From Pirellulales bacterium (lineage in GTDB: Bacteria > Planctomycetota > Planctomycetia > Pirellulales > PALSA-1355): a DNA stretch of 64,000 nt. The stretch is taken from NCBI GenBank assembly GCA_022844125.1, contig JALHMI010000017.1, positions 93,687-157,686 on the forward strand, in the 5' to 3' direction. Positions 1 to 64,000 of this stretch are shown here, in pieces. The number at the start of each line of letters is the position of its first letter. The stretch's first letter is position 1. Both the position numbers and the translations under genes were made by a program. The notes under the pieces were generated by a model. That model searched no databases and was not told where the DNA came from. It saw only the letters and a list, made by a program, of their open reading frames with translations.

Positions 1-1721
1 GATATCTGGTGACGCTTGCCAAGCGCTCGCGCAGCCGGTTGCCGTGGACGCGGCTGAACGTTGGGAGCCCGGTCGTGCTAACTGCTCGAAGGGATAGTCG
101 CATTGCCGTGCGCGGAGTGATCTATGAGCGCAGTGATAGTTCAATCGCCGTGGCAATTTCGCAGCTTCCGGATGAGGCGGAAGACGTCGACTTGTGGCGG
201 CTCGATCTGTCGAGCGACGAGATTTCCAGCCAGCGGCAGCGGGCGGCACTCGAACGCGCGATGCGAGCCAAGGGCGATCGCTTGGCGGAACTGCGTGATG
301 TTATGCTGGGCAAGGGCAAGGCTTCGTTCGAGCTAGCCGAACCGCAGCAGGTTCTAGATGAAGGGCTAAACGCTACACAGCGCGCAACAGTTGCATTTGC
401 CCTCAGTGCACGCGACGTCGCACTCGTGCACGGCCCACCGGGAACTGGCAAGACGACGACGATTGTGGAAGTGATCCGCCGCGCCGTGCGGCAGGGCCAA
501 AAGGTTCTTGCTTGCGGCCCGAGTAACATGGCGGTAGACAATCTACTCGAACGACTGCTCGCGCATGGTGAGAATGCGGTGCGTCTGGGACATCCGGCCC
601 GCGTGATGCCTGAGCTGCGTGCACATACGCTCGACCTTTCGGTCGAGAAGCACGGTGCCGTGCGTGTGGCGCGAAAACTGGTCAAAGACGCACTCGCGCT
701 GTTTCGTCGCGCCGCACGCACCGCGCGGGCGAAACCCGAACCTGGCGCGAGGCGGGAAATGAGGGCAGAAGCCAAGTCGCTGCTGTCCGATGCGCGGCGA
801 TTGGAAGTGCAGGCTGTCGAGCAGATTCTGGACAATGCCGACATTCTGTGTGCCACGACGACCGGTCTCGATGAAAATCTCATGGGAAATCGGAGATTCG
901 ACCTGCTGGTGATTGACGAAGCCTGCCAGACAGCTGAGCCGGGCTGCTGGATCGCGATCAATCGGGCGGAACGTGTCGTGTTGGCAGGCGATCACCAACA
1001 GCTTCCGCCAACAGTGCTGAGCACCGAGGCCCAGCGGCAAGGCTACGGCATCAGCCTCTTTGAGCGGCTGGCGGAACACGATGCACCGACCCTGTTGCGC
1101 CGACTCGATACCCAGTATCGGATGCATGTGGCGATCATGGACTTCTCATCCCTGGAGTTTTACGACGCGGAACTGGTGGCTCACCAAAGCGTCGAAGCTC
1201 ATCGCTTGTGCGACCTGCCTGGAGTTGCAAGTAATCCATTGACGAAGACTCCACTCGAGTTTATTGATACCGCCGGGGCGGGCTATGATGAGGAACTCGA
1301 AACTGATGGAGAAAGCCGGCGCAATCTGCGCGAGGCCGATCTCGCGGCGAAGAAGGTCCAATCGCTACTGGAGGCCGGCGTAGCGGCAGCGGACATTGGC
1401 GTCATCACACCCTATGCTGCGCAGGTGCGGTTCCTGCGCACGAAACTCGCGATCGATCAACTGGAGATCGACACCGTCGATGGCTTTCAGGGGCGTGAGA
1501 AAGAAGCAATCGTGATCTCGCTCGTGCGATCGAACGACAGCGGCGAAATCGGCTTTCTGTCTGACTTGCGACGGATGAACGTGGCCATGACCCGCGCCCG
1601 GCGCAAGCTGATCGTGGTTGGCGACAGCGCAACGCTCTCGGTCGATCCGTTCTACGCCCGGCTGATCGAGTACTTCGAAGGCCAGGGGGCGTATCGCACG
1701 GTATGGGACGAGGACTTGTGA
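1..1721 (+). CDS. Superfamily 1 DNA/RNA helicase (Upf1/IGHMBP2-like); 5' end probably lies outside the window
   Basis: ORF 9..1721 stays open back to base 3. Walker A GPPGTGKTTT, Walker B LLVIDEACQ, GDHQQLPP, TVDGFQGREK and NVAMTRARRKL motifs are typical of SF1B helicases. Confidence 0.85.
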   Translation, partial: YLVTLAKRSRSRLPWTRLNVGSPVVLTARRDSRIAVRGVIYERSDSSIAVAISQLPDEAEDVDLWRLDLSSDEISSQRQRAALERAMRAKGDRLAELRDVMLGKGKASFELAEPQQVLDEGLNATQRATVAFALSARDVALVHGPPGTGKTTTIVEVIRRAVRQGQKVLACGPSNMAVDNLLERLLAHGENAVRLGHPARVMPELRAHTLDLSVEKHGAVRVARKLVKDALALFRRAARTARAKPEPGARREMRAEAKSLLSDARRLEVQAVEQILDNADILCATTTGLDENLMGNRRFDLLVIDEACQTAEPGCWIAINRAERVVLAGDHQQLPPTVLSTEAQRQGYGISLFERLAEHDAPTLLRRLDTQYRMHVAIMDFSSLEFYDAELVAHQSVEAHRLCDLPGVASNPLTKTPLEFIDTAGAGYDEELETDGESRRNLREADLAAKKVQSLLEAGVAAADIGVITPYAAQVRFLRTKLAIDQLEIDTVDGFQGREKEAIVISLVRSNDSGEIGFLSDLRRMNVAMTRARRKLIVVGDSATLSVDPFYARLIEYFEGQGAYRTVWDEDL

Positions 1722-1726
1722 GTTGC

Positions 1727-2422
1727 TCACGCGGCTCGATCGTTCAAACGATCGCGTCTCGTGGGAAGCCGATACACTAACGAGTTCCCCTGCTTACCGA
1801 TCTGCGCAATCGCTTTCATTTCGCGCAGACAGTAGGCGATTCGTTGGGCGATGTGCCGCCGCACTCCACAGTGCTCGGCAAGCTGTCCGGTATGAAACTC
1901 TCTGGGAATGGGATTGGGCAATAGCTTCAGCAGGTCAGCGGCGCTGCGCAATCGCACGCTATTGCCAACGGCAACCAGTCGCTGATCGGCCGCAACATGG
2001 TCAGTCTTGCGCCAGCGGCGGCGGCGGCCATGCCCCGGAAAGCGATGTTCCTCGACATCCACCAGCACCACCTCCAGCGACAGCCGCGGATGCGGGAACG
2101 CGCGCGTGAAGTACACTAGTTCGTCGAAGACATCGACGAGCTGCCCGCGCTTGGGACTCTTGCGGCGCAGAATTTCGGGGCCATCGGCCGCGCTGAACTT
2201 GACGAGCAGTTTCTCGCGCACGATGGGCTTTACCACCAGCACGCGATGGTTCTCGCACAATCGGCGAATCTTGTCGCGAATCGCGGCCAGCGACCCATGC
2301 TGGATTTCGATCAACCGGCCGCGGCTGACCGCGTCAATGCGGTAGCTGTCGAGCACCACTTCCGTTCGCGCTTGCGCGCCGGCATAGATTCGCTTGAGCT
2401 CGCGGTGCAATGAAGTTTCCAC
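1727..2422 (-). CDS. Hypothetical protein, possibly PD-(D/E)XK / CoiA-like nuclease fold
   Basis: ORF 1727..2482. A GTG at 2422 preceded by AAGGAG avoids overlap with pyrE. The RIDAV...LIEIQHGSL segment resembles nuclease-type cores. No firm family assignment. Confidence 0.45.
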   Translation of the reverse strand: METSLHRELKRIYAGAQARTEVVLDSYRIDAVSRGRLIEIQHGSLAAIRDKIRRLCENHRVLVVKPIVREKLLVKFSAADGPEILRRKSPKRGQLVDVFDELVYFTRAFPHPRLSLEVVLVDVEEHRFPGHGRRRRWRKTDHVAADQRLVAVGNSVRLRSAADLLKLLPNPIPREFHTGQLAEHCGVRRHIAQRIAYCLREMKAIAQIGKQGNSLVYRLPTRRDRLNDRAA

Positions 2423-2456
2423 GGTTCTCCTTGAGTCGTGTCCAGGCAATTTGGAC

Positions 2457-3020
2457 TCAGTTGGTCGGCGGTTCGATCCCAAAGTCTTTGATCGTGAGCA
2501 AACTCGTGAACGAATAACCGCGCGCTTGGAACGCTTCGGCGCCGCCTTCCATCCGGTCGATGATACAAATCACCTGCTTCACCTTCAGTCCGGCCGCTTC
2601 CATTCGGTCGATCGCCAAGAGCGAGGATCCGCCGGTGGTCACGACATCTTCGACCACGACGATATCATCGCCCGGCTTGACGGGGCCTTCGATGAATTGC
2701 TGCGTGCCGTGCCCTTTGGCTTCCTTGCGTACCAGAATGCCCTTGAGCGGCACGCCGCGCACGCCGGCCATCGTGATCACCGCGGCCGTTATCGGATCGG
2801 CGCCAATCGCCATCCCACCTACAGCCACCGGGAGCTTGTCGCCTAGCAACTCCAAAATGCCCTCGCCAATCAACATTGCCCCGGCAGCGTCCAGCGTGAC
2901 CTGCTTGCCATCGAGGTAATACTTGGCTTTCTTGCCCGAGGCCAGCGTAAAGTCGCCAAACTTCAGGGCCTTTTCGCGAATCAGGTCGATCAGCTTCTGC
3001 TTGTCGTACACGCGGGTCAA
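2457..3020 (-). CDS. pyrE: Orotate phosphoribosyltransferase
   Basis: 187 aa. FGDFTLASGKKAKYYLDGK N-terminus and the PRPP-binding loop VVVEDVVTTGGS are typical of PyrE. Confidence 0.9.
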   Translation of the reverse strand: MTRVYDKQKLIDLIREKALKFGDFTLASGKKAKYYLDGKQVTLDAAGAMLIGEGILELLGDKLPVAVGGMAIGADPITAAVITMAGVRGVPLKGILVRKEAKGHGTQQFIEGPVKPGDDIVVVEDVVTTGGSSLLAIDRMEAAGLKVKQVICIIDRMEGGAEAFQARGYSFTSLLTIKDFGIEPPTN

Positions 3021-3189
3021 TCCTCACTCAAAAGTCAGGCGATTTTTCTGGCCCTATGGTAGCCGACCTGCCGCTGAGGGAAACAGGGCAAATCCCTGTC
3101 CAGCTGCGTGACACACGCCCGCGGCTGACTTACACTCGAGCTTCGGCCGAACAATCCTTCTGCTACGCTTTTCCTCTCGGGATCCCGCC

Positions 3190-4293
3190 ATGAAGTCGAC
3201 TCCTCCCGCCCTCGTAGTCGTCGCGCTGCTGCTTCTGCTGGCAGTCACTGCCCGAGCGGAACTGCCTGAGGACGTTCGCCGCCAGGTCGACCAGCGCGTG
3301 TCCATGTTCCTCGAGAAATCGGGAGCGCCGGGTATCTCCGTGGCGATTGGTGTCGATAACGAAGTCTGCTTCGAGCAGGGGTACGGCTTGGCCGATCTTG
3401 AAAACAAGGTGGCCGCCTCGGCCGAGTCGATCTATCGGTTGGCCTCGATCTCGAAGATGCTGACCGGCGTCGCGGTCTTGCAGCTCGTCGAAGCCGGCAA
3501 GCTCGATCTGGCCGCGCCGATTCGATCGTACGTGCCCGGCTATCCCGAGAAGCAAGCACCGATTACCTGCGATCTGCTGCTCAAGCATCAAAGTGGCATC
3601 CGTCACTACAAGGGTGACCTCGAGATTCGGAGCAACAAACATTACGCCCGGGTCCGCGATTCATTTGGCGTCTTTCAGGACGACCCGCTGCTGTTTGATC
3701 CCGGCACGCGATTCTCCTATACCACCTATGGATTCAATGTCCTTGGCGCGGCGATCGAAGGCGCCTCGGGTGAAGACTACGTTAGTTACGTCCAGAAGCA
3801 CATCGCCGAGCCTAGCGGCATGCGCACGCTGCAACCTGATAGTCCGTTTGCAGTCATTCCGCATCGCGCGGCTGGCTATCGCAAGCAGGGCAAGAAGTTG
3901 TTGAACGACTTCGCCGTTGACGTCTCCAACAAAATCCCCGGCGGCGGCTGGTGTTCGACGGCCGGCGACCTGGTTCGCTTTGCCGGCACGCTCAACTCGG
4001 GCAAGCTGCTCAGTGAGCAGTCGCTGGAAACGATGTGGACGCCACAGAAGACCACAGACGGTAAACAGACGAATGCGGGCTACGGCTGCTTCATCGATAA
4101 TGTGGACGACGACCGGCTGATCTCGCATTCTGGCGGTCAGCCGAAAGTGTCGACGTTTCTGGTCTTTTCGCCCGCGAAGAAAGTGGCCGTCGCCGTGATG
4201 TGCAACCTGCGCGAGAGCAACCCGAAGCCGCTGGCGATGGATCTGATTGGACTGGTCGGCGCCGAGTCGATGGAACCGGCAGCCGCTGAATAA
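3190..4293 (+). CDS. Serine hydrolase, beta-lactamase (class C-like) family, secreted
   Basis: Signal peptide MKSTPPALVVVALLLLLAVTARA. SxxK motif ASISK. Length and overall layout fit beta-lactamase-related esterases. Confidence 0.8.
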   Translation: MKSTPPALVVVALLLLLAVTARAELPEDVRRQVDQRVSMFLEKSGAPGISVAIGVDNEVCFEQGYGLADLENKVAASAESIYRLASISKMLTGVAVLQLVEAGKLDLAAPIRSYVPGYPEKQAPITCDLLLKHQSGIRHYKGDLEIRSNKHYARVRDSFGVFQDDPLLFDPGTRFSYTTYGFNVLGAAIEGASGEDYVSYVQKHIAEPSGMRTLQPDSPFAVIPHRAAGYRKQGKKLLNDFAVDVSNKIPGGGWCSTAGDLVRFAGTLNSGKLLSEQSLETMWTPQKTTDGKQTNAGYGCFIDNVDDDRLISHSGGQPKVSTFLVFSPAKKVAVAVMCNLRESNPKPLAMDLIGLVGAESMEPAAAE

Positions 4294-4306
4294 GGGATCC
4301 GAAAGC

Positions 4307-5851
4307 ATGTCGATGTTGCTCATAGTTCAATCAACTCGTGGCAGTATTCCCTCGCGGGTGCTTCCCATTGGTGTCTTGCTCGCACTACTCTGCCTTCCAA
4401 CTATCTCTCAGGCGGACGACTGGCCGCAATTCCGCGGGCCGAATAGCACGGGCATCGCCGCAGGAACGAAGCCGCTTCCCGTGAAGTTCTCGGCCTCCGA
4501 GAACCTCCGCTGGTCGGCGGAAGTCGGCGAAGGTATCGGTGGCGCGGCCGTTGCCGCGGGTCGCGTGTTCGTAAGCGGTATGACCAGCAGTGACACCGTC
4601 AGCCTGTTCGCCTTTGATGCAGCCACGGGCGAGAAGCTCTGGCAGCGTGACTGGCCAGCCGGCACGCTCGGCGAGGTTCATCAAATCAATAGTCATGCCA
4701 GCTCCACTCCCGCGGCCGACATCAACCGCGTGTACTTTTATTTCACGACGCTGGGACTCCTGGCCCTGGATGCCAAAACAGGCCAGGACGCCTGGCGGCA
4801 GCCGCTGCCTGTGCCGTTCTTCGTATTCAAGTGGGGCGCGGGTATGTCGCCCGTCGTTTATAAGGACATGGTGTTGTTCTGCCAGGACGACGATCTGAAT
4901 CCGGCCCTGTACGCCTTCGACAAAGAAATCGGCACGCTGCTCTGGAAGGACGATCGGCTCGACATGGCGGTCAACTATTCGCATCCGGTGATCAACACCG
5001 TCGATGGTCGCGATGAAATCGTCGTCGCCGGCACCGGCATGCTCATCGGGTACGATCCCCCGTCCGGCCATCGCCGTTGGTTTGCCAAGACGCTGCTCCG
5101 CAACATCAAGACCACGCCGGTGTGTGTGCATGGCAATATCTATGTCTCACTGCAAAGCAGCGGCATAGCGAATCAATGGCTGGCTGCGGTCGATCAGGCC
5201 GAGACCGGCAACAGTGACGGCAAGATCGACAAAGCCGAAATACAAGCCTATGTCGGTGAAGAACCCGTTCCGCCAGCATTCCTGGAGCGCGCCTTTGGTC
5301 GCGGCGACAGGAACGGCGACGGATTACTCGAAGGCGAAGAGCTCGATCTGGCGTTCATGCATCCCGATAACTTCTCCGGCGCGCGATACACCTCGACCGG
5401 CGAAAAAGCGGCCGATGAGTTCATCCTCGCGGTGCGCGGCGGCGGCTCGGGCGATGTCACCGCCTCGCACCTCATCTGGAAGCATGCGACGAAGCACACC
5501 GACCATGTCGTTTCTCCATTTGTTTCCGGCGGCCGAATGCTGCTCATCAAGTGCGGCGGCATCAGCACCGTGTTCGACACTGAAAGCGGCAAGCCCCTGC
5601 GCGGTCCGAAGCGGATTGCCGACGCCACCGACTACTTCGCTTCGCCCGTGGCCGGCGACGGCAAGATTTACGCAGCCGGTTCGAACGGCATGGTCGTCGT
5701 GCTCGCAGACAGTTTCGATCTCGCAGGCGGGGCCGACTACGAAGAGCTTGCCGTGAATGACGTCGGTGGCAGCATCGTGGCCACGCCGGCAATCGCGGAC
5801 GGAAAGCTGTTCGTTCGCACGCGCGAAAAACTGCTTTGCTTCGGCGAGTAG
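4307..5851 (+). CDS. PQQ-like beta-propeller repeat protein with EF-hand-like calcium loops
   Basis: ATG at 4307 followed by a signal peptide. DDWPQFRGPN start is typical of planctomycete PQQ-like/BamB-like propellers. DRNGDGLLEGEE and NSDGKIDKAE are EF-hand-like loops. Confidence 0.75.
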   Translation: MSMLLIVQSTRGSIPSRVLPIGVLLALLCLPTISQADDWPQFRGPNSTGIAAGTKPLPVKFSASENLRWSAEVGEGIGGAAVAAGRVFVSGMTSSDTVSLFAFDAATGEKLWQRDWPAGTLGEVHQINSHASSTPAADINRVYFYFTTLGLLALDAKTGQDAWRQPLPVPFFVFKWGAGMSPVVYKDMVLFCQDDDLNPALYAFDKEIGTLLWKDDRLDMAVNYSHPVINTVDGRDEIVVAGTGMLIGYDPPSGHRRWFAKTLLRNIKTTPVCVHGNIYVSLQSSGIANQWLAAVDQAETGNSDGKIDKAEIQAYVGEEPVPPAFLERAFGRGDRNGDGLLEGEELDLAFMHPDNFSGARYTSTGEKAADEFILAVRGGGSGDVTASHLIWKHATKHTDHVVSPFVSGGRMLLIKCGGISTVFDTESGKPLRGPKRIADATDYFASPVAGDGKIYAAGSNGMVVVLADSFDLAGGADYEELAVNDVGGSIVATPAIADGKLFVRTREKLLCFGE

Positions 5852-6016
5852 CTCACGACAGCAACCGGCGCGAAGCTACACAATCTCTGCCGATCGTGCC
5901 GCGGCACTGACCGCGTGACGGCTCTTGCGGTGATCCATCGTTCAGCCCGCGGGGTTCGCCGGTGGTATCCTTTTCTGGCCGCACGATCCTCCCGCCTTCC
6001 GTACCCGCCCACCCGC

Positions 6017-7738
6017 ATGACTAGCCAGTCGACATCCCAGCCGCCGCGCTGCGCGCCAGTCCTCGCGCGCCGGCTGGGATTGTTCCTGCTGTTCGCGGCC
6101 GTTGCCGGGTGCGGAGCCCATCGCAGTTCGCAGCTCGCAGTGCAGCCGGTTTCGGCCACCACGGTGACCGTGCAATCGGTCGCTCTGGTGACAGCCGATC
6201 CGCGTGCCGCGCAAGCAGCGCTCGACGAAGCTCGGCGGCTCGATCGGCGGAATGATCCGACCGCAGTCGACTACTACTTTCAAGCCGCGGCGCTCTCGGC
6301 CCAAGGCATCACGCCCGCAGGCCCGGCCAACCAAAGCGAATCGATCTATCGCCAGGCGCTGTGGGGACTTGTCGACTCGGGCCAGCGGCTCGGCCGGCTC
6401 GACCCGCGCTCCGGGCTCACGGTGATGCACGGCGGGCAGCGCACGATTCCGATTCGTTACTTCGGTTTTGCGTTCAAGCCGAGCGACTTCAGCCGGCTGT
6501 CGGCTGCGGACGTGCCGACCGGTGAGATCGCGCAGCGGTACGTGCGGCCCGGCATCGGCATTCCGCTGCTTGGCGAGCGCGTCTCGCCGTGCGAGGAACC
6601 GTTCGCTTCGCCGTGGCAACCGTTTGCCGTGACCGCCTTGCTCCGGCCATCGGGCGACGTGGTCGATCCGACGTTTTCGGGACCGTACGTTCTGGAACTG
6701 TACAACCCACTCGCGTTCGATTGCGTTGGCTGGCGTGGTGGATCGCGGCCACTCTCGGCCGACATCACCGCGCCGCTGGCGGCCATCGTGAACAGCGCGC
6801 CGCGACAGTACCTGCAAGGGTTCACCGCCCCCAGCGACGTTTCGGTGCGGCCGAAGCTGACGATGATCGAACCGTATCAGCCCGGCAAGATTCCGGTCGT
6901 GTTCATCCACGGCTTGTACTCCGACGCGATCACCTGGGCCGACATGATCAACGAGCTGCGCGCCCAGCGCGACCTTTACGACCAATACCAGTTCTGGGCT
7001 TTTCGCTATCCGACCGGCGGCGACCTCTTGGCCAGCACGTCCGCGCTCCGCGCCAACTTGCGGCTGGTGCGCACCACGTTCGATCCAAACGGGGCCGATC
7101 CGGCCCTGGACCAGATGGTGCTCGTCGGCCATAGCCTGGGTGGTCTGGTCTCCAAAATGCAAGTCACCTCGTCATACGAGATTCTGTGGCGGGCGGCCGC
7201 CGTGCAACCGTTCGATGCCCTGCAAGCGCCGCCCGAACTGGAAGAGCAACTCGCTCGCGGGTTCTTCTTCGATCCAGTCTGCTCGGTGAAGCGGGTGGTG
7301 TTCATCGGCACGCCGCATCACGGCAGCGGACTGGCCAGCCGCGCAGCAGGTCGAGTCGGCAGCCTGCTGGTCAGCTTCGGCAGGGAGCAGGACGCCCAGT
7401 ACCAGGCACTGATGGAGGCGAATCGCGACGTCTTCAAGCCGCACTTACAAGGCCGGCGGCCGACGACGATCGCGCTCTTGGAGCCCGAGAATCCCTTTCT
7501 CGACGCCCTCAAGCGGATGCCGGTCAACTGCCAGACGCGGCTGCACTCGATCATCGGCACGGGCGGGCTGAATCTCACGGAAGGTCCCAGCGATGGCATT
7601 GTGCCGGTAGCCAGCGCCGAGCACGCGGGCGACAGCACGCTCGAAGTGCCGGAGCATCACGAGCGACTGCATCGTCATCCGGACTCGATCGCCGAGGTGA
7701 CGCGGATCCTGCGGCTGCACGCGGCAGGAGTCCGGTGA
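6017..7738 (+). CDS. Alpha/beta hydrolase (lipase/esterase-like) lipoprotein
   Basis: Internal ATG at 6017 gives a lipobox (LLFAAVAGCG). Nucleophile elbow GHSLGG. The C-terminal part resembles PGAP1/lipase-like hydrolases. Confidence 0.7.
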   Translation: MTSQSTSQPPRCAPVLARRLGLFLLFAAVAGCGAHRSSQLAVQPVSATTVTVQSVALVTADPRAAQAALDEARRLDRRNDPTAVDYYFQAAALSAQGITPAGPANQSESIYRQALWGLVDSGQRLGRLDPRSGLTVMHGGQRTIPIRYFGFAFKPSDFSRLSAADVPTGEIAQRYVRPGIGIPLLGERVSPCEEPFASPWQPFAVTALLRPSGDVVDPTFSGPYVLELYNPLAFDCVGWRGGSRPLSADITAPLAAIVNSAPRQYLQGFTAPSDVSVRPKLTMIEPYQPGKIPVVFIHGLYSDAITWADMINELRAQRDLYDQYQFWAFRYPTGGDLLASTSALRANLRLVRTTFDPNGADPALDQMVLVGHSLGGLVSKMQVTSSYEILWRAAAVQPFDALQAPPELEEQLARGFFFDPVCSVKRVVFIGTPHHGSGLASRAAGRVGSLLVSFGREQDAQYQALMEANRDVFKPHLQGRRPTTIALLEPENPFLDALKRMPVNCQTRLHSIIGTGGLNLTEGPSDGIVPVASAEHAGDSTLEVPEHHERLHRHPDSIAEVTRILRLHAAGVR

Positions 7739-7838
7739 GCGGGCGGGGTGACCGGTCCTCACCTCGCGTGTTCAAATTTTCAAAGAGCGGGCCGCGAAGA
7801 ATTCGGGCGGCTGTTATTTACGATCAGATTTTGCGCGC

Positions 7839-7882
7839 GTGTGCGCTTAAAAACTCGTGAAAATGATGTTTCAAGCGCACAC
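7839..7882. repeat. 10-bp-stem hairpin (GTGTGCGCTT ... AAGCGCACAC) sharing the GCGCACAC motif with the repeats at 8101-8122 and 8582-8603
   Basis: Perfect inverted repeat read directly from the sequence, about 100 nt downstream of the hydrolase stop. Confidence 0.6.
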
Positions 7883-8022
7883 TTCTCCCCTCACGCGTAC
7901 CGCGTTGGCCCAAGCGGGTGACACCTGGGTTGCGTGATTTCTCCAAGCTTCCAGTGCGGTGTTCATCTCAGCCGTTTTGTCGAAGTCGAGACACAATCCG
8001 CTGAACGTACCATAAACCAGTT

Positions 8023-8122
8023 GCTGGCCTGATTTCAATGGTCGGTGGACACTTGCATGGTGTGCGCCGGTGCGCGGCGGGCGCGGTTGCTCAAAACGAG
8101 TTGCGCCGAGTGGTGCGCACAC
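8023..8122. repeat. Intergenic repeat unit, copy 1 (GCTGGCCTGATTTCAA ... TTGCGCCGAGTGGTGCGCACAC)
   Basis: Both conserved ends recur at 8511-8603. On the minus strand the end reads TTGAAATCAGGCCAGC, a possible -35 box. Confidence 0.6.
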
Positions 8123-8249
8123 AGGTGGGCAAGTGGGCAAAGTTCGTGCGATTGTTTCTCATGGCTATCTTTCGGTGGTCCGCAGTCTTGATACAAAATT
8201 GCGCTCGTTTCGCAATTGGGATGACGATCATTCTGTCAGGCTGCAGGCC

Positions 8250-8430
8250 TGCAACATGCCAGCCCTGGGCGCCGCCAGGCGCCGCCCAGGGAGTCTCTTG
8301 GCGGCCGCGTGTCTCGTAGCCCCGCAGGCGCGAAACTTCCTGAATAGAGGGCGTGTTCCGCCCCTACAGGGCTAAGTGGGTTCGAGGGGGACCATCTCCC
8401 AGGGCGAATGCCCTGGGCTGGCATGTTGCA
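8250..8430. repeat. MITE-like element bounded by about 21-bp terminal inverted repeats (TGCAACATGCCAGCCCTGGGC / GCCCTGGGCTGGCATGTTGCA)
   Basis: Terminal inverted repeats with one central mismatch enclose about 140 bp with no credible ORF. Confidence 0.6.
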
Positions 8431-8510
8431 CGCCCATGGCGTGAGCGACTGAGTTCAGACAACCCCACGGTTATGCGAACGCGATCGCGTACCCGCAACC
8501 TACGCCAACA

Positions 8511-8603
8511 GCTGGCCTGATTTCAAGCGCGTTTGCGGGTGTGTGGATGGCGATTCGCGCTGCTTGAATCCGGCGAAGGACTTGCGTCGAGTGATGCGCA
8601 CAC
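8511..8603. repeat. Intergenic repeat unit, copy 2 (GCTGGCCTGATTTCAA ... TTGCGTCGAGTGATGCGCACAC)
   Basis: Shares a 16-nt 5' end and about a 22-nt 3' end with copy 1. The interior is divergent. Confidence 0.6.
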
Positions 8604-8869
8604 GGAAGCTGCGGATCAGTCAGACGTCCGCTGCAGAAGACTCAAGTGAACCACGACGACACAACGACACAACGGAAGGAAGAAAGGCGTGAGAGAAAGA
8701 CTACAGTAATTTCACTCGATTTGCTTCGAGCGTGGAAACCAGTGATGTCCCTGATGTCCCCGTTTCCGTTCCAGCGAGTGCACGCCGACCTCACTCAGAA
8801 GTCTGGTGAAAGGGGGCAACTATTTGAGAAACGTTCTGACCCCTTTGTTTTGTTCGGCCGCATTGATTG

Positions 8870-9415
8870 TCAGCCAGAAGAGTCGGTTGACTCCCCTTCT
8901 TCACTCCCATTCCCTTCGTCAGTTGTTCCGTGTGATCTGCGATTGGCACGTCTGACGAAGGTCGCCATGGTGAATACGATTGCGGTGCATGCCCAAACGA
9001 TCGCCACCGCGCCGTTGCGAAGCGGTCCGCCCGGGTGATGGGCGAGAAAGTTGCTCGAGATCTCACCAAGTAGTCCAGAGAGAACTATCAAGGGCATATA
9101 CCCAGCTAACCTGAAAGGTACCAGGGGCAACAGCAAGACTGCCAATCCGAACTGGTCCAAGTAGTTCGCTACGCCCCAGCGGTAAGAGAGCAACAGGTCG
9201 CTAAGTGCAATCAACCAGCTCAAGATAATCATGGCCTTGAGCCAACGGCGCGTTAGCAAATGAACCGCAACGTAATACTGCCAGATCCAAAGGAAGGTTA
9301 GAGCGCCAACGGTCCGCCCCGCGGACAATCCAACGATAATCAGAGCCACGACCGAGACCACGGCGAAAATCGCCAGGTTTGATTTCTTCCAAGACGAGCG
9401 AGGCGAGGAATTCAT
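8870..9415 (-). CDS. Hypothetical integral membrane protein (about 5 TM segments)
   Basis: 181-aa ORF with repeated hydrophobic stretches (IFAVVSVVALIIVGL, AMIILSWLIALSDLLL, AVLLLPLVPF, MPLIVLSGLLG, AIVWACTAIVFTMA). The region is visibly more A/T-rich than its flanks. Confidence 0.5.
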   Translation of the reverse strand: MNSSPRSSWKKSNLAIFAVVSVVALIIVGLSAGRTVGALTFLWIWQYYVAVHLLTRRWLKAMIILSWLIALSDLLLSYRWGVANYLDQFGLAVLLLPLVPFRLAGYMPLIVLSGLLGEISSNFLAHHPGGPLRNGAVAIVWACTAIVFTMATFVRRANRRSHGTTDEGNGSEEGESTDSSG

Positions 9416-9575
9416 GGCGTCGCTGTTCGAGTCCGAACGGACAAGGCTGAAACCATCGTGGTTGGCAAGGTCACCCGTGCAGCAAACCTTGGTAGTTGAT
9501 TATCCCCCCCTCCCCGACCCTCCCCACAAGTGGGAGGGAGTAAGAAGGTGGTTTCAGAGAGCTCTGCGAAGAGAA

Positions 9576-10715
9576 TTACTGCCGCAAAACCGGCCGGAGG
9601 GCTTTCTCGAAGGCGTCGGCTTGGCGCATGAAGCCGAGGTCGGTGGGATGGGAGCTGTCGACGGTCCCTTCGTTGTCGTCGCCCAAGAGATGCTCGCCTT
9701 CGAGGTAGTACAGGTTCGCATCGCCGGCGCTCTTCTGTTCGTCGAACACTTTGCGGAGCGCCGCTCGACTCGTCAGGTTGCGCTCGCGCTTCGAGTCGAC
9801 CAGGAATGAGTCCGAATAGCTGCGGTCCTCGACTAACAGGATCGGCGTCGTGGGGTGCGCCTTGCGCAGGATGTCAACGCAGGTCTTGGTGCGCGCCGTG
9901 ACCTCATCGGCCGTGATGTTCGGCAGGCAGTCGATCACATACACGGCCGGATCGAGCTCGGCCAGCAGCGTCGCGACCTCGGGTTCCATCCGGCCGTTGC
10001 CCGAGAAACCGAGATTGATGATCGGGCGCTCGAAGCGGCGGCCGAGAATCGCGGGATGCGTCATGCCGGGGCGCGAGGCCGAGGCGCCATGCGTGATCGA
10101 CGTGCCGTAGAACACGATCGGTTTCTGCTTGTCGGCGGGACGCGGCTTGGAAGCGGCCAGGTACTTGCCCGACGGGACGTTGATCTCGAGGGAATTCACC
10201 CCGTTGTAGAGCGGCAGGTAAAGCAGGTAGTCGCGGTCCTTCTCTTCGATGCCGCTGACCAGCTCGACGGTTGTCGATTCGCCCTCGGGCGGTTTACAGG
10301 CGAGCCAGCGCCATTTTCCTGCATCGTCGCGGACGTAAAGATCGACGCCGCTTACGCCGGTGGCAGGCATGTGCGGCATCGCGAGACGATCGGAAGTGAG
10401 CGTCCAGCGGGCTTTGATCCGGCTGGCGTCGGTGCTGAACGGGACGACGATGCCCGAGGCGTGGCGGCTGAGATTCCAGACGGCGTCGCGGACCGTGGTT
10501 TCGGCCTTGGCGGGGAGGCGGTCGTAGGGACTCTTGGTGTCGGTCCAGCCCTGCCCTTCGACGTCGAGCTTGCGGGCGTCATGCCAGAAGGATCCCTCCT
10601 CTTTGTCTTCGATCGCTTCGCTGGGGCGGAGATATCGCAAGCCCTCGGGCGGATCGGCGGCGAAGGCGGGAGTTGCGAGAAGGATGCACGCGAAGGCGAA
10701 GAGTCGCAGGTTCAT
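9576..10715 (-). CDS. Secreted SGNH/GDSL-type hydrolase with an N-terminal beta-sandwich domain
   Basis: Internal ATG at 10715 gives the signal peptide MNLRLFAFACILLATPAFA. Block I FYGTSITHGASA and a C-terminal DSSHPTDLG (DxxH) are SGNH hallmarks. Confidence 0.75.
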   Translation of the reverse strand: MNLRLFAFACILLATPAFAADPPEGLRYLRPSEAIEDKEEGSFWHDARKLDVEGQGWTDTKSPYDRLPAKAETTVRDAVWNLSRHASGIVVPFSTDASRIKARWTLTSDRLAMPHMPATGVSGVDLYVRDDAGKWRWLACKPPEGESTTVELVSGIEEKDRDYLLYLPLYNGVNSLEINVPSGKYLAASKPRPADKQKPIVFYGTSITHGASASRPGMTHPAILGRRFERPIINLGFSGNGRMEPEVATLLAELDPAVYVIDCLPNITADEVTARTKTCVDILRKAHPTTPILLVEDRSYSDSFLVDSKRERNLTSRAALRKVFDEQKSAGDANLYYLEGEHLLGDDNEGTVDSSHPTDLGFMRQADAFEKALRPVLRQ

Positions 10716-10890
10716 GAGGGGCCTCTTCGAGTGGAGTGGGCGGCTACTTTTCAAATGATAGCAGAATGTTGGGTGGCTTGGTTGCGACGCTGGCTGGGAC
10801 CTTGGGTTCCACGCTTGCTGTGCAACAGTCACCCGTGCTGCTGGCGGTCGAGCGTGTCTCGTACGGCGGGGCATTTGTGAAGCGAAGCGA

Positions 10891-10999
10891 GCACAGGTGA
10901 GCCGCAACGCGGCCACCTGTGGCACCCGAGAGTTGGCGATCGGGACGCGTGACTTGAGCCCTCCTGTGCTGCGCACACCGACAACGAGTTGTCGGTGCT
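10891..10999. repeat. REP-like hairpin (GCACAGGTGAGCCGCAACGCGGCCACCTGTGGCACC) followed by copy 1 of a repeat ending in the hairpin CACCGACAACGAGTTGTCGGTG
   Basis: Read directly. The 10919-10999 part recurs at 11163-11254. The REP-like hairpin recurs at 22048-22084 (inverted) and 22151-22183. Confidence 0.65.
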
Positions 11000-11162
11000 A
11001 GCCGGCTGAGACGTTGATGATCTGTGAACTTGTTGGCCCGGGGAAGGAAGTGCCGCCCCTCCGGGGCTTCGGACGAAGAAGAGAGTTGATGAAAGGTCGA
11101 TTCGGTTTCCCGGGGGTTTCCACCCCCGGCTATTGACGTGCGCCCCTCCGGGGCTAAATGCA

Positions 11163-11254
11163 GTGGCACCCAAGCGCAACTCGGGCTCGCGGATGGGTAA
11201 CGCGTGACCTAAGCTCTCCTGTGCTTCGCACACCGACAACGAGTTGTCGGTGCT
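11163..11254. repeat. Copy 2 of the GTGGCACCC ... CTCCTGTGCTNCGCACACCGACAACGAGTTGTCGGTGCT repeat
   Basis: The 39-nt 3' part is identical to 10961-10999 apart from one base. The 5' part is looser. Confidence 0.65.
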
Positions 11255-11308
11255 TCCCGGTGGTTTTTCGGTTAGATGAGATTGGGTGGTCTGGTTGCGA
11301 CCGTGGGA

Positions 11309-11446
11309 GCCACTGCTGGCTTGCCCAGCAGTGCTCTTCACTGATCTTGCCTTGCACTTGTCGCACTCAATAAACACACCGTCAGGAAGCGGATACTGCA
11401 AGGCAAGATCAAAAAGGCAGACACTGCTGGGCAAGCCAGCAGTGGC
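11309..11446. repeat. Long nested hairpin: 25-bp perfect outer stem plus 14-bp inner stem
   Basis: GCCACTGCTGGCTTGCCCAGCAGTG (11309-11333) pairs with 11422-11446. GATCTTGCCTTGCA (11343-11356) pairs with 11397-11410. It lies just 3' of the ATPase gene stop at 11480. Confidence 0.7.
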
Positions 11447-11479
11447 ACCCAAACGAAGGGCACCCGAAGGAACTCTGAA

Positions 11480-13858
<2,379 letters not shown>

Positions 13859-14082
13859 CGGCCGCTGGCTCCGCCCGGGATGGAAGTGACCCCAAAGTTT
13901 ATCCCTGGTGGGGCGGGATGCAAAAGGCGGCGCGCGGTTTTCGGTTTGTCCCTGGAGGCATGTTGGCGCGCGGAGGGGGAAGTTCCCTTTTTTTCCCAGG
14001 CAGCCGAAAACTGGGATCGTCCCCGCCGTTCTGGCGGTTTTGTCGGGGGCGTACAATAGAGGGTAACCAGGAAAGCCGCCGT

Positions 14083-15285
14083 ATGCAGAAGTCTTCACCC
14101 ACGACCGCCAACCATCACGAGCCGGGCTGCGCGCTGGGGCCGGTCGAGGTGGCCGGGCACGAGTTCACGCTGTACAGCGAATCGCAGCCGCTGATCGACG
14201 CGATGGTGGCGGACATCCTGTCCGCGCGCTCACGGGTCTGGAAGGAGACGTACATCTACATGGACGATCCGGCCGGGCGTGCGGTGGCCGATGCGCTGTG
14301 CGACCGCGCTCGCGCGGGGCTGGACGTGCGACTGATGATCGATGGGTTTGGCGGTTTCTCGACACCGACGGCAATGCTTACGCGAATGCAGGAGGCCGGC
14401 GTTCAGGTGCACGTGTTTCACGCCTTGACGCAGGTGATTCGCAAGCCGCGTTGGCTGCGAGCCTTTAACCAGCGGAACCACCGCAAGCTGATGGTGGTGG
14501 ACGAGCAGATCGCATATTTCGGCGGGATGAACGTCGTGGATCAGAGCGGCATTCAAACGGCCGAGGATGCCAAGGCGCTGCCCAGGTCGGCGGGCTGGCG
14601 CGACGTACACGCGCGAATGGTGGGTCCGCGGACCAGCGAGATCGCGGCGATCATGGACCGGCTCTGGAGACGCGTGCATCACGAGAAGCGCGGGAAGCCG
14701 CCCCGGTGGCGCGTACCGAACTTTGCCCGGACGCCGGACGATTCGTTCTATCTCTTCGACTCGCGGCCGACGTTCGGCGATCGGCGGCCGCACCGGGTGC
14801 TGGTGCCGCTGATGCGGCAGGCGCGGCGCGAGATCACGGTGCTGATGGCGTACTTCCTGCCGATGGGACGGGTGCTGCGGGAGCTGGTCAAGGCCCGACG
14901 ACGCGGAGCGCGGGTGCGAGTGGTGGTGCCGGAGGTGAGCGACGTGCCGCTGGTGCAGTGGGCGACGCGGCATTTCTATGAATATCTGCTGCGGCGAGGG
15001 ATCCATATCTATGAGCGCCGCGACCGGATGCTGCACAGCAAGGCGCTGCTGGTGGACGACCGCTGGAGCGTGATTGGCTCGTGCAATCTGGACGCGCGGA
15101 GCCTGCGGATCAACCTGGAGTTCTTCGCGGTGATCCAGTCGAAAGCGCTGGCTGCACTCTTAAGCGAGATCTGTCGCGAGGAGATCTCGGAAAGTCACCG
15201 CGTGACAATCAAGATGGCGCGCGAGCGGAGCTGCTGGCGGCGGTGGCTGGACCGGTTGGCGTGGAATATGCGGAAGTGGCTGTAG
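14083..15285 (+). CDS. Phospholipase D family protein (cardiolipin synthase ClsB-like)
   Basis: ATG at 14083. Two HKD motifs (HRKLMVVD and HSKALLVDD). About 400 aa with no TM segment, as in ClsB-type enzymes. Confidence 0.75.
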   Translation: MQKSSPTTANHHEPGCALGPVEVAGHEFTLYSESQPLIDAMVADILSARSRVWKETYIYMDDPAGRAVADALCDRARAGLDVRLMIDGFGGFSTPTAMLTRMQEAGVQVHVFHALTQVIRKPRWLRAFNQRNHRKLMVVDEQIAYFGGMNVVDQSGIQTAEDAKALPRSAGWRDVHARMVGPRTSEIAAIMDRLWRRVHHEKRGKPPRWRVPNFARTPDDSFYLFDSRPTFGDRRPHRVLVPLMRQARREITVLMAYFLPMGRVLRELVKARRRGARVRVVVPEVSDVPLVQWATRHFYEYLLRRGIHIYERRDRMLHSKALLVDDRWSVIGSCNLDARSLRINLEFFAVIQSKALAALLSEICREEISESHRVTIKMARERSCWRRWLDRLAWNMRKWL

Positions 15286-15289
15286 GTTT

Positions 15290-15706
15290 TCAGTCGTCGC
15301 AAACGATCTCGAAGGAATCGATGACGATCTGCGGGATGCGGGTCAGGGTGCCGCTGGTGCGATCGATGAAGGCCCAGCGAGTGGCGGCTTTGGCCAGCAC
15401 GGCGCCGGCGCCCGCGCGCTCGATCCGGTAGCGGCGGGTGGAAGAAACCTTGGTCATGTCGGCCACCCAGGTGCGCACCACGAGCTGCTGGCCTTCGTAG
15501 GCGGGCTCGATGTATTTGATCTCGTGCGAGCGGACGACCCAGACTGAGCCGAGCTCGTCATAACGCTGGGCGTTCCAGCCTTGCACGGCTGAGTGCGCCA
15601 CGGCGGCATCGAGCATCCAGGCGAGATAGTTCAGGTTGTTCACGTGACCCAGCCGGTCGATGTGCTCGGGCAGGACGGTGAGCGCGTGTTCGTAGATCGC
15701 GGGCAT
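15290..15706 (-). CDS. Acyl-CoA thioesterase, hotdog fold (YbgC/4HBT-like)
   Basis: 138 aa. HIDRLGHVNNLNYLAWM is typical of the 4HBT family. Confidence 0.8.
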   Translation of the reverse strand: MPAIYEHALTVLPEHIDRLGHVNNLNYLAWMLDAAVAHSAVQGWNAQRYDELGSVWVVRSHEIKYIEPAYEGQQLVVRTWVADMTKVSSTRRYRIERAGAGAVLAKAATRWAFIDRTSGTLTRIPQIVIDSFEIVCDD

Positions 15707-15770
15707 GATGACGCTGGGGCCAGTTCAGTCCGTTGAGTTACCGAGAGCGGTGAATCGCGCGGCGCCGGTT

Positions 15771-18700
15771 TTAGGGGGCCTGCGGGCTCTCGCTGAGCAA
15801 GTAGGCTAGCAGATCGGCCAGTTCCGCGGGAGTCTTCACCAGGCCGCCAGGCATCGGCGAGGTCTCGTGCAGGCGGCGGGCTTCGATCTCGCTCTTGGCG
15901 ACTTCCTGCCGCGCGGCGGTTGGCAGCAAAAGCACGAGGCGAGCGTCGTCTTCTTCGATGGCGAGGCCTGAGAGCGACTGCCCGTCGGCAGTAATCACGG
16001 TGGTCGTGCCGAAGACGGGTGCGACTTGCTTGCTGGGCGTGAGGATCGACTCGACCAGGTGCGCCGGGGTGAAGCGCTTGACAGCTCCGGCGAGCGAGGG
16101 CGCGCCGCCCCCTTTTTGATTCTCGAGCACGGCGTGGCACTTCACGCAGCCAAGCGCGTCGGCGCCGAAGAGCTTGCGGCCGCGATCGGCATCGCCCGTG
16201 CTGGCGGCGGTGTTCCAATCGACGCTGAGGAACTCTGGCGGCACGGCGTCGCTCTGGCCGGCGCTCGTGAGACGTTCGGCCAGCGTGGCCAGGCCGAGCT
16301 TCTCGGGGAGCGCTGCGGTGACCGCTTCGACGGCCTGGATACGGATCGTCAGTGGTTTGTCGTCCGCGCCGCTCGTAGTGCGGAGCAATAGGTCGTTGCT
16401 GCCCGGCTCGAGTGAGAGGATGATTGGCGCGGCCGTGTCGACGGGGCGACCGTTGTGCCAGAGCTTGCCATTAGGCCACAGCTTGATTGGGGCAGGCGCA
16501 GCGATGCTCGCGAGCGCTGGCTGGCTGGTGCGGCTTTGCAAGCGGAAATAGGCGTAACTGGAGGCGTGCTGCTTGGCGCTAGCGGGTGAGGAAGCTTCGG
16601 CGGTCGGGGATTGTCGCCAGGTGATTTTGTCGGCGGTGTAAGTTGCGGAAAGATCGATGGGCCCCTGCTCCGGCGGATGAACGGCTTCGAGCGCGGCGGC
16701 GCCGTCGTCGAATGGCCCGGCGGTCCAGACCTGGGCGACGTCGGTAGTCGGGGCGGCGCTCAAGCGGGCGAGGAGCCGCGTGCGCCGCGTGCTGTCGATC
16801 TGCTGGTTAACGTCAGCCACGTCGAATAAGTTCAAGAAGAATGCGGCTTGCTCGTAAACGCGGTCGTCGGTATCGGTGAGAAGTTTCGTCAGCGCGGCGA
16901 AGAGAGCCTGTTGCTCGTCGGTATGCGGGACGTATTTCCAGTACTCGGCCGTGGTGAAGCTGCCCACGCGGCCGAGCGATTTCAGATCGATCTTTGCGTC
17001 GGCGTACTGGATCGTGAACTCGGCGTTGCCCGACTCATATTTGAGCGGCAGCTCGGCAGGCAGTTCGCCGACGGCGGGGGGCACGGTGAGGCGGAAGCCC
17101 GCTGCGAGAACACCTGCGAGTCGGCCTGCGGGATCGTCGCTGGCGAGAAGCGATTCGATTTGCGCGCGTGTGCCGCGCCGGGCCATCAGCAGCGTCGCGA
17201 CCTGGCGGAGATAGGTATCGCTCGCGCGTGCGGGCCCGCGGAAGAGTTCGTCGGGGAGCGGTTCATCGCGGTCGAAGAGCGCGACGACGGCTGCGTGACG
17301 GACTTGGGCGTCGTCGTCGGCGAGGGCTTTGGCAAACAGCTCATGCTTTGAGCCGAGCGTCGGGAAAGCGTGTAGCGCGCGAACGGCCGTGGCGCGAAGC
17401 GTTGCGTTTTCATGTTGAGCAAAGCGTTCGACTGCGGGCAAGGCTTTGGGATGGCCGCTGGCCGCGCTCAGCCAGATGAGGTTCACCGTCGCGGGATCAT
17501 CATGCGTTGCCTTCTCTAGTCGGGCGGTCGCTTCGCTCAACAGCTCGCCGCCGCGGCGGAGGATTTCGATATGAGCCTGCTGGCGCTGAAGCGCCGAGCC
17601 GCTGGCGAGTTCCTGCCACAGGCGCTCGGGCGGCGCCGTCGGAGCGTCGTAGCCGGCAATTTCGGCAGATGCGTTCGCCGGTTCGAGAACGACGATTTCG
17701 CTGGGATACTTGGGTGACCACTCATTGCCGGCCATGTAGGAGAGCGCCACGAACACGCGTCCACCGCGCCCGATGGTCACTCCAACCGGCCGGGCCAGTT
17801 CTTCACCCACAAGCAGCGGGTACTCCTCGCCGCGATACGTGGCGCCGTGCTGGGTGAGCCGATAGCCCGAGACGCGGCGCTGACCCCAGCGGGCCACGAG
17901 CACGCTGTCGGCATAGCGCTCGCCGAGCGCCGGTTCGTCGAGGTAAGCCTGTCCAACCGGCACTTCGCGACCCATGCCGGTGTTCACCATCTCAAGCAGA
18001 TCGCTGCGCTCGGGGGACATGCTGGCGATCCAGCCGCGCGGCCAGAAAAAGTGCGCCTGCGGCGCGACGTGCAGCAGCCGGGCAGGGGAATAGCGCTCGG
18101 CGATGCTTTCGTGATCGTTATCGTTCGAGAACAGATTCCAGCGGCGATCGAAGGCGACGCCGACAGCGCCGCGCGTGCCGCCAGCAACGACCTGGAGGCC
18201 GGTGCCATCGGGCCGGCAACGATAGTACCCGCCGACGCCGGTGTAGGCAGTCTTCTCAGCGGGGCCATAGATCGTCCAGTGCCCCCAGTGATCGGGCCGG
18301 CGAGCGAAGTCGCCGTAGTTGAGCAGCGGATCACCGGAGGAGAAATACAGATCCCCCTCGGGGCCCCAGGCCAGGCCGTGCCAGGTGACGTGCAGATCGA
18401 CGGGCGAACCCCACAGCAGCCGCTCCGGCTTGAGGCCATCGCGCTTCAGCCGTCCGCCGCTAAAGCGATAGAGCGCGGCGTTGGTCATGACGTAAAGATC
18501 TTCGCCGCGAATCTCGATGTCGGTGATCCAGGTATCAGGCGGGAAGCGGTAAAGCATTTGCCGAGCGCTGAAGCCGCCCGCTCCGTCTGGTTCGTAGACG
18601 AAGAGCGCCTCGCGACCGCCCGCGAACAGGCGACCGGTTGTGTCGGTACGCAGCGACAGAAAGGACTCGTCGGCCGAGGTATCGACCGAGCGCAGGCGAA

Positions 18701-21026
18701 GCGCGGGATCGGCCGAGCGGCGCGTGACCATCGGCGCGATGCGCGCGCCGCGCGAACCGGATGCCGCGGCGTTCTTGCGAGTGGAAGCGTCTTCGATCCG
18801 ATCGTCCGTGACACTGTCGAAGTGCCAGAGACCGAGCGTGTCGTCGAGTGCGGCGAAAGGGCCGTCGGGCAGGCTATCGATCGCTCGAAGCCCGCTGGAG
18901 ATGCGAACTTCGTCGACGAGGCCATCGCAGCCGATGTTGTGTGGTGGGTAGCCGCCGAAGTGGAGCGGCGCGGTCGGTCCGCCGGAGCGCAAGCGGGCCA
19001 GTGGCGTTTCGCTCACGAGTTTACCGTCGACGTAGAGCTTCGCATGCGTGTCATCGAACGCAGCGGCCAGGTAGTGCCACCCGCCGTCGACGACATCGAC
19101 ACCGGAGCGAATTTCGGCCGGAGCGCAGCCTGGCATGTAGAGGCTCAACTCGCCGGTGCCGGCGTAGGTATAGAGTTCCCAGTGATCGGCCGATTCTTTG
19201 CTGTTGCTGGCAACCAGGATATTGAAGCCGGCCTGGCCAGCGAGCTTCGCCCAGCATTCGACCGTGAGCGGGCGGTGATCGTAGATGGGATCGTGCACGG
19301 CCCAGGCCGCGCCGCGACGGGCGTCGAGCGCCGCGCCGAACTTGCCTTCGGCCGCGAGTTGCGGTGGATTGGGCTTCGACTCCACCGGTCGCGCTGCGAG
19401 AGTTCGCTGCTCGCGCTTCGCCGTCCAAACCGCGCCGCGGCGGATGAGCGCGGCGGCGCCGGGCGTACGAATGGACTCGGCGGCGTGACCGAGGACAGTT
19501 TGAAACACGCGACCCTGACCATAGTCGTAGACGAAGGCCAGCGGCTCGTCGCGACCGGTGACGGTGGATCGCCCCGTGGCAAGCACTTCGATCGGCGCGC
19601 TGCCCTGCTGGTTGCAGTACAGCTCGTCGATGGTTTCGAACGAGTTCAGGCCGGCGGTGATTGGATGATCCTTGATAACGTTCACGGTGAAGCGGCCATA
19701 GGCGTCGTGGCTGCTTTTGCCGGGAGCGTGATCCCAGATGCGGCGGCAGATGCTGCGATACTCGGGCCAATCGGACGGCGGCGTGTCGGGGAGCGAACTA
19801 TGGAACGCGCCGTTGGCAAAGTGGATCAGCACGAGGCCGCCCCCCTGCTCCAGATACTTTACGAAGTTGGCTTTCGCCGCGTCGCTCAAGCCCGGTCGCT
19901 GCCAGTTGCAGTAGTTGAACACCAGGACGTCGTAACCGGCGAGTTCATCCGTGGCCAAAAACTCGGGATCGGTGACGACGGTGACTTGCATCCGCTTGTC
20001 CTGCACGAGCGCTTCCTGCAGGGCGGGTGTCGTATCGCGCCAGAGATGCGCGGGATGATGGTTGCCGGTGAGGATTAAAGCGCGAATGGGTTTGTCTGCC
20101 GCTGCGACCGGTGGGTCAACCGCGGGCGCGACCGTCGTCTGCACGCCCCCCACCGGCACCTCGATGTGTGCCGTCCAGAGAATGGCGTTGAGCACCATCC
20201 GGCGAAAGTTTTCGACACCCCAGTTCTCGAAGAAGTGACCGCCGGTGAAGCCGAAGCCGCGACCGGCCAGGTGGTTGCCGTTTGGCTCGCGCTCGACGGC
20301 CCAGGCGACGACCTGCTCCGCGGCTTCGCCGGGGATCGGCGTGGCCAGGATCGGCACGAGGCGCGGATCATTTTCGCGGAAGCGAATGTTGTAGTAGTAC
20401 TCCTCGCGGAGGTCGAACGGCGTGAGTCCGCGGGAGATCGGATGCTCGGGGGACGCGGGCCGGGTGCGCGTTTCGGCGGTTTGAATCTTGGAGAACCAGG
20501 GGCGTTCGCCCTTCCCCGCTTGATAGTCGAAGTACCCACCGATCCACTCCAGGAATTCCGGCCCGCCGCGATCGTTGGGGACGAACGTGGTCCAGTGAAT
20601 GGCGACCAGTCCACAGCCGCGATCCATGTGCTGCTTGAGCTCGTTCAATCGATCGCCGACCAGCAGCGGATGATCGAGCGGGTTGCGATCGGCGCCGTCG
20701 GAGATGACGACGATCGTGTCGGCCGTGTCGAGTGCACCAGCGTCGCGCGGCCAGCCGTCGAAGTAGATGTCGACCTTCGCGGGAACGCTCGCATCGGCCA
20801 GAGCGCGCTCGAGCAACCGTGCGGTGAGTTCGTACTCGTGCGTGCCGGGGGGATGTCCGCCGGGGCCTTGATGGACGGTGCCGGCGAGAAACACGATGCG
20901 TTTGGTGGCGGGCGGTTCGGCAGCAGCGGTCGGCTCGCGGCCGCAGAGAACCATAAGCGAGACGAGCATGCAAAGCGTCGTCTTCAGCCACGAACTAAGA
21001 ATGTTTGACATGGCCGGAGGGCTCAC
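15771..21026 (-). CDS. Giant secreted multidomain protein: 2x ThuA-like, LamG, sugar-dehydrogenase-like beta-propeller, HEAT repeats, C-terminal cytochrome c
   Basis: 1751-aa ORF with a signal-like N-terminus (alternative ATG at 21011). Contains ThuA-like blocks, a LamG-like block (WHYLAAAFDDTHAKLYVDGKLV), HEAT-like repeats and the heme motif CVKCH near the C-terminus. Confidence 0.75.
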   Translation of the reverse strand: MSPPAMSNILSSWLKTTLCMLVSLMVLCGREPTAAAEPPATKRIVFLAGTVHQGPGGHPPGTHEYELTARLLERALADASVPAKVDIYFDGWPRDAGALDTADTIVVISDGADRNPLDHPLLVGDRLNELKQHMDRGCGLVAIHWTTFVPNDRGGPEFLEWIGGYFDYQAGKGERPWFSKIQTAETRTRPASPEHPISRGLTPFDLREEYYYNIRFRENDPRLVPILATPIPGEAAEQVVAWAVEREPNGNHLAGRGFGFTGGHFFENWGVENFRRMVLNAILWTAHIEVPVGGVQTTVAPAVDPPVAAADKPIRALILTGNHHPAHLWRDTTPALQEALVQDKRMQVTVVTDPEFLATDELAGYDVLVFNYCNWQRPGLSDAAKANFVKYLEQGGGLVLIHFANGAFHSSLPDTPPSDWPEYRSICRRIWDHAPGKSSHDAYGRFTVNVIKDHPITAGLNSFETIDELYCNQQGSAPIEVLATGRSTVTGRDEPLAFVYDYGQGRVFQTVLGHAAESIRTPGAAALIRRGAVWTAKREQRTLAARPVESKPNPPQLAAEGKFGAALDARRGAAWAVHDPIYDHRPLTVECWAKLAGQAGFNILVASNSKESADHWELYTYAGTGELSLYMPGCAPAEIRSGVDVVDGGWHYLAAAFDDTHAKLYVDGKLVSETPLARLRSGGPTAPLHFGGYPPHNIGCDGLVDEVRISSGLRAIDSLPDGPFAALDDTLGLWHFDSVTDDRIEDASTRKNAAASGSRGARIAPMVTRRSADPALRLRSVDTSADESFLSLRTDTTGRLFAGGREALFVYEPDGAGGFSARQMLYRFPPDTWITDIEIRGEDLYVMTNAALYRFSGGRLKRDGLKPERLLWGSPVDLHVTWHGLAWGPEGDLYFSSGDPLLNYGDFARRPDHWGHWTIYGPAEKTAYTGVGGYYRCRPDGTGLQVVAGGTRGAVGVAFDRRWNLFSNDNDHESIAERYSPARLLHVAPQAHFFWPRGWIASMSPERSDLLEMVNTGMGREVPVGQAYLDEPALGERYADSVLVARWGQRRVSGYRLTQHGATYRGEEYPLLVGEELARPVGVTIGRGGRVFVALSYMAGNEWSPKYPSEIVVLEPANASAEIAGYDAPTAPPERLWQELASGSALQRQQAHIEILRRGGELLSEATARLEKATHDDPATVNLIWLSAASGHPKALPAVERFAQHENATLRATAVRALHAFPTLGSKHELFAKALADDDAQVRHAAVVALFDRDEPLPDELFRGPARASDTYLRQVATLLMARRGTRAQIESLLASDDPAGRLAGVLAAGFRLTVPPAVGELPAELPLKYESGNAEFTIQYADAKIDLKSLGRVGSFTTAEYWKYVPHTDEQQALFAALTKLLTDTDDRVYEQAAFFLNLFDVADVNQQIDSTRRTRLLARLSAAPTTDVAQVWTAGPFDDGAAALEAVHPPEQGPIDLSATYTADKITWRQSPTAEASSPASAKQHASSYAYFRLQSRTSQPALASIAAPAPIKLWPNGKLWHNGRPVDTAAPIILSLEPGSNDLLLRTTSGADDKPLTIRIQAVEAVTAALPEKLGLATLAERLTSAGQSDAVPPEFLSVDWNTAASTGDADRGRKLFGADALGCVKCHAVLENQKGGGAPSLAGAVKRFTPAHLVESILTPSKQVAPVFGTTTVITADGQSLSGLAIEEDDARLVLLLPTAARQEVAKSEIEARRLHETSPMPGGLVKTPAELADLLAYLLSESPQAP

Positions 21027-21130
21027 TTAGATTGGCCTTGCGACAGGAGTTAGGACGCGCCAGGGAAGTTCAGAGAGGCGGCGAGTCTTCGAGAATAACG
21101 ACGGCCACTGCGCGGTGCAACCGAGGCGGC

Positions 21131-22012
21131 ATGTTCCACGAACGACAGGTGGTGGGTGCGGACGGAGCCTTGCGGCTGGCCGAGGGGCCAGCTGGCGGAG
21201 CTCCGCTGCTTTTTCTGCATGGCGTCGGCCGTTGTTGGCAGGATTTCACCAGCCTGCTCGCCGATCTTTCCAGCCGCTGGCACGTGCTGGCTGTCGATAT
21301 GCGCGGCCACGGCCGCTCGGACCGCACGCCGGGCATGTACCTGGTGCGCGACTATGTGCGCGATGTCTTGGAGCTATGCCGACAGCTTGACGAACCGCTC
21401 GTGATCTATGGTCACTCGCTGGGTGCGATGGTTGCGGGCGCGACCGCCGCCGAGCTTGGATCGCGCGTGCGAGGCGTAATTCTGGAAGATCCGCCGTATG
21501 CCCTGTTCGCGGGTGGAGCCGAGGAGTCGCCATTCCAGGCGCTGTTTACGCTGATGCGCACGGTAAGCGGTTCGCATCTGCCGGTGAGCGAACTGGCAGG
21601 ACGACTTGCCGATGCGCGGCTTCCCGCGGCCAATTCGCTGGAGGGTGTGCGGCTGGGAGACATTCGCGATGCGACGTCAATCCGCTTCAGCGCTGCAAGT
21701 TTAAAGCGTGTGGACCCAGCGGTGTGGGATCCGATTCTGGCCGGCGCGTGGCTTGAAGGACTCGACTATCAGAAGCTGCTCACGCAGATTGCGTGCCCCA
21801 CACTTGTGCTGCAGGGCAATGACGAACTGGGCGGGATGGTCAGCCTGGAAGCAGGCCGCGAGCTCGAACAGTTGATTCCCGACTGCTACCGGTTGTATTG
21901 GCCGGATACCGGCCACCTGATTCACAACTTGCTTCCCGAGCGGACGCTGCGCGTGGTGCGCGAATTTCTGGATTCGATCCTGCTGGATCCCGACGGGCTG
22001 ATCGAGACGTGA
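21131..22012 (+). CDS. Alpha/beta hydrolase
   Basis: ATG at 21131. HGVGRCW oxyanion region and nucleophile elbow GHSLGA. Confidence 0.75.
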   Translation: MFHERQVVGADGALRLAEGPAGGAPLLFLHGVGRCWQDFTSLLADLSSRWHVLAVDMRGHGRSDRTPGMYLVRDYVRDVLELCRQLDEPLVIYGHSLGAMVAGATAAELGSRVRGVILEDPPYALFAGGAEESPFQALFTLMRTVSGSHLPVSELAGRLADARLPAANSLEGVRLGDIRDATSIRFSAASLKRVDPAVWDPILAGAWLEGLDYQKLLTQIACPTLVLQGNDELGGMVSLEAGRELEQLIPDCYRLYWPDTGHLIHNLLPERTLRVVREFLDSILLDPDGLIET

Positions 22013-22047
22013 TGCTAGGCACGTAACGCTATGCGGTACACTCACGC

Positions 22048-22084
22048 CGGGTGCCACAGATGGCCGCGTGGCGGCTCACCGGTG
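22048..22084. repeat. REP-like hairpin, inverted copy of 10891-10927
   Basis: GGGTGCCACAGATGGCCGCGTGGCGGCTCACCGGTGC is the reverse complement of the 10.9-kb copy with a few mismatches. Confidence 0.6.
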
Positions 22085-22150
22085 CTTTTTGGGAATCGCT
22101 TGATATTCCAACAGACTATGCGGAGAGCGCCAGTTGCCACCGGAGAGACT

Positions 22151-22183
22151 GCACAGGTGACTGCTGCGCAGCACCTGTGGCAC
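22151..22183. repeat. REP-like hairpin (GCACAGGTG ... CACCTGTGGCAC)
   Basis: Same 8-bp outer stem and flanks as 10891-10927, with a different inner stem. Confidence 0.55.
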
Positions 22184-22254
22184 TCGAACAGAGACACCCA
22201 GAACTGTGGCCCCCCGAACAACTACGTTGAACGCAAACGGAGCAATTTCTCCCC

Positions 22255-23243
22255 ATGAGAACGGCGCAAGGCACCACGATCATCTCCAATGGGCAACTTG
22301 TCGACGGGACCGGCGCGGCCCCTCTCGCCGATGCAACCGTTGTGATTCGCGATGGGCGAATCGCTTATGCCGGCAGCGCTGCGGGCGCACCGCAGAGCGA
22401 AAGGGACGCCGCGCGGATCGACGCGCGTGGCGGCACGATCATGCCAGGGCTGGTCGAGGCGCACTATCATCCAACGTATTTCAACGTGGCGAATCTCGAG
22501 GATCTCGACATCAAGTATCCGGTCGAATACGTGACGCTGCTGGCGGCGGTCAACGCGCGGTTGGCGCTGGACTGCGGATATACGGCCGCTCGCAGCGGCG
22601 GCAGCCTGTTCAACATCGACGTCTGGCTGAAGCGCGCGATCGAAGAGGACCTGTTGCCGGGACCGCGGCTGGCGGCCAGCGGTCGCGAGATCTGCGGCAT
22701 TGGCGGGCTGATGGATTGGAATCCCGACTTTCGCAAGATCGGCATGGAAGGACTGGTGTTGCTGATCAACGGGCCGGATGAAGGTCGCCGCGCCGTGCGG
22801 AAGCTGGTGAAGGATGGCATTGAGTGGGTGAAGACCTATCCCACGGGCGACGCCGCGGCGCCGGATACCAACGATCATCACACGCTGTGCATGACGTTCG
22901 AGGAGATGTACGCCGTGGTGGCCGAGGCGCACAACCACAAGTTGAAAGTTACCGGCCACTGCCGAGCGAATGAGGGGATCAAGAACGCGCTGCGGGCCGG
23001 TTACGACACGCTCGAGCACGGCACGTTCATGGACGCCGAGGCGCTCGACATGCTGCTTGCGCGGAATGTGCCCGTCGTGCCGGCGCTGCAATTCGAGTAT
23101 GCCAGTATCGTGCATGGACCCGAGTTCGGGATGTCGCAGCGGGTCGTGGACGGACACCAGGAGACGCTCGACGCGGGCGCCGAGAGCGCGCGGATGATTC
23201 TGCGCTCAGGCGGCCGGCTGGGGATGGGAGGCGACTATGGCTT
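22255..23243 (+). pseudogene. Amidohydrolase (metal-dependent hydrolase) gene, 5' part, interrupted by the integrative element
   Basis: Amidohydrolase-type N-terminus (DGTGAAPLADATVVIRDGRIAY, GLVEAHYH metal-binding HxH). Homology ends at ...GMGGDYG (23241). The listed ORF then runs on antisense to the integrase gene. Confidence 0.8.
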
Positions 23244-23262
23244 ACCGAAGGAGCGTAACCGC
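23221..23262. other. attL (host arm ...GGCGACTATGGCTT | element arm ACCGAAGGAGCGTAACCGCCC)
   Basis: Breakpoint of amidohydrolase homology. Core GGCTT at 23239-23243. Confidence 0.75.
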
Positions 23263-25244
23263 CCGTCTTCGTCTTCTAGCCGGAAAGCCTCTCCCGATAC
23301 CGGGTTAAACGTGGCGGAAACGAGCGTAGAGCGTGCGTTGCCCGGTCCTACGGATTCGGAGCCGGTAGCGATAAACTCACACTCTACGCGGCTTAGGAGC
23401 CCCCTAAGAGCCTCTGCCCGCTGCCTTAGAGCCCGCGTTCCCGAATCGCTCGACATCGCAAGCTTTGCGTTCGCTATCGCCTGTTGAAGGTCGTGCATTT
23501 CGGCCCAGCTCGACCGGACCACTTCGGCTAGGTCCGTCCGGTTCATCCGGAGCCCGGCTAGTCGGCTCTCAAGCTCAGTGAGATGAGCCTTGGCGGTTTC
23601 CTTTGCGGCCGCAGTCGGAAGATCGGCCCAACCGAGCACGAGCCTTTGATACTCCGCTTCAATCTCTTTGATTGCCGTCTCTACGCTGGTCGGATCGAAG
23701 TTCAATCGGTAGCAATCGGCACAGCGGTCAATGAAGTCATCTTGGTCGATCTTGTCAGCGTCCAAGTCTTTCAATATCTGGGTGTACTCGTCAGCGTGGT
23801 TCGCTGCGAGGTAGCCCGTCAATCGGGCGATACCATCACGGAACGATTGCCAGCGTTCAGCTTCACTGCGGTCGAGTTGATCCGTCAAGTTCGGATCGTG
23901 ATCCCGTTCGATCAGCTCTAACCGCTTTCCGGATTCAACGAGATAGCGGTTGATAAGCTCCTCTAGAACGGACTGCTTGACTCCGTTCCGCAGGCAGGGG
24001 CTCTCGGCCAATCGTCCACGAACACGATGCTTGTCCCAAGACCCGCAGTAATACTCTTCACGGTCAGTCCTGGCGATCATCGGAGCCCCGCAGCCAGCAC
24101 AGACCACGAGCCCGGAGAGGTACATCTTGCCGGACTTCGGCACCGCCTTTGACTCACGTGGGCGAAGCTTCCGCTGTACCGCTTCCCACGTCTTCCGATC
24201 CACGAGCGGAGAGAACAAGCGACGGCTGCGAATAATGTCTTCTGATGAATTGGCTGTCTCTCGCCCAGCTAGGTCCGAATCAACCGTGCCAATAGCTCCG
24301 TCCTTGTACGAATGGAACCGGCCTGACCGACGCTTGCTAAAAGTCGCATAGCCCAGATACGTTTCGTCCTCCAGCATCTTGCTGATATCGCGAGCTTGGA
24401 AGAGCTTCCCGAAGCTGTTGCGGATACCAAGATCATTCAGCCACTTCGCCAAGGCAAAGTACGAAACCGATTCAGTGGCGAAACGCTTGAAGACGTTCTT
24501 AGCCGCAGCGAGCTTAGCCTTGTCTCGGGTCGGGACGATCCGCATCACGTGCGTGTCTGGGGAAGTAGCGTAGATGACTTTGCCGTCGAATCGCTCACTA
24601 CGTCCGTCCGGATAAACCTTCAAGCGTCGGATAGAGTACGTAGGCCGCTCACGACCACGCCGAATCTCAGAGCCAACAACGTCTCGGCCCTCGAATACTA
24701 CCCGCCACAGCTCTTGGTCAGTCGCTCTATCGAAGCAGCCCACGTCGAAACCAAGCTTCGGAGGACCACCCATCCACTCGCCAGCCTTGGCCCGCTCGAT
24801 CATGCCGCTAAGAACGCGGTAGCTTTTCTCACGCTGTTCCTTCGTTGAGGTTTTACCAGCGAGCCAAGCAGTAATCTCGGTTGCGTCGTCTTCGCCCGTC
24901 CACTCTCGCCCGCTCGCATCGAACAGACGACAACCAGCGTCCTCAAGATCGCCAAGGTAGCGGAAGAGCCGCTTTGCGTTCTTCGCTCCGAAGCGGTCTA
25001 GCCGGTCCACGACGATCCATTGAAGCTTGCCTTCACGAGCCTGCCGGAGCATCCGTTGAAACTCGGGACGAACAGCGTCCGCATCTCGCTCCCAACCCCG
25101 ATCAACGAACCAGTTCGGATCAGAGATTTTGACAGCGAAGCGAGATTCAAACCCACGGACAGAAGAGTTCTGCCGCTCCGTGTCTTGGGCGTCCGTGGAG
25201 ACACGTAAGTACGCACCCCCAGCACCGATCAGATTTGGCGACAT
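23235..25244 (-). CDS. Large serine recombinase (phage integrase)
   Basis: 669 aa. Resolvase catalytic motif AYLRVSTDAQDTERQ, a recombinase domain, a zinc ribbon CAGCG...CGSW and a coiled-coil C-terminus. The last codons and the stop lie across attL in host DNA. Confidence 0.9.
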   Translation of the reverse strand: MSPNLIGAGGAYLRVSTDAQDTERQNSSVRGFESRFAVKISDPNWFVDRGWERDADAVRPEFQRMLRQAREGKLQWIVVDRLDRFGAKNAKRLFRYLGDLEDAGCRLFDASGREWTGEDDATEITAWLAGKTSTKEQREKSYRVLSGMIERAKAGEWMGGPPKLGFDVGCFDRATDQELWRVVFEGRDVVGSEIRRGRERPTYSIRRLKVYPDGRSERFDGKVIYATSPDTHVMRIVPTRDKAKLAAAKNVFKRFATESVSYFALAKWLNDLGIRNSFGKLFQARDISKMLEDETYLGYATFSKRRSGRFHSYKDGAIGTVDSDLAGRETANSSEDIIRSRRLFSPLVDRKTWEAVQRKLRPRESKAVPKSGKMYLSGLVVCAGCGAPMIARTDREEYYCGSWDKHRVRGRLAESPCLRNGVKQSVLEELINRYLVESGKRLELIERDHDPNLTDQLDRSEAERWQSFRDGIARLTGYLAANHADEYTQILKDLDADKIDQDDFIDRCADCYRLNFDPTSVETAIKEIEAEYQRLVLGWADLPTAAAKETAKAHLTELESRLAGLRMNRTDLAEVVRSSWAEMHDLQQAIANAKLAMSSDSGTRALRQRAEALRGLLSRVECEFIATGSESVGPGNARSTLVSATFNPVSGEAFRLEDEDGRLRSFGKP

Positions 25245-25401
25245 GCTGTGACTCCTTGCGTGACTCCTCTACGGTGTTTTGAAAAGGGCGGCAGGCCGAT
25301 CCGGAGTCACTCGGAAAGATGGCCCGTTCTCGGTAGCTACTCCGAAGAACGTGCCGCCCGAACGGGATTATTACCGATCCCACATGGGTGGGAAAGGCGA
25401 T

Positions 25402-25453
25402 CCCCAAAGAAAAATAAGGGCCGGCTAGCGATGAGGGCAAAGCTAGCCGGCCC
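25402..25453 (-). terminator. Rho-independent terminator
   Basis: 12-bp perfect stem GGGCCGGCTAGC/GCTAGCCGGCCC, followed on the minus strand by TTATTTTTCTTTGG. It lies downstream of the 25708-26016 gene. Confidence 0.65.
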
Positions 25454-25707
25454 CGGCACCAAGGGGCACACTTAAAGAGGCTCCCTTAGCACTCCCCATC
25501 GCTCCTTCAATCTAGAAAAGGGCCGACAAGCTTACTGGAAAACTTGCCGACCCTAAGTTGTCCGTAATCCATTTCAGGCTTCCCGCCATGGGACAACTTG
25601 TTCGATAAAAGCTCGGGGGCCGATACGCGACTGTCACTAACGAAGAAAACCAGTCGCGCATCAAACGTGGTTCACAAGGCCCCGTTGCCCCCGAGCGTCT
25701 CGCGTCT

Positions 25708-26016
25708 TCAAACTCTCGGCCCCACGCTGCGGATTCCGGTTGGTTCCGGAGCTACTTCGGTCGCTGCGATTCCGGCCGACAGCTTCGCCATCTCAATCAA
25801 ACGGCGTGCTGACAAGTCGCCCACTACGTCGCGAACAACAACCTCGCCAGGCGTAGAGTTGGAACCATAAACCCAAACACCACCGCAAATCTTGGCGGCC
25901 CGATGTTCCTTTCCATTCCGATCCGTTACGGTAGTCTCGCTGATTGACGTGACCGTCAAAGCGTTGACCACGACGGGCTCACCGCTGACTTTGTAAAAAG
26001 TAAAAATCTTGTGCAT
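25708..26016 (-). CDS. Hypothetical phage-element protein
   Basis: ORF 25708..26136. ATG at 26016 (MHKIFTFYKV) is preferred. No recognisable motif. Confidence 0.4.
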   Translation of the reverse strand: MHKIFTFYKVSGEPVVVNALTVTSISETTVTDRNGKEHRAAKICGGVWVYGSNSTPGEVVVRDVVGDLSARRLIEMAKLSAGIAATEVAPEPTGIRSVGPRV

Positions 26017-26129
26017 AGAGTTCTCTCCGGCTGATGAGTCCCTTAGATCGTATCGCTTGAGCTTGGCACGAGACGCGGCGGCTAGTCTCCTTTGCCGCCG
26101 CGTGTCTCGCACCGCTCGACTTCGTGACT

Positions 26130-26528
26130 TCACCATTTCATCGGAGCCATTGGCATCAGCATGTCGTCGTCTTCGTTCTCAACGATGACGTTCTGGACTT
26201 CGGTTTCGCCGTTGTCCCGAGCCCCGCAAGTACAACGCTTCTTGCCCTTGCCGTGCCGCTCGTTGACGACTTGCTTCCAGTCAATCTCCTGAGGCACCAG
26301 AAGGTCTTGCTGGTCGTTGTCGATCAAGTGCGACTGCTGTTGCGGGAGTCCTTGCCCGTTCTGGGCCAGTAGGATGGCGAGCATCGCAGCGTGTTGCGGA
26401 TTGTTGAGCATCTCGTTCAAGACCTGGAGCTGTCGGGGCGTGAACGACTTGATCTGCTCGTTGATGTAGCCGCTCGGGGTCGAGTTGGTTTCGAGCCGGT
26501 ATCCGGCTAAATGCTGTCGAAGTGACAT
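26130..26528 (-). CDS. Hypothetical phage-element protein
   Basis: 132-aa ORF in the same leftward gene string. Q-rich middle and acidic C-terminus. No family recognised. Confidence 0.4.
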   Translation of the reverse strand: MSLRQHLAGYRLETNSTPSGYINEQIKSFTPRQLQVLNEMLNNPQHAAMLAILLAQNGQGLPQQQSHLIDNDQQDLLVPQEIDWKQVVNERHGKGKKRCTCGARDNGETEVQNVIVENEDDDMLMPMAPMKW

Positions 26529-26539
26529 TTTGATTTTCC

Positions 26540-27076
26540 TTAAACTGAAGCTGAATCGAATTGCCGTTGAATCTGTTTCAGACGAGCATCCGTCTCCGCA
26601 ACAGATTGACTAATGCGTTCCTGGCGTTCTTCTTGCCACGTCTTCGGGGTGAGGCGTCGAACTACTCGCTCCAGGCTTGAGACCATCACTTGGACTTCGG
26701 CAACCTGCTTTGCGAGCCGTTCAAGCTCGTCAAGCTCGTCTGGTTGAATGGGCGGAATGTTGGCCGGAGAACCGGACGGACTGCCCATGCCTCGCAGCCA
26801 AGATTGTTGCTGCTGGATCGTGTCCCTGAGTCGCGTGTAGTCCTTGCTATAGCGGTCGCGACGTAGCGTCCAGAACTCAAGCTTGATCTTGAACCGACCA
26901 AGCTTGTCCTTCGGGGGCTCGCGAAAGTTGTAGTGGCCCATGTCGCCTTCACGAACTTGGGCACCATTCTGAAACACGATCCGCGTTCCACTGTTGCGGT
27001 TGATCTTTTCGTACTCGCAACCCTGACGCCCGGCGAACTCTTCAAACTCGTGACCAATCATTGTTGTTGCCCTCAT
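26540..27076 (-). CDS. Hypothetical phage-element protein
   Basis: 178-aa ORF whose ATG overlaps the TerL stop (ATGA at 27073-27076), suggesting translational coupling. Coiled-coil-like C-terminus. Confidence 0.5.
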   Translation of the reverse strand: MRATTMIGHEFEEFAGRQGCEYEKINRNSGTRIVFQNGAQVREGDMGHYNFREPPKDKLGRFKIKLEFWTLRRDRYSKDYTRLRDTIQQQQSWLRGMGSPSGSPANIPPIQPDELDELERLAKQVAEVQVMVSSLERVVRRLTPKTWQEERQERISQSVAETDARLKQIQRQFDSASV

Positions 27077-28665
27077 CTACCATACAGGTTCATAAAACTT
27101 CGCCACTCCGCTCGGGAGTCGTCGTTGCCACCTTGGGCGAGACGCTTCATCTCATCTTGGTAGGCTTGTCGCCGAGCATTGATGCTCGACTCTGACGCAT
27201 ACTTGGGGTCGAACATATCGCGACCAATCAGCCGCGTGTGAGTTCCGGTCAACTCCGTCGCTGCGATCAACGCCAAGGCGAAAGCGGTTCCCAAGTCACC
27301 GTGACCCGTAGCAGCATCACGCGGGCTAACGAGTCGGAAGCCATAGCTTTTCTCTTCGATCCTCATCCGGCGAAGATCACGCCGCAGGACTTCGTCGGGA
27401 AACAAGTCAACCTTCCGGTCGTTGAAGGCTTCTATGACGGCAGTAGCCATTCGCTGTAGATTGGCTCCGCTCGGAGTGATCTCAACCATCGGCAGTCGAG
27501 AGAGCGTCAGCCGTTGCGACATATGAGTCGCTTGCCACGGATCGAAATTGATCGCCTTGAATTGGTAGCCACGGTGGAGCGTAAGGACTTTCCCTTCAAC
27601 GTCCGACAAGTTGACCTTCGATCCCCGAGAGGGACGCCAGACCTTCGTATAAGCCAGTCGGATTCGGCCATGCTCGCTAGTGTCTCCTGCCTCCCATGAG
27701 TTCTTTCTCCGGACAGCGAGCACGCATAGAGCGGAAGCATCCCGAGTCACGCCTAAGTCAAGCCCGGCAACAAAGTCCCATCCCTCTGTTCTGGGCGGTA
27801 GCTGCTTTAGCTCTGGCTTAAAGGCTGCTTCGATATCTTCAGCCGTGAGAGCATCGCCGCCACCCGTAGACCAATTGTTTCCCCAGAGCCGGTCGTAAGC
27901 GACAGGGGGAAGCATCCGCCTCTGTTCTTCAAGTCGATCTTCGGTGAGCCAAGATGCCTTCGGCCCGTCGAGCCGAGAGAACAGCCAGCTTGGATCCATC
28001 CGAACTGCTTCACGCACGGCCCATTGCCAACTGTCGATGAAGCCCGCGTTGCTGATAACCGCCAATACACAGTCGCTACGCTTGGCCGCTGAACTGATAA
28101 TCGAGTGCCAAAGGCTTCCATCTCCGAGCCAATGCGTGAGCTCATCGGAAATTAAAAACGAGGGGAGTAGGCCATAACTTGAGGCTACGTCTGACGTGAA
28201 AATCGTCAGGCTAGCGTCTTCGCCGGGATGCCGCTTGCCGATGTTCACGACCTGATTCTTTTGGACTTCGAGTAGCTCGCCTAGCCAAGGATTCAACCGG
28301 CAGAGGACTTGAATAGCGTCCTTCAGCAGTCCCGCTTGATCGCGATCAGCAGCGAACGCATAACCCTTGATTGGTCGAGTAGCGAACGCAAGAGCCCACG
28401 AAGACATAACCGCAAGGTCCGTGGTCTTGCTGTGACCACGACCCCGTTCAAAGTAAGCTCGCATCACCGGCTGAGTCTTGCTCTTCTCTGGAGCACGACC
28501 GACGCACTTCAACCAGCCCGCGTCGAGGCTCGCGAAGTCTTCCCGCTGCCAGGAGTCCATGACTTCGGAAAATCGCCGCACCCGTCCGTCCACGTCGACT
28601 TGGAGCGCATCCCTGAACTCCTTCGGGTTGTTGGCGAACTTCTGGAAGGTAGTTGATGAGATCAT
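27073..28665 (-). CDS. terL: Phage terminase large subunit
   Basis: 530 aa. Walker A-like ERGRGHSKT and Walker B-like FLISDELTHW. Nuclease half with GLDLGVTRDASALCVLA and HGDLGTAFALALIA. The layout fits the Terminase_1/COG4626 type. Confidence 0.8.
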   Translation of the reverse strand: MISSTTFQKFANNPKEFRDALQVDVDGRVRRFSEVMDSWQREDFASLDAGWLKCVGRAPEKSKTQPVMRAYFERGRGHSKTTDLAVMSSWALAFATRPIKGYAFAADRDQAGLLKDAIQVLCRLNPWLGELLEVQKNQVVNIGKRHPGEDASLTIFTSDVASSYGLLPSFLISDELTHWLGDGSLWHSIISSAAKRSDCVLAVISNAGFIDSWQWAVREAVRMDPSWLFSRLDGPKASWLTEDRLEEQRRMLPPVAYDRLWGNNWSTGGGDALTAEDIEAAFKPELKQLPPRTEGWDFVAGLDLGVTRDASALCVLAVRRKNSWEAGDTSEHGRIRLAYTKVWRPSRGSKVNLSDVEGKVLTLHRGYQFKAINFDPWQATHMSQRLTLSRLPMVEITPSGANLQRMATAVIEAFNDRKVDLFPDEVLRRDLRRMRIEEKSYGFRLVSPRDAATGHGDLGTAFALALIAATELTGTHTRLIGRDMFDPKYASESSINARRQAYQDEMKRLAQGGNDDSRAEWRSFMNLYGR

Positions 28666-29057
28666 GTCGCCGCTCCTTCCAACCAGGGAGCACTACGCAT
28701 CTTCCGCTCTGTGCCGAGCATCCGAGCCAAGTTCGATAGAGTGTTGACGCCCACAATCCATCTCGACATCAACTCGGCCTTGGTCTTCGCATCAACGGTC
28801 GGATCGGCTAGTGAGACTTCAACGTTGGAAAGAGAAGCCTCAAGCCAAACGAACCGCTCAAGCATCGACGCTTTGATCTGGCTTAGATCGTCGAGCCCGC
28901 CAAGGTCGGTAGCGATGGAGTCGAAGCGTTCGCGAAGAGCACGAGCAAGCTCAGTGCGTCCGTCCAGCGAAGCAATGAAGCCCGCTTGGAACTTCGCCGG
29001 CAGCTCTTGCGGCTTGTTCTTGGCGTTCTTTCGCGTGCCTTGGCTGGTGCGAGGCAT
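28662..29057 (-). CDS. Putative terminase small subunit
   Basis: 131-aa basic N-terminus protein immediately upstream of terL, overlapping it by ATGA. The call rests mainly on position and size. Confidence 0.45.
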   Translation of the reverse strand: MPRTSQGTRKNAKNKPQELPAKFQAGFIASLDGRTELARALRERFDSIATDLGGLDDLSQIKASMLERFVWLEASLSNVEVSLADPTVDAKTKAELMSRWIVGVNTLSNLARMLGTERKMRSAPWLEGAAT

Positions 29058-29116
29058 TGTCCGTACCTATAGCTCGGATGACTAGCATTAATCCTCCCTA
29101 TAGTGTACGTACGTTC

Positions 29117-29177
29117 ACGTTGTAAAGTAAAGGTATCTAGCGGGTATTTTTAAGGCCCACCGGGGCAGTGCTTTACG
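29117..29177. promoter_or_regulatory. Regulatory repeat block L (GTAAAG ... TAGCGGG ... CGGGGCAG ... CTTTACG) upstream of the terminase operon
   Basis: The same ordered motifs recur at 30078-30153, upstream of the resolvase operon. Confidence 0.5.
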
Positions 29178-29184
29178 TGTCGTC

Positions 29185-29775
29185 CTACGCTTTAAGAACG
29201 GAGTAGATCGTCGGTCGAGAGAGGCCTACGGCAGCAGCGATAGCCGTGATCTGCTCTCCGTCCTTACGCATCGCCTTGATGGCCTTGAGTTGCGTATCGG
29301 TTACACGCTTCCGAACACCAGGCAGCGACCCGCCCCATCGTTTGCCTTGTGCTTTTGCTTTCGCTTGTCCCGCTGCTACTCGCTCGCCTCGCACTTCCGT
29401 CTCGTATTGAGCGACAGACGCCAAGACGTTCGCCATCAGTCGCCCTGCGGGTGTGCTAAGGTCGAGCCCGTCCTTGAGCGAGACTAGGTTCACCTTCCGC
29501 TCTCTCAACTCATCGAACAGAGCGGTGAGCCCCTTAGCCGTGCGGCCTAGTCGATCTATTCGCCACACAACCACAGCCGAGACTCGGCCTTGTCGTATCG
29601 CTGCTTCTAGCTTGCTCCAGGCGGGTCGATCCATGCTCTTGCCGCTCGCCTTATCGCGGTAGTACACGACGGGAAGGTCTTGAGCATCGGCCCATCGCTC
29701 CAGATCAGGCTCCTGTGACTTCGTCTCCTGTACCGCAGTCGAGACTCGTAAATAGATCGCAACGTATTTGCCCAT
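29185..29775 (-). CDS. Small serine recombinase (resolvase/invertase type) with C-terminal HTH
   Basis: 196 aa. VAIYLRVSTAVQETKSQ catalytic motif, VVVWRIDRLGRT, and a C-terminal HTH ITAIAAAVGLSRPTIYSVL. Confidence 0.85.
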   Translation of the reverse strand: MGKYVAIYLRVSTAVQETKSQEPDLERWADAQDLPVVYYRDKASGKSMDRPAWSKLEAAIRQGRVSAVVVWRIDRLGRTAKGLTALFDELRERKVNLVSLKDGLDLSTPAGRLMANVLASVAQYETEVRGERVAAGQAKAKAQGKRWGGSLPGVRKRVTDTQLKAIKAMRKDGEQITAIAAAVGLSRPTIYSVLKA

Positions 29776-29777
29776 GA

Positions 29778-29981
29778 CTAGTTCCTCTCAGCAGCACGTT
29801 TAGCTTTTGCAATCTTCACCGAGCGATCCAACACGTGGTTGGCGTAGTCCTCCCAGTGGACCCCAAGGGAATAGGCAGCCTGCGGACTCTCGCCCCTAGG
29901 CAACACGTGTTGGGCTTCTTCCAAGCTAGTGGGAAGGTCCAAGTCCTCGGCCACGTTGGACCACCATTGCTCAAACGTCAT
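29778..29981 (-). CDS. Hypothetical small protein
   Basis: 67-aa ORF ending 2 nt upstream of the resolvase start, probably in the same operon. Confidence 0.4.
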   Translation of the reverse strand: MTFEQWWSNVAEDLDLPTSLEEAQHVLPRGESPQAAYSLGVHWEDYANHVLDRSVKIAKAKRAAERN

Positions 29982-30048
29982 CGCAGTTCTCCGGTTAGCG
30001 TAGTGAACATATGGCCACTACCTAGAGTCTAGCGTTTACCACACGTGT

Positions 30049-30153
30049 CGTAAAGGACGATCTACTAACGAGCCTTTACGAACGTAAAGTAGCGGGATCG
30101 GCACTATTCGCCGGGTTCTAGCGGGGCAGCCGGAGGGAGAGTGAAACTTTACG
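30049..30153. promoter_or_regulatory. Regulatory repeat block R, including the perfect palindrome CTTTACGAACGTAAAG (30074-30089)
   Basis: CGTAAAG at 30049, the palindrome at 30074-30089, TAGCGGG, CGGGGCAG, and CTTTACG at 30147. Confidence 0.5.
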
Positions 30154-30217
30154 CCCAGAGGTTTCGAGCGGAGCGGCTCGGGTAGGGGCTGATCGGGAAG
30201 AGAGGTTAGGGAGCGGC

Positions 30218-31276
30218 CTAAGACTCAGCGAGATCACACTGCCCTAAGCGCAATACGAAGTCCGCATTGAACTGCTCAACGGATTTGATCCGATCTACAG
30301 CGACAACGAAATTGACATTTGGGACTTTTAGAAGCTTCTGTGACGTAGTTGCTCCTCCAAAGATTCCATCAAATGGATGAGAGTACCACTTAAGCCAACT
30401 GGCCAATGTGGTTCTCGAAATGGACCCCAACGTACAGAAGAACACATAGTGCTCGGACTTTTTGATAGAGTCTCTCATACCGTCATCCAGATCACGCCAC
30501 ATGTAGTACTGCATCCAGTCTTGAAATTCCTTCTTCTTGAGGGCAGGCATGAAGACAATTACAACCTGCTGATACTTCCCGCCCACGAGCTTGTATCTGA
30601 ACGCCGAGTCTGCAAAGCGAAGCTCTTGACCATCAAATCTTAGAAAGCCAAGCCGCTCAAGAATGGCTTTCCCCGCCTCAATAATCCCTTCGGACTTTCG
30701 ATACATTGGTAGCGTATAGAACGCCGATTCGGCTTCACGCTTTTGGCTATCCAACGCTCGTTGGCGAAGTAGCGGACGGAGAACGTGGTTGAGCCGAGAC
30801 TTTAGCCGTTGGCGGAACGCCTCATTGGGGCTCGTCCACCAAATTATATTCTTCATCTGGAGGTCGAAGTGGATCTTTCGGTTGCCATGCTCGTCATCGT
30901 CTCTTGGTCGCGAGTGATCGCCGCGAGCGATGTAGATCACGGGTTTCCCGCTCGCAAAGGCATATCCAGCTTCGTAGTACACGGATGGCCTAGCGTAAGT
31001 CAGATCGGCTATGCAAAGGTCAGACGCATCTAGCAACTCCATGATCTTGTCGTCTATGTCGTCGTTATGCTCCGTTCGGTTTACCCGCAAGGGCTGAATG
31101 TCCATCTCGCGAAGAAGCTTTTTAACTACTTTGTCATAGATCGCGTCCACGTCATCCCAGTCGAACGCACTAGCGATAAAGCATTTCAGTTTCACGCCGG
31201 GACTCCCACCATTGCGAAGGGTAAGCAAACCACCATAATATTGACAACTCCCGCTAAGTGCCAAGAGCTGATTTGG
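30218..31276 (-). CDS. Nucleoside 2-deoxyribosyltransferase-like / TIR-like (Rossmannoid) domain protein with an unknown C-terminal domain
   Basis: ORF 30218..31336. Possible starts are ATG 31336, 31309 and 31276, or GTG 31195 (preceded by GGGAG). N-terminal KLKCFIASAFDWDD ... DLCIADLTYARPSVYYEAGYAFASGKPVIYI matches the NDT/DUF1863-type motif layout. Confidence 0.6.
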   Translation of the reverse strand, partial: PNQLLALSGSCQYYGGLLTLRNGGSPGVKLKCFIASAFDWDDVDAIYDKVVKKLLREMDIQPLRVNRTEHNDDIDDKIMELLDASDLCIADLTYARPSVYYEAGYAFASGKPVIYIARGDHSRPRDDDEHGNRKIHFDLQMKNIIWWTSPNEAFRQRLKSRLNHVLRPLLRQRALDSQKREAESAFYTLPMYRKSEGIIEAGKAILERLGFLRFDGQELRFADSAFRYKLVGGKYQQVVIVFMPALKKKEFQDWMQYYMWRDLDDGMRDSIKKSEHYVFFCTLGSISRTTLASWLKWYSHPFDGIFGGATTSQKLLKVPNVNFVVAVDRIKSVEQFNADFVLRLGQCDLAES

Positions 31277-31326
31277 CATCCGTGGTCCTACACCGTCGTT
31301 CCAGCTCATCAGGAGAGATCGAACAA

Positions 31327-32025
31327 ATGGCAACAATCGTGTGGATCATCCTCTTGATTGTGACTTTCGTATGGACGCTTTCCTCCAGACTCATCTACAA
31401 CCTCGCAATTGCTCCCTTCGAGCCCGCATTGCGTCAGTGGTTGTTCTTCAAAGCTCCAGTGAGGCTTCTTAATCGCATCGTACTCTCAGCGGTCAAAGGA
31501 GCCGTCAACGGGCGAACCCACGCAGACGCAATGTTTGAGTTGGTCACGATCCGCATCTTCGTGGTCTTCCTGCCTATGTTGCTTATGTTCGGCCTCGCTG
31601 CCGGTCTAGCCGATATGTCCATTGAGAACCTAAATGCGAAGCTAGGCATTGTGGTCGAAGAAGCCCCGGCTCTGACGCCAGAGCAAGAACTGGAGCGTAT
31701 AACCTTCAAGAGCCGCTTCTATCGAACGCTGATCGGCATCGGGATAGTATTGATGTTTGGGAGCTTCGCTCTGTCGTCATTCGCCAGCATGCGCTCTCGC
31801 ATGTCGTTTACTCACCAGAGAACCATGAGCAAGCTCCAGCCCTTTCTGACTCCGGAGGAACTTCACGAATTGATGATTGTCGAGCACGGCGTACATACCG
31901 ACGCGGCTACCTACCGATACATCTCCGCAGTTCAACGCATGACAGACGCCCACGGCCTGTCCGACATTGCGCATATCTGGCCCCGTCGCCTTGTTCCTAA
32001 TCAAACTGTTGCCGACCAAGGCTAA
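31327..32025 (+). CDS. Hypothetical 3-TM membrane protein
   Basis: ATG at 31327 preceded by AGGAGAG. TM segments IVWIILLIVTFVW, IFVVFLPMLLMFGLAAGLA and LIGIGIVLMFGSFALSSFA. Divergent from the NDT/TIR-like gene. Confidence 0.6.
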   Translation: MATIVWIILLIVTFVWTLSSRLIYNLAIAPFEPALRQWLFFKAPVRLLNRIVLSAVKGAVNGRTHADAMFELVTIRIFVVFLPMLLMFGLAAGLADMSIENLNAKLGIVVEEAPALTPEQELERITFKSRFYRTLIGIGIVLMFGSFALSSFASMRSRMSFTHQRTMSKLQPFLTPEELHELMIVEHGVHTDAATYRYISAVQRMTDAHGLSDIAHIWPRRLVPNQTVADQG

Positions 32026-32285
32026 TCGTCCTCCGTGAACGGCTCTCCGTTCAAAATCTTCGTGTAGGCTTTCTCCAACGAGCGGGAGAACTGAACAAAG
32101 TTTCGCATCTCAGTTAAGTCGATCCCCTTCAAACCGAGAGCCAAAAGCCGCTCGCCTAACTCTAGACTAGGCTCGACCCTCGCCAAACTGGCCCGAATCT
32201 GTTCAAGGAACTCGCGTATCTCATCGTCGCTGATCCGTTCCCAATCGAGCATGCCCTCTACGTGATCTTCATGGAAGTCAACCAT
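32022..32285 (-). CDS. Hypothetical small acidic protein
   Basis: 87-aa ORF overlapping the stop of the TET/JBP-like gene by 8 nt. It is the last gene of the leftward operon. Confidence 0.45.
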   Translation of the reverse strand: MVDFHEDHVEGMLDWERISDDEIREFLEQIRASLARVEPSLELGERLLALGLKGIDLTEMRNFVQFSRSLEKAYTKILNGEPFTEDD

Positions 32286-33129
32286 TGCGTCTCCTCAGTC
32301 GCATAAGTTCCTCCGATCCCAAGTTGCCGCACGTCTGAAGCCTCTCACGGAAATACATCACCGTGGAGATACGCTCCCAGCCTGGCTCGCCGATGATCGG
32401 CGTGTTTCCGTGGTACTCGTGAACGTCCGCGAGCAACACGTCTCGGTCCCGAAGATCCACCGCCACTCGATACTGGGGAAATACCAAGAGCCCACCGCTG
32501 TAGTTTCCCGAGCGGAGAACGCTCATAACGCCAAACCCAGCAGCCAAGTCGTTCTTGTCGGTATGAACGCGAGTCCGAAGGTTTCGATTCACCGTGACGG
32601 TCGTGAAAACCGTATTTGGTATTACGAAGTCTTTCGCAGTTCGTGCGACTACTTCCGCCTGGGCCGCGTAACGTTCAGGCAACTCCGATTTGAATATCAG
32701 ATTGGCCGCCTGAGCATAGGCGATGATTCGACTGTAGCCGGCCAAATCTGAGCGGGTGAATGCGGTAGCTCGACACGTCGGCTCGCGGCGACTGCGGCCG
32801 AAGTAGCCCACGATGCCGCTCTCAGCAGCGATCGCAGGCCGCGTCTTCTTGAACTTTCCGTCCGGCCCACGTTTCTCGGGCTGGAGCCCAGCCACCGTTG
32901 CCCGGTTATACGTGACCCTGGCCGCTCTCCGCAGTGCCGGCAGGGCTCGGGTCGAGATATCCTCCGGCATCGCCGCATGGCGGTACACCAACAGCGGAGA
33001 GCCGTCTGGCTTGAGCACCGTCGTATCTTCGCCGGTCACTAAATAATCAAAGCCCCGTTCTATGAACTTGCCTTCGAGTTTCTTCACGTCCTTGTCGAGC
33101 ATCGAGCCGAGTAGCCGGATCAGTTTCAT
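32278..33129 (-). CDS. TET/JBP-family 2OG-Fe(II) dioxygenase-like protein
   Basis: ATG at 33129 overlaps the upstream stop (ATGA). HxD motif RVHTDKND, then GGLLVFPQYRVAVDL..DVLLADVHEYHGNTPI (distal His) and RISTVMYFR (Arg), matching the Tet_JBP motif order. Confidence 0.6.
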   Translation of the reverse strand: MKLIRLLGSMLDKDVKKLEGKFIERGFDYLVTGEDTTVLKPDGSPLLVYRHAAMPEDISTRALPALRRAARVTYNRATVAGLQPEKRGPDGKFKKTRPAIAAESGIVGYFGRSRREPTCRATAFTRSDLAGYSRIIAYAQAANLIFKSELPERYAAQAEVVARTAKDFVIPNTVFTTVTVNRNLRTRVHTDKNDLAAGFGVMSVLRSGNYSGGLLVFPQYRVAVDLRDRDVLLADVHEYHGNTPIIGEPGWERISTVMYFRERLQTCGNLGSEELMRLRRRNG

Positions 33130-33677
33130 GGCTGCTGCCCTTTCTGGTGCTTGTCGTATGCCTCGCGTACGATCCGACAAACCGTCACGCCAGTCTTTTC
33201 AACCAAGGGATCATTAAGCTGTTCCATATGACGGTTGAATTCCCGGAAGAGTTCGACCGTGACCGGGAGTTTGATCTCCATTCCGTCTTCGTCTTCCCCT
33301 TCGTCCTTCTTATCTTTGCGACCTTTCGATGGTCCGGCGAGATGCGCTCTAATTACCTCAAGGCTCGCATCTTGAAGTTTCGCGGCTTCGATCTCAGGCC
33401 ACTTGCTCGCGACCTTCATGTACCATCTCGCCGTCACTGCCGACGCCTTGAAGTTTTTAGTGAGCCAATCACCCCACTCCCCATGCTCCAAGCGGCTCTT
33501 GGCTTCGTTTAATGCCTCTCCGGCTGCCCGCACATGCGCATTCGCTCCGGCCATGCGAGTCCGATACAGACCCTCATACGCTTGATGATTCTCGTTTGCT
33601 TGCTCGGCCAGTTCGGCCAGAGCGGCGGATTGGTCGGCCTCAAAACGAAGAACCCTTTTCGTTTTGTCGTCTGCCAC
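33126..33677 (-). CDS. DUF3102-like phage/plasmid regulatory protein
   Basis: 183 aa. HGEWGDWLTKNFKASAVTARWYMKVA resembles the DUF3102 signature (GxWxxWL...S.rtAqrYM). Confidence 0.5.
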   Translation of the reverse strand: MADDKTKRVLRFEADQSAALAELAEQANENHQAYEGLYRTRMAGANAHVRAAGEALNEAKSRLEHGEWGDWLTKNFKASAVTARWYMKVASKWPEIEAAKLQDASLEVIRAHLAGPSKGRKDKKDEGEDEDGMEIKLPVTVELFREFNRHMEQLNDPLVEKTGVTVCRIVREAYDKHQKGQQP

Positions 33678-33844
33678 TTCTGCGTACTCTCCAACTCGGC
33701 TCTCCTTGGGATCACCTTGTGCGATCCGCTACCTGGGTTATAGCCGTCGAAAACCAGCGCACTTTTCGAGCGTTTCCGATGCGAGAGACGAACGGCAGGC
33801 GAGGATCGACGTTTGTGAATTTGGGAAACGTCGCGTCCTAGACG

Positions 33845-34162
33845 CTAAGAGAGGCTTTCACGCCAAGCGGCTTGCTTGCACTTGGCTGAGCAGTACATCG
33901 CATCCCGGCGATGTCGCTTGAATGGCTTTCCGCACTGCTCACAGAAAGCCTTGCCCGAAAGCGGATCAACCGCTCGCTCTGCTTGGATCTCTTGCCGTCG
34001 ACGTTCGATGAACCCTTGTCGACGACATTCAGCCGAGCAGAACCGCTGGAGAGGATGAATGGGCGTGAAAGTTGAGCCGCAGTGCTCGCATCCTAAACGC
34101 TTAACGGTAACGGTTACCGCTCGTTGTTTAGGTTGTCGGCTTGTGGCTTTCTTGCGTGGCAT
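33845..34162 (-). CDS. Double zinc-ribbon protein
   Basis: ATG at 34162 (MPRKKATS). Two CxxCG...FCSxxC units (CEHCGSTF..FCSAEC and CEQCGKPF..YCSAKC). Confidence 0.5.
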   Translation of the reverse strand: MPRKKATSRQPKQRAVTVTVKRLGCEHCGSTFTPIHPLQRFCSAECRRQGFIERRRQEIQAERAVDPLSGKAFCEQCGKPFKRHRRDAMYCSAKCKQAAWRESLS

Positions 34163-34169
34163 GAGGTTG

Positions 34170-34433
34170 TTATAGCAAACCCAGGGCATCGGCCGCATCA
34201 GCTCTGGCATCTTCGATGATCTCGAACTGCCCTGCCGAAAATCTCGGCCCCTCGTCATCGGCGATGCACCACGCCCATTGATCGTTGCGGCGGTAGAGCG
34301 TCACTGTCACGCCCTCCCAGTGCCTCCAGTAGTTGCCCCTAGCTGATCGTCGCCAAGCGTCGGGGTTCTCAAAGTTTTGTCGTGCGGCTCTAGCCGCTTT
34401 GAGTTGTTGGGCTGCTTCGCTAAGTTTTGGCAT
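34170..34433 (-). CDS. Hypothetical small protein
   Basis: 87-aa ORF, first gene downstream of the 34497-34650 repeat array. No family recognised. Confidence 0.4.
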   Translation of the reverse strand: MPKLSEAAQQLKAARAARQNFENPDAWRRSARGNYWRHWEGVTVTLYRRNDQWAWCIADDEGPRFSAGQFEIIEDARADAADALGLL

Positions 34434-34496
34434 CGTCGTGTACCCTTAAAAATCGCGTCTATCCCGTCTGCCCCGCCTATCGACGCTCGGGCAATT

Positions 34497-34650
34497 CGTC
34501 CCGAAACCCTAGTTGTCGCGAACGTCTTACACGCTTTTCGACTACCCTTTCGGGACGGCAGAAATTGCGAGAATCTCCGTACTAGTGGGAGGAGTTTTAA
34601 GTACGTTTCGGGACGGATATTTTCTTCAAGCAAACTAGGGTTTCGGGACG
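34497..34650. promoter_or_regulatory. Iteron/operator-like array: 4 copies of TTTCGGGACG(G), with the outer two forming an 18-bp perfect inverted repeat
   Basis: CGTCCCGAAACCCTAGTT (34497-34514) pairs with AACTAGGGTTTCGGGACG (34633-34650). Direct copies sit at 34548-34558 and 34606-34616. Confidence 0.6.
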
Positions 34651-35336
34651 GTTTTTCGCCTACCGTCTTCAGAAAGCTCCCCACGCTGAAATGCCTGAAA
34701 GTAAGCGTCCATCGGATAAGGTTCGTCCTTCCATTCATCCCAGAAGCGACCAACCGTTGATTTGGAGATATTAAACAGCGCAGCCACTTCGCGGATTGAT
34801 TGTGTTTCGAGTGCCGTCAGCACTTCGGTTGTCAGCGGCCAAGCCAGTTGCGGCTTCCGTCCACAGCGGCCACTCCGTTTGGTCGCCTTGCTGTGCCTCT
34901 CAGATTCCGTGAGTGATGGGTGCTCGATGGTCACGAGCGGCACCCCATCGGCCATCTCCCAGAGCTTCTTCAACTCTTCGGACGTTGGCTCTGCGTTGAT
35001 GTTTGTCCAGTGATGATAACTGGCTGAGCGAATGAACCGCGACACGTCCCCACTAACTATCGGAACGTTGAACTTCTTCGCAGCACGCACTGCTTTCTGG
35101 AACAAGGGTCGATAATTGAGTTGCCCTCGCTCCACACCGGCGATTGTCATGCGCGCACGTCGTCCGAACGCAGATCGTATCGTCGCTTCGCCGTACTCTT
35201 GCTGCGTGACGAGGCTTTTAACTTGTCCAGGATTGTCGGAGCTGGCCCGGCAGTAGTGGATACACGCGGAAAAGTTTTCGGCCGCATCGGGCAGGAATAG
35301 AAACCCGGTATCGGGTAAACTAAGACTAGTGGACAT
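34635..35336 (-). CDS. Divergent resolvase-type serine recombinase homolog with C-terminal HTH
   Basis: 233 aa. IHYCRASSDNPGQ...TQQ aligns to the YxRVSxxxQ...Q motif and VPIVSGDVSRFIRS to lvVxxlDRlxRs. C-terminal GRCGRKPQL...SIREVAALFNISKSTVGRFW is HTH_7-like. Confidence 0.5.
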   Translation of the reverse strand: MSTSLSLPDTGFLFLPDAAENFSACIHYCRASSDNPGQVKSLVTQQEYGEATIRSAFGRRARMTIAGVERGQLNYRPLFQKAVRAAKKFNVPIVSGDVSRFIRSASYHHWTNINAEPTSEELKKLWEMADGVPLVTIEHPSLTESERHSKATKRSGRCGRKPQLAWPLTTEVLTALETQSIREVAALFNISKSTVGRFWDEWKDEPYPMDAYFQAFQRGELSEDGRRKTVPKP

Positions 35337-35349
35337 CGTTTTTAATCCG

Positions 35350-35399
35350 AACCTCCTAGCCTGATCTTTGCCGGACTGGGCTAGGAGGTTTGTTTTTTC
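35350..35399 (+). terminator. Terminator-like hairpin near the right end of the element
   Basis: 12-bp perfect stem AACCTCCTAGCC/GGCTAGGAGGTT followed by TGTTTTTT on the plus strand. Confidence 0.5.
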
Positions 35400-35530
35400 G
35401 ACGGGCTCTAAACCCGTTTCATTCCCGCTCTCTTGCGGGATAGGTCTACATCGAGCGAGTCTCCTGTTAGGCCAGGTGTTTCTGGAGCTGAGGACCGCTA
35501 GCTAGGCGGATTCGGAGCAATCGGAGCAAA

Positions 35531-35572
35531 GGGCGGTAGCGATCTTCCGGCTTCGCGTGGAATCCACACGGC
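35531..35572. other. attR (element arm GGGCGGTAGCGATCTTCCGGCTT | host arm CGCGTGGAATCCACACGGC)
   Basis: Amidohydrolase reading frame resumes at 35552. Core GGCTT at 35549-35553. Confidence 0.75.
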
Positions 35573-35836
35573 ACTTACGCCAAGGAACTCACGTTCTTTG
35601 TCAAGCACGTGGGGCTGTCGGCGCTCGAAGTGATTCACTGCGCAACGCAGACGGGCGCCGAGATCATGGGTCGCGGCGACGAGTTCGGCACGGTGGCCGC
35701 CGGGAAGCTGGCCGATCTGCTGGTGGTCGATGGGGACGTCGTGGCTGACATTTCGCTGCTGGAAGATCGCCGCAAGTTTCTGGCGGTGATGCAAGCCGGT
35801 GTCATCAAGTCCGGGCAGCTGGCACCAGCGTGCTAG
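35549..35836 (+). pseudogene. Amidohydrolase gene, 3' part (displaced C-terminal 95 codons)
   Basis: In-frame translation G-FAWNPHGTYAKELTFFVKHVGLSALEVIHCATQTGAEIMG...GKLADLLVVDGD is a typical amidohydrolase C-terminus. There is no start of its own upstream of the internal Met. Confidence 0.8.
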
Positions 35837-36218
35837 CAGCGCTGCGAGCGCAAAAAGAACCGCACAGGCGCGGGGCAGCAACGCTGTGCGGCTCATGGGC
35901 GCCGAAGCGCACCATTTATTGGTCACCACAGCCAGGCGGCCGTGGTTGTGATTCGTCATTGGGGTCGTTCGTGTGACCAGCCCGCCTGCTGCGAACCTGC
36001 CTCAGTGGCACTGCCAACAGGGCTAATGATCGGCATGGCAACGAAAAACTCTACATCAATTCTAGCACACGCGTGGTGGATGATTTTTGTTCCCAGGAGG
36101 GCAAATCATTGTCGCTAAACGAGTTCGGAGGCGAATGGCGTGATGTGCGATTTTATCGCAATATCTACACGTGTGGTGAATGATTGCGGCTTCCAGGGAA
36201 GCGAAAAAATCGCTGCTA

Positions 36219-36659
36219 TCACTCGACGCGCTCCCAGTACTCCAGCAGATTTCCGCTGCCCTTCTGGCCCGTGAACTCCGTGGGGCGTTTGGCGTTAGAG
36301 ACTTGCATCACCTGCACCATCTGGCCCTTCTCGAACTTGTAGGCGACCAGGTAGGTTTTGCCTTTTTCGTCGCCGCGGGTGATCACGATGTCGAGCTGTT
36401 TGGGATCCTGGCTGGGGTCAATCTTGTAGAGTCCGTCGTGGCTGTCCTTGCCGGTGTCGAAGGTGAATTTCTCGCCTTTGATCGTAAGTCGCGTCTTACC
36501 GATCTGCTCCTCGGTGAGAAACTTGCCATCCATTTCCATTGAGATGGGACGCCAGGTTCCCTGGAACTGGGCGAGTTCTTTTTCGAAGGCGGCGTCCTTC
36601 CCCGGTTCGGCCAGCAGGAGCGCGGACAAGGGCAGCAGCAGGAAGACCAGTGACTTCAT
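36219..36659 (-). CDS. TIGR03067-type planctomycete secreted protein
   Basis: ATG at 36659 with a signal peptide. LQGTWRPISMEMDGK ... KIDPSQDPKQLDIV ... YKFEKGQM fits the TIGR03067 domain pattern. Confidence 0.7.
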   Translation of the reverse strand: MKSLVFLLLPLSALLLAEPGKDAAFEKELAQFQGTWRPISMEMDGKFLTEEQIGKTRLTIKGEKFTFDTGKDSHDGLYKIDPSQDPKQLDIVITRGDEKGKTYLVAYKFEKGQMVQVMQVSNAKRPTEFTGQKGSGNLLEYWERVE

Positions 36660-36870
36660 GGGTGGGGGTCCTTTGGGGGCGTGGATCGACGATCGAACAG
36701 CGGCCCTAGTATAGGCCTCAAGATTTGGCAGGGCCAATGGTTGGCGGCTCGGTACGACTTTTGGCCGGTGCCACCATTTGCCGCGCTAGCGCCGCCGGGC
36801 ACGCTGCCCGCGGAGCCGGCGAAGGGTGCGGCGCACGAGACCAGCAGGATGGAAGCTATCGAGTCGCGCA

Positions 36871-37935
36871 TCAGGCGTTCACCCGACGGCGCTGGTGGCC
36901 GCGCACGAGCTGACCGCAAGCGGCCGCCACATCGGAGCCCAACGAATAGCGAGTGGTCACGCGCAGGCCGGCGGCCTTCAGGCCGGCGGCGAACTGGCGG
37001 GATCGCTCGGGCGAGCTGGCCGCAAGGTGCGGCGCGTCGTCGATCGGGTTGTACGGGATCAGGTTTACGTGCACGTTGATGTCGCGCAGAAACTCGGGTA
37101 GCAGGCGCAGGTCTTCGGCGGTGTCGTTGACGCCAGCGAGCAGCAAATACTCAACCATGATCTCGCGCTGCTGGATGCGAGTTACCTCGCGCATCGCGCT
37201 GTGGAGTTCGTCGAGACCGTGTCGCAGAGAGATGGGCATCAGCGTCTGGCGAACGTCGGGTCGCACGCTGTGCAGGCTGAGTGCGAGGCGGACTTGAGGA
37301 TGCAGTTGCGCCAGACGAAGCATGCCGGGCGGAATGCCGACGGTGGAGACCATGATCCGCGAGGGGTGCAGGTTGAACGAGAGCGGATCGACGAGCAGCG
37401 CCAGGGCCCGATGCAGCTCGGGTTCGTTGTGCAGGGGTTCGCCCATACCCATGAAGACGATGTTTCGGAGGCGGCGACCCTCGGCGGCAATGATCTGGCC
37501 CGCTTGTACGACCTGGTCGAGGATCTCCTCGGCCGAGAGATTCTTGACGATGTCCATGCGGCCGGTGGCGCAGAAGTCGCAACGGGCCGCGCAGCCGACC
37601 TGCGACGAAACGCAGAGCGAGGTGCGGCCGGAGGCCACGCGAAGGATGACGGATTCGAGCGGCAGATCACCGGCGGTACGGAACAGCAGCTTGCTGGCGC
37701 CGTCGAGATTGGAGTCGCGGCGGTCCGCTAGCGTGAGTGAGTGCGGGGTAAAGCGGCGGCGGAAGTCGTCTCGATGCTCGGGCGGCAGGTGCTCGACGGC
37801 ACGCTTCCAGCCCTCGAACTTTCGCAGGAACGAGGCACGCAGGCGGCGCAGCGGCTCGGGGTCGAGCTGGCGCTCGCGCCGCCACGCGTCAATGGTGTCC
37901 TGTGCGAAGATGCTGGTCATGCGTAGGTTTCCCAC
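36871..37935 (-). CDS. rlmN: 23S rRNA/tRNA (adenine-C2)-methyltransferase, radical SAM (RlmN/Cfr family)
   Basis: 354 aa. CVSSQVGCAARCDFCATG radical-SAM cluster motif, and MGMGEPLHN. Confidence 0.85.
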   Translation of the reverse strand: MGNLRMTSIFAQDTIDAWRRERQLDPEPLRRLRASFLRKFEGWKRAVEHLPPEHRDDFRRRFTPHSLTLADRRDSNLDGASKLLFRTAGDLPLESVILRVASGRTSLCVSSQVGCAARCDFCATGRMDIVKNLSAEEILDQVVQAGQIIAAEGRRLRNIVFMGMGEPLHNEPELHRALALLVDPLSFNLHPSRIMVSTVGIPPGMLRLAQLHPQVRLALSLHSVRPDVRQTLMPISLRHGLDELHSAMREVTRIQQREIMVEYLLLAGVNDTAEDLRLLPEFLRDINVHVNLIPYNPIDDAPHLAASSPERSRQFAAGLKAAGLRVTTRYSLGSDVAAACGQLVRGHQRRRVNA

Positions 37936-38200
37936 CGGTCGTCAAACTGACAGGTCGCCTGGGTGGGCGGTCGCCAATGTGGCAGTTGTGCGCGCACCTA
38001 TTCGCTCACCGGAGAGAATCCTGCGGAAGCTAGCGAATTGGCGCTGGCAATGCTTCATCTGTTGTTAGGTAACGACTTGTGGCAATTATACGTTTTTCCC
38101 CTGCCGGTGGCATTTGGTTTGCATTTCAGCGGCGGCATCCAACACGGATCACGGTAAGGCCGCCGGGCCTTCCAGACCTCATTTCACGGAGGAGACAGTC

Positions 38201-38419
38201 ATGCTGGTACTGAGCCGCAAACAGGGAGAGCAGATCAAGATTGGCGACGGCATCACGGTGACCGTGCTGGGTGTGCGCGGGGGCGTGATCAAGCTGGGGA
38301 TCGATGCTCCGCCGCATCTGCGCATTTTGCGCGGAGAGCTGGTCGAATGGACCACGGAGAAATGCGACGAGACATGCGGCCAGCACTCGCGTGCGGCCGA
38401 TGCGGCCTTGGCCGTCTGA
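38201..38419 (+). CDS. csrA: Carbon storage regulator CsrA
   Basis: MLVLSRKQGEQIKIGDGITVTVLGVRGGVIKLGIDAPPHLRILRGEL is the canonical CsrA sequence pattern. Confidence 0.9.
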   Translation: MLVLSRKQGEQIKIGDGITVTVLGVRGGVIKLGIDAPPHLRILRGELVEWTTEKCDETCGQHSRAADAALAV

Positions 38420-38448
38420 AGCGCGAAATCGCGACGAGTCTTTCTCCA

Positions 38449-38474
38449 CTTGCCAGGTGCCCTCACCTGGCAAG
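38449..38474 (+). terminator. Hairpin downstream of csrA (11-bp perfect stem, 4-nt loop)
   Basis: CTTGCCAGGTG CCCT CACCTGGCAAG. No clear U-tract follows, so terminator function is uncertain. Confidence 0.4.
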
Positions 38475-38812
38475 CGGGAGAACGATTATTCCAAGGAGCC
38501 GTGCAAGAGTTGGCTTTGTCCAACTCCTCGGGCCTTCACGAGAGCGACTGAACCGCGGCAATCTGCCAATTCCCGGACCCAAATCGTGGCCCTCCTGCGC
38601 CGGGTGCTTCCGCTCTTGCCCTTGGGCTCGCAGCTTGGGTAGAATGCCAGCTTCCCCCGGCCCCCGGCTTGGGGAGAGCCATTGGCCTCGCTTTTCGCGC
38701 AGGTCGGGCAACTTCACAGATTCAAGGTCGCCGGTGCACACGCACTTGGCGATCGGTTCCGCAGCGCGCAGTTTTATATGCGACGTTGCGCCAGCAAAAC
38801 ACGAGGTCCGTG

Positions 38813-38900
38813 AGTGGGCACGAAGAGAACTGGTAAAGGTCGACGTAAGCTTGGTCAAAAGAAGCGCCGCATGCGCTCCAAGATTCGTCACCGCAAATAG
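38813..38900 (+). CDS. Candidate small basic protein (28 aa), bS22-like composition
   Basis: GTG at 38813 preceded by GAGGT (7-nt spacer). Encodes MGTKRTGKGRRKLGQKKRRMRSKIRHRK, which resembles [14 protein letters not shown]-type small ribosomal proteins. It is below the ORF-track size cutoff. Confidence 0.3.
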
Positions 38901-39003
38901 TCGGCGCGCGAAACTAATTCGACGCAGCTTGGGGGATAGGTCGAGCCACGCAGGTGTTCGGCGTATCCCTTTTTGCTGCGCGGTGCGGGAGCACACTTGC
39001 AAC

Positions 39004-39831
39004 TCAGCCCTTCAGCCCGCTGGTGGCAATGCCGCGGATGAACGTGCGCTGGGCGAACAGGAACAGCAGCACGATCGGCAGCGTGAACAGCACGGCCGCC
39101 GCCATCAGCAGGTTCGTCTGGCTGGAGTAGGAGCTGACGAACTGTTCGAGCCCATAGGCCAAGGTGAACCGCGCGGGATCGTTCAGGTAGAGCAGCGGTC
39201 CGCTGAAGTCGTTCCAGGCGGCCACGAACTGGAACAGCGCCACTGTGGCGAGCGCAGGCCCCGAGAGCGGCAGGATGATCCGCCAGTAGATGCCCCACTC
39301 CGTGCAGCCGTCGAGCCGCGCGGCCTCGCTCAGTTCTTCCGGAATCGTGAGGAAGAACTGCCGCAAGAGGAAGATCGAGAAGGCGTCGCCCAGGAACGTG
39401 GGCGCGATCAGCGCGCCGAGCGTGTTGTACAGCCCTAGCTCGCTGATTAGCAGAAACTTGGGGACCATTGTCACGTGCCAAGGGAGCAGCATGGTGGCGA
39501 TCAGCAGGCCGAACACGGCGTTGCGCCCCGGCCAGCGCATGCGGGAGAACGCGTAGGCCGCCAGCGAGCAACTCCAGAGCGTGCCGATCACGCTGCCCGC
39601 GCAAAGCACCAGCGAGTTGAGCAGGTACTGGAAGTACGGCATCGTGGTCACGGCGTCGAGGTAGTTCGCCGGGCGCCACTCGCGTGGGAAGACGCGATGC
39701 GGATCGGCGGCCAGCTCTGCGGCCGGCTTGAGCGAGGAGAGGAGCATCCAGACCAGTGGCAGCGCGAACAGGCTCGCGGCCGCGATCAAAAGGCCGTGCG
39801 CAACAAACCAGGGTGGGCTACTGCGGCGCAT
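39004..39831 (-). CDS. Carbohydrate ABC transporter permease (MalG-like)
   Basis: 275 aa, 6 TM. The EAA loop EELSEAARLDGCTEWGIYWRIILP is typical of binding-protein-dependent permeases. Confidence 0.85.
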   Translation of the reverse strand: MRRSSPPWFVAHGLLIAAASLFALPLVWMLLSSLKPAAELAADPHRVFPREWRPANYLDAVTTMPYFQYLLNSLVLCAGSVIGTLWSCSLAAYAFSRMRWPGRNAVFGLLIATMLLPWHVTMVPKFLLISELGLYNTLGALIAPTFLGDAFSIFLLRQFFLTIPEELSEAARLDGCTEWGIYWRIILPLSGPALATVALFQFVAAWNDFSGPLLYLNDPARFTLAYGLEQFVSSYSSQTNLLMAAAVLFTLPIVLLFLFAQRTFIRGIATSGLKG

Positions 39832-41176
39832 CGCGCTCGGCCTCCAGACGGGTTTGAATGCGGCGGGTGGCTTCGGTGAGCGCCTGCTCCGCGGGCAGGC
39901 TGCGATAGATCGCGTCTTCCGCGGCGCGAGTCACCTCGTCCTGAAAGAACTGCGCGCCGGGCACCGCGGGCGTGGGGCGCTGGTTGGGACTGGCGGCCAG
40001 TTCGACGAAGGTGCGGAACATCGGATGGCGGTTGAGATATTCCTGGAAGCGCGGCTGCTCGACGACATGCTGCGAGGCCGGAATCCAACCGCCGGCCGTG
40101 CAAGCCCGGGCCGCTTCGTCTTCGTGGCCATCGAAGCCGCTCCAGAATTTCATGAACGCCCAGGCCCCGCGCGGATTCTTCGCGCCGCGCGGAACGACAA
40201 AGAAGTTGCCGTTCACCCAGCCGGCGTTTTTGCGGCCATCGGGCAGGGCGGGAAGCGGGACGACGCCGTAGTTGGGTACCGCTTCACCGCGCTTGCGAGC
40301 CGCCTCTTGCACGGCGGCGATCTCGCTGACGCGCCACTGCCCGTCCATGAGCATCGCATAGCGCCCTTCGAGCAGCGGGAAGGCCGCGCCGGGAAGTGCC
40401 TGGTCGCCTTTGCGATACCGGGCGACCTGGTCGGCGCCGTAGTCGCGGCTGTAGGAGGCCATCCAGTCGAGCGCGGCGATCACTTGTGGACTGTCGGCAG
40501 TCACGTGTCCGGATGATGGATGATAGAACTCGCCGCCGAAGACGATGCCCCACGACCAGAGCCGGCGCGGATCGGGGAGGTAGCCGTAGCGCGTGAGCGA
40601 TGCGTCGCCCGGCGGCGCGATCGTGCGGGCGGCATGGTCGAGCTCGGCGATGGTTTTCGGGGGCGAGAGGTTATGTTCGGCGAGTAAGTCGCCGTTGTAG
40701 TAGAGCGCGCGGATGTCGAGTCCGTTGCAGAGGGCGACCATCCGGCCGTTATAACTGCCGATCTCGCGCGCGGCCGGGAACAGCCACTTGCTGAGCTCGT
40801 CGATTTCAGTGAGCGAGGTCAGTTCATCGAGCGGCACGAGCGCCCCGCGATGCGCCCAATCGGCCACGATCGGATCGTCCTGGTTCAAGAGATCGGGCGG
40901 ATCGCCGCCGGCGACGCTGAGGAAGAACTTCAAATCGAGGTTGTTGCCCGGCATGGCGATGGGGCGGACAAAGAACTCCTGCTGGCTGGCGTTGAAGCGG
41001 CGGCAGATCTCTTCGACGACGGGCCGATCCTTGCCGCCCCAGAAGTGCCAGAACACGACCTCGCTGCGACCGGCGGGAATCTCGACGCGCGAGCTCGCGC
41101 TTTCGCGGAGCGCGAGGGCTATCACCGCAACGAGCGCGACGACGGCGACAAGTTGTTTCCATTCGCGCTTGGTCAT
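39818..41176 (-). CDS. ABC transporter extracellular solute-binding protein (family 1, sugar-type)
   Basis: 452 aa, N-terminal anchor/signal, located between the two permease genes. Confidence 0.8.
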   Translation of the reverse strand: MTKREWKQLVAVVALVAVIALALRESASSRVEIPAGRSEVVFWHFWGGKDRPVVEEICRRFNASQQEFFVRPIAMPGNNLDLKFFLSVAGGDPPDLLNQDDPIVADWAHRGALVPLDELTSLTEIDELSKWLFPAAREIGSYNGRMVALCNGLDIRALYYNGDLLAEHNLSPPKTIAELDHAARTIAPPGDASLTRYGYLPDPRRLWSWGIVFGGEFYHPSSGHVTADSPQVIAALDWMASYSRDYGADQVARYRKGDQALPGAAFPLLEGRYAMLMDGQWRVSEIAAVQEAARKRGEAVPNYGVVPLPALPDGRKNAGWVNGNFFVVPRGAKNPRGAWAFMKFWSGFDGHEDEAARACTAGGWIPASQHVVEQPRFQEYLNRHPMFRTFVELAASPNQRPTPAVPGAQFFQDEVTRAAEDAIYRSLPAEQALTEATRRIQTRLEAERDAPQ

Positions 41177-41205
41177 GGCGGTGTGAAGTGTGAAAGCTCG
41201 TTGGA

Positions 41206-42177
41206 TTACAACCGCGCGCCGCTGGGATCGAAGACCCAGTAGCGCGAGGAACGGAACAGGCCCCAGGTGGCGAGCACGATCAGCACGAACATCGACCAGG
41301 CGATGGCCGAAGCGTAGCCCATCTCGAGGTATTTGAACGCGGCGAGGAACACGTAGAGCGAGAGCATCAGCGTGCTGCCGGCGGGCGCCCCCTGCCCTTC
41401 GCTGACGATGTACACCTGCGTGAACGCCTGCACGGCGTGGATCAGGCCCATCACGAGGTTAAAGAAAATGACCGGCGTGAGCAGCGGCAGCGTCACGTGC
41501 CAGAAGCGGCGCAGCGGGCCTGCACCGTCGAGCTCGGCGGCTTCATAGAGCTGCACCGGTACGTCGCCGAGCGCGGCGAGGTAAATGATCATGAAGTTGC
41601 CAACGCCCCACAGGCTCATCAGCACCAGGGCGTCTTTCGAGCCGAACCCCCAAGTGCCGCGAAACCACGCCAGCGGCCAGGCGGCTTCGGCCGTGCTATT
41701 GAACCAGCCGGGACCGGACAGGCCGGCGCCGGTGAGCAGGTAGTTCACCAGCCCGGCCTGCGGGTCGAGGAGCCACAGCCAGAGCACGCTGCTGGCCACG
41801 GCCGGCACGACGGATGGCAGGAAGAACAAGGTGCGATAGACGGCGCGGCCGCGAATGTTCCAGCTCAGCATCACGGCGAGCGCGACGCCCAGTACGATTG
41901 AGAGCGGCACACTCACCAGCGCGAAGTAGACCGTGTTCCAGACCGCGAGTCCGAACCGCTCGCCGCGGACGAACTCCTCGGCCAGCCGGCGGTAGTTCTC
42001 AACCCCGACAAACTCAGGCGGCGAGAGCATGTCGTAGCTGGTGAAGCTCCAGAAGAGCGAGGCGATGAACGGATAGGCGATGAGCGTGGCGAAGCCGATC
42101 AGCCAGGGGGCGAGAAACGGCAGCGCGGCGGTGAGTTGGCGAAGCTGGCGGCGGCGATGGCGCGTACTGTGCTCCAT
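41206..42177 (-). CDS. Carbohydrate ABC transporter permease (MalF-like)
   Basis: ATG at 42177. EAA loop YEAAELDGAGPLRRFWHVTLP. Confidence 0.85.
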   Translation of the reverse strand: MEHSTRHRRRQLRQLTAALPFLAPWLIGFATLIAYPFIASLFWSFTSYDMLSPPEFVGVENYRRLAEEFVRGERFGLAVWNTVYFALVSVPLSIVLGVALAVMLSWNIRGRAVYRTLFFLPSVVPAVASSVLWLWLLDPQAGLVNYLLTGAGLSGPGWFNSTAEAAWPLAWFRGTWGFGSKDALVLMSLWGVGNFMIIYLAALGDVPVQLYEAAELDGAGPLRRFWHVTLPLLTPVIFFNLVMGLIHAVQAFTQVYIVSEGQGAPAGSTLMLSLYVFLAAFKYLEMGYASAIAWSMFVLIVLATWGLFRSSRYWVFDPSGARL

Positions 42178-42274
42178 GACCCAGCATTGTACCGAGTGGG
42201 ACAATGCGCACGCGCTGAAAAACGGCCGCATTGCTGAGGTCATGCGCCAACCGTGAACTACTTAGAAGTAGCGT

Positions 42275-43243
42275 TTAGAGCGATCGCCTTCGCCGTCGGG
42301 CGACGAATATTGCGAGTAAGCCAAAGGAGGTCAACAGGCAGGTCGAGGGCTCAGGGACGAACGCCAAGCGGAAGCCAACACCGTCAATCTGGGTTGTCGG
42401 GTTGCCTTCGACCCAGTTCGAAGACTGCAAGTAGTCCAACCCGTTGCCGAACGAACCGCCCCGCACGGCACGAAATGACAAGCCGATGAGCTTTTCGTTC
42501 CACTCCCACACATTGCCGCCCTGGTCGAACGTGCCATAGTAGCTGTCTGAACCCGTGTAGGCACCGCCGATTGTCAAATCACCGACAACAGATAATTCAT
42601 AGTTGGCCGCGTTGCTGCCGCCGGGAGGAGCCTCGGCGGTCGGGGCCATATTACTGGCGGTCGGATAGAGCCAATAGTCGTCCGCATCACCACCTTGCGA
42701 GGCCGGCTGATGATAGGCCGCCTTATACCACTCGTCCTCGCTGGGCAGAAACCATGTCGCGCCGGTGTTGCGCTTAATGCTCCCGCCGTTGCTGGGCGTG
42801 GGCGTGCCGCCCAACAGGGTATACGCGCCGGTCTCCGTATCGCCCGATCCTTGGCCATTGTTCATCCAGTTGGCAAAGCGGATGGCGTCGTACCAGCTCA
42901 CATAGTTGACCGGCATGTTCTCCCGGCCGCTGATTGGCGCGTAGCTGTAGCTGCCGCTGGAGCCGCTACGAGTGATTCCGCCGTAGCCGCTACTCATGTT
43001 CGTGTTGTAGAGGGCTAGCGGATCGCTGGCGGCCTTGGCGTTGAGTAATGCTGCATACTGTGCGTTGGTGACTTCGGTCGTGCCGATGCGATAGTCGTAG
43101 CTGACCGCGCCGTACAGACCACCAGTCGATGGGTCAGGCGCGTTCCCCGCATTTCCAATCGGAACGGTGGGGATCGTGACAGCACATGCCGACTTGGCGG
43201 CAAGCAACAAGCCAAACAGACTCAGGACTGCGATGCGAATCAA
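42275..43243 (-). CDS. FGE-sulfatase (SUMF1/EgtB/PvdO) domain protein with a PEP-CTERM anchor
   Basis: Signal peptide. NVWEWNE and RGGSF motifs of the formylglycine-generating-enzyme fold. C-terminal VPEPSTCLL...RRRRR is PEP-CTERM. Confidence 0.75.
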   Translation of the reverse strand: MIRIAVLSLFGLLLAAKSACAVTIPTVPIGNAGNAPDPSTGGLYGAVSYDYRIGTTEVTNAQYAALLNAKAASDPLALYNTNMSSGYGGITRSGSSGSYSYAPISGRENMPVNYVSWYDAIRFANWMNNGQGSGDTETGAYTLLGGTPTPSNGGSIKRNTGATWFLPSEDEWYKAAYHQPASQGGDADDYWLYPTASNMAPTAEAPPGGSNAANYELSVVGDLTIGGAYTGSDSYYGTFDQGGNVWEWNEKLIGLSFRAVRGGSFGNGLDYLQSSNWVEGNPTTQIDGVGFRLAFVPEPSTCLLTSFGLLAIFVARRRRRSL

Positions 43244-43802
43244 TGGTCGAGCCCTCGACGCACAATGGGGGTAAAAAACAAACGCCGCTCAAATGCAAAC
43301 CCAGGTGCGCGAAGAGCGACAACCATGAGAAGGCAAATGAGCGACGTTTCAGTAGCGGACTTTGGCAAATGCTTTACGGAAGTAAAACTACCCACACATT
43401 ATAGGTTGCCGGGGGGGCAACCATTCCGCACGAGAAATCACAGCGGGTAGCACCGACAACTGCCGGTGTTGCGCAGCAACCGGAGGGCTCAAGCAGAGCG
43501 TCACGGTGTGGCAGGCATGACGGCAGAGTTCGCTCCGTCCTGAACCCTCTCGTGCCGGAGGCACCCTGACAAGCTGTCAGGGCCACCCGGGGTCGACGTC
43601 CCGCTCGATGTGTTATCAGTCGCAACGAAGCGCGAGCGACGCCTGCATTCCAGCGAACGTGCCTGTTGGTGGCCGTTTTCGCAAAAAGAAAAACGGCCAG
43701 TAGAAAACAGGCCAGTGTCTGTGCTAACTTCGCCTCAGACAACCTAATCCGTTGGGTATCAAGTAGAGCCCGCCGACACCATGCGGCCGGGTATCCGCAG
43801 GA

Positions 43803-43846
43803 GCCCGCTTCCGAAGCAATTTCGGCAGCGGGCTTTTTTCGTTTTT
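43803..43846 (+). terminator. Strong rho-independent terminator or attenuator immediately upstream of the toxin-locus RBS
   Basis: GCCCGC..CCGAA GCAAT TTCGG..GCGGGC followed by TTTTTTCGTTTTT. GGAGG at 43847 and ATG at 43859. Confidence 0.65.
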
Positions 43847-43858
43847 GGAGGTGACTGT

Positions 43859-44617
43859 ATGGCACGCGATGAATTGGATCCGCTTGACGATGAGCTGAGG
43901 CCGGAACCTGAAGTCGCCCCAGTACTTCCCGAAGAGACAGCGTTCAACGTCAGGGAAGCAGTCGAAGCGCCCACTGAAGTGGACGATGTCGAGCAAAACG
44001 CCAGCGGACCGGTGGTCTTCGAACAGGCAAGCGTCGAATCGGAGGGAGTCGTGCCTGCCGCTGCTGAATCAGAATCCCAGGACGTGCAAGCGGCACCCAA
44101 CCCCTACGACAACTTTGACAACCAGAAGGCGGTCGAGCGATTCTTCGAGGCGTACCGAGCCCAGCGGGCGGCCGAGCGCGCCGCGTCAGGTGAGAGCGAA
44201 GACGAAATGTTGCCGGCAGACGCTCCGCTGCGCCGCAAGGATGGTTTCTTCTACGCGGAACCTCGCAAGCTGCCGCCCCCGACGCCGTTTGAAGAACTGG
44301 TGTTTGGCTACAGCAAGAAACGCTCGCCGGAACCGACACCGGAGATTCAAGAGCGGTGGCTTCCGCCCGACTTTCTGCCCAAGGGTCCGCGATCGCAGCC
44401 GATCGGCGCCGCCGTTCCTGCGCCCGAGGGGGAAATCAAGGTGACCGTCGAGGTGCGGCTCACGGGCGAAGCGCGCGAGCGGATCACTGACCAGGCAATC
44501 GCCAAGGCAGCGCAGACCCACCAGAACCAGACCGAGATCGTCGCCAAGCGGCTCTATGAACTGACGCGTGAAATCCGCGATCGGGAAGCCGCACGTCGCG
44601 TTCTCTATCGGCGGTGA
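43859..44617 (+). CDS. Hypothetical acidic, Pro-rich protein (first gene of the toxin locus)
   Basis: ATG at 43859 after GGAGG. 252 aa. Its stop lies 4 nt before the toxin gene ATG. No family recognised. Confidence 0.55.
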   Translation: MARDELDPLDDELRPEPEVAPVLPEETAFNVREAVEAPTEVDDVEQNASGPVVFEQASVESEGVVPAAAESESQDVQAAPNPYDNFDNQKAVERFFEAYRAQRAAERAASGESEDEMLPADAPLRRKDGFFYAEPRKLPPPTPFEELVFGYSKKRSPEPTPEIQERWLPPDFLPKGPRSQPIGAAVPAPEGEIKVTVEVRLTGEARERITDQAIAKAAQTHQNQTEIVAKRLYELTREIRDREAARRVLYRR

Positions 44618-44621
44618 GCCC

Positions 44622-46073
44622 ATGATCTCGATCGATCCCCAGGCATCGCTCAAGTATTTCCGCACAATCGCGTCGCACACCGACCGCGATGTTCAGCGGC
44701 GGCTGGATCGCTTTCAGCGGTCGCTGGAGAGGTGGCTGCACAGTGCGCTTAACTGGCCGCAGGACGATTGGGAGTCCGACTTGCGCATGTTCGTCGAGCA
44801 CACGCGTTATGCGGGTTGGGAGATCTCACCGCATTCGCTGGCCAAGATTCGCGAGTTGCTGGAAGCGCGGGCGAAGCGGGCGGGGCCGTTCGCGGTGGCA
44901 ACTGGCGCGCGGAGCCACGAAGCCGACAAGCCAGAAATCCAGCTTGCCGCCGTGATGGCGCCCGGCGAAGACACGGACGCCACGCTGGACCTGACGAGCG
45001 AGGACGCGGAGCAAGTTGAAGAGTCAGTTGATCTGGAGGTGGCAGGTGAGGGGCCGGAGGTGTCGGAGTCGTTCAAGGCGAAGGTAAGGCTGACGCTTGA
45101 ATTACTCGATCCTGCTGTTTGTCGTTGGTGGCATGCGCCGAGCGTCGACGGGTTGATTCAGTCGCGCGATGCATGGGGGCCCCGACGTAATGTGATGAGC
45201 TACGTCGAAAATGACCGCCCGATCATTGTCGTCGACCAGAGCTTTACGGCGGGCGACACGGCGCTCGCGATTATCGACGAGGCGAGCTCGGGCCTGTTTG
45301 CGGATTCGATCGGCGCGCATTTGCGGAAGTACAAGATCGGTCGCGGGCGGAGTGTCGAGGAGTTCATTGCCTGGCGTAAGCAGTCAGCGCAGGAAGCCGC
45401 TGCTGAAGCAGCAAAGATTGCAGAGATCTACTACGGCGCGCTGGCATCGCTAACCCCTGCCGGCGAACTGGTCGTCACGCTCGACGACATCGATCGCAAT
45501 GGCGTGAGCTTGAGTCATGCGCTGATTCTGCTGCCAGGGATGGCCCTGCTCCGCGGACAAATCAAAGGGTTTGTTCTGAAGATCGCTGGCGGAAAGCCGC
45601 TCAGAGTATCTGAAGAATTGTTGAATAAGCTAAGCAAGTTGCCGAAAGCAACTCTGGAGAATCTGGTTGCCAAAGTTCGGAAGGCGAAGACCCCGGAAAA
45701 GGGCATCAAGATACTGCGGGATGGAGTCGAGGCTGCTGCAACTGAGCGTCGCTCTAGGAGTGCTACTGGCGCGGCCAAGGCGACCGCTCGCAAAGGGGGC
45801 CAGGTTCACCATGCAATCTCGGTACGAGTCCATAGAGCGTTGGAAAAACACAAGAGACTAAAGGGTAAATATAAGCCCCGCGACAAACGATTCGAGTATC
45901 AGGCCGTTAGCCTTGAGGCACATAATGGTTATGAGCACTGGCACATCGACCTTGATGCCGAGGTTGTAGAATGGCTTCGTGAAAATCAGGACGCAACAAC
46001 GGAAGTATTTGAAGGGTGGCTCGCCAAAAGATATAGGAAGCCCGACCTTGCTTGGCGGTTTAAAAGTAAATGA
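44622..46073 (+). CDS. Polymorphic toxin-like protein with a C-terminal HNH/EndoVII-fold (AHH-like) nuclease domain
   Basis: ATG at 44622. The central region (YYGALASLTPAGELVVTLDDIDRNGVSLSHALILLPG...) is repeated at 47957. The variable C-terminus carries QVHHAIS ... EAHNGYEHWH. Confidence 0.6.
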   Translation: MISIDPQASLKYFRTIASHTDRDVQRRLDRFQRSLERWLHSALNWPQDDWESDLRMFVEHTRYAGWEISPHSLAKIRELLEARAKRAGPFAVATGARSHEADKPEIQLAAVMAPGEDTDATLDLTSEDAEQVEESVDLEVAGEGPEVSESFKAKVRLTLELLDPAVCRWWHAPSVDGLIQSRDAWGPRRNVMSYVENDRPIIVVDQSFTAGDTALAIIDEASSGLFADSIGAHLRKYKIGRGRSVEEFIAWRKQSAQEAAAEAAKIAEIYYGALASLTPAGELVVTLDDIDRNGVSLSHALILLPGMALLRGQIKGFVLKIAGGKPLRVSEELLNKLSKLPKATLENLVAKVRKAKTPEKGIKILRDGVEAAATERRSRSATGAAKATARKGGQVHHAISVRVHRALEKHKRLKGKYKPRDKRFEYQAVSLEAHNGYEHWHIDLDAEVVEWLRENQDATTEVFEGWLAKRYRKPDLAWRFKSK

Positions 46074-46086
46074 AAGGGTTCAAGAG

Positions 46087-47106
46087 GTGACTTTCTACAC
46101 CATCAAACAGTCAGACGATCACTCAGCGCTCACATATGCGTACGAATACAAAGCAGTGATGGGCGACGCGGAATCCTGTGAATTCTGCGGAGCATGCATC
46201 AGCCTTCTGACTTGGCAGCCACCGTTCCGCGTCGAACTCGAGATGATCGGCCGAGAGTTCTCCGACATCATCTTCGACATTGGCAACGGCCTGCTTTTGT
46301 CAGAACGAACCGTGCATTTGTGCCGCGATAATCGTCTGACAGGGTTAAAGGAGATCCATCCGGTCGAAGTCGTGAAGGTCAGATCTCGCTGGCGAAAGCG
46401 GCCCGAGCCCCCTAGATACTTTTATGCGCCGATCCAGCGGGGGCCGGCACGCGTTGACGTGGCTGCCTCGGGGATCGTGTGGCTTGCGCCGCCTGCTTGC
46501 CAACATTGCCTCGGCGCCAACAAAATGCGCTGGCAACGAGTCCAGTTGGAACCGAATACCTGGGGAGGCGAAGACATTTTTGCACCCATCGGCTTGTCCG
46601 GAACGATGATTATTTCGCCGCGGTTCAAGCAGATCTGTCAGCAGCACGAGCTGAAGAATGTCATGACGCTTCCGATCGAACAAGACTCTCACGATTTCTA
46701 TCCAGGGGTTAAGGACGGCAAGGAGTGGGCGCAGATTGTTGCGGAAGATAATGCGCCGCCGCCTGCCGACGACCAGGAAGCCCTGCATAGACTCGCCAAG
46801 GTCGCGCGGCTCGACATCGAACAGCTAATCACGCACTATTTGCACCTGCCCACCAAACGCGCTGCGAAGCGGGCACATATCGCCTTGTCCGCTCGCGACT
46901 TCGAAGTAGACGAGCCTTACAAGTTCTTTGCGAAATGGGGATTGCGAGTCCACACACGGCTCATCCCCGAGGAATCCGCCATCATCGAGCTCCGCCAGAT
47001 GTTCACCGAGATTGCCGAGGAGAACGACGGTACCTACGACCGCTGGGAAGCTGATCTCCGCACCGAAGAGCAGCGGGCACATGATCGCCAACGCGGCGGA
47101 TGGTAA
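46087..47106 (+). CDS. Putative immunity protein: double-CxxC(G) domain fused to an RraB-like domain
   Basis: In-frame GTG at 46087 (MTFYTIKQ). CEFCG and CQHCLG motifs resemble the myxobacterial double-CXXCG paralog family. The C-terminal THYLHLP...FTEIAEENDGTYDRWE resembles the RraB/DUF695 fold. Confidence 0.5.
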   Translation: MTFYTIKQSDDHSALTYAYEYKAVMGDAESCEFCGACISLLTWQPPFRVELEMIGREFSDIIFDIGNGLLLSERTVHLCRDNRLTGLKEIHPVEVVKVRSRWRKRPEPPRYFYAPIQRGPARVDVAASGIVWLAPPACQHCLGANKMRWQRVQLEPNTWGGEDIFAPIGLSGTMIISPRFKQICQQHELKNVMTLPIEQDSHDFYPGVKDGKEWAQIVAEDNAPPPADDQEALHRLAKVARLDIEQLITHYLHLPTKRAAKRAHIALSARDFEVDEPYKFFAKWGLRVHTRLIPEESAIIELRQMFTEIAEENDGTYDRWEADLRTEEQRAHDRQRGGW

Positions 47107-47113
47107 AACGACA

Positions 47114-47462
47114 ATGCCTGACGATCGGGATGCAATTGATGCGCTCGGCACCGTCGCTCGACTCGACATCGAGCATGAAATCACTCACTTCTTGCATATG
47201 CCCACAGAGGATGCCGCGGAGCGAGTGAGAATCGCACTGACCGCGCGAGATTTCGTAGTCGATGACGTCTGGCTGATCTTCGGTACGTGGTGCGTCACGG
47301 TGCGCACCATACTTGTCCCTGAGGAATCCGCGATTGTCGAGCTGCGTCGTATCTTTACCGAGATCGCCGAAGAGAACGACGGCGAGTACGACGGCTGGGA
47401 AGGCCGATCTGCGCACGGAAGAACAAAAGGCCGAAGATCGTCGCAATGGCGGGATAGGTTGA
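47114..47462 (+). pseudogene. Second RraB-like domain gene, with an apparent 1-nt insertion near 47400
   Basis: MPDDRDAIDALGTVARLDIEHEITHFLHMP...EIAEENDGEYDGWE is paralogous to 46790-47106. Homology to the ADLRTEEQ... tail continues only in the +1 frame, ending at TGA 47460-47462. The unshifted frame runs on to 47650, antisense to the PNP fragment. Confidence 0.5.
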
Positions 47463-47472
47463 CCCGCCTGCG

Positions 47473-47958
47473 TCACAACCCCGCCACGATCCCGCGGATG
47501 ATCGCGCGGACTTTGGGGGCGGCGGTCGTGGCGACGTGCTCGACTTCGCTCGATTTGGCGCCGGACAGCGCTTCGGGACGGCATTCGTTGGTCACGACCG
47601 AGAGCGCCAGCACGCGCAGGCCGCATTGCCGGGCGGCGATCACCTCGTGAACCGTCGACATCCCGACGGCGTCCGCGCCCAGGCGGCGGAGCATCCGGTA
47701 TTCGGCGCGGGTTTCGTAGTTCGGGCCGAGGACGCCGACGTACACGCCGCGGTGAGCCACGAAGTCTTCGCGACGAGCAATGGTCGCTGCGGCATCAAGC
47801 AGCTCGGCGTCGAATAGCCGGCTCATGTCGGGGCAGCGGGTACCCAGCGAATCGTCGTGCTGGCCGATCAAGGGGCCGTCGAACGTGAAGTTGATCTGAT
47901 CTTCGACCAGCATCAGATCGCCGACGCGATAGTGGGGATTCATCCCGCCGCAAGCGTT
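47473..47958 (-). pseudogene. Duplicated 3' fragment (about 160 codons) of the purine nucleoside phosphorylase gene
   Basis: Near-identical nucleotide copy of about 49294-49779 including the stop region. It ends abruptly at ...GCAAGCGTT, where toxin homology begins. Confidence 0.85.
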
Positions 47959-48580
47959 GTACTACGGCACGCTGGCCTCGCTGGCACCAGGTGGCGACCT
48001 GGTCGTCACGCTCGACGACATTGATCGCAATGGCGTGAGCTTGAGTCATGCGCTCGTTCTGCTACCGGCGCTGGCCAGTCTTGGCAGAAGGGGGACTGGG
48101 CTCGTCCTACAGATTACTGGGGGAAGAGCTTTTCGGGTACCGAAGGAGTTACTCGAGAAGCTTGTCAAGTTGCCCAAAAAGGCTCTGGACAAACTAGCCG
48201 CGAAGGTTCGGCATGCAAAGACCCCAGAAGAAGCCATCGATATACTCGATGGTCACGTTAAGCGGGTACACGGGCACCATATCGCCACCGACAAAAACTG
48301 GGTATCACCGCTACGTGGCGGTCCTTGGTCGCCGCGATTCGCAGAGATTTTTGAACGCGCGGGCATGACACTGACGGATGCAGAGAACGTTGTCAAGCTT
48401 CCTGGACATAAAGGTCCACATTCAGAGCAATACCACAGGCGAATCTACACCCTTCTTAAGACCGCTACAGATGGCAAGCGGGGGGCGACGTACAAGAAGG
48501 CGCTGGTAGACGAGTTGAAGCGAATTGCTAAAGAAGTTAAGACGAAAGGAACGGAGCTCAACCGGCTTCTATTCGAGTAA
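47957..48580 (+). CDS. Orphan polymorphic-toxin C-terminal cassette (AHH-type HNH/EndoVII nuclease)
   Basis: Begins, with no ATG, exactly at the conserved YYGTLASLAPGGDLVVTLDDIDRNGVSLSHAL segment. The C-terminus has GHHIATDKN ... LPGHKGPHSEQYH, an AHH-like motif pair. Confidence 0.6.
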   Translation: MYYGTLASLAPGGDLVVTLDDIDRNGVSLSHALVLLPALASLGRRGTGLVLQITGGRAFRVPKELLEKLVKLPKKALDKLAAKVRHAKTPEEAIDILDGHVKRVHGHHIATDKNWVSPLRGGPWSPRFAEIFERAGMTLTDAENVVKLPGHKGPHSEQYHRRIYTLLKTATDGKRGATYKKALVDELKRIAKEVKTKGTELNRLLFE

Positions 48581-48585
48581 CGATC

Positions 48586-49161
48586 ATGTCGGAATATATG
48601 AAATACTTTGAGGTGCAAGAGGAGTTGACGCTCCACGCCGACCAATGGTTTCTCAGGCGTCCGAGATCCGCAACTGGCGAGGTGCTGTACCCAGACGAAT
48701 TCACTGTGGGAGTGCCGTACACTGGTCCCGTTCCAGTGACATTGGAGATTGGACAGAAGGGCAAGGAGGTGCAGTTCCATCTAGCGGCCTTCAGTATGCC
48801 GGTCGTTTCACGAAAGATCGCGAATATTATTCGTAGCATCGCTCCCGGTCATGCAGAGTTCTTCCCCGTCGACATCGTTGGAGCTGAAAACAAATACGAA
48901 ATCATGAATGTCACTTGTCTTATAGACAGCCTGGACGAGGACAAGTCGGATTTTACAGTTTGGAAAGAAGAAGACGGACGACCTGACTTAGTCGGCCAGT
49001 ACCAAATGATTTTACAGGCACGCATTGACGGTAGCCGAGCGGCGCGGCATCCAATCTTCAGGCTGTCAAAGTTCAGCGTATCCTTGTTTGTCTCCGAGCA
49101 GATTCAGCAGGAACTTGAAGATAGGCCCAATCTGGGGGTCAAGTTCATTGATGCTAGCTAG
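48586..49161 (+). CDS. Imm11/DUF1629-like immunity protein
   Basis: 191 aa, 5 nt after the orphan toxin stop. The layout (PVVSRKIANIIRSIAPGHAEFFPVDI ... YEIMNV ... IFRLSKFSVSLFVSEQIQQELE) fits the DUF1629 pattern. Confidence 0.55.
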   Translation: MSEYMKYFEVQEELTLHADQWFLRRPRSATGEVLYPDEFTVGVPYTGPVPVTLEIGQKGKEVQFHLAAFSMPVVSRKIANIIRSIAPGHAEFFPVDIVGAENKYEIMNVTCLIDSLDEDKSDFTVWKEEDGRPDLVGQYQMILQARIDGSRAARHPIFRLSKFSVSLFVSEQIQQELEDRPNLGVKFIDAS

Positions 49162-49293
49162 ACGCGACCCGGTTCGAAATACGAGCCTTGGATCTCAGTT
49201 GATACCGACTAAGGTTGGTGAAATTGGAAGATCGACAGAGCCTTAGAGAGAGATTCTTCCCGCAACCTGAGTCCACATGCGTAGCGAGTGTGA

Positions 49294-50115
49294 TCACTCC
49301 CCTGCCACAATCCCGCGGATAATCGCGCGGACTTTGGGAGCGGCGGTGGTCGCGACGTGCTCGACTTCGCTCGATTTTGCGCCGGACAGCGCTTCGGGAC
49401 GGCATTCGTTGGTCACGACCGAGAGCGCCAGCACGCGCAGGCCGCATTGCCGGGCGGCGATCACTTCGTGAACGGTCGACATCCCGACGGCGTCGGCGCC
49501 CAGGCGGCGAAACATCCGGTACTCAGCCCGCGTTTCGTAATTTGGTCCGAGCACGCCGACGTACACGCCGCGGTGAGCCACGAAGTCTTCGCGACGAGCA
49601 ATGGTCGCGGCGGCATCAAGTAGCTCGCGATCGAAAGGACGGCTCATGTCGGGGCAGCGGGTACCCAGCGAGTCATCGTGCTGACCAATCAAGGGGCCGT
49701 CGAACGTGAAGTTGATCTGATCTTCGACCAGCATCAGATCGCCGACGCGATAGTCGGGATTCATCCCGCCGCAAGCGTTCGAAATGATCATGGACTTGAC
49801 GCCGAGCTCGCACAGCACGCGCACCGGGAAGGCGATCTGCGCGGCCGAGTGCCCCTCGTAGCCGTGACAGCGGCCGGCCATCGCCACGATCGGCACGCCC
49901 GCGATGCGACCGAGAATCAGCAGCCCGCGATGCGTGGGCGCGGTCGGCGCGACGAAGCCAGGAATCTCTTCGTACGGCAGCTCGAGCAGCGACTCGATTT
50001 CGTGCGCGAAGTCGGAAAGGCCGGTGCCGAGAATGATCCCCACGCGCGGACGCGGATGCCCGTGAGCCCCGATGGCTGCGGCGGCGCGCTCGACCTGCTG
50101 GCTGATCGAATCCAT
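49294..50115 (-). CDS. Purine nucleoside phosphorylase (PunA/trimeric PNP family)
   Basis: 273 aa. GIILGTGLS, HRGLLILGRIAGVPIVAMAGRCHGYEGH, NACGGMNP and MSTVHEVIAARQCGL are PNP-I family motifs. Confidence 0.85.
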   Translation of the reverse strand: MDSISQQVERAAAAIGAHGHPRPRVGIILGTGLSDFAHEIESLLELPYEEIPGFVAPTAPTHRGLLILGRIAGVPIVAMAGRCHGYEGHSAAQIAFPVRVLCELGVKSMIISNACGGMNPDYRVGDLMLVEDQINFTFDGPLIGQHDDSLGTRCPDMSRPFDRELLDAAATIARREDFVAHRGVYVGVLGPNYETRAEYRMFRRLGADAVGMSTVHEVIAARQCGLRVLALSVVTNECRPEALSGAKSSEVEHVATTAAPKVRAIIRGIVAGE

Positions 50116-50129
50116 ACGCGAGCCGGCGT

Positions 50130-50960
50130 TTAGGTGGCGAAGTCGGCCAGAATGCCCAGGATGATCTTGCGCAGCTTGGGCTCGGCCTCGTTCGCGGTGG
50201 CGATGATCTCAGCGACGTCGACCGGCTTGAGCGCGTCGGGAAAACAGATGTCCGTAACGATCGAGAGTCCCAGCACGCGCAGGCCGGCATGCACGGCGAC
50301 CAGCACCTCGGGTACGGTCGACATGCCCACGGCGTCCGCGCCGATCAGACGCAGGAAGCGATACTCGGCCCGGGTCTCCAGGTTCGGCCCCTGCACGGCG
50401 ACGAACACGCCTTTGTGCGCGGGGAAGTCCTCGCGGCGGGCGATCGCTTGCGCCCGGTCGATCAGCTCGGGATCGTATGGCCGGGCCATGTCCGGGAAGC
50501 GGGGACCGAGGCGGTCGTCGTTGATGCCGACCAGCGGATTGCTCCCCATCAGGTTGATGTGGTCGTCGATGACCATGATGTCGCCGCAGGCGAAGTTGGG
50601 GTTCATGCCCCCGCAGGCGTTGGTGACGATCAGCAACTCGCAGCCGAGGGCCTTCATCACGCGCACCGGCAGCGTGATCGCGTCGAGCGGGTAGCCTTCG
50701 TAGGCGTGGAAGCGACCTTCCATGGCCATCACGCTGGCGCCGTTGAGCTTGCCGCAGACCAGGCGGCCTTTGTGGCCCGTGGCGGTGGGCTTGAGGAAGT
50801 GCGGGATCGCGGCGTAATCGATCGAGGTCTCCACTTCGATCTTTTCAGCCAGCGGTCCGATGCCGGTGCCGAGGATGATGCCGACGCGCGGCCTCGCGCC
50901 GGGCCACTGACCGCGGATGGCGGCGGCGGCGGCTTCGATTTGATCGTAGAGGTGCAGCAT
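50130..50960 (-). CDS. Purine nucleoside phosphorylase paralog
   Basis: 276 aa. Same motif set (GIILGTGIG, HKGRLVCGKLNGASVMAMEGRFHAYEGY, NACGGMNP, MSTVPEVLVAVHAGL). Confidence 0.85.
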   Translation of the reverse strand: MLHLYDQIEAAAAAIRGQWPGARPRVGIILGTGIGPLAEKIEVETSIDYAAIPHFLKPTATGHKGRLVCGKLNGASVMAMEGRFHAYEGYPLDAITLPVRVMKALGCELLIVTNACGGMNPNFACGDIMVIDDHINLMGSNPLVGINDDRLGPRFPDMARPYDPELIDRAQAIARREDFPAHKGVFVAVQGPNLETRAEYRFLRLIGADAVGMSTVPEVLVAVHAGLRVLGLSIVTDICFPDALKPVDVAEIIATANEAEPKLRKIILGILADFAT

Positions 50961-51193
50961 AAGAGAATCTGTCGGGCGAGGGGGCGTTTAGCTGATACAG
51001 AGGCTTGGCGAGGGGGCTCTAGTTCGGTTGCGTGGCGCAGTGTAACCTGTTGCCGCGCGAGATGCCAAGGACCGCTAACGTTTCCCTTGCAAAGCCGTCC
51101 GCGGCGGCCCATGATCAAGATGCCTTGCGATTTGCTTTGGCATTGCGAGTTAAATTACTGCGGCTGGCGGGCCGCTTGCGGGCGAAAGCACGT

Positions 51194-52252
51194 ATGCAGT
51201 CCTCCATGCGAACGCTTCTGCGGGGCGCGACTTTCTTTGCGCTCACCAGCGTGATTGGCACGCTGGGCTACATCTCGGCCGGATGGGAGCCCCTCGACGC
51301 GGCCTACATGACCGTGATCACGATCTTTGGCGTGGGATTCGGCGAGGTGCATTCTCTGGACAACGATCCGAAGCTGCGGGTGTTCACGATGTTTGTGATC
51401 GTGGCGGGCTGTTCGAGCGTGATCTATTTCATCGGCGGCCTTGTGCAGATGGTCGCCGAAGGTGAGTTCAACCGTGTCCTGGGAGCCAGACGCATGACTA
51501 AGGGGATCGAACAGCTCACGAACCACATTATCCTGTGCGGCTATGGACGCGTGGGCCAGCACCTGGCCCGCGAACTGCGCGCGGTTGGTCAGACGCCGGT
51601 GATCGTGGATTCGGATACCGAACGGCTGCGCGAGGCTGAAGCGGAGGGGTACCTGGTGCTGGTGGGCGATTGCACCGAGGAAGCGGTGCTCATCACCGCC
51701 GGCATCGCTCGGGCCCGGGTGGTGGCGAGCGTGCTGTCGAGCGATGCGGCCAACGTGTTTCTGACGCTCACCGCGCGGCAGCTCAACGGCGAGGTGGAGA
51801 TCATCGCCCGGGCCGAGGCGCCCGTGAACGAGAAGAAGCTGTATCGATCGGGGGCGAATCGTGTGGTGCTGCCGACGGCGATCGGCGCGACGAAGATCGC
51901 GAACATGATCACGCATCCCTCGGCCGAGTCGCTGCTGACGGACGCGGCGGGACGCGAGCAGCTCAACGAGGATTTGCAACTGTTTGGACTGAAGCTGCAG
52001 GAGTTCAGCGTGGCGGCGGGGAGCGAACTGGTGGGGCGGCCGCTGGCCGAGGCCGAATCGCGCGGACAAGGGGGCGTGGTGATCGTGGCTATCCGGCATC
52101 GCGATGGGACGATGGAGATCTCTCCGAGCCTGGAGCTTGTGCTGGCGGCCGAGGATACGATCTTTGTGATGGGGCACGGCGAGCAGGTCCTCGCGATCGC
52201 TCGCAAGGCGGGGAGTGATCGGGGGATCATGTTCCGCGGGGCACGGATGTAG
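51194..52252 (+). CDS. Potassium channel protein with RCK (TrkA-N/TrkA-C) domains
   Basis: ATG at 51194. Pore/selectivity-filter-like TIFGVGFGEV. Rossmann ILCGYGRVGQ. Confidence 0.8.
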   Translation: MQSSMRTLLRGATFFALTSVIGTLGYISAGWEPLDAAYMTVITIFGVGFGEVHSLDNDPKLRVFTMFVIVAGCSSVIYFIGGLVQMVAEGEFNRVLGARRMTKGIEQLTNHIILCGYGRVGQHLARELRAVGQTPVIVDSDTERLREAEAEGYLVLVGDCTEEAVLITAGIARARVVASVLSSDAANVFLTLTARQLNGEVEIIARAEAPVNEKKLYRSGANRVVLPTAIGATKIANMITHPSAESLLTDAAGREQLNEDLQLFGLKLQEFSVAAGSELVGRPLAEAESRGQGGVVIVAIRHRDGTMEISPSLELVLAAEDTIFVMGHGEQVLAIARKAGSDRGIMFRGARM

Positions 52253-52426
52253 CCGCTCGTGCCGCAGATGCTGGCATGGGAAGGCGGAGCGAGCTTGAGT
52301 TTGCCGCCGGGGCGGACTAAATTGGCAGACGCTGCCGGACCCCCTCGAACCGGGACCTCTCCCGCTCCGCCGGCCGCGCTGGCCGAACCAGCTCACGCTT
52401 CCCTCAACCGCAAGGAGTCGACAGCC

Positions 52427-53323
52427 ATGCTGCGACGATCAGCCGCGCTCATTGCGCTTTGTGCCATTCTGGCCGCCACCGTAGCCCGCGCTGCCGAAGA
52501 GCACTTCTTCGACTCGGACGGCGTGAAGATTCGTTACGTCGAGGCTGGCGAAGGAGAACCGGTCATCCTGGTTCACGGCTTCACCGCGAGCGCGATGGTG
52601 CAGTGGCAACTGCCCGGCATCTTCACCAAGCTGGCGCAGGATTACCGCGTGATTGCAATCGACAATCGCGGTCACGGCAAGAGTGACAAGCCGCACGATC
52701 CGGCCGAGTATGGCCCGAAGATGGTGCAGGATGTGATCAACCTGATGGATCACCTGAAGCTCGACAAGGCGCACATCGTGGGCTACTCGATGGGCGGATT
52801 CATGACCGGCTACATGATCGCGAATCACCCGGACCGGATCATTTCGGCGACGATGGGTGGCGCCGGCTGGTCGCAGGCCGATGATCCGCGGCTGGCATTC
52901 ATCGAAGACCTGGCCAAGAGTCTGGACGAAGGAAAAGGCGTCGGTCCCTTGATCATTCAGCTCACGCCGGCGAATCGGCCGAAGCCGACCGAGGAGCAAA
53001 TCGCCCTGATCAACAAGATGCTCACCTCCACGAACGATCAGAAGGCGCTGGCGGCGTGCATCCGAGGCATGCTGAAGCTGGAAGTTCCGGAAGCGAAGCT
53101 GAAGGCCAACCAGGTGCCGGTGCTGGCGATCATTGGTGACCTTGATCCGCTGAAGGCTGGAGTGGACGAGATGCAGTCGCGGATGTCGAACCTCAAGGTG
53201 TGCGTGATTGACGGCGCGGATCACATGACGTGCTTCACGAACCGGAAGTTCGTCGAAGACTTGAAGGCCTTCTTGGCCGAGCATGCCGCGGAGCCGGCGA
53301 CGGTGAGCGCCGGGGCGAACTGA
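52427..53323 (+). CDS. Secreted alpha/beta hydrolase
   Basis: ATG at 52427 with a signal peptide. HGFTAS oxyanion region and GYSMGG nucleophile elbow. Confidence 0.8.
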   Translation: MLRRSAALIALCAILAATVARAAEEHFFDSDGVKIRYVEAGEGEPVILVHGFTASAMVQWQLPGIFTKLAQDYRVIAIDNRGHGKSDKPHDPAEYGPKMVQDVINLMDHLKLDKAHIVGYSMGGFMTGYMIANHPDRIISATMGGAGWSQADDPRLAFIEDLAKSLDEGKGVGPLIIQLTPANRPKPTEEQIALINKMLTSTNDQKALAACIRGMLKLEVPEAKLKANQVPVLAIIGDLDPLKAGVDEMQSRMSNLKVCVIDGADHMTCFTNRKFVEDLKAFLAEHAAEPATVSAGAN

Positions 53324-53362
53324 AAAGTCGACGCCGCTTCGGGGGAATTGCGATCCTAGCGA

Positions 53363-54565
53363 TCAAGCGCGCCGGCGGAGCGGCCGCAAGCGCGCCAGCA
53401 GGAGTGCGGTCGCGCCTAGCGCCGCCAGCAGGACGCTGGATGGTTCGGGGACGGTGGCCAGTGCGCCCAGCGGCATCGCCATAGGCGCTGCTGTTGGCAA
53501 GTCGGCCAAGCGGCGAATTTCACCGAACACGGCCAGGATGTCTTGCGGGTTCCCGCGCTCGTCGCCATTGACGTCGTACCAGGGAAGTCCGTCGCCGCGG
53601 AGGCCGGCAAGGTCCATGAAGTCCTGGCGGCGAATCAGTTCGTTGATAACGGCCAGCGCATCGCGCGACTCCACGCGACCGTTGTTGTTGACGTCGAACC
53701 GGTTGGTCCGGTTCTGCCAGGACGGGCGATTGACCATGCTCAGGATATCGTTGCGATAGTAAGCCAGATCCGCCATCGCGGATTGCGAGCCGTAGGTGAC
53801 GATGCCCGCGGGCTGGTTGACGAGCGGCTGGCTGGTGATCATGATGCCCGCCAAGAGCCAGCCATCGTCGCTGCCGATGAACACGCCGCCACCGGAATCA
53901 CCGGGCGTGGCCTGAGCTTCGAACGTGGTGCCCTCGCGGTCGAACTTGGTCATGAAGACTTGTGTGGCGTCCGACGTGCGATACGCGGAGTTGTTGGAAA
54001 CGAAGTTTTGCCCCCAGCGCTTCGTCGAGCTGTCCACCAGGTGGTGACCCAACACGTCGGCCGAGAGCGGCGACGTCTCGGTCCACTGGACAGTCTGGCC
54101 AGGCGCCGCCAAATCCCAGCCGCGCAAGGTCGGAGCGCGATCGGTACCCGAGCCGATCATCATCACCTGGGTACCGACGGTGGGAGCGGTGGTGGCGATG
54201 TTCATCGCGGGGAGGCCGGGATCCTGGGTCAGGCGAAACATCCGCAGGTCGGGCGAGGCGGGTTTGCCGATGTTTTTGACGCGGTAGTTGTATTCGGCGG
54301 AGGCGGTGAACGAGCGGCCATCGGAAAGTGAGAAGGTACTTCCACTGACGTGTTCGGCTGTAATTACCCAGCCGCGGCCGAGGTACACAGCGCTGCCGCC
54401 TCCCACCTCCCCGACGTTTAGCCAGCCGGGGTCATTCGCGGGTGCTTTCACGTTGGCGATGTCCGTGGCGGAGGAGATGACCACCGCGAAGGTTGGCGCC
54501 GAAGAGACGCCTGAGAGCAGAGCGACGGCGCACAGCCGCGCAAGGTACAGAATTTGCCTGGACAT
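53363..54565 (-). CDS. Trypsin-like serine peptidase with dockerin-like repeats and a PEP-CTERM anchor
   Basis: ATG at 54565 with a signal peptide. Catalytic GDSGGGVF. DVNNNGRVESRDAL and DVNGDERGNPQDIL are dockerin-like. C-terminal VPEPSSVLL...RRRA is PEP-CTERM. Confidence 0.7.
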   Translation of the reverse strand: MSRQILYLARLCAVALLSGVSSAPTFAVVISSATDIANVKAPANDPGWLNVGEVGGGSAVYLGRGWVITAEHVSGSTFSLSDGRSFTASAEYNYRVKNIGKPASPDLRMFRLTQDPGLPAMNIATTAPTVGTQVMMIGSGTDRAPTLRGWDLAAPGQTVQWTETSPLSADVLGHHLVDSSTKRWGQNFVSNNSAYRTSDATQVFMTKFDREGTTFEAQATPGDSGGGVFIGSDDGWLLAGIMITSQPLVNQPAGIVTYGSQSAMADLAYYRNDILSMVNRPSWQNRTNRFDVNNNGRVESRDALAVINELIRRQDFMDLAGLRGDGLPWYDVNGDERGNPQDILAVFGEIRRLADLPTAAPMAMPLGALATVPEPSSVLLAALGATALLLARLRPLRRRA

Positions 54566-54725
54566 AAGTGAGCAACTCGCGAGCACGGAATCGAAGTGGC
54601 GGGTCAGTATTGCAGGACGTGCCGATAGCATCGAACGGTTCTGTTTTAGGTGAGTTCCAGCCTAACGGCCAGCGCCGCGGTTTTCCAGGATAAATTCGCC
54701 CTCCGGCACTGCCTTCTGGCCCATG

Positions 54726-55766
54726 CTATCGTAGGTCGACCACCAGCGGACGATGATCCGAACCGACATCCGGACCGACCCAGGCCCGGACGCAGGTCCA
54801 GGGCGGACTGAACAACACGTGATCGATGCGAGCGCCGTAGATCCAGCCGTGAGCTTCGGTAAATTTGGTGAATCCGAGGCCCCAGCCGGCAGTTGAGAAG
54901 GCGTTGGCGAGCCCGCTCCAGTCGCGGCGAAAAATCAGGCTGTCGACGGGCGTATTGAAATCTCCAACAACGATCTTGGGCCCGGGATGCTCGAGCACCC
55001 AGTGGCTGAGCGATTGCGACTCCTCAGCGCGCAAGCGCAGGATCGCCTCCAAAGCCGGCAGCCCGGCGCGGTCGATGCCGCGACGCGAATCCAGTACGGC
55101 CTCGAGTCCGGGACGGGGCGTGATCAGGTGCAAGTTGAACAGTTGCAACTCGCCATTGGGCAGCTCCACGCGAAACAACGCGACCGCGGGTTTGTTGGGG
55201 ATGGAAGGACGCATGGCAAAGTCGGCTCGGGTGACCGGATGCGGACTGGCCACGAGCAGCTCGTCGAATCGCACGACATTCCAGCCTTCGGGCCACACCT
55301 GGGGCGGAGGGTCCCGCTTGCATTCCTGCAGCGCAACAATGTCGGGATCGAGCGAGCGGATAAGCACGGCCAGCGAGCTTACGCTGTAGCGCTGTTGATC
55401 GACATTGCAGGTGACGATTCGCAATTTGTACGGGGCATTGGGCTGCGGCAGATTCAGACGAAAGCCGCACAGCGGAACGACGGCGATCGCCAGCGAGATG
55501 ACGAGCACCCACCATAGGCGCCGTTGCCAGATGGCGGCCAGCGGTCCCAGCAGCGCAAGCGGCAGGACGCACAGCCAGCGCGGCCCGAACAGAAAGATCG
55601 TCGCCCAGGGTCCGCGGTCGCCGCGGTAGCGCATCCAGAGCCAGAGTGCGATGATCAGAACCAGGTACGCCCAGATGGCCAACGCCACGAGGCGTGTCCA
55701 CCGGCTGCGCGGCTGCGGGACGTTCGCCGTGGGGGCGGTGCGTGCTGGTGTGCCTTCCGTGATCAT
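54726..55766 (-). CDS. Membrane-anchored endonuclease/exonuclease/phosphatase (EEP) family protein
   Basis: N-terminal TM segments. EEP motifs VTCNVD, LQEC, GDFNTP, and IDHVLFS...SDHRPLVVDL. Confidence 0.75.
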   Translation of the reverse strand: MITEGTPARTAPTANVPQPRSRWTRLVALAIWAYLVLIIALWLWMRYRGDRGPWATIFLFGPRWLCVLPLALLGPLAAIWQRRLWWVLVISLAIAVVPLCGFRLNLPQPNAPYKLRIVTCNVDQQRYSVSSLAVLIRSLDPDIVALQECKRDPPPQVWPEGWNVVRFDELLVASPHPVTRADFAMRPSIPNKPAVALFRVELPNGELQLFNLHLITPRPGLEAVLDSRRGIDRAGLPALEAILRLRAEESQSLSHWVLEHPGPKIVVGDFNTPVDSLIFRRDWSGLANAFSTAGWGLGFTKFTEAHGWIYGARIDHVLFSPPWTCVRAWVGPDVGSDHRPLVVDLR

Positions 55767-55876
55767 GTCAGCTCGCGGCGAGGATTCGAAATCGAGCGAG
55801 CCGTTTACGCGACGATTCGCTTCGGTACGAGACTATTCTACCCGGCGGAAAAGGCCGCGCTGGTGTTGATCGAAAG

Positions 55877-56032
55877 CTACTCATCGCGATTCTGTTGTTT
55901 GAGGGCTTTCAGCCGGCGGAGCATGTGTTTAATGTCCAGGCCGCCGCGGATCGCGACGTAGATCGTCACCGTCGAGAACCAGGCGAGGCAGGCCGCCGTC
56001 ACGTACCACCAGAAAGTTGAGCCGTCGATCAT
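55877..56032 (-). CDS. Small single-TM protein coupled to the SSS transporter
   Basis: 51-aa ORF (MIDGSTFWWYVTAACLAWFSTVTIYVAI...). Its ATG overlaps the transporter stop (ATGA at 56030-56034). Confidence 0.45.
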   Translation of the reverse strand: MIDGSTFWWYVTAACLAWFSTVTIYVAIRGGLDIKHMLRRLKALKQQNRDE

Positions 56033-57501
56033 CACGCGATCCTCACACTCGAGCCGGGCTTCAGGTAACTGCCCAAGACCATGGCCAGGCCGGCGCCGAC
56101 AAAGGCTGCAATGCCCGCCCGTTCGGCGCCGATGTTCAGGGCCGCTTCGCGGGTGACGGGAATGGCTTCGAACACGAGGTAAGCGAAGGGAATCAGCGCT
56201 CCCAAAGTGATCGCGCCAGCCGCTCCCCAACTGTTCGCCCGCGGCCAGTAGCAGGCGGCCACGAGCAGCGTTGACATGCTGGCCAGGTAGATCGTGCCGG
56301 TGACGGTCAGATAGGTCCAGATCTCCTGCTGCAAGGGATACCACAGCCCATAGACCAGCAGGAACAAACCAATCAGCGCGATGATCGTGCGATTCCAGGC
56401 GAGCCCGCGCGGCTCGCTCCACCTGGTTTTGCGGAACGGGGCCATCAGGTCGTTATAGATGACACTGCCCCAGGTGAGCATGTAGGAGGAGTCCGTCGAC
56501 ATGTCGGCTGCCAGCATGGCCGCCACGAGCAGGCCCGTCACGCCCAGGGGCCAGGCCGTTTGCGCCAGAAAAGTTGGCATCGCGTGCGAGGTCGGGACGA
56601 TTCCCGGTCCCAGAGTTGCTAAGGCGGCGATGCCCCAAATGCCCGGGATCACGAACTGGCAGACGAAGAAGAAACTCGTGCGAGTGTAGACCTTCTGCCC
56701 GGTCTTGGCGTCTTTGGCCGAAAGCAATCGGGCGATGGTGGTTTGCCAGGTGAGCATCGCGGCGGCGTTTACCAGCATCTGAAAGATGATGTACGTCCAG
56801 CCGATGTTGGGATTCACGAATGGGTTGAAGCCGCCCGCGCCGTAGTTGGATTCGACGGTTGAAGCGAGCGTTTCCCAGGGGATGTTCATGAGCGTGAGCA
56901 CGGTGACGACGAGCATGCCCACGCTCATCACGAGGAACTGCAGGTAGTCGGTCACCAGGACCGAGAGCATGCCGCCTACGATCGTGTAGACACCGACCGC
57001 CACGAGCATCACGGTCATCGTGATTTCGAGGTACTGCTTGTCGATGTCACAGACAATGACCAGGAACTCGCCGCCGGTGCGAAGGAAGACGCCCATGTTC
57101 AAGAGTCCGCCGAGCACGATCACGACGCCGCTCCACCAGCGAATCTTGCTGCCGAAGCGTTTCTCGAAGAGTTCGGGAATGGTCATGACGCCCGACTCGC
57201 GCAGCGGCCGGACGCAGAAGCCGGTGAGGCCAATGAAGAGCATTGCGAGGAAGCCGCACACGCCCGCCACGGCTCCGGCGAAGCCGTGCTTGTAGCCCAG
57301 TTCGGCGCTCGACATGCAGGTGACGATGCCGAACTCGGTGGCGGCGAGGGAAGCCACACCGAGATACACGTCCATCTCGCGGCCGGCGACCAGAAAGTCC
57401 TCGACCTTGCCGATATACTTCCGAACACTCAGGCCGGCAAACATCGCCAGCGCAAAGTAAACCGCGATGATGCTGCCGTCGATCCAGGTGAAATTCGACA
57501 T
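56032..57501 (-). CDS. Sodium:solute symporter (SSS) family transporter
   Basis: ATG at 57501. About 13 TM segments. The N-terminal IDGSIIAVYFALAMFAGL is typical of the SSS family. Confidence 0.8.
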   Translation of the reverse strand: MSNFTWIDGSIIAVYFALAMFAGLSVRKYIGKVEDFLVAGREMDVYLGVASLAATEFGIVTCMSSAELGYKHGFAGAVAGVCGFLAMLFIGLTGFCVRPLRESGVMTIPELFEKRFGSKIRWWSGVVIVLGGLLNMGVFLRTGGEFLVIVCDIDKQYLEITMTVMLVAVGVYTIVGGMLSVLVTDYLQFLVMSVGMLVVTVLTLMNIPWETLASTVESNYGAGGFNPFVNPNIGWTYIIFQMLVNAAAMLTWQTTIARLLSAKDAKTGQKVYTRTSFFFVCQFVIPGIWGIAALATLGPGIVPTSHAMPTFLAQTAWPLGVTGLLVAAMLAADMSTDSSYMLTWGSVIYNDLMAPFRKTRWSEPRGLAWNRTIIALIGLFLLVYGLWYPLQQEIWTYLTVTGTIYLASMSTLLVAACYWPRANSWGAAGAITLGALIPFAYLVFEAIPVTREAALNIGAERAGIAAFVGAGLAMVLGSYLKPGSSVRIA

Positions 57502-57554
57502 GCGGGACAATGGGGGTGGGTGTGCGCGCCGTGTGAAAATCACGCAGGGACTTT

Positions 57555-58334
57555 TCAGAACGGAAACTTGTCGTCGAGCTTCGCGTTGGAGAGTTCGACC
57601 AGGAACGGTGAGAGGCGCTCGACGACGGCATCCAGCAGCTTCTTGCCCTTCTCGGCCGTGGCCGCGTGCGGATAGCCCGAGCCGGAGTTCGTCGTCAGCA
57701 GGTGCCAGGGGCGGGTGATCGAAACCCAGCCTTCGTTGACGGCGCGAAACCGCGTCTTGGCCACGGCGCCGTCGTCGGCGATCAGCGTGCCGTCGGCATT
57801 GCGGGCGACGAGCTCGGGGAAGTATGCCAGGCCAAAGGACGTTTCCATTTCACCGGCGTGGTCGTCGGGATGGTCGAAGATGTCGGCGGCGAGATCCTTC
57901 ACCGCGCTGTACCAACTGACGAGAAACACGTTCACCGAAGTCTTGCCGTAGAGTTCGCGAACGAGGGCCTTGAACTCGTTGCCGCCGTGGCTGTTGAGCA
58001 GTACGAATTTCTTCACGCCGTGATGCTCGAGCGACTTCACCAGGTCGGTAATGACGGCGAAGAGTGTCGAGGGGTTCAGGTTCATGGCCATCGGAAAGGC
58101 CATCTGGTTGGTTTCGGTGCCATAGGGGATCGTCGGCAGCAGAGCGACCTTGGCTCCCTGATTATGAGCCGCTTCGCAGATCTTCTCGCCAACGACGGTG
58201 CCTTCGAACAGGTCGGTTCCGTAAGGCAGGTGCAGATTGTGCGGCTCGGTGGCGCCGCAAGGGAGCACGGCCACTTCGTAGCGATTGTGTTTCAGATACT
58301 CGTAGTTGACGTCGGCAAGGGCCCAAGGACGCAC
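57555..58334 (-). CDS. Creatininase-family amidohydrolase
   Basis: 259 aa. The pattern LPCGATEPHNLHLPYGTD and LLNSHGGN is typical of creatinine amidohydrolase/MftE-like proteins. Confidence 0.75.
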   Translation of the reverse strand: MRPWALADVNYEYLKHNRYEVAVLPCGATEPHNLHLPYGTDLFEGTVVGEKICEAAHNQGAKVALLPTIPYGTETNQMAFPMAMNLNPSTLFAVITDLVKSLEHHGVKKFVLLNSHGGNEFKALVRELYGKTSVNVFLVSWYSAVKDLAADIFDHPDDHAGEMETSFGLAYFPELVARNADGTLIADDGAVAKTRFRAVNEGWVSITRPWHLLTTNSGSGYPHAATAEKGKKLLDAVVERLSPFLVELSNAKLDDKFPF

Positions 58335-58472
58335 GGTGAGGATACTCCAGATGGCGAGACGGTGGAGGAGGAATCGTAGCCGCTGATGATACCCGCTTGG
58401 GTCGGGGTTCGAAACCGGTGGGCAAGCCAGACAGTGGCACCCGGAAGAAGAGTCACCCAGAAACAGCGCTCA

Positions 58473-59924
58473 CTACCGAGCCGCGGTGGTGGGCTCGCCG
58501 GCGCCTTCGCTCATGAAAGCGCGATACTGGGCATCGAGCTGATCAAAGCTTTCGCCCATCAGTTCGGCGAGCGACTGTGGTTTGGCGCGGCCGGCATAGA
58601 CCGTGGCCAGGTAGCGGTTGAGTGCGTCGCGCTTGGCGCCGCCGCCCGCGTGCATGAAGAAGTCGGCGAGGCCCGCCGACTGGCTGTAGATCATCGCGAT
58701 TCGGGGGTCGCGCTGCAGATCCTGGCGGCTGGTCGCGGTAAGTTCGGCGAGCGGCACATAGAACTGATCGGTCAGCAGGCGGTGCCGGGCCGCCGGCACG
58801 CGGCCGGCATTTGCTCCGCCGAGCGTGTAGTAGCCGTCGTGCGCGGCTAGCGATTCCATGTAACAGGCAATCGCTTCGACGATCCAGAAGTTATCTTTTG
58901 CGCCGACCTGGGGTGCAACGTTGCGCGTCTCCTGGAAGAGTTGATGCGCGCCTTCGTGAAAGAGCGTGCCGGGATCCTGCTCTTCGCCGGCGAAGAAGTA
59001 AGCCTTGCGCGTGGTGTCGAAATAGATGCCCAGCGTGATGTCGATTTGTGGCTGGGCAGAACGAAGCGCCGTGACGTATTCGTCGCGCGTGCGGAAGTAG
59101 TATACGTCGTGCTGCCGAGGGAGCGGGCGTGGCGCCTTGCCGTCAAGCTGCTTGGCGAGTTCTTGCTCGGTGGCCAGATACGTCGCGAACACCTGTCTCC
59201 ACAGCGAGTGCAGAAGTTCCAGCCGGCGGGCGAGCGAGACCCCTTCTTCCAGGCTGTGGTTGGTGGTGACCACGTAGTGATCAGTTTCAATGCGCCAGCC
59301 GCGCTGCATGTCAATGCGCAGATTGGCTTCTTCGTCGGCAGTCATCCAGCGGCCGAGGGCATTCCGCTCGCCGCGCTCGTAGCGTTCGACATGGGCTTTC
59401 GGCAACCAGCCGAACTTCTCAGTCCAAACCTTACCGGCGCGGAGCTGCCGCGCCTCGAACGGGGTGCGCCAGGCGTCCTGGTACTTCACATAGCCGAGCA
59501 TCTTGCGGGCGCGCTCGTGGTCGGGATTCTCGCGGAGCGCTTCGACCACGAGCTCCATCACCAGCGAGGGGCGATGCTCCGCGATCGCTTGTTTGGCGAG
59601 CGCCATGAGCGCATCGGCCTGGGCATCGCGCAGGTCTTGCCACTTCACCTGCTTCGCCGAACTGGCGGCATCGGCGGCGGGAAACATCGTGCTTGGCGGC
59701 AAGAACAACGTGAGTTGCTCGGGATCGCGCTCCGGGACCCAGGCCCGGATGGCCGCGGCGGCTTCCGGCAGATTTTGAATGTCGCAGCGCTTGGCGACTT
59801 CTTCCAGCTTGCCGCGGTAGCTCGTGTAAAGTGCGGAGCGAGCCTGATCGACGTCGGCGCGCAACGAGGCGCAGGTGGAAAGGACCAGAAGCAAAACGGG
59901 GAGAGCAAGGCGGAATCGCGGCAT
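58473..59924 (-). CDS. Secreted DUF1570-like protein with an HExxH motif (putative metallopeptidase)
   Basis: Signal peptide. LFHEGAHQLFQE. The architecture is common in Planctomycetota. Confidence 0.6.
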   Translation of the reverse strand: MPRFRLALPVLLLVLSTCASLRADVDQARSALYTSYRGKLEEVAKRCDIQNLPEAAAAIRAWVPERDPEQLTLFLPPSTMFPAADAASSAKQVKWQDLRDAQADALMALAKQAIAEHRPSLVMELVVEALRENPDHERARKMLGYVKYQDAWRTPFEARQLRAGKVWTEKFGWLPKAHVERYERGERNALGRWMTADEEANLRIDMQRGWRIETDHYVVTTNHSLEEGVSLARRLELLHSLWRQVFATYLATEQELAKQLDGKAPRPLPRQHDVYYFRTRDEYVTALRSAQPQIDITLGIYFDTTRKAYFFAGEEQDPGTLFHEGAHQLFQETRNVAPQVGAKDNFWIVEAIACYMESLAAHDGYYTLGGANAGRVPAARHRLLTDQFYVPLAELTATSRQDLQRDPRIAMIYSQSAGLADFFMHAGGGAKRDALNRYLATVYAGRAKPQSLAELMGESFDQLDAQYRAFMSEGAGEPTTAAR

Positions 59925-60038
59925 AGTTTCAGTCTAACATGCCGGTGGCGGAAACCGGCGCGCGGCTGAAATGGTCGGAATTCGCCAGGATATTAGCCCG
60001 AAGCGCGCTTCGGGCTACTATTGTGGGCCTTGTAATGC

Positions 60039-61238
60039 TCACACCTCATCCGCGAACGACAGCCGCTCGCGGATTGGGGGGTGGCTGTGGAACAGGAAGA
60101 CCTCGACGGGATGCGGGTCGGGATCGTCCTTGTTCAGCCGGGCCAACTTGCGAAAGGCTGACTGATAAGCGACCCGCAGACCAGTGCGCTTGAGCGCATA
60201 GCGATCGCACTGCCGCTCGTAGCGGCGGCTGATCGCATTCTGCACCGGTTCGAGCACCAGGCTCATCAGCGTCAGCACAAGCATCAAGAGCGGCAGCGTG
60301 CTGGGTGGCAGCTCGTATGCCGTGAGCGGGCCGTAGCGAGCTTGGGCCCAGGCCATCACCACCCAGTTGCAGAGCGCAAAGCCGACGAGGCTATACACGA
60401 GGCCGGCGAAGATCATTTTGCGAATGTGCTTGTACACGTGATGGCCGATCTCGTGGGCGAAGATCACTTCGATCTCGTCGGGCGAGAAGCTGTCGAGCAG
60501 CGTATCGCCCATCAGCACGCGGCGGGTGCGGCCCAGGCCGGCGAGCATCGCGTTTGCCTTGACGGTCTCTTCGCTGAGGCCCATCCGGTAGACGCCTTCG
60601 ATCGAGAGGCCCGTGCCGGCCGAAAGCTTTTGCATCCGCTCGTTCAGCTCCGGATGATCGAGCCGCTCGACTTTGTAGAACAGTGGAATGATGACGACCG
60701 GCGCGAGCTGGCCGATGAGCACCGAAACGGCGAAGAACGCGCCCGCGGCGGCAATCCACCACCAGGGGCCCGTGAGCCAGATGATCCAGTACAGCCCCAC
60801 GACCAGCACGAGGCCGAAGGCCAGCGACAGGCCGTTGCGCTTGAAATAGCGCAGCAGCCAGCGAGCGAATGTCTGCCGGCTGAGGCCGTAGCGATGCTCG
60901 AGCGTGAAGCCCCCGTAGAGTGAGAGCGGAAACGAGATCGCCATGTGGGCGAGCGTGGCGCAGGCAAAGATGCCCACCAGCCGCAGCGTGTAAGACGGTG
61001 TGAGCTCGCTCAGCCAACGATCGAGCGGCACGGCGATGAGCAATGCCATCACGAACAGGAACGCGACGTCGAGCGCCTTGTCGACGAGCCCCACGACGAG
61101 CGACTTCTGGCCGTACTCTTTCGCTTCGGCCAGTTGCTCGGGGGTCATCTCTTCGGCTGAATCCTGCACCGTAACTTTAGCAGCGACAGGTTCTTCGATG
61201 GGCGGCACGAGCGCGTCGCTCGAGTCAGGCTGGCTCAT
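60039..61238 (-). CDS. M48 family (Ste24/HtpX-like) zinc metallopeptidase
   Basis: Multi-TM N-terminal half. FAHEIGHHVYKH zinc motif. C-terminal HPPIRERL. Confidence 0.8.
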   Translation of the reverse strand: MSQPDSSDALVPPIEEPVAAKVTVQDSAEEMTPEQLAEAKEYGQKSLVVGLVDKALDVAFLFVMALLIAVPLDRWLSELTPSYTLRLVGIFACATLAHMAISFPLSLYGGFTLEHRYGLSRQTFARWLLRYFKRNGLSLAFGLVLVVGLYWIIWLTGPWWWIAAAGAFFAVSVLIGQLAPVVIIPLFYKVERLDHPELNERMQKLSAGTGLSIEGVYRMGLSEETVKANAMLAGLGRTRRVLMGDTLLDSFSPDEIEVIFAHEIGHHVYKHIRKMIFAGLVYSLVGFALCNWVVMAWAQARYGPLTAYELPPSTLPLLMLVLTLMSLVLEPVQNAISRRYERQCDRYALKRTGLRVAYQSAFRKLARLNKDDPDPHPVEVFLFHSHPPIRERLSFADEV

Positions 61239-61259
61239 GGGCGAGTGCTCCTCGTGCGA

Positions 61260-62870
61260 CTACTCGGCGGCCGGCAACTGCATCAGCCGCTGCAACTGCT
61301 CGGCCGGATACAGGCAGAAGGCGTACTCTCGCGAAGCGAGGATCGATCGCGCGCGGAGTAGCGAGGCCAGCCGCTCACGTTCGGCGATGATCATCTCGCG
61401 CTGGCCGGTGACGTGCGACTGCAAAGCGGCGTTTGCCGTGCGAATGTGATCGCCGCGAAGCTTGGAATTCTCGCGCGTGGCGGGTGTTTCGATCCAGTGC
61501 CGCTTGGTGGCCACGAGTGAGCCAACTTCGCCATTGGCGGATGCATCGACGAAACGCTCGGGATGATAGATCGTCTCGCGCAGCCGTTGTCCGACCCGGC
61601 GAGCATCATCCTGCGAGACGACGGCCTGTTCGATCGGCAGGCGAAGTGTCGCCGTGAGCGTCATGTAACACGGCGGCTTGATGCCGAAGAAACGCTCGAT
61701 AAGCGCGTCGGTCACGTGATCGTACTTCGCGCCGCCGATGCCGTGCAGGAACAAATCGCCCAAACACAACCGGGCGAAGAGCGTCGTGATCAAGGCGCGG
61801 GTGCGAATCCGCAAGCCGCCCGCGGCAAGCTCGGCCAATTGGGCGGCCGCACGATCGACATCGCCTTCCGGTTCGAGCGCCAGGGCGTGCTCGATTCGTC
61901 GGCGATCGGAGAGGATGATCTCATCGCCGCGCTGGCGCACAAACAGCCGGCGACGGCGCGGATTGTCGCGATCCCAGATCCAAAACGGCGCTTCCAGCCA
62001 GCCGTCTTCAATGACCAGGTCGGGCACGGGGTGCGCCGTGCTGCGGACGTGATTTTCGTGGCGGTATTCGGCGACCGAGTGATTGTAGAGTTCCCACAGA
62101 CGCGGCAGACGCGCGAGCAGGTGGGCCGTGAACCAATTGAACGACGGCAACCCACACACGCGGCTTTGCGGAATCTCGAGAGTCGTGGCGCCCCAGATAC
62201 CTTCTTGCTGATGGCGGGCTTGGGCCAGGCACTGACCGAGGTTTGTGACGCTCTGCGAACGCTCGACGACCAGCGGCCAGAACTCGCGAACCAGGGGATC
62301 GCCCACCAGGGGAGCAATCGTCTCGGCAGCGCGCTGGCCAAAGCTGGCCAACAGCTCGCGATCGATAATCTCGCGTTCTTCGTAGGGAATCTCGTTGGAC
62401 TGTGCGTCGAACGGCACGCTCTCGGCGTACGGACTCGACGAGGATCCCGTCGGTACGCGCACCGCGGCTGTTTTGATGGTATCGCTGTCGATAGTCAGGT
62501 TGACTGCCACGCCGCCATGGCGCTGGGCCAGATTGCTGAGCACGAAGTTCTTGAACCACACGCCGGGATGAAACAGCTGTGGCTGATGACCCGCGACAAG
62601 AATGGGCGTCTCGGGCGCCATCGACGGCAGCGGCACGTCGCGATAGGCGCGCGTGTAATCCCACGCGGCTTCCAGCAACTCTCGGCGGGCGTCGGTAATC
62701 AGATGCGAGAGTGGGCGGCCGCCAATGTCGTAGTCGTAGCTGGACTTGGCCGCCGCGTTGCGTTCGATCACCTCGCCGATCATTTCGAGCGGCGGTTCGA
62801 CGAGCGTGCCGCCATTCTCGGCAGGCGCCCGCAGTTTCTTTCGCTCGCAAGCTTCGCCCATCAGCTTCAT
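61260..62870 (-). CDS. Hypothetical protein (weak BshC-like N-terminal motif), in an operon with the GT2 gene
   Basis: ATG at 62870 directly abuts the GT2 stop. VAGHQPQLFHPGVWFK loosely recalls the GGQQxGLxxGPxY motif of BshC. Not a confident call. Confidence 0.35.
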   Translation of the reverse strand: MKLMGEACERKKLRAPAENGGTLVEPPLEMIGEVIERNAAAKSSYDYDIGGRPLSHLITDARRELLEAAWDYTRAYRDVPLPSMAPETPILVAGHQPQLFHPGVWFKNFVLSNLAQRHGGVAVNLTIDSDTIKTAAVRVPTGSSSSPYAESVPFDAQSNEIPYEEREIIDRELLASFGQRAAETIAPLVGDPLVREFWPLVVERSQSVTNLGQCLAQARHQQEGIWGATTLEIPQSRVCGLPSFNWFTAHLLARLPRLWELYNHSVAEYRHENHVRSTAHPVPDLVIEDGWLEAPFWIWDRDNPRRRRLFVRQRGDEIILSDRRRIEHALALEPEGDVDRAAAQLAELAAGGLRIRTRALITTLFARLCLGDLFLHGIGGAKYDHVTDALIERFFGIKPPCYMTLTATLRLPIEQAVVSQDDARRVGQRLRETIYHPERFVDASANGEVGSLVATKRHWIETPATRENSKLRGDHIRTANAALQSHVTGQREMIIAERERLASLLRARSILASREYAFCLYPAEQLQRLMQLPAAE

Positions 62871-63655
62871 CCGCGGGTCCCTCGACACAACTGCTCGCGC
62901 ACGTGGGGCGGACGCATGTCCGGACGACCCGCAGCACGGTCCAAGACCTCATGATAATACTTCAGGCGGCGTGCTGCATCGTCGAGGGCCCCGCCAAACG
63001 AGCGCTCTTCGTCCAAATAGATCAGTGGAACCGGCAATTCCAGAATTGACAGCCCAGCCCGCGCAGCTTGCACCCAGACTTCGAGCGGCATGGCGTAGCC
63101 GGTTTCGGCGATGTCGAGCGCGGCGAGGGCCTGGCAGCGGTAGGCCTTAAAACCGCAGAATGCGTCGGTGAGGTTCAGCCCCAGCCGCTGGTTCAGCTCG
63201 GCCGTGATCTGCATATTGATCCGGCGGCGGTCGGCAGGCGGAACGCTTTGATCGTCGAAGATTTGCAGGTACCGGCTGCCTGAGACGATCTGGGCCTGGT
63301 CGGCCGCTGCGACGAACTCGGGGATTCGCTGCGGCTCGTGCTGTCCGTCGCAGTCGATGGTCACCAGCACGTCGTAATGATGGTTGAGCGAATACTCGAA
63401 CGCGGTGCGGAGCGCGGCGCCGTAGCCCTGATTCTTTTCGTGGCGAACGTGAATAATGTCGCCGCGCGCGGCCAGCAGTTCGGTCGTGCCGTCGGTCGAA
63501 CCGTCGTCCACCACGAGCACTTCGGGGCTGAACTGGAGCACGCGGTCCAGCACTTCGCCGGCGTGTTTGACTTCGTTGTAGACGGGAAGCGCCGTGAGAA
63601 AGCGGGTAGGCATGAGAGGCCTCGCAGATCGAGCGTCGAGATCGGAACGCATCAT
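62867..63655 (-). CDS. Family 2 glycosyltransferase (polyprenol-phosphate sugar transferase-like)
   Basis: LPVYNE ... VVDDGSTDGT ... NQGYGAAL and the DCD motif (VTIDCDGQH). Alternative ATG at 63613. Confidence 0.8.
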   Translation of the reverse strand: MMRSDLDARSARPLMPTRFLTALPVYNEVKHAGEVLDRVLQFSPEVLVVDDGSTDGTTELLAARGDIIHVRHEKNQGYGAALRTAFEYSLNHHYDVLVTIDCDGQHEPQRIPEFVAAADQAQIVSGSRYLQIFDDQSVPPADRRRINMQITAELNQRLGLNLTDAFCGFKAYRCQALAALDIAETGYAMPLEVWVQAARAGLSILELPVPLIYLDEERSFGGALDDAARRLKYYHEVLDRAAGRPDMRPPHVREQLCRGTRG

Positions 63656-63751
63656 TCTAGACGAAAGCCTCCGAAAGGCGACGGTTGCCGGCCAGGTGGC
63701 GCACCGGCCGGCGCGCGGCGACGTGGCCCAAACATATTGAATCTCCGCATT

Positions 63752-64000
63752 TTACAGCCATTGGATCGGGTCTCGCTCGGTGCGGCTGGCCCAGACTTTG
63801 AGCTCCCTAAACTGGCGGGCGAGCACCTCGGCGAGCTCGTCGAGGGCGAATCGCTCGCTGGCGAAATGACCCGCTAGCACGAGGCCGACACCGAGCGCCT
63901 CGGCCTCGAGTGCGGTGTGAAAGCGGACTTCGCCGGTGACGAGGCACTCGCAACCGGCGGCTTCGGCCGGACCAAGGAACTCGCCGGCGCTGCCGCAAGC
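63752..64000 (-). CDS. Nif3-like dinuclear metal centre protein, C-terminal part (5' end outside the window)
   Basis: Minus-strand frame open from the window edge to TAA at 63752-63754. Translation ...CLVTGEVRFHTALEAEALGVGLVLAGHFASERFAL... matches the NIF3/YbgI C-terminus. Confidence 0.65.
   Translation of the reverse strand, partial: ACGSAGEFLGPAEAAGCECLVTGEVRFHTALEAEALGVGLVLAGHFASERFALDELAEVLARQFRELKVWASRTERDPIQWL

Follow-up and report, generated by a model that had tools for sequence, protein, structure and literature searches.

An integrase gene in a Pirellulales genome (assembly GCA_022844125.1, contig JALHMI010000017.1) takes its stop codon from host DNA beyond the end of the mobile element that carries it, which raises the question of whether the integrated and the free element encode the same enzyme. 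We analysed a window of 64,000 nucleotides (contig positions 93,687 to 157,686, forward strand; coordinates below are those of the window unless a contig is named). It is highly likely that attP lies inside the integrase (int) frame, so that integration removes and excision restores a C-terminal tail. The features on which this structure rests are:

22255..23243, plus strand: host amidohydrolase gene, 5' part (codons 1 to about 330), from the open reading frame, rejoining and Pfam
23235..25244, minus strand: integrase gene in the integrated state, 669 aa, large serine recombinase, from the open reading frame and Pfam
23235..23238, minus strand: host-derived bases, comprising the final base of the terminal Pro codon (CCA) and the TAG stop codon, antisense of host GAC TAT (Asp-Tyr)
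23239..23243: attL core copy GGCTT; its TT at the dyad centre (23242-23243) corresponds on the int strand to AA in the Lys codon
23244..35548: integrated element, 12,305 bp, about 56% GC versus about 64% in the flanks
35549..35553: attR core copy GGCTT, the second occurrence of the pentamer
35554..35836, plus strand: host amidohydrolase gene, 3' part, from rejoining and Pfam

On the minus strand, positions 23252..23235 read TCC TTC GGT AAG CCA TAG and close the 669-aa open reading frame (23235-25244); the 5-bp core sits in the Lys-Pro codons of the integrase end ..SFGKP. Rejoining 22255-23243 with 35554-35836 gave an unbroken 423-aa protein that reads ..GMGGDYGFAWNPHG.. across the joint, and Pfam family Amidohydro_1 matched residues 61-413 of this rebuilt protein at profile positions 1-343 of 345. 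As the match spans the junction and is nearly full-length, the host gene has simply been split. When the other two halves are rejoined, the int frame continues as AAG CCG GAA GAT CGC TAC ... GCC TAA and adds EDRYRPLLRLLRIRLASGPQLQKHLA, which makes the integrase 695 aa long with a 26-aa tail, as compared with 669 aa in the integrated form. The original prediction is thereby borne out on four points, namely a stop codon in host DNA (the TAG is the antisense of the host Asp-Tyr codons, and the amidohydrolase is restored on rejoining), an attP core within the int coding region (in the Lys-Pro codons, with the frame open across the rejoined ends), 26 additional residues in the attP form and different C termini in the two states. 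The coordinates it had given for the tail (35473-35548) and its stop (35470-35472) were 3 nt too high and are corrected to 35470-35547 and 35467-35469, respectively. The attP form is made up of the following parts:

23244..23267: P' arm of attP, encoding ..DGRLRSFG of the integrase
35528..35548: P arm of attP, whose minus strand encodes the tail linker residues (P)EDRYRP
35467..35547, minus strand: orphan int 3' end, 26 tail codons (35470-35547) and TAA stop (35467-35469), which becomes continuous with the int frame only in the circle
35497..35532, minus strand: motif-like part of the tail, PLLRLLRIRLAS, related to LLxRLLxVRYxV and starting 20.5 nt from the attP centre

While the element is integrated, the orphan tail lies within a stop-free segment of only 35 codons, and the chance of an open frame of at least 26 codons at this base composition is 39% (0.39). 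The 26-codon frame alone therefore carries no weight, and the case rests on homologs. A search with the 695-aa form recovered more than 120 relatives of 28-57% identity, nearly all of them metagenomic and the few named ones from Gemmataceae, and further, more distant relatives emerged when 1.8 billion representative proteins were searched with a profile. When genome, metagenome and viral contigs were scanned with the family alignment, unrelated serine recombinases with the same catalytic-site pattern crowded out most other matches; what was useful from them came down to two loci (L001, L002) and a few fragments, and the IMG/VR scan yielded no relative.

The C termini of the relatives fall into discrete classes. 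Thirteen end G[KN]P directly before the stop, like the window integrase, 23 carry ..YSSAHS.. close to the end (AHS class), four end ..TRATS[HP]M, and seven are 15-35 residues longer and have a common terminal motif, LLxRLLxVRYxV. Six of these seven terminate with LLLRLLTVRYIVG, LLHRLLTVRYAC, LLFRLLQGTYKVA, LLRIRYTV, LLLQVRYVA and LLAIFLGRRYVPAA, respectively, and the seventh reads LLKITYHV and continues. A profile of the motif scored 15.5-27.2 on the seven tailed homologs and at most 7.1 on every other homolog tail. More distant members end L.(R/T)(T/I/V)(Y/F), for example ..KLLTLHYTAAA, ..ARTYEVA and ..LRITY. It had been asked of the homologs whether free forms carry the longer tail or whether the conserved protein ends well before the core. 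They do not merely end before it: the seven long forms have an intact attP and a tail with the conserved terminal motif, and one of them is encoded on a circular contig.

This last protein, P0053, is encoded on a 6,759-bp contig (L247) with a 141-bp terminal overlap, and an independent assembly (L248) is a circular permutation of it, which together indicate a circle of about 6.6 kb. Directly after int, this circle carries a gene homologous (36% identity, E 9e-31) to the HTH gene at 34635-35336, which is intact next to attR in the window. At L162, int is followed by genes for a DUF3102 protein (homolog of 33126-33677) and a Tet_JBP protein (homolog of 32278-33180), the order expected of the window element once circularised. 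With kinase-like and response-regulator genes near the L162 element, an intact attP cannot be taken as proof of a free molecule. A Gemmataceae MAG supplies L001, where a relative of 8.35 kb is integrated and has a copy of a 14-bp core at either end. Here the integrase stops after ..TRATSHM, and its frame resumes at the far junction as ..DYRNTLLRLLTVTYRVA up to a stop, with an in-frame orphan ..LLRLLTVTYRVA that has the complete motif. The tailed set outside the window thus comprises seven homologs and one orphan, and circularity is demonstrated for one of the homologs. No orphan tail was detected in the 8.4 kb scanned of L250, a relative of L001, or within reach at L002, and the relatives found include no tailed form of an amidohydrolase-targeting element.

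The short forms are the integrated counterparts. In all three G[KN]P-ending homologs examined (P0006, P0016 and P0097) a convergent amidohydrolase gene overlaps the int 3' end, which, together with the reconstructed amidohydrolase, bears out the junction assignment. The DNA adjoining P0097 (L164-166) encodes residues 1-330 of the window amidohydrolase at 56% identity, and host codons GAT TAC give the stop TAA at L164, as GAC TAT give TAG in the window. Since Asp is GAY and Tyr is TAY, the antisense in this frame is always TAA or TAG directly after the Pro codon; judged by sequence, any host that keeps Asp-Tyr-Gly at this position would end the integrase at ..GKP. At L002, the integrase end ..AHSRIYRMRVGRIR corresponds to the opposite strand of a PNPOx-like host gene (which encodes ..RIRPTRIRYMREW..), and by this match all the variable endings of the AHS class, whether short, medium or 70 aa long, come from the host. 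The ..AHSRMKRTRVGRMR endings and the 70-aa tails of P0030 and P0087 had been candidates for free forms and were rejected on account of L002. L164-166 were likewise discarded as a source of orphan tails, being remnants that lack the amidohydrolase 3' part and the integrase catalytic domain. The position of attP within int is a property of the family and not an accident of one insertion.

The attP of the window is an imperfect inverted repeat of about 50 bp in which 16 of 25 positions are complementary about the core TT (next-best centre, 11); it has only 5 bp in common with attB, and the central dinucleotide TT is non-palindromic. A short, imperfectly dyadic attP with little identity to attB is what is expected of a serine integrase, the cleavage point being putative. 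Dyads were also evident at L161 (18 of 24 about TT) and in the circular L247 (16 of 24 about CA), values reached by none of 200 shuffles of each, and the same search gave no significant centre at L162, L163 and L249. The attP region of L161 (8265-8320) holds, besides its dyad, a direct repeat GGGAACGAT(C/A)CTAC that flanks the centre. From the attP centre to the first motif codon there are 20.5-21.5 nt at L161, L162 and L247, and 20.5 nt in the window by coordinate count. This constant spacing of about 21 nt means that attP occupies the stretch of codons that separates the motif from the protein body.

Constraint on the motif was assessed over 12 codons aligned across seven elements. Read in the int frame, these codons have an amino-acid identity of 0.50; the five alternative frames give 0.17-0.30, and stops interrupt four of them. 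The conserved Leu positions draw on all six Leu codons, pooled pS over the motif codons is 0.77 (saturated) and pN 0.46, and the tails differ from each other at 0.41-0.68 nucleotides per site. Frame-specific identity, saturated synonymous change and mixed Leu codons together argue that the motif is kept as protein and not as DNA.

The tail of the window itself is less typical. Its 14-mer YRPLLRLLRIRLAS ranks fifth of the 94,488 six-frame 14-mers of the window against a profile of the homolog tails. Its score of 10.0 falls between host-derived read-through tails (at most 7.1) and bona fide tails (15.5-27.2), and is similar to the 10-13 that background 14-mers at other loci reach on the same profile. 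This test, a BLOSUM-averaged profile with an empirical rank, is weaker than the HMM it replaced; that 15-position HMM of the homolog tails found the L001 orphan and missed the window tail (at most 4 bits). The window tail keeps LLRLL, has Leu in place of the Tyr conserved in eight of eight close relatives, extends 8 codons beyond the usual stop and ends ..KHLA. It may be a divergent variant of its lineage or a partly decayed orphan. An internal segment, LRxVIQRIECTF, resembles the motif weakly and not significantly.

The integrase is a large serine recombinase by its domains and fold. The 669-aa form matched Pfam families Resolvase (PF00239, 3.7e-16, residues 11-157), Recombinase (PF07508, 2.5e-13) and Zn_ribbon_recom (PF13408, 2.2e-06). 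The nucleophilic Ser16 in YLRVSTDAQ and the zinc-ribbon residues C382, C385, C400 and C417 are invariant in the family alignment. AlphaFold models of the tailed homolog P0007 and of the 695-aa window form (mean pLDDT 86.7 and 84.4, respectively) are both confident over the catalytic, recombinase, zinc-ribbon and coiled-coil parts, the last consisting in the window model of helices from about residue 424 to 616 between zinc-ribbon strands. Among solved structures, the P0007 model aligns best with the integrases of SPbeta, phiC31 and Bxb1, over about 700 columns and with E values from 6e-16 to 1e-12; by sequence, the match to phiC31 is weak and confined to the catalytic domain (E 7e-4). The last folded strand covers residues 654-657 in the window model and 696-699 in the P0007 model. 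Beyond it pLDDT is below about 55 in both, with a low-confidence helix over the motif (residues 673-684 in the window model), and neither model shows a docking site for the tail. As the attP codons lie past the last folded strand, the prophage form loses no folded element; according to the models, the 669-aa protein would keep every folded domain, and attP would be written into a disordered linker whose amino-acid sequence can vary freely.

The explanation that we favour, and consider probable as a whole, is that a large serine integrase inserts its own 12.3-kb element into a planctomycete amidohydrolase gene and thereby leaves its last 26 codons at the far junction (attR), and that the host Asp-Tyr codons, read antisense, provide a stop one base past the core. 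The prophage can encode only the 669-aa form and the circle encodes the tailed, 695-aa form, and excision would rejoin the ends and restore the C-terminal peptide, reversibly. Because the peptide would be made only from the circle and is nevertheless kept by selection, we infer that it must act in the circular state. Such a switch would regulate the integrase by the state of the element, as reported for IntP/IntX of Mx8. What the two forms do is a more tentative matter: by analogy, the tailed form made from the circle may be tuned for integration and the tail-less prophage form may have altered activity, either weaker integration or relaxed control of direction, and we regard this functional part as possible, somewhat short of probable. 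In characterised serine integrases a separate directionality factor (RDF) sets the direction, and acidic residues at the extreme C terminus of the phiC31 integrase lie in the RDF interface. Given that a separate factor normally reverses these enzymes and that the phiC31 C terminus belongs to its interface, a C-terminal change could plausibly matter. RDFs have no common fold (PMC11795197), and none of the genes in the window element could be named as an RDF candidate.

Among other roles for the tail, that of a degradation tag survives best and is in our view rather unlikely. Integrase made from the circle would then turn over quickly, and loss of the tag on integration would make the enzyme more stable. 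Most tails do end in small, non-polar residues soon after the motif (..YIVG, ..YKVA, ..YRVA, ..RYVA, ..YVPAA, ..HYTAAA), the ..KHLA of the window tail may be added to these, and the tail is disordered in the models, as is usual for tags. There is also a precedent in mycobacteriophages, for which PMC9934374 describes an attP inside the repressor gene and an ssrA-like tag that is detached on integration. The conserved part, however, is the amphipathic LLxRLL..Y stretch and not the extreme end, in P0053 the motif is followed by 20 polar residues, and ..RTYSGSELR and ..RTYGSEEIEAIRREIS are endings found among distant members.

Less likely still, the tail could be a docking peptide for a partner such as a directionality factor, the small resolvase of the element or a host protein, and not for the integrase's own coiled-coil. 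A short conserved helix, albeit in a low-confidence model, that follows a disordered linker is typical of binding peptides, and in the window, L247 and L002 a small serine recombinase is encoded alongside int; against this, no partner was identified, and cargo genes differ widely among the elements. It is similarly unlikely that the arrangement is real and without consequence, with the tail a tolerated read-through that is already decaying in the window. An open frame of a length expected by chance 39% of the time, the low model confidence over the tail, and the absence of the conserved Tyr and of the usual stop from a window tail that scores below all bona fide ones would fit such a view, but the family motif survives saturating synonymous change, lies at a fixed distance from the attP centre and is intact as an orphan in L001, and the window tail outscores every host-derived tail. 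We are more doubtful about a stronger version of the functional reading, in which recombination would toggle the enzyme, a C-terminal helix restricting the circle form to attP x attB and the tail-less form recombining attL x attR; if this were true, the substrate itself would specify direction, and the system could do without a separate directionality factor.

Conservation of the motif as DNA, for instance as the periphery of attP, as a terminator or as some other site, is very improbable. The motif adjoins the P arm, and a hairpin follows the stop codon in L161, yet the motif starts just beyond the complementary run that defines the P arm, Leu stays Leu through six codons in tails that differ at 0.41-0.68 per site, and of the five other frames four contain stops and all show low identity. 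An erroneous junction, with the true integrase end at a phage-encoded stop, could be suspected from the mere 5 bp common to both ends and is practically dismissed by the full-length rebuilt amidohydrolase, the step in GC at the junctions, the coincidence of the core with the centre of the attP dyad and the same int-amidohydrolase junction at three other loci.

The favoured mechanism, in which integration shortens the integrase, has counterparts in known systems. For Mx8, PMC6070905 (citing Tojo 1996 and Magrini 1999) describes an attP inside the integrase coding sequence and a prophage int that obtains a new 3' end, by which its activity is altered and not destroyed. The likeness to intP/intX is that attP lies inside int and that prophage and free phage encode different integrases. 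The original prediction had drawn this comparison, which is sound for the architecture (attP inside int, new 3' end) and fails for the enzyme class, Mx8 Int being a tyrosine recombinase and the window enzyme a serine recombinase; with such different chemistry, the resemblance is one of architecture and not of descent. Unlike Mx8, the window element loses only an unstructured 26-aa tail and adds no residues beyond the core. In Mx8 about 112 residues are reportedly replaced, a much larger part of the protein than the window tail.

For phages BPs and Brujita and the M. abscessus prophages MabB/MabN, PMC9934374 (citing Broussard 2013) places the attP core in the repressor gene, from which integration detaches the ssrA-like tag. 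Such integration-dependent immunity, as portrayed there, shares with our locus a core in coding sequence and a short C-terminal peptide left as a remnant at the other junction, and differs in that the repressor gene is cut, whereas the integrase of the window element would cut its own gene. The mycobacteriophages with integration-dependent immunity use a tyrosine-recombinase integrase. In the filamentous Ralstonia phage phiRSS0, attP lies in ORF13, where integration introduces a new stop codon that shortens the protein by 26 residues at its C terminus (PMC3816273); ORF13 is a DNA-binding regulator, whereas the shortened protein of the window is a recombinase. The phiC31, Bxb1, SPbeta and A118 systems resemble ours in domain set and fold, in short imperfect-dyad att sites with a non-palindromic dinucleotide and in insertion into a host gene, but by sequence the window integrase family is very distant from them. 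To our knowledge, attP lies outside int in all four. An attP inside a coding sequence is thus known for the Mx8 integrase, mycobacteriophage repressors and the phiRSS0 regulator. Our literature search, in which coverage of subscription papers was incomplete, retrieved no case of a serine integrase whose own gene contains attP, which is weak evidence of absence. Neither literature searches nor the IMG/VR scan gave comparable elements from Planctomycetota, and the present analysis adds a family of small integrative elements from this phylum.

Large serine integrases are leading tools for the insertion of large DNA into genomes, and their one-way behaviour and its reversal are an active structural question. 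If each reaction rewrites the C terminus of the enzyme, comparison of the isoforms would be a direct natural experiment. Prophage-derived integrases of this family are not native, some being tail-less and others carrying host antisense residues, e.g., ..AHSRMKRTRVGRMR, and mining pipelines that trust the prophage open reading frame would test the wrong protein.

Besides the integrase and HTH genes (see above), the window element carries the following cargo:

27073-28665, minus strand: TerL
29185-29775, minus strand: small resolvase/invertase with HTH
30218-31336, minus strand: 372-aa protein with a nucleoside 2-deoxyribosyltransferase-like region
32278-33180, minus strand: Tet_JBP dioxygenase, homolog in L162
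33845-34258, minus strand: HNH protein

No capsid or portal match was found in the 12.3 kb. With TerL and HNH genes and neither capsid nor portal, the gene content indicates a satellite-like element or a remnant and not a full phage, and the cargo possibly includes DNA-modification genes. Scans for promoters and terminators, both near the junction and upstream of int, gave nothing informative. A hairpin with a perfect 12-bp stem (AACCTCCTAGCC / GGCTAGGAGGTT) followed by a T-run lies at 35350-35398 (plus strand), between the HTH gene and the orphan tail, and was missed by the terminator scan because of its long loop. At the opposite junction, the host frame reads 79 codons through the int antisense to form a chimeric open reading frame of 410 aa (22255-23487, plus strand), which lacks the C-terminal quarter of the amidohydrolase and is convergent to int.

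The circular contigs (L247, 1-6759; L248, 1-6417) encode the integrase, a 236-aa recombinase-like protein just upstream of it, a DpnII/MboI-type restriction enzyme and the homolog of the HTH gene. Response-regulator and Ser/Thr-kinase genes (WD40 or FHA), of host or cargo origin, are located at 563-1015 and 12742-16188 of L162 and at 1502-6230 of L250. L164 (9938-12468; likewise L165 and L166) contains a decayed relative with a 498-aa integrase that lacks the catalytic domain. The flanking amidohydrolase is broken into four small open reading frames in L164-166, and no 3' part of the host gene occurs within 10 kb. At L002 (12100-12400), and in P0030, P0044, P0049, P0087 and others, the integrase ends are translated from the host antisense (PNPOx-like), and the position of the stop in the AHS class depends on synonymous codons of the host PNPOx-like gene.

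Follow-up and report, generated by a model that had tools for sequence, protein, structure and literature searches.

A phage dioxygenase of the TET/JBP family has often been pictured as acting on 5mC laid down by a C5-methyltransferase (C5-MT) encoded next to it. That picture, on which a sequence-only reading of the present locus relied, is outdated: a C5-MT gene occurs in only about 6% of the phage contigs that carry a 5-methylpyrimidine dioxygenase (5mYOX) (PMC13229309). Most phage 5mYOX enzymes lack such a neighbor and oxidize thymine to 5hmU, and many of them need an upstream ParB-like activator (Burke 2021, PMC8256090; O'Toole 2026, PMC13229309). The adjacent C5-MT defines clades A and B; members of clade C are inactive on 5mC in vivo (PMC13229309).

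When ParB176 is present, the ParB-associated 5mYOX176 turns ∼35% of T into 5hmU; by itself it converts ∼1% (PMC13229309; preprint table). Both the NBD and the CTD of ParB176 are required; mutation of the CTP-binding residues in the ParB-like protein has little effect, and the CTD is indispensable; in an AF2 multimer model the C-termini of 5mYOX176 and ParB176 come together (PMC13229309). How ParB activates the dioxygenase was left unexplained by the 2026 study (PMC13229309). Many ParB-type pairs yield just 0–2% 5hmU in E. coli (PMC13229309; preprint table).

The locus considered here, in a window of 64 kb (the whole stretch of DNA that was analyzed), departs from this scheme in one component. 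The enzyme class is already characterized; the partner is the new element. We give roughly 60% to the reading in which this locus specifies a thymine dioxygenase of two components, the activator being of DUF3102 type, that acts on DNA after replication.

The dioxygenase and its relatives

The product of the central gene is a genuine TET/JBP-family dioxygenase with an intact active site. Its features are as follows.

32278..33129, minus strand: 5-methylpyrimidine dioxygenase (TET/JBP, 5mYOX), 283 aa; Pfam, AF2, Foldseek and residue conservation
32563-32565, minus strand: Fe(II) ligand H189
32557-32559, minus strand: Fe(II) ligand D191
32410-32412, minus strand: Fe(II) ligand H240
32371-32373, minus strand: 2OG-binding Arg, R253
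Residues ∼76-107 (32 aa): short variable insertion

The start codon is the ATG at 33129-33127 and the stop is the TGA at 32280-32278; this ATG is favored over a longer ORF beginning with TTG because homologs start at the MKLI position. Read from the translation, the motifs RVHTDKND, GGLLVFPQYRVAVDL, DVLLADVHEYHGNTPI and RISTVMYFR follow one another in order. The sequence-only reading had taken them for the HxD pair, the distal His and the 2OG-binding Arg of the Tet_JBP family, and had named loss of the HxD...H triad on alignment, or placement with AlkB or prolyl hydroxylase, as outcomes that would speak against it. Neither is borne out. H189, D191, H237 and H240 are kept in 90/90 relatives and R253 in 89/90; Tet_JBP (PF12851), the sole Pfam domain of the protein, is matched over profile positions 5-164 of 164 with E 1.8e-22 and 79.8 bits, the gathering cut-off being 34.9 bits; and all 462 homologs among the scored candidates are PF12851 proteins.

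The AF2 model (pLDDT 91.8), a double-stranded beta-helix, is closest to CcTet, NgTET1, TET2 and CMD1 (Foldseek E ∼1e-13 to 1e-10, TMq 0.56–0.68). TET-family structures fill the top 26 matches, with FTO appearing only afterwards at a TMq of about 0.4; JBP structures are absent from the matches. A profile search of PDB sequences with the TET family gave nothing at E≤0.01. At the C-terminus, 16 residues follow the invariant C267; the model forms a helix at 270-282 that fits the family consensus EELxRAKxR. Most relatives have a longer extension.

A very remote reading has this protein working on RNA, a nucleotide or a small molecule instead of DNA, or sees in it an inactive leftover within a prophage in decay. 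It would accommodate the inactivity of some clade C1 enzymes without ParB in published assays (PMC13229309) and an island devoid of capsid genes. It sits poorly with catalytic residues that are all intact and almost invariant among relatives, with best fold matches that are DNA-bound TET enzymes, and with the behavior of characterized relatives, which act on DNA and are inactive on nucleosides and nucleotides (PMC13229309). Decay is argued against by intact ORFs and by an island architecture that is kept in two related loci (L001 and L104).

Relatives of the dioxygenase number 402 in IMG/VR, and those with ParB partners are 39–45% identical to it over the full length. The four closest (P0003, P0005, P0020 and P0028) each have an upstream gene of 190–210 aa overlapping the TET start. 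Across 100 related loci the upstream gene is ParB-like in 73, among them that of Pelagibacter phage HTVC112P (ParB_N, E 2.9e-10), and DUF3102-type in 13, the window locus included. The dioxygenase may belong with the ParB-associated 5mYOX enzymes; the placement is indirect, made through its identity to the IMG/VR relatives that have ParB partners, and the NJ tree carries no support values. The variable insertion, which has been linked to activator dependence (PMC13229309), differs systematically in length between the two types, with a median of 33 aa in DUF3102-type loci versus 53 aa in ParB-type loci.

The partner gene and its neighbors

The dioxygenase gene overlaps its neighbors on both sides, and further genes lie upstream.

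33126..33677, minus strand: partner protein, 183 aa, GTG start; Pfam DUF3102, conserved position; predicted activator or targeting subunit
33348..33635, minus strand: helical domain (DUF3102) at the N-terminus of the partner, residues ∼15-110; phmmer, Pfam
33138..33275, minus strand: C-terminal module of the partner, residues ∼135-180, a divergent copy; hhalign, HMM cross-matches
32022..32285, minus strand: acidic ORF, 87 aa, pI 4.47, overlapping the dioxygenase stop
33845-34258, minus strand: Zn-ribbon protein, true start probably internal; Pfam Zn-ribbon, homolog in L005
34170-34433, minus strand: 87-aa upstream protein; phmmer homologs in L001 and L005
34635-35336, minus strand: 233-aa HTH protein; Pfam HTH, homologs in L001 and L005

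The translational coupling proposed earlier holds on direct reading: the TGA of the DUF3102-type gene and the ATG of the dioxygenase gene overlap as ATGA, and the dioxygenase stop overlaps the acidic ORF by 8 nt. That ORF is probably a real gene, with coding-like composition (GC1/2/3 of 0.59/0.31/0.67). It has no homolog in 102 related loci, and no Pfam, PHROG or PADLOC match except DUF6437 at E 0.058; judged from those loci, the dioxygenase system does not conserve it, and a role as third subunit is rejected on the same ground. PADLOC defense models match neither this ORF nor the dioxygenase nor the partner. The HTH, 87-aa and Zn-ribbon genes (33845..35336) run in the same direction as the dioxygenase gene, in an order that matches L005. 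A scan for promoters and terminators gave none above shuffled controls. A 372-aa gene resembling Nuc_deoxyrib_tr was considered as a 5hmdUMP sanitizer and set aside; it is taken as cargo because its best match is a TIR-type defense effector model and its position is unconserved.

The partner carries DUF3102 (PF11300, E 8.9e-8), with the motif HGEWGDWL...S..TA..YM..A, and aligns over its full length with the partner in L001 (E 8e-20). Word-indexed homolog searches gave just 2 and 15 proteins; the exhaustive phmmer search used instead recovered 3810 representatives at E≤1e-3, covering residues ∼15-125. No fold is assigned to DUF3102 or to the C-terminal module, because the AF2 model is poor (pLDDT 59.6, from a 5-sequence alignment) and Foldseek found no match to it below E=1. 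The partner profile met just a spurious ClpC1 coil match among PDB sequences, and a ribbon-helix-helix reading of the C-terminal module found no support.

It is the end of the protein that connects it to the ParB-type activators. Compared by hhalign (A4 against A3), the C-termini of DUF3102-type partners and the CTD of ParB-type activators align with a probability of 97.3% (E 2.3e-11) across the last ∼50 residues of the former, and HMM cross-matches between the two types are reciprocal. An HMM built from ParB-type CTDs alone matches the C-termini of the L103-L106 partners and those of several DUF3102 proteins in a global library, among them P0211 (1.6e-18). The same HMM matches 84 genes among 8,421 ORFs, and each of them either precedes a TET gene, directly or by a few kb, or belongs to a TET locus. 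At the level of the family, then, these profile comparisons make the C-terminal module of the partners homologous to the ParB-type CTD. The window copy is divergent: it lacks the GT(S/D)N motif and reaches only 7.8 bits against the ParB-CTD HMM, at the homologous position 142-179; its homology therefore rests on transitivity via L001 and the family profile.

The other half of the protein differs. The N-domains of ParB-type and DUF3102-type partners cluster apart, and a ParB_N-positive seed leads jackhmmer to each of the 73 ParB-type partners and to no DUF3102-type one. The ParB N-terminal (CTPase-fold) domain was not found in the window partner, which has DUF3102 in its place.

The C-terminal module makes the DUF3102 gene a likely functional partner of the dioxygenase. 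It can also be supposed that the dioxygenase is a stand-alone T-dioxygenase, and that the DUF3102 protein, co-transcribed by chance, has no link to it and regulates transcription or replication of the island. DUF3102 domains are indeed widespread and mostly lie away from TET genes, a ParB-independent subclass of T-dioxygenases exists (PMC13229309), and the CTD match of the window protein is weak. We nevertheless think this unlikely: a DUF3102-type partner stands in the same position with the same overlap in at least 13 loci; position and start/stop overlap are kept across Planctomycetota-like, Acidobacteriota and Chloroflexota loci despite diverged N-domains; among the 8,421 ORFs the module is confined to genes neighboring TET genes; and its presence predicts what comes after. 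Each of three DUF3102 proteins with the CTD (P0211, P0154 and P0198; 3/3 testable cases) is followed by a TET gene, against neither of two without it (P0139 and P0142).

A small mobile island

The pair resides in an element distinct in composition from its surroundings (GC 0.51–0.58, flanks 0.63–0.67).

23239..35553, no strand assigned: mobile island, 12.3 kb; composition, split amidohydrolase
23235..25244, minus strand: large serine recombinase, the island integrase; Pfam Resolvase, Recombinase and Zn_ribbon_recom
27073-28665, minus strand: terminase large subunit; Pfam TerL_ATPase, E 5.5e-7
28662-29057, minus strand: coupled 131-aa gene, possibly the small terminase subunit; conserved in L001 and L008

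The island interrupts an amidohydrolase gene, which can be read in frame across the junction (GGDYG | FAWNPHG; Pfam Amidohydro_1 on the left part). A core GGCTT is common to both ends (23239-23243 and 35549-35553), and the stop codon of the serine recombinase falls just past the left junction. The insertion is not at a tRNA gene, as a tRNA scan found none. Pfam detects no portal or capsid genes in the island; its terminase layout is repeated in L001 and L104.

Substrate, mechanism and known systems

The sequence-only reading saw neither a C5-MT nor a glycosyltransferase gene in this element, and that stands: Pfam finds no methyltransferase or glycosyltransferase in the island ORFs (16/16), and a six-frame motif scan of the 64-kb window finds C5-MTase motifs I, IV and VI nowhere together. 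Nor were a kinase, a GATase or an amino-acid:DNA transferase (AADT) found in the island. The missing methyltransferase is no longer a puzzle, because the enzyme is of a class that is now characterized and most likely hydroxylates thymine; the clade that contains its relatives oxidizes thymine to 5hmU (PMC13229309). Among the three substrates considered earlier, JBP-like formation of 5hmU is the best supported, host 5mC is possible and a non-DNA substrate is unlikely. On this analysis thymine, rather than 5mC, is most likely the substrate.

A 5mC enzyme would have to draw on methylation from the host, a helper phage or a distant C5-MT, giving 5hmC as in clades A and B. Purified 5mYOX97 and 5mYOX176 are comparably active on 5mC and T in vitro (PMC13229309), the C5-MTase scan covers just 64 kb of the host genome, and the structural neighbors of the model are all 5mC enzymes, though no thymine-specific JBP structure is among the matches. 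These points keep the idea in play as an improbable one. The island and window hold no C5-MTase, adjacent C5-MT genes mark clades A and B, clade C is inactive on 5mC in vivo, and the relatives are ParB-associated and tied to thymidine-hypermodification genes: ParB-type loci have GATase and P-loop kinase clusters downstream, and in the DUF3102-type locus L013 genes for a P-loop kinase and an AADT (PF18724) come after the TET gene.

Characterized members of this 5mYOX lineage convert T in DNA to 5hmU; on double-stranded DNA they depend on an activator encoded alongside them (PMC13229309). For the window locus we infer thymine as the substrate, a need for the partner, the mode of docking and the biological role. 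In this reading the 283-aa protein is the 5-methylpyrimidine dioxygenase, an Fe(II)/2-oxoglutarate enzyme from the phage 5mYOX lineage; the coupled 183-aa protein upstream would serve as its activator, in place of the ParB-like protein of most relatives; this partner keeps the small C-terminal module, with the DUF3102 helical domain replacing the ParB nucleotide-binding head; the module may dimerize, dock on the dioxygenase's C-terminal helix, or both; the DUF3102 domain may engage DNA; and the pair would oxidize T in particular sequence contexts. The island carries no kinase, amino-acid:DNA transferase or glycosyltransferase; therefore 5hmU or further oxidation products would be the end product. 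The modified base might mark the DNA of the element, and possibly that of the host or a helper phage, in an anti-restriction or an epigenetic-like role.

A wider proposal, which we hold tentatively and at slightly less than even odds, is that proteins joining DUF3102 to this CTD form a second, non-ParB class of cognate activators for the thymine dioxygenases of mobile elements, in which the small shared CTD is essential and the ParB CTPase fold and the DUF3102 domain are interchangeable, DNA-engaging heads. If so, there is a third 5mYOX subclass, whose main home would be satellite-like integrative islands in genomes of Planctomycetota-like bacteria, Acidobacteriota and Chloroflexota, and the inactivity of some ParB-less clade C1 enzymes assayed alone could be explained. 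The natural domain swap, with a ParB head exchanged for DUF3102 and the CTD kept, suggests that the functional core conserved between the two types is the C-terminal module; the DUF3102-type pairs are an immediately testable set. For DUF3102, a widespread domain of unknown function, one architecture would acquire a functional context, and thymine-oxidizing systems, as predicted here, would be found not in phages alone but also on small chromosomal islands with a terminase and without a capsid.

Among known systems, the eukaryotic TET enzymes (CcTet 7vpn, NgTET1 4lt5, hTET2 7ne3, CMD1 7cy4) give the best structural matches to the AF2 model, but they share only 12–17% sequence identity with the dioxygenase, have 5mC as their substrate and work without a partner protein. 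The trypanosomatid JBP1 and JBP2 resemble it in the predicted T to 5hmU chemistry in DNA. In JBP1 the residues H189/D191/H239/R255 have an HxD...H...R spacing nearly identical to that of the window enzyme; the latter, however, has no J-DNA-binding or SWI2/SNF2 domain and no glucosyltransferase step, and the relation is distant. The phage 5mC dioxygenases of clades A and B (Burke et al., PNAS 2021, PMC8256090) share the Pfam family and the catalytic motifs; their adjacent C5-methyltransferase and downstream transferases are missing from the window island.

The ParB-independent T-dioxygenases (clade C2; 5mYOX89/97) likewise have neither C5-MT nor ParB gene and oxidize thymine, as predicted for the window enzyme. 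They differ in lacking a C-terminal extension and a conserved upstream partner and in having variable insertions of 45–62 aa, whereas the window enzyme has a conserved, coupled partner that bears the activator CTD.

The ParB-dependent thymine dioxygenases of phages (clade C1 of the 5mYOX enzymes, called ‘clade E’ in the preprint, with 5mYOX176/ParB176 as an example; O'Toole et al., PNAS 2026, PMC13229309) differ from the window locus in the partner head (a ParB_N nucleotide-binding fold rather than DUF3102), in the variable insertion (median 53 aa versus 32), in the kinase, GATase and AADT genes missing from the window island, and in being carried by a phage genome rather than a chromosomal, serine-recombinase-integrated island without capsid genes. 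They are of the same Tet_JBP lineage, and share with the window locus a partner gene immediately upstream, often overlapping; the absence of an adjacent C5-MT; a dioxygenase helix after the last conserved Cys; and a partner that ends in a homologous C-terminal module of ∼50 aa.

The dioxygenase and its overlapping neighbours

Three overlapping ORFs lie on the minus strand and code for an acidic protein, the dioxygenase and its DUF3102-type partner:

32022-32285, minus strand (start 32285, end 32022): acidic ORF of 87 aa; the dioxygenase TGA falls inside it
32278-33129, minus strand: dioxygenase ORF, 283 aa, ATG start, TGA at 32280-32278
33126-33677, minus strand: DUF3102 partner ORF, 183 aa from a GTG; its TGA shares ATGA with the dioxygenase ATG

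The sequence-only reading had described four Tet_JBP motifs in the 32278-33129 product and overlaps with the genes on either side. All four motifs are there, and both overlaps (the ATGA with the upstream stop, and the dioxygenase stop within the 87-aa ORF) can be read directly. Assignment to the Tet_JBP family is upheld by two kinds of evidence: the Pfam match to PF12851 covers the entire profile (E 1.8e-22, 79.8 bits; gathering score 34.9), and the structural matches put TET enzymes first. The AF2 model, built from a 27-sequence alignment (pLDDT 91.8, pTM 0.87), has only TET-family proteins as its top PDB matches, namely CcTet, NgTET1, hTET2 (TMq up to 0.68) and CMD1. A different 2OG oxygenase clade, which would have refuted the sequence-only reading, is not what these searches give; FTO, of the AlkB family, ranks below the TET enzymes, at TMq ~0.4. 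Nor is the catalytic triad lost on alignment: H189, D191, H237, H240, R253, Y259, R261 and C267 are invariant among the 27 sequences, and among 90 non-identical relatives from the fetched loci the first four are present in all and R253 in 89. A word-indexed search gave 462 homologues among scored candidates; among the matches listed, every homologue carries PF12851 and the closest non-self one has 54% full-length identity.

The 87-aa product has a pI of 4.47 and its ORF a coding-like codon-position GC; Pfam gives it no significant family. Homologues are absent from all the related loci examined; it is therefore best treated, on comparative grounds, as an element-specific gene outside the conserved system.

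A DUF3102 head on an activator-type C-terminus

The lack of a methyltransferase was the central puzzle of the sequence-only reading, and published work removes it. Burke et al. found that phage TETs of clades A/B oxidise 5mC made by an adjacent C5-cytosine methyltransferase (C5-MT), whereas clade C/D enzymes are inactive on 5mC, one clade C2 enzyme oxidising thymine (PMC8256090). O'Toole et al. showed that phage 5-methylpyrimidine dioxygenases (5mYOXs) with no neighbouring C5-MT are thymine dioxygenases, making 5-hydroxymethyluracil (5hmU) after replication; a C5-MT occurs in only ~6% of 5mYOX contigs (PMC13229309). One large subclass, their clade C1 (the preprint's ‘clade E’), requires an upstream ParB-like activator on dsDNA: 5mYOX176 gives ~1% 5hmU alone and ~35% with ParB176. 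Both the N-terminal and C-terminal domains of the activator are needed; mutations of CTP-binding residues change little. Activator-dependent dioxygenases bear a C-terminal extension, placed beside the activator C-terminus in a multimer model. Some clade C1 members have no ParB, and some of those are inactive in assays (PMC13229309).

IMG/VR holds 402 confirmed relatives of the dioxygenase, and 19 species-representative genomes carry one. Cultured phages are represented, among them Pelagibacter phage HTVC112P, with the gene order ParB-like, dioxygenase, FkbM methyltransferase. ORFs were called in 103 sequences and the gene directly upstream of the dioxygenase was classified for 100 loci: 73 are ParB-type, 13 DUF3102-type and 9 other, with a contig edge in 5. 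The ParB label is sound, because the 73 proteins still form a single cluster when stripped of their last 65 residues, and jackhmmer from the ParB_N-positive N-domain of HTVC112P retrieves exactly those 73. Nearly all DUF3102-type loci come from bins of bacterial genomes, Acidobacteriota and Dehalococcoidia among them; a Gemmataceae genome has a partial relative. Each of the four closest relatives looked up has an upstream gene of 190-210 aa with an 8-nt overlap of the dioxygenase start. A neighbour-joining tree has DUF3102-type dioxygenases on several basal branches, and the ParB-type enzymes nest among these; as the tree is without support values, this is a hint only.

The window's upstream protein is itself a DUF3102 protein (PF11300, E 8.9e-8, Pfam). 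Its public record is a 142-aa product, P0121, beginning at internal Met42; matches from the exhaustive search start near residue 15 when the 183-aa protein is counted from its GTG, and the record is therefore probably too short. DUF3102-type partners have two modules in common: a helical N-terminal domain (motif HG.W..WL...S..TA..YM..A) and a C-terminal segment of ~50 residues. The second is shared with the ParB-type partners. An HMM of DUF3102-type partners matches ParB-type partners too, always within their last 50-60 residues, and profile-profile comparison of the C-terminal segments gives 97.3% probability (E 2.3e-11, 63 columns). An exhaustive search of 1.8 billion representatives supplied further DUF3102 proteins for the reciprocal test: an HMM of ParB-type C-termini alone matches them at their C-terminal ends (for example P0211, E 1.6e-18; P0172, 5.9e-16), and it also matches the partners in loci L103-L106. 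Run over all 8,421 ORFs called in the fetched sequences, the same HMM matches 84 genes; each of the 84 is partner-type and either precedes a dioxygenase gene, directly or by a few kb, or shares its locus. A Tet_JBP gene comes next in all three DUF3102 proteins with the module that were looked up (P0211, P0154, P0198) and in neither of two without it (P0139, P0142). The window partner aligns end to end with that of the related locus L001 (E 8e-20). Its own C-terminal module is divergent, scoring 7.8 bits on the ParB-type HMM at the homologous position; this match is the weakest link of the homology chain.

The only strongly length-variable internal segment of the dioxygenase lies between N75 and G108. 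The window protein has 32 residues there; the median length is 33 in DUF3102-type loci (range 11-45) against 53 in ParB-type loci (range 33-62). Domain swaps tie this variable insertion to activator dependence (PMC13229309).

At a few loci (L062:56-445, L002:5857-6639, L022:5053-5769) a protein with the activator C-terminal module lies a few kb upstream of the dioxygenase, not adjacent. A P-loop kinase directly precedes the dioxygenase in L062 and L002; the L062 protein with the module has only 129 aa, scarcely more than the module itself.

The carrying island

23239-35553: low-GC island of 12.3 kb, whose large serine recombinase integrated it into an amidohydrolase gene
30218-31336, minus strand: 372-aa TIR/nucleoside-deoxyribosyltransferase-like protein (PADLOC TIR effector model, E 8e-10; Pfam Nuc_deoxyrib_tr, E 1e-6)
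31258-32025, plus strand: membrane ORF, 3-4 TM, divergent from the 372-aa gene

GC falls from 0.63-0.67 outside to 0.51-0.58 between ~23.2 and 35.5 kb. The amidohydrolase frame stops (...GGDYG) at 23241 and picks up (FAWNPHG...) at ~35551, with a common short core, GGCTT, at 23239-23243 and 35549-35553. The recombinase stop codon (23235-23237) lies just beyond this crossover core; the final integrase codons thus come from the host flank when integrated, and would differ in the excised form.

Besides the three ORFs and the two genes listed here, the island codes for the large serine recombinase and a resolvase, for the terminase large subunit together with a 131-aa gene coupled to it, for HTH and Zn-ribbon proteins and a further protein of 87 aa, and for three small unknown proteins. 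No methyltransferase, glycosyltransferase, portal or capsid protein is among the island genes, which bears out the earlier remark on the first two; a six-frame motif scan of the whole 64-kb window found no C5-MTase signature.

L001 and L104 repeat this layout of partner, dioxygenase, genes for regulation or replication, terminase and large serine recombinase; L103 and L005 match it in part. The island seems to be a small, conserved integrative element, not a decayed prophage, and is possibly a phage satellite: the layout shared on the unrelated contigs L001 and L104 suggests a phage-satellite-like family. A local GC dip to 0.51 at the 372-aa gene and membrane ORF suggests that these are separately acquired defence-type cargo.

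Two related islands adjoin Mg_chelatase (ComM-like) gene fragments (L103:5436-8361, L104:7912-8214), which points to that gene as the target of their serine recombinases; here the target is an amidohydrolase gene. The Zn-ribbon ORF is 137 aa long by the longest-ORF rule and shares 89 nt with the conserved 87-aa ORF, the two together spanning 33845-34433 on the minus strand. It probably starts at an internal Met, and it has weak matches to HNH/NinG-type zinc ribbons.

Substrate, mechanism and place among known systems

Thymine is the favoured substrate, because of the missing C5-MT in the 64-kb window, kinship with the ParB-associated clade, and the hypermodification genes of L013. The related ParB-associated clade has loci with downstream GATase-like and P-loop kinase genes. 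L013:9403-13417 is a DUF3102-type locus from a genome bin of the Acidobacteriota. There the partner and dioxygenase genes are followed by those for a P-loop kinase, an amino-acid:DNA transferase (PF18724, scoring above threshold) and a PLP-enzyme-like protein. It is a thymidine-hypermodification cluster with a non-ParB partner, and its genes correspond to the pathway by which 5hmU becomes hypermodified thymidine. Against this, characterised enzymes oxidise 5mC in vitro as well (PMC13229309), and the part of the host genome covered is the 64-kb window.

In the proposed mechanism, a translationally coupled message yields partner and dioxygenase; the partner's C-terminal module would dimerise and/or dock on the dioxygenase C-terminal helix, after the ParB176 model, and the DUF3102 head would stand in for the ParB head, keeping the enzyme on duplex DNA so that it oxidises thymines to 5hmU in preferred contexts. 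Since the island has no downstream transferases, 5hmU or further oxidation products would be the end mark, set either on DNA of the island ahead of its packaging or on co-resident DNA; the role may be restriction protection or an epigenetic-like function. Family, fold, active site, gene coupling and the C-terminal homology are established here, and the substrate, the need for the partner, the docking geometry and the role are inferences.

The enzyme is a further member of a recently characterised class. The DUF3102-for-ParB swap in its partner appears to be a new variant: a literature search for DUF3102 gave only unrelated papers and no description of such a swap, which is directly testable.

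Follow-up and report, generated by a model that had tools for sequence, protein, structure and literature searches.

The window, the whole 64,000-nucleotide stretch of Pirellulales DNA that was analyzed, contained a forward-strand unit made up of a structured leader RNA, an acidic protein (hereafter the partner), a toxin gene and a candidate immunity gene, followed by a displaced toxin/immunity cassette (Table 1). The first-pass annotation had placed the toxin start 4 nt past the stop of a 252-aa acidic, proline-rich ORF with a C-terminal helix, and coordinates, composition and AlphaFold models all agreed with this description. At the joint, the terminal VLYRR of the partner was followed by TGA, GCCC and the toxin ATG at 44622. 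Profile searching against 1.84 billion representatives returned 221 matches, and an HMM census was made. Both partner and toxin are real genes with conserved homologs in at least 25 other loci, and the toxin homologs shared the start point MI(S/A)IDPQ; the exact window toxin was absent from the contig index searched.

Table 1. Features of the toxin locus, with positions counted from the first nucleotide of the window.
Feature	Positions	Strand	Description or basis
Promoter-like extended -10, TGcTAACTT	43722..43730	+	Proposed from a 13-locus upstream alignment; -35 weak in the window
Structured leader RNA	43746..43843	+	Covariance model R1, 67 bits, E 8.5e-15
Partner, 252 aa, MARDELDPLDDE...VLYRR*	43859..44617	+	Acidic, Pro-rich, mostly disordered
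Toxin, 483 aa	44622..46073	+	Coordinates and frame confirmed
N-terminal domain (Ndom), toxin aa 1-98	44622..44915	+	Basic (pI 9.8) helical domain, three helices; HMM census, AlphaFold
Linker, toxin aa 99-137	44916..45032	+	Acidic, low complexity, D+E 33%; pLDDT <50
Core, toxin aa 138-245	45033..45356	+	Alpha-alpha-beta-beta-beta-alpha-alpha; pLDDT 70-85
Pre-toxin junction, toxin aa 246-372, YYGALASLTPAGELVVTLDDIDRNG...	45357..45737	+	Homolog and DNA comparison
Variable linker and QxHHAIS domain, toxin aa 373-483 and stop	45738..46073	+	Presumed toxin domain
Candidate cognate immunity gene	46087..47106	+	Imm11-like double-CxxC domain fused to RraB; start codon proposed
Second RraB-domain ORF	47114..47650	+	RraB 4.3e-13
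Purine nucleoside phosphorylase gene, 3' fragment	47473..47943	-	Duplicated flank marking the cassette junction
Orphan toxin C-terminus, displaced	47957..48580	+	Pre-toxin remnant and AHH nuclease domain, without Ndom
Imm11 immunity gene of the orphan cassette	48586..49161	+	PF07791, 8.8e-13

The start of the toxin was examined for export signals. Its first 41 residues were non-hydrophobic (best 12-residue Kyte-Doolittle mean of 0.17), and no signal peptide can be gained from an alternative start because an in-frame stop at 44562 leaves 19 codons before the ATG, all of them non-hydrophobic. The N-terminal region had no match in Pfam (E ≤ 1 for the whole protein, E ≤ 10 for each module alone), NCBIfam, PADLOC or PHROGs, and no LXG, WXG100, PAAR, Rhs/YD, TPS, MafB-N or DUF4157 match was detected by profile. 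PDB sequence-profile searches with Ndom, the core and the C-terminus gave chance matches only, and Foldseek searches of PDB and BFVD with the AlphaFold model of residues 1–372 returned nothing at E < 0.09. These results bear out the original statement that the toxin carries neither a signal peptide nor any of the listed trafficking features. That statement had been framed for the first 270 or so residues, which indeed lack catalogued domains, but the conserved part proved to be longer (~372 aa) and to consist of three separable modules, namely Ndom, the core and the pre-toxin. No description of these modules or of the partner was found in the literature consulted.

In all 98 representatives that carried it in the HMM census, Ndom formed the very N-terminus, and 64 of these had neither core nor pre-toxin. 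Sampled proteins of this Ndom-only kind bore WHH, Tox-REase-2, an Rhs end with an HExxH domain, or a transmembrane-rich module. The motif shared across the family, LPxDW(R/E)..., G..V.P.S..LE.WIE.WA..GLLP, reads LNWPQDDWE...GPFA in the window. AlphaFold gave the domain a first helix of 39 residues at low confidence (pLDDT 35–74), and no Pfam (E ≤ 10) or PDB match was obtained. Because it is conserved, modular, strictly N-terminal and at the head of many different toxins, Ndom would act as trafficking domains do, and from its sequence distribution it is best read as an uncatalogued leader domain behaving like one. The earlier claim that there is no trafficking domain therefore stands for the catalogued ones, but the toxin does begin with a conserved domain of this character.

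Downstream of Ndom, the linker varied in length and composition among toxin homologs. The core had no Pfam (E ≤ 10) or PDB sequence match, and its Foldseek matches to MATCAP, SprT and IrrE were weak and non-significant. HELRH was present in one of 48 core sequences (P0041), and the window core had AIIDE (AIIDEASSG) at the HExxH place; Glu220 of the core is invariant. The modeled fold is suggestive of a minimal zincin that is mostly non-catalytic; since Foldseek gave no match at E < 0.09, this idea rests on topology, the one HExxH-bearing relative and the scattered weak hits. Core and pre-toxin were also found directly after Rhs DPxGL ends (P0082, P0093) and within large PKD or beta-helix proteins, which places them among the cargo-side modules. 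The window toxin itself had no Rhs/YD repeats and no DPxGL end.

The QxHHAIS domain at the C-terminus was conserved in P0003, P0009–12, P0041 and P0076, and in P0012 this type of C-terminus lay behind a lipoprotein signal. None of 8 QxHHAIS domains matched Pfam, and no PDB family match was found. An AHH identity was considered for the window C-terminus and rejected (hhalign probability of 0.1% against the AHH alignment, no PF14412 match). The domain is probably toxic, although the label "nuclease" is unproven for the window toxin, given these negative results. Relatives with the same ~370-aa N-terminal region ended in AHH, Tox-REase-5, QxHHAIS or GIY-YIG-like domains, and other C-termini joined to the family modules were WHH, Tox-REase-2, Gln_amidase and Tox-MPTase4 (deamidase and metallopeptidase types). 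A syntenic locus (L001) encoded Tox-REase-5 and Imm52 at the same chromosomal site.

The product of the candidate immunity gene matched RraB (2.1e-10) and, weakly, Imm11 (0.032) in Pfam, and homologous double-CxxC proteins were encoded immediately 3' of toxins in L002, L003, L005, L008 and L012. The true end of the second RraB-domain ORF is uncertain because its 3' end enters the antisense of the phosphorylase fragment. Positions 47479–47958 and 49299–49779 were 93% identical. The orphan C-terminus matched AHH (PF14412, 6.3e-18) and the pre-toxin HMM (8.5e-40), and the DNA at 45429–45545 was 86% identical to that at 47960–48076, at the beginning of the orphan cassette. Judged from sequence comparison, C-termini are swapped by recombination at the pre-toxin DNA.

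Swappable C-termini, a matched immunity gene downstream and an orphan AHH/Imm11 cassette in a displaced position are marks of polymorphic toxins. As in the Rhs, CDI, MafB and LXG systems (PMC3482391), a constant N-terminal part is combined with recombining C-terminal toxins, an immunity gene (Imm11-like or Imm52) lies directly downstream with an orphan cassette displaced further on, the pre-toxin recombination joint is conserved, and several loci occur per genome. The present locus differs from those systems in having no signal peptide, TPS, PAAR/VgrG, LXG/WXG/LDXD or MafB-N, and no SpvB, PVC-metallopeptidase/DUF4157, MuF or PrsW, and its Ndom, partner, core and pre-toxin modules all lack Pfam families. 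The first-pass annotation had offered an abortive-infection nuclease acting inside the cell as an alternative, and the swapped C-termini, the polymorphic-toxin immunity families and the orphan cassette all speak against it. An Abi-type intracellular role is unlikely, and we give very little weight to a toxin-antitoxin or abortive-infection module in which phage attack would release a regulator or antitoxin, namely the partner or the leader RNA. The export signal missing from both proteins, a terminator-bearing RNA element just ahead of a toxin gene, which recalls the type III toxin-antitoxin layout, and an acidic partner that could mimic nucleic acid would suit such a module. However, PADLOC returned no match for partner, toxin or immunity protein (one weak mad4 match, 8e-4, fell on the orphan fragment), the immunity families are of the polymorphic-toxin type, a displaced C-terminus/immunity cassette is present, the middle modules also follow Rhs DPxGL ends and surface-type PKD/beta-helix regions, and in P0012 this kind of C-terminus is preceded by a lipoprotein signal. 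Moreover, the partner remains the same across toxins of differing activity, which excludes it as a specific antitoxin, and the leader RNA is single-copy, with no repeat array.

The partner had a pI of 4.65, with 10.7% Pro and 20.2% D+E. Its C-terminal domain (~65 aa) consisted of a beta-strand (IKVTVEVRL) and a long helix; AlphaFold modeled residues ~203–250 as one continuous helix of ~48 residues (pLDDT 89–96) and the remainder as disordered. Partners in the family were 240–350 aa long, acidic and disordered. In 17 loci the C-domain HMM matched the ORF that immediately precedes the Ndom gene, and L014 had a divergent copy; the C-domain profile search returned only 9 proteins. An adjacent partner was thus present in about 18 of 24 Ndom loci, including loci whose toxins lack core and pre-toxin, and about 6 of the 24 Ndom genes had none; the coupling suspected at the outset is a conserved family feature and not an accident. 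The partner is not obligatorily co-transcribed with the toxin, because in L003 (15874–17274) it precedes the leader RNA. Partner type tracked Ndom type (pairwise identities r = 0.84, Mantel p < 2e-4, 16 pairs), a co-variation that could reflect mere co-inheritance of neighboring genes. Charge and shape were also complementary, with a basic Ndom (pI 9.8) bearing a 39-residue helix set against an acidic partner (pI 4.65) bearing one of ~48 residues, and the two proteins may bind one another.

No Pfam hit was obtained for the partner, and the C-domains had no RHH, Arc, CopG, WXG100 or LXG match at E ≤ 10. By eye, the strand, helix, turn and helix pattern of the partner C-terminus is ribbon-helix-helix-like, and a GTGGCC box lies before the promoter in most loci, as would be expected if the partner were a transcriptional regulator of the operon and not a trafficking factor. 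We consider this role highly improbable. The ribbon-helix-helix identity was rejected on the Pfam result and on the model, which has one continuous 48-residue helix and not two short ones; an acidic disordered N-terminal region of 200–300 aa is unlike that of ribbon-helix-helix repressors, and the partner co-varies with Ndom.

The pairing of Ndom and partner recalls LXG toxins with Lap1/Lap2 (type VIIb) and PE/PPE pairs (ESX), in which a leaderless toxin has an N-terminal helical domain and an apparently co-evolving helical partner encoded directly upstream, the pair being separable from the toxic cargo. The toxin could accordingly be a divergent type VII (WXG100/LXG) substrate, with Ndom as a shortened LXG-like domain, the partner as a Lap-like targeting factor, and export by YueA/EssC-like "mobile T7SS" ATPases. 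The upstream helical partner, the helical N-terminal domain, the lack of signal peptides and the folded-pair logic fit this explanation, as do the solo WXG proteins with a YueA-like ATPase reported in planctomycetes by Zhang et al. 2012 (PMC3482391, Table 1, note 6). The same work, however, found toxins in T7SS neighborhoods restricted to firmicutes, actinobacteria and chloroflexi (PMC3482391). The host here is a diderm planctomycete. There was no sequence or profile similarity to these pairs and no WXG100 or LXG Pfam match even at E ≤ 10, and the WxG, LxG and YxxxD/E motifs were absent. Ndom, at 98 aa, is half the size of LXG (about 200 aa), the partner is long (240–350 aa), acidic and disordered with one terminal helix, unlike a small helical hairpin, and no ATPase of the FtsK/HerA or EssC type recurs within ±10 kb of the 26 loci. 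We regard a type VII origin as rather improbable. The mafA-mafB-mafI and sitB-sitA-sitI loci share the order of accessory, toxin and immunity genes, the multiple copies and the polymorphic C-termini, but there the toxins (MafB, SitA) have Sec or lipoprotein signals and the accessory proteins (MafA, SitB) belong to the envelope, whereas neither protein here has a signal.

The leader RNA immediately preceded the first gene of the unit in 19 operons, with its terminator 12–55 nt before the start codon. Most of the 13 aligned loci had a -35 element (TGACA), a 17–18 nt spacer and TGnTAnnnT, with the GTGGCC box ahead of the promoter. In the window, where transcription is predicted to start near 43737, helix P1 is formed by GGGUAUC (43754–43760) and GGUAUCC (43790–43796) and encloses hairpin P2; a predicted intrinsic terminator follows (stem 43800–43833, U-run 43834–43846), and then a Shine-Dalgarno sequence, GGAGG (43847–43851). 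The local fold had an energy of −35.2 kcal/mol (z −3.0). Covariation across 19 loci supported the structure, with 91.8% of cells paired and 17 pairs showing compensatory change (score 0.43 versus 0.22 when shuffled). Conservation between the intergenic regions of the window and L001 was discarded as a signal, as it equals the genome-wide baseline of these two close relatives; the distant loci gave the real signal. A two-helix P1/P2 element followed by a strong terminator 12–55 nt before the start codon, with pairing kept by compensatory changes, is also the plan of attenuating leaders and riboswitches, and by this analogy the terminator would attenuate transcription. In contrast to those elements, the leader matched none of the Rfam 15 covariance models and goes with a single toxin gene family; it showed no clear anti-terminator.

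Across 26 loci, only partner, toxin, immunity and leader RNA recurred; neighboring DUF7133 and EF-G genes look like synteny among related MAGs. Within ±10 kb of these loci there was no secretion gene and no recurring FtsK/HerA-type or EssC/YueA ATPase, and three Pfam-annotated neighborhoods contained no PAAR, VgrG, Hcp or adaptor genes (DUF4123, DUF1795, DUF2169). The lack of a linked machine in these neighborhoods counts against export; it also fits a cassette served in trans. Comparable cargo effectors of type VI systems (MIX, FIX, RIX; DUF4123/Tap-1, DUF1795/Eag, DUF2169) likewise carry a modular N-terminal marker on unrelated toxins, an accessory gene just upstream, and cassettes scattered away from the machine cluster, but here no adaptor family was matched and no VgrG, PAAR or Hcp lay nearby. 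The toxin might instead be a colicin- or pyocin-like bacteriocin freed by lysis or leakage, with Ndom mediating receptor binding or translocation on the target and the partner co-released as an accessory or stabilizer. A leaderless toxin with tightly linked immunity, a swappable C-terminus and no nearby secretion genes has the look of a bacteriocin; colicin-like bacteriocins typically have C-termini of the HNH type, to which AHH and WHH belong, and a leader terminator suits tightly repressed, inducible expression. We judge this explanation unlikely, given that none of the 26 loci had a lysis or release gene and that the regions of colicins serving receptor binding and translocation lie centrally or are disordered, whereas Ndom is a strictly N-terminal helical domain of 98 aa. 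Ndom also occurs fused to Rhs-end fragments and to transmembrane-rich modules of the sort usual in effectors delivered by a machine, and several paralogous loci per genome fit effector sets better.

Because no catalogued trafficking domain was found and the partner coupling is conserved family-wide, the delivery mechanism lies outside current catalogues, as had been proposed. Our preferred reading, to which we assign a probability of about 0.5, is that of a polymorphic cassette for an inter-bacterial toxin, which Ndom and partner would hand to a Sec-independent export route whose genes lie elsewhere in the genome; export itself is inferred. According to this model, the transcription unit would run from the promoter through the structured leader RNA and its intrinsic terminator to partner, toxin and immunity, and the leader terminator would hold the operon off until some signal permits read-through. 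The basic Ndom would bind the acidic partner at the latter's long C-terminal helix, and the complex would be the recognition unit that passes a leaderless, folded toxin to the Sec-independent export or delivery machine, analogous to the type VII LXG-Lap or PE-PPE pairs or to type VI adaptor-dependent cargo effectors. Core and pre-toxin may work after export, in processing or target entry. The C-terminal toxin domain would be neutralized by the downstream immunity protein, and new C-terminus/immunity cassettes would recombine at the pre-toxin DNA, leaving the old cassette as an orphan. More tentatively, and with clear reservations, Ndom and partner may be the substrate-recognition pair of an undescribed Planctomycetota export pathway (a new substrate class or a new machine), with the leader as a new riboswitch-like or factor-dependent attenuator gating the whole arsenal.

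Planctomycetes abound in the environment and have an unusual cell envelope, and to our knowledge the means by which they fight competitors and export leaderless proteins have hardly been described. Four searchable modules (Ndom, partner, zincin-like core and pre-toxin) and an RNA, none of them in Pfam or Rfam, mark a whole toxin arsenal. They offer handles for a search for the delivery machine, for the annotation of hundreds of "hypothetical" toxin genes, and for a new attenuator RNA. If the pair does define a new route, it would add a class of toxin trafficking modes and possibly an export tag in this phylum. The locus had no match in phage, plasmid or IMG/VR searches, and the toxin family is known solely from MAGs and metagenomes. 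L014 lies on the complete 7.8-Mb sequence CAWDFN010000001, and the MAG JANNQN01 contains at least 4 loci. All 11 loci that were placed in genomes belonged to Planctomycetota MAGs, with several loci per genome.

The two adjacent ORFs lie exactly as the first-pass annotation had placed them: a 252-aa acidic, proline-rich partner (pI 4.65, 10.7% Pro, 20.2% D+E), its TGA stop, the four nucleotides GCCC, and then the ATG of a 483-aa putative toxin. The same annotation had recognized no trafficking domain in the toxin N-terminus, and profile searches for known secretion or trafficking domains agreed. Neither the first ~390 residues of the toxin nor the partner gave a match in Pfam, NCBIfam, PADLOC, PHROGs, or PDB sequence profiles, or in Foldseek searches against PDB and BFVD (Pfam cut-offs of E ≤ 1 for whole proteins and all 12 first-round homologues and E ≤ 10 for single modules). 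Another toxin start adding a signal peptide is impossible because an in-frame stop lies upstream at 44562 and the 19 intervening codons are non-hydrophobic; the homologues also share the start MI(S/A)IDPQ.

The toxin N-terminal region is modular. A first homology search with the toxin recovered only 11 relatives, which had ~370 N-terminal residues in common and then split abruptly into AHH, Tox-REase-5, QxHHAIS, or GIY-YIG-like domains. A profile of the shared region returned 221 matches from 1.84 billion representatives. This profile was divided into three HMMs (Ndom, toxin residues 1-98; core, 138-245; pre-toxin, 246-372), which were mapped on the 169 proteins in hand. Ndom was present in 98 representatives, always starting within ~35 residues of the N-terminus, and in 64 of these it was not followed by core and pre-toxin. 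Other cargo behind Ndom, in ten examined proteins, comprised WHH nucleases, Tox-REase-2, an Rhs-end fragment with an HExxH domain behind it, or a transmembrane-rich central module that differs from core/pre-toxin. Core and pre-toxin also occurred without Ndom, both directly behind the Rhs DPxGL ends of two homologous proteins (P0082 and P0093) and deep in large PKD or beta-helix proteins, where a glutamine deamidase or Tox-MPTase4 domain comes next. AlphaFold predicted Ndom as three helices with low confidence and the core as alpha-alpha-beta-beta-beta-alpha-alpha (pLDDT 70-85), in which the helix TAxAIIxE occupies the position of HExxH in a minimal zincin. Foldseek gave weak matches to MATCAP, SprT, and IrrE, none significant, and we treat the relationship to zincins as a lead only. 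HExxH was kept in one of 48 core sequences, that of the homologue P0041 (HELRH, within AIVHELRHGH), which suggests descent of the core from an active zincin peptidase.

The contigs that carry the toxin homologues also contain close homologues of the partner. At distant loci, the upstream ORF encoded 240-350 aa with a pI of 4.1-4.9, ~10% Pro, and no signal peptide; its last ~65 residues formed a conserved domain that combines a helix with ...SDGGPPLARPIVLV in one clade and with EGEIKVTVEVRL in the clade of the window. An HMM of this domain matched the ORF that directly precedes the Ndom gene, both in the window and at the homologous loci L001-L005, L007, L008, L010, L012, L013, L015, L017-L019, L022, and L025, with a divergent copy visible in L014. 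Many partner-linked toxins lacked core and pre-toxin, and about six Ndom genes had no adjacent partner. Partner type tracked Ndom type (pairwise identities r = 0.84, Mantel p < 2e-4, 16 pairs), a correlation that fits co-evolution but also plain co-inheritance. Ndom is basic (pI 9.8) and the partner acidic, and AlphaFold modeled the last ~48 residues of the window partner as one continuous helix (pLDDT 89-96), with the remainder disordered. We infer that Ndom and the partner bind each other; a rival reading is that the partner is a regulatory RHH-like protein.

When the upstream regions of distant loci were compared, a conserved element emerged. At its 5' end, most loci carry a GTGGCC box followed by a sigma70-like promoter (-35 TGACA, 17-18 nt spacer, TGnTAnnnT). 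In the leader RNA, GGGUAUC pairs with GGUAUCC to form a P1 helix enclosing hairpin P2; an 11-25 bp GC-rich stem with a U-run follows directly, and the SD and start codon lie 12-55 nt further. RNAalifold and pair counting on 19 sequences backed this structure, with 91.8% of cells paired, 17 pairs with compensatory changes, and a covariation score of 0.43 vs. 0.22 in shuffles and ≤0.18 in slid controls. The covariance model found 19 copies in 381 kb (E < 1e-12), each directly ahead of a partner or Ndom gene and oriented like it. Six of them were absent from the training set: five stand before Ndom genes without a partner, and one lies between the second partner and second Ndom gene of L003. The element is laid out like an attenuator or riboswitch, and attenuation would be its mode of action. 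No anti-terminator was definable, and Rfam held no matching family. The leader is a candidate attenuator or riboswitch specific to the Ndom toxin family and adds a candidate new regulatory RNA. The second L003 cassette (15874-17274) has the order divergent partner (346 aa), leader RNA, Ndom gene (start 17121, cut by the contig end), so that a partner can sit outside the leader-controlled unit. Separately, GGCCGTTTTCGCAAAAAGAAAAACGGCC forms a perfect hairpin that overlaps with the GTGGCC box ahead of the promoter-like site; it was found only in the window and L001.

Features of the toxin locus and its surroundings (window coordinates unless a locus is named)
Feature	Position	Strand	Remark
Leader RNA, window copy	43746-43843	+	terminator stem 43800-43833; local fold ΔG -35 kcal/mol, z = -3.0
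Leader RNA, other loci	L001 9142-9239; L003 8343-8455 and 16972-17078; L008 8727-8839; L021 9846-9962; and others		
Hairpin GGCCGTTTTCGCAAAAAGAAAAACGGCC	43671-43698		
Partner ORF	43859-44617	+	
Toxin	44622-46073	+	
QxHHAIS...WH domain	45738-46070		
Orphan cassette, overall	47473-49161		
PNP gene 3' fragment	47479-47958		after immunity genes; 93% identical to 49299-49779 (downstream PNP gene)
Pre-toxin remnant fused to AHH domain	47960-48076 (remnant)		immediately after PNP fragment; 86% identical to 45429-45545
Imm11 gene			after AHH domain in orphan cassette
PEP-CTERM-anchored FGE-sulfatase-domain protein	42275-43243	-	
HerA-like ATPase	11480-14098	-	
Mobile element	23235-35336		

C-termini and immunity genes are swapped between loci. 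The toxin's QxHHAIS domain has as its neighbor an Imm11-like double-CxxC protein fused to RraB, then a second RraB ORF; in L001, syntenic with the window, the same chromosomal site holds Tox-REase-5/Imm52. The window also contains a classic displaced orphan cassette, which marks the pre-toxin DNA as the joint for recombination and, with its duplicated PNP flank, records a past C-terminus/immunity replacement. The QxHHAIS domain was conserved in at least eight proteins and had no Pfam or PDB match and no hhalign link to AHH; it may be an undescribed toxin domain. One of these proteins, P0012, carries it behind a lipoprotein signal, which places its use elsewhere outside the cytoplasm. The intracellular, abortive-infection-type action that had been proposed as an alternative (an Abi/TA module) has the least support among the rival readings.

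The 11 loci found in species-representative genomes all belonged to MAGs of Planctomycetota, a single MAG holding up to four or more of them, and searches of phages, plasmids, and viral contigs gave no occurrence. Across 26 loci, the recurring families were the partner, the Ndom toxin, and the Imm11-like double-CxxC immunity protein; DUF7133 and EF-G neighbors look like synteny among related genomes, and no secretion-machine gene recurred within ±10 kb. The locus has the defining features of polymorphic toxin systems except a known trafficking domain, and a polymorphic inter-bacterial toxin cassette is the best-supported reading. Ndom would act as a leader domain of an uncatalogued kind, with the partner as adaptor or co-substrate, and the two would pass the leaderless toxin on to a Sec-independent machine whose genes lie elsewhere. 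Core and pre-toxin belong to the cargo side and probably act after export, the toxic activity of the protein is presumed, and the leader RNA would keep expression conditional. Release of a colicin-like bacteriocin by lysis is a rival to such export. Another is a very divergent T7SS-type pair: WXG and YueA-like ATPases have been noted in planctomycetes, with toxin-T7SS neighborhoods limited to other phyla (Zhang et al. 2012, PMC3482391), and Ndom and the partner of the window gave no profile match to LXG/WXG and lack their motifs. In the features tested, the system also differed from T6SS effector fusions or adaptors and from defence systems, the toxin from Rhs and DUF4157, its C-terminus from AHH, and the leader from Rfam families. 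The toxin logic is already familiar; the libraries searched describe neither Ndom, the partner, and the RNA leader nor the two pre-toxin modules and the C-terminal domain. The Ndom locus gives studies of protein export and antagonism in Planctomycetota a concrete starting point, of moderate to high specialist interest.

Other features of the window were also recorded. The FGE-sulfatase-domain protein lies between a sugar ABC transporter and the toxin cassette and is missing at that position in L001. The HerA-like ATPase (872 aa, DUF87 + HerA_C, with a long C-terminal coiled-coil-like tail) is 30 kb from the toxin locus, with no evidence of a link to it. The mobile element has lower GC (0.51-0.57), is absent from L001, and encodes a large serine recombinase, a resolvase, a TerL-like ATPase, a Tet/JBP 2OG-Fe dioxygenase, and a nucleoside 2-deoxyribosyltransferase-like protein; it could represent the remains of a prophage that carried DNA-modification genes. 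Rfam Acido-Lenti-1 sRNA was matched at 44.5 bits (region of 11110-11155 (+) and 10953-11004 (-)), and a nearby 54-nt stretch shares 83% identity with 43444-43493, which lies ahead of the toxin cassette, and could be a short dispersed repeat.

Follow-up and report, generated by a model that had tools for sequence, protein, structure and literature searches.

In the Rhs C-terminal displacement arrays of Jackson et al. 2009 (PMC2935791), a full-length gene, with its conserved core and variable tip, stands ahead of a dissociated unit that comprises a core fragment, an alternative tip and the immunity gene of that tip; the tips are old, exchangeable and of lower G+C, and the core fragment of the orphan supplies homology for later recombination. 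In the orphan immunity arrays of the Vibrio cholerae T6SS, an incoming module displaces the effector while the resident immunity gene is kept; the mechanism suggested by Kirchberger et al. 2017 (PMC5361080) is homology-facilitated illegitimate recombination anchored upstream. The orphan cdiA-CT/cdiI and rhs-CT/rhsI modules (Poole et al. 2011, PMC3150448) are promoterless tip/immunity pairs downstream of a main gene that keep a stretch of conserved pre-toxin region, and tandem duplication has been proposed to rearrange them without loss of immunity (PMC3150448). A further parallel, of topology only, may be drawn with the Campbell-type merodiploid of allelic exchange, where tandem alleles lie between the same left and right homology arms. 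Orphan cdiA-CT/cdiI and rhs-CT/rhsI modules were reportedly also the subject of work by Koskiniemi et al. in 2014.

The locus described here lies in a window of 64,000 nucleotides (the whole stretch analysed) from a Pirellulales bacterium. It is a polymorphic toxin/immunity array in which two alternative tip/immunity cassettes stand in tandem with a piece of a purine nucleoside phosphorylase (PNP) gene between them, in the order upstream partner, full-length toxin with tip1, imm1, RraB-only gene, PNP fragment, junction, orphan pre-toxin region with AHH tip, Imm11 gene and intact PNP (Table 1). It shares with the Rhs arrays all the features listed above, its cassettes having a G+C of 47-59% against 62-69% in the flanks. 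Unlike Rhs proteins, however, the toxin has 483 residues and is without YD repeats; it has no PAAR/VgrG context, and neither a Pfam family nor a solved fold was matched by its N-terminal region. Also unlike in the Rhs arrays, a piece of a downstream housekeeping gene separates the displaced unit from the new one in this window. This PNP piece identifies the donor as an orthologous chromosomal locus rather than an episomal tip pool or a genomic island. The retention of the resident immunity gene recalls the Vibrio arrays, whereas the host, the toxin family and the absence of evident T6SS genes at the locus do not; moreover, the toxin tip of the orphan here is complete, the junction is known to single-base precision, and both parental single-cassette alleles have been recovered. 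As in the cdi/rhs modules, a tip/immunity pair predicted to lack a promoter lies 3' of the main gene and keeps some pre-toxin sequence; in contrast to them, there is no VENN or PxxxxDPxGL demarcation motif, and the conserved stretch comprises about 100 codons from a YYG...DDI.RNG motif. The arms of the merodiploid would correspond to the pre-toxin region on the left and the PNP 3' region on the right, but a vector backbone is absent, and it is an illegitimate junction that links the arms directly to each other.

Table 1. Features of the toxin/immunity array and its flanks (positions in the window)
Feature	Position	Strand	Remarks
Conserved upstream partner gene	43781..44617	+	278 aa here, ~246 aa in sister loci
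Full-length polymorphic toxin	44622..46073	+	483 aa; identical to database protein P0001
Toxin conserved N-terminal region (toxN)	44622-45425	+	
Toxin pre-toxin region	45426 to ~45790	+	
Variable tip1	~45791-46073	+	motifs HHAIS...AHNGYEHWH
imm1, predicted immunity gene	46087..47106	+	339 aa; Imm11-like N-terminal part and RraB-like C-terminal domain
RraB-only small gene	47117..47462	+	Pfam RraB, E=2e-13
PNP 3' fragment	47473..47958	-	pseudogene piece carried with cassette 1; codons 113-273 and stop
Illegitimate junction	47958..47959	.	PNP codon 113 boundary / G of the Met codon before YYG of AHH-type toxin
Orphan toxin cassette	47959..48580	+	~100 codons of pre-toxin region (AHH-linked allelic type) and intact AHH HNH/EndoVII nuclease tip
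imm2, Imm11 family	48586..49161	+	orphan immunity gene, predicted cognate to AHH tip; Pfam PF07791, E=9e-13
Intact PNP gene	49294..50115	-	Pfam PNP_UDP_1 full length, E=9e-55
Second PNP paralogue	50130..50960	-	context only; conserved right flank

The two cassettes

Judged by sequence, the toxins form a polymorphic toxin family. About 390 residues at the N-terminal end align as conserved sequence, beyond which the C-termini (Tox-REase-5, AHH or tip1) share no homology; each tip type has its own immunity gene on its 3' side (Imm11, Imm52 or Imm11-like/RraB). P0011, a protein whose sequence includes a YD-shell/Rhs-type domain (PF25023), likewise has a tip of the tip1 type. No Pfam family matched toxN or tip1, and a fold search with the AF2 model of the toxin (pLDDT 64) returned no match. 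The upstream partner gene, likewise without a Pfam match, lies 4 nt 5' of the toxin in every sister locus and also precedes distant toxN homologues in three further loci (L011, L012 and L015; tblastn, 37-39% identity). No integrase or transposase was found at the locus, either in the window or in any sister locus.

The predicted immunity gene imm1 matches RraB (Pfam, E=2e-10) and, weakly, Imm11 (E=0.03). It starts 13 nt past the toxin stop codon, with the same spacing in L008, where the gene directly 3' of a tip1-type toxin is 82% identical to it. The first cassette also holds an extra RraB-only gene that the first-pass annotation had overlooked. This is a diverged copy of the 3' third of imm1 in which the C-terminal tail is read in a different frame from that of imm1 (internal repeat of 46964-47069 with 47316-47422, 80%, blastn self-comparison). 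It is present in the single-cassette locus L017, and in L016 as a stand-alone gene of 138 aa, and therefore belongs to the tip1 cassette.

The second unit lacks the first ~269 toxin codons and begins at the YYG motif of the pre-toxin region; its earlier description as an orphan cassette is supported. The open reading frame at 47957-48580 matches AHH (PF14412, E=6e-18) and is free of internal stops; a database search gave no protein identical to it. Relative to L010, its omega is 0.14, and the protein sequence of its pre-toxin part shares 89% identity with the full-length toxin of that locus. Blastn self-comparison pairs 45429-45545 with 47960-48076 (86.3%, E~3e-32), and the similarity continues more weakly between 45635-45715 and 48166-48246 (74%); the two pre-toxin copies represent different allelic types, each also present in other genomes. 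The protein encoded by imm2 is 92% identical to the Imm11 of L016 and 76% identical to that of L010, with omega values of 0.27 and 0.05, respectively. Pairing of Imm11 with Tox-AHH has been described, planctomycetes included (PMC3482391). Tips and immunity genes are non-homologous between the two units.

PNP copies, junction and sister loci

The PNP fragment begins exactly at codon 113 and extends to the stop codon; on 47473-47943 of the minus strand, Pfam PNP_UDP_1 (E=2e-35) covers profile positions 82-232 only. The first-pass annotation had described a near-identical copy, of about 485 nt, of the PNP 3' end. Global alignment of 47473-47958 with 49294-49779 (486 nt each) gives 35 substitutions, 92.8% identity and no indels, blastn self-comparison pairs 47479-47958 with 49299-49779 (93.4%, E=0), and a repeat search recovers the same repeat pairs as blastn, at spacings of 1821 and 2531 nt. 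Both repeat pairs are thus confirmed. The coordinates given earlier hold to within a few bases throughout, as does the proposed layout of toxN, then pre-toxin region, tip1, imm1 and PNP 3' piece, then pre-toxin region, tip2, imm2 and PNP 3' part, then the rest of PNP.

Most of the differences between the PNP copies are synonymous (28 of 35, with seven non-synonymous; dS 0.27, dN 0.02, omega 0.07), and so few non-synonymous changes would have a probability of at most 1e-6 under in-situ duplication with simple decay of one copy. The copies are therefore diverged alleles rather than decayed in-situ duplicates: they differ as alleles of functional genes do, with slight later decay of the fragment, on whose own branch four replacements fall at residues invariant in all orthologues. 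The 92 nt of the fragment nearest the junction show one difference from the intact copy, as against 13-15 in other orthologues (P ~0.002-0.005 if divergence were uniform). That change is non-synonymous and lies on the fragment's own branch, and hence is probably later decay. A second identity tract (0/86 differences) occurs at nt 316-401. The identical runs measure 86, 67 and 56 nt in PNP and 32 and 23 nt in the pre-toxin region. The intact PNP is a mosaic that includes a hypervariable patch at 49594-49694; its orthologues lie 3' of the toxin locus in L001, L002, L008, L010, L016 and L017. The second PNP paralogue has ~52% amino acid identity to the first and is 91-98% identical to L001.

The copy had also been said to end where bases resembling the toxin (about 45428) begin, and a three-way alignment places this switch at 47958/47959, with PNP identity ending exactly at 47958 and toxin identity beginning at 47959/47960. 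G47959 matches neither partner within the window, yet it is templated by the AHH-type allele, the full-length toxin of L010 reading GAGAT up to the breakpoint and GTACTACGGCACGCTGGCCTCGCT beyond it. The join therefore contains no filler, and its microhomology amounts to 1 nt (T) at most. The junction is sharp and non-homologous.

Both single-cassette parents exist among the sister loci. It should be noted that these are metagenomic, and that among the strains compared for the pre-event state none is >95% identical. Positions 2138-4712 of L017 are colinear with 45391-47958 of the window (83.6%); the alignment terminates exactly at 47958/47959, where L017 runs on into an intact PNP, and in L008, too, tip1, imm and PNP are adjacent. 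In L010 the AHH tip sits on a full-length toxin, followed by Imm11 and PNP, and this locus matches 47958-49103 at 80% and then PNP at 90%. The earlier claim that the incoming DNA came from a locus of the same toxin-immunity-PNP synteny is well supported by L017 and L010. L016 is an independent array with a different PNP-fragment junction. Its first layer matches 47960-49444 at 86%. Behind its AHH-Imm11 unit stands a PNP 3' fragment of 150 nt, which abuts the mid-part of an Imm52 gene at a sharp join, with further cassette remnants beyond; differences between this fragment and the PNP gene of the same genome reach as close as 12-15 nt to the junction.

Origin of the array

Since the PNP copies differ at 35 sites and the pre-toxin copies are of two allelic types, at least one copy came from the functional genes of another lineage. 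The best explanation, in our view (probability about 85%), is that an orthologous locus supplied the displacing DNA and that one end was joined illegitimately; this is supported by the colinearity of the left unit with L017, the match of the right unit to L010 and L016, the two allele types and the L016 precedent. The array would then have arisen by additive C-terminal displacement. Its ancestor would have been a single cassette of upstream partner, AHH-tipped toxin, Imm11 and PNP, as in L010. A closely related strain, with tip1, imm1, the RraB gene and PNP as in L017, would have contributed DNA of its orthologous locus. On the left, homologous recombination may have taken place within the conserved 5' region of the toxin; on the right, the incoming end, broken 486 nt into PNP, would have been joined without homology to the resident toxin at Met-Tyr-Tyr-Gly. 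The full-length toxin would thereby have received tip1, and the resident unit of pre-toxin region, AHH tip and Imm11, deprived of its first ~269 codons and promoter, would have become a silent orphan with an intact immunity gene. We infer this direction, with tip1 incoming and AHH resident.

Three published routes fit the array: homology-facilitated illegitimate recombination, tandem duplication and a circular intermediate. The one-step form of the first is a tentative choice, somewhat short of an even chance. In experimental systems, such joints usually show ~3-10 nt of microhomology, as against at most 1 nt here, and the incoming end had 486 nt of homology and would normally recombine homologously. 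A wholly foreign fragment also does not predict the 92-nt tract, which needs a mosaic conspecific donor, later gene conversion or the tandem-duplication route; the second identity tract suggests patchiness of a gene-conversion kind. Tandem duplication followed by replacement of the interior of one copy, as the first-pass annotation proposed, is possible and mildly favored by the 92-nt near-identity; it is not established, and the copies are not recent paralogues. An illegitimate in-situ duplication from the YYG position to mid-PNP would give a pair of identical units, each AHH-Imm11-PNP'. A double crossover with DNA from a tip1-imm1-PNP strain would later have swapped the interior of the first, its right-hand crossover falling in the PNP fragment ~92 nt from the junction. 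Both end-points of the junction then lie in one locus, in the expected order and orientation, the 92 nt match the resident copy except at the one site of probable later decay, and the rest of the fragment looks imported because synonymous changes dominate. We nevertheless regard this route as somewhat less likely than the one-step route: it requires two successive rare events, a tandem duplication of identical units would be expected to stay unstable until the units diverge, and the 0/86 tract lies inside the supposed import, so that patchy identity occurs without a crossover boundary. In L016, divergence to 12-15 nt from the junction leaves no room for a homologous crossover there, and its independent junction fits the one-step and circular routes better.

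Less probable still is a circular intermediate, as in the model published for rhs tips (Jackson et al., PMC2935791). Direct repeats in an already existing array would have recombined to release a circle, sealed at the junction, that bore a pre-toxin region, a tip, an immunity gene and the PNP 3' piece, and this circle would then have been transferred. One Campbell-type crossover in the pre-toxin or PNP homology would make the window a merodiploid, and integration through PNP would make the AHH unit the newcomer. Two successive units of pre-toxin region, tip, immunity gene and PNP 3' piece, separated by the junction, have exactly the topology of a single-crossover cointegrate, and by the general length requirement for RecA-dependent recombination the identical runs in both regions are probably long enough for excision and integration. 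This route, however, only shifts the origin of the junction to an earlier genome, without explaining it, and does not predict the junction-proximal identity tract; the same junction is not seen elsewhere, that of L016 differs, and there is no evidence of circles. An assembly artefact, in which two co-existing strains with tip1 and AHH cassettes were stitched in tandem, is very improbable. The relatives are metagenomic or MAG sequences, the window itself may be metagenome-assembled, and both single-cassette alleles exist in nature. Yet no k-mer is common to the two sides of the junction, whose homology is 1 nt at most, and a path switch in the assembly graph therefore cannot produce it; spanning reads or a chimeric read would be needed. 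The four lineage-specific replacements at invariant residues are as expected of a real pseudogene aged in place, and L016 is an independent metagenome with an analogous but different junction. Pure in-situ segmental duplication with mutational divergence and no foreign DNA would agree with the tree of the 486-nt segment, where the two PNP copies are mutually closest (92.8% as against at most 85.4% to any other lineage). It is refuted, and left with next to no probability, by the non-homologous tips and immunity genes and the 80% of synonymous PNP differences (P at most 1e-6); the 16 synonymous derived changes on the branch of the intact copy and the different allelic types of the pre-toxin copies, each found in other genomes, also oppose it.

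Persistence and future of the orphan

On the displacement reading, the locus is the scar of a known process, in which a new tip pushes the old one downstream, and is a good example of it rather than a new phenomenon. We suggest that the additive event was likely kept over a clean replacement because the retained Imm11 would protect against siblings still armed with AHH. By analogy with the cdi/rhs orphan modules, the orphan immunity gene is probably functional, and the orphan could be re-armed if the repeats recombined. Loss of the DNA between either pair of arms would return the array to one or the other single-cassette allele.

The toxin family and its locus

Gene calls from open reading frames and Pfam domains gave the arrangement listed in the table. 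Among the toxin homologues, about 390 N-terminal residues are common to all and are followed by non-homologous C-termini of AHH, Tox-REase-5 or tip1 type (alignment A1 and the Pfam domains of the homologues), with AHH (PF14412, E=6e-18) in the orphan tip and Tox-REase-5 (PF15648) in sister loci. In the window and seven sister loci the immunity gene lies directly 3' of each tip and changes together with the tip type: AHH is paired with Imm11, REase-5 with Imm52, and tip1 with an Imm11-like/RraB protein. Since a shared N-terminal region with alternative tips, each with its own immunity gene, is the defining architecture of polymorphic toxin systems (sensu Zhang et al. 2012), the locus has the structure of a polymorphic toxin array, with toxicity and immunity predicted from sequence. 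The pairing of Imm11 with Tox-AHH, planctomycetes included, has already been catalogued (PMC3482391), and the tip1 type recurs on P0011, a database protein with a YD-shell/Rhs-type domain.

Features of the toxin locus and its surroundings in the window
Feature	Position	Strand	Remarks
Acido-Lenti-1 sRNA motif	11110-11155		RF01687, 44.5 bits; inside a short-repeat cluster
FGE-sulfatase gene	42275-43243	-	322 aa; FGE-sulfatase domain and PEP-CTERM/VPDSG-CTERM anchor
Upstream partner gene	43781-44617	+	278 aa
Full-length toxin	44622-46073	+	483 aa; identical to database protein P0001
imm1	46087-47106	+	339 aa; N-terminal part weakly Imm11, C-terminus RraB domain
RraB-only gene	47117-47462	+	
PNP 3' fragment	47473-47958	-	
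Junction-spanning string	47958/47959		CCGCCGCAAGCGTTGTACTACGGCAC
Orphan toxin unit	47959-48580	+	about 100 codons of pre-toxin region and intact AHH (HNH/EndoVII) nuclease domain
imm2	48586-49161	+	intact Imm11 gene
PNP (purine nucleoside phosphorylase), intact	49294-50115	-	
Second PNP paralogue	50130-50960	-	

Pfam searches at E<=10 returned just a noise-level DUF match for the conserved N-terminal region (toxN) and no usable match for tip1. The AF2 model of the full toxin has a pLDDT of 64 and a pTM of 0.31, and no PDB structure matched this model below E=1 in a Foldseek comparison. At 50% identity the family forms 79 clusters in a library of 1.84 billion representative proteins, and a search of the locus for a trafficking domain or secretion system linked solely the conserved upstream partner gene to toxN. 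Scanning genome contigs with the toxN alignment found only two distant loci (40% identity; one Pirellulales MAG) without the PNP synteny, and scanning metagenomes found the already-known loci and one short contig only. The representative library also holds many N-terminally truncated members (for example, P0073, P0080, P0082 and P0055), which start at or just before a YYG/...LA.L.P.GDLVVT motif and continue into tip1-type, REase-5 or AHH tips; orphan cassettes beginning near the YYG motif may be common in the toxin family.

Several features of the surroundings were also recorded. The FGE-sulfatase gene, located between an ABC permease and the toxin's upstream partner, is a lineage-specific insertion adjoining the toxin locus, its site being only a short spacer in five sister loci (L001, L002, L010, L016 and L017). 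The tandem PNP paralogues (49294-50960, minus strand) share about 52% amino-acid identity and are kept as a pair in all sister loci, with an extra gene downstream of the pair in L001 (Metallophos) and L016 and none in the window. Distant from the toxin, the region 10890-11460 contains the Acido-Lenti-1 motif together with short repeats (10945-10999 with 11200-11254, 93%), an inverted pair at 11304-11356 and 11397-11451, and a member of a further inverted pair, 10890-10928 with 22048-22086.

The junction and its single-cassette parents

The first-pass annotation described a copy of the 3' end of PNP running directly into mid-toxin sequence, and both underlying repeat pairs were recovered at its coordinates. 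A blastn self-comparison, with a repeat finder returning the same pairs, aligned 47479-47958 with 49299-49779 (93.4%) and 45429-45545 with 47960-48076 (86.3%, falling to 74% by 45715/48246). In the pairwise global alignment the fragment and its partner segment in the intact gene (49294-49779) are 486 nt each and differ by 35 substitutions with zero indels (92.8% identity), the fragment spanning exactly codon 113 of the PNP frame through the stop codon. Three-way alignment placed the end of PNP identity at 47958 and the beginning of toxin identity at 47959/47960, in agreement with the switch point first proposed. G47959 matches neither partner within the window, yet it is templated: at the junction-equivalent site of sister locus L010, the gene for its full-length AHH-type toxin has ...GAGAT followed by GTACTACGGCACGCTGGCCTCGCT. 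The two sides are thus joined cleanly and without homology, sharing one nucleotide at most, the T at 47958. An in-frame TTG codon is created at the junction; the possibility that G47959 is an untemplated filler base producing a TTG start was rejected, as the AHH-type allele has ATG-TAC-TAC there.

Sister loci, collected through the contigs of toxin homologues, show seven distinct arrangements at one chromosomal site, which is bounded by an ABC transporter operon and the PNP pair. These include REase-5/Imm52(/g159)/PNP in L001 and L002-L007, tip1-type/RraB-immunity/PNP in L008/L009, AHH/Imm11/PNP with a full-length toxin in L010, and tip1/imm1/RraB-only/PNP in L017. Positions 2138-4712 of L017 are colinear with window 45391-47958 (83.6%); the alignment ends exactly at the junction, and past the equivalent point L017 continues into an intact PNP. 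Likewise, L010 2262-3407 matches window 47958-49103 (80%), and the L010 PNP pair matches 49294-50955 (90%). Both single-cassette "parents" of the window array therefore exist, and these sequence matches give good support to the suggestion that the incoming DNA originated in a locus of the same toxin-immunity-PNP synteny, L017 accounting for the left unit and L010 for the right.

The order in L017 also assigns the RraB-only gene to the tip1 cassette, since it accompanies imm1 and PNP in a single-cassette locus; its interpretation as a third, older cassette layer was rejected on the same ground. Stand-alone RraB genes occur in L016 (4685-5101) and L017 (about 3862-4207) as well as in the window. 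The gene starts 2-3 nt past the stop codon of the preceding gene (imm1 in the window, g159 in L016), and in both loci its C-terminal tail is read in a different frame from the homologous end of imm1. The gene may serve immunity as an accessory factor, or may be an old remnant that has become fixed.

The orphan unit as a whole (47959-49161) begins at the equivalent of toxin codon ~269, lacking the N-terminal region and retaining an intact AHH domain and Imm11 gene. By its structure it fits an orphan cassette of a putative C-terminal displacement array. The AHH tip is found on full-length toxins at the same chromosomal site in L010 (P0007, 475 aa) and L016, and the best identity in a homologue search with the orphan reading frame was 64%. 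Omega is 0.14 for the orphan toxin compared with that of L010; for Imm11 it is 0.27 in the comparison with L016 and 0.05 in that with L010. An intact nuclease tip and Imm11 gene are consistent with the keeping of immunity against AHH-using kin. A consensus scan for sigma-70 promoters and terminators returned no promoter-like site upstream of the orphan; its sites were no more numerous than in shuffled sequence and it is uninformative for Planctomycetes, so that it does not bear on orphan expression.

A second array with an independent junction is present in L016, which derives from a different metagenome. Its order is toxN-AHH-Imm11, PNP 3' fragment, junction, g159, RraB-only, Imm11-like 5' fragment, REase-5 tip 3' piece, Imm52, g159 and PNP. 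The window orphan unit plus the start of PNP matches the first layer (2194-3670) at 86% identity. The PNP fragment (150 nt, 3521-3670) is 90% identical to the PNP resident in L016, and passes sharply into the middle of an Imm52 gene with a microhomology of about 3 nt (GTC). Taken together, the window and L016 show at least two separate additions of cassettes with a piece of PNP attached, broken at different points. The stretch 3521-6760 of L016 forms a multi-layer orphan array (PNP fragment, Imm52 3' part with g159, RraB-only, Imm11-like 5' fragment, REase-5 tip 3' piece, Imm52 and a frameshifted g159), of which the middle layers are flanked by a 368-nt direct repeat (3837-4204 with 5976-6339, 96.5%).

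Divergence of the PNP copies and formation of the array

Nei-Gojobori counts for the PNP fragment against the intact copy gave 28 synonymous and 7 non-synonymous differences (dS 0.27, dN 0.020, omega 0.07). If the fragment had decayed after duplication in situ, ~61% of the changes would be expected to be non-synonymous, and 7 or fewer of 35 has a probability of about 1e-6; this pattern rules out pure in-situ duplication followed by decay. Polarised with five orthologues, 16 synonymous and 2 non-synonymous changes fall on the branch of the intact copy and 8 synonymous and 6 non-synonymous changes on that of the fragment. By these synonymous-rich counts the divergence is mostly allelic and was gained in functional genes. 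Four amino-acid replacements on the fragment affect residues invariant in all orthologues, and a minority of the changes, very roughly 8 substitutions by hand estimate, look like later pseudogene decay, which argues that the array has been in existence for some time. The pre-toxin copies likewise represent two allelic types, each present in other genomes.

In a tree of the 486-nt segment the window copies are sisters, with 92.8% mutual identity vs at most 85.4% to other lineages. A hypervariable patch in PNP (49594-49694, copied at 47773-47873) diverges by 35-40% in nucleotides from all sister orthologues, while its flanks are 87-98% identical; it may be an imported tract. Both window copies carry the same patch, DGPLIGQHDDSLGTRCP vs ASPLVG.IDES.GPHFT elsewhere. 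The sister placement and the common patch indicate that donor and recipient belonged to one narrow lineage.

Identity between the fragment and the intact gene is patchy. Counted from the junction, the copies show 1 difference in nt 1-92, 25 differences in the 223 nt of positions 93-315, none in the 86 nt of positions 316-401 and 9 in the 85 nt of positions 402-486; other orthologues have 13-15, 42-65, 7-9 and 5-21 differing sites in the same four segments. The shortage of differences beside the junction is significant, with P=0.002 when third-position changes are counted and P=0.005 over all sites, and the sole difference within the first tract is non-synonymous and lies on the fragment's own branch. 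Mosaicism is also visible upstream, where the partner gene and toxN are L002/L010-like (90-98%) at 44196-44443 and L001-like at 44443-45640; none of the toxN breakpoints could be attributed to the array-forming event. Sister loci agree little in the N-terminal part of the partner (43900-44050; nucleotide identity about 45-50%), and this part and segment 44196-44443 are recombination mosaics upstream of the toxin.

The topology of the array fits equally well three published routes, namely homology-facilitated illegitimate recombination (PMC5361080), a circular intermediate (PMC2935791) and tandem duplication (PMC3150448). The inserted DNA is foreign, as seen in the non-homologous tips, the mostly synonymous PNP differences and the colinearity of the left unit with L017. 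We slightly favour formation of the array by one-step homology-facilitated illegitimate recombination (probability roughly 0.4), because a single event would be needed and because it better fits L016, where the fragment differs from the resident PNP up to 12-15 nt from the junction. Against this, the 1-nt microhomology falls short of the range of about 3-10 nt typical of experimental homology-facilitated illegitimate joints. In the conventional reading of direction, tip1 would have been incoming and AHH displaced.

The route first proposed, an in-situ tandem duplication from mid-toxin to mid-PNP whose interior was then exchanged by homologous recombination, a crossover falling within the fragment, accounts for the head-to-tail junction and predicts the near-identical 92 nt beside it. 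Such near-identity is also expected from later gene conversion or from a mosaic conspecific donor, and the second identity tract within the divergent part demonstrates that patchy identity occurs. The copies, however, are 92.8% and 86% identical overall, their divergence bears a signature of selection and their interiors are non-homologous. We consider this route somewhat unlikely and place it slightly behind the one-step event. An assembly artefact is very improbable: a graph-based misassembly requires shared sequence at the join, which is absent here, the fragment shows lineage-specific decay, and an analogous junction occurs in the unrelated sample that yielded L016.

Proposed cassette turnover in the toxin family

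The direct repeats of the array include uninterrupted stretches of identity, 86, 67 and 56 nt long in PNP and 32 and 23 nt long in the pre-toxin region. If the PNP repeats recombined with deletion, the locus would keep tip1 alone and have a hybrid intact PNP; if the pre-toxin repeats did so, the AHH tip would be re-armed. Given both outcomes, the array would formally be a merodiploid of two alleles. Recombination has also made mosaics of the PNP 3' end and the toxin 5' region, which fits a role as homology arms in ordinary cassette swapping. There is also a broader reading, which we regard as unlikely, in which the window records the primary array-seeding event left open by the rhs circle model, the PNP 3' end is a regular right-hand recombination arm, and the toxin is a planctomycete-restricted polymorphic class with an obligatory upstream partner. 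If this were true, one illegitimate join of a conserved toxin region to a downstream housekeeping gene would turn a one-cassette locus into a merodiploid, which a simple deletion could reduce to one toxin allele or the other, or which may instead shed circles of 1.8 or 2.5 kb, spreading cassettes in the population.

As far as its sequence reveals, the window locus behaves like the arrays of orphan tips and immunity genes known from Rhs, CDI and Vibrio T6SS systems, and no new principle is revealed by it. What is new is the host group and the small Pirellulales-type toxin family with its obligatory upstream partner, a base-level scar containing a housekeeping-gene fragment, and the recovery of both parental alleles together with a second, independent junction. 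Orphan toxin/immunity arrays are common, and their founding junctions are mostly erased or uninformative, so that circular intermediates, tandem duplication and homology-facilitated illegitimate recombination are still proposals. Here the scar can be read to the base, the new cassette having carried 486 nt of the neighbouring PNP. From this carry-over, the surviving parental arrangements and the independent second junction, it follows that new tips in this family would be drawn from the orthologous locus on the chromosome of related strains and not from mobile elements, and that the additive step would be a non-homologous join. The locus extends the phenomenon to the Planctomycetota and to a small toxin family, and provides a useful natural experiment on its mechanism.
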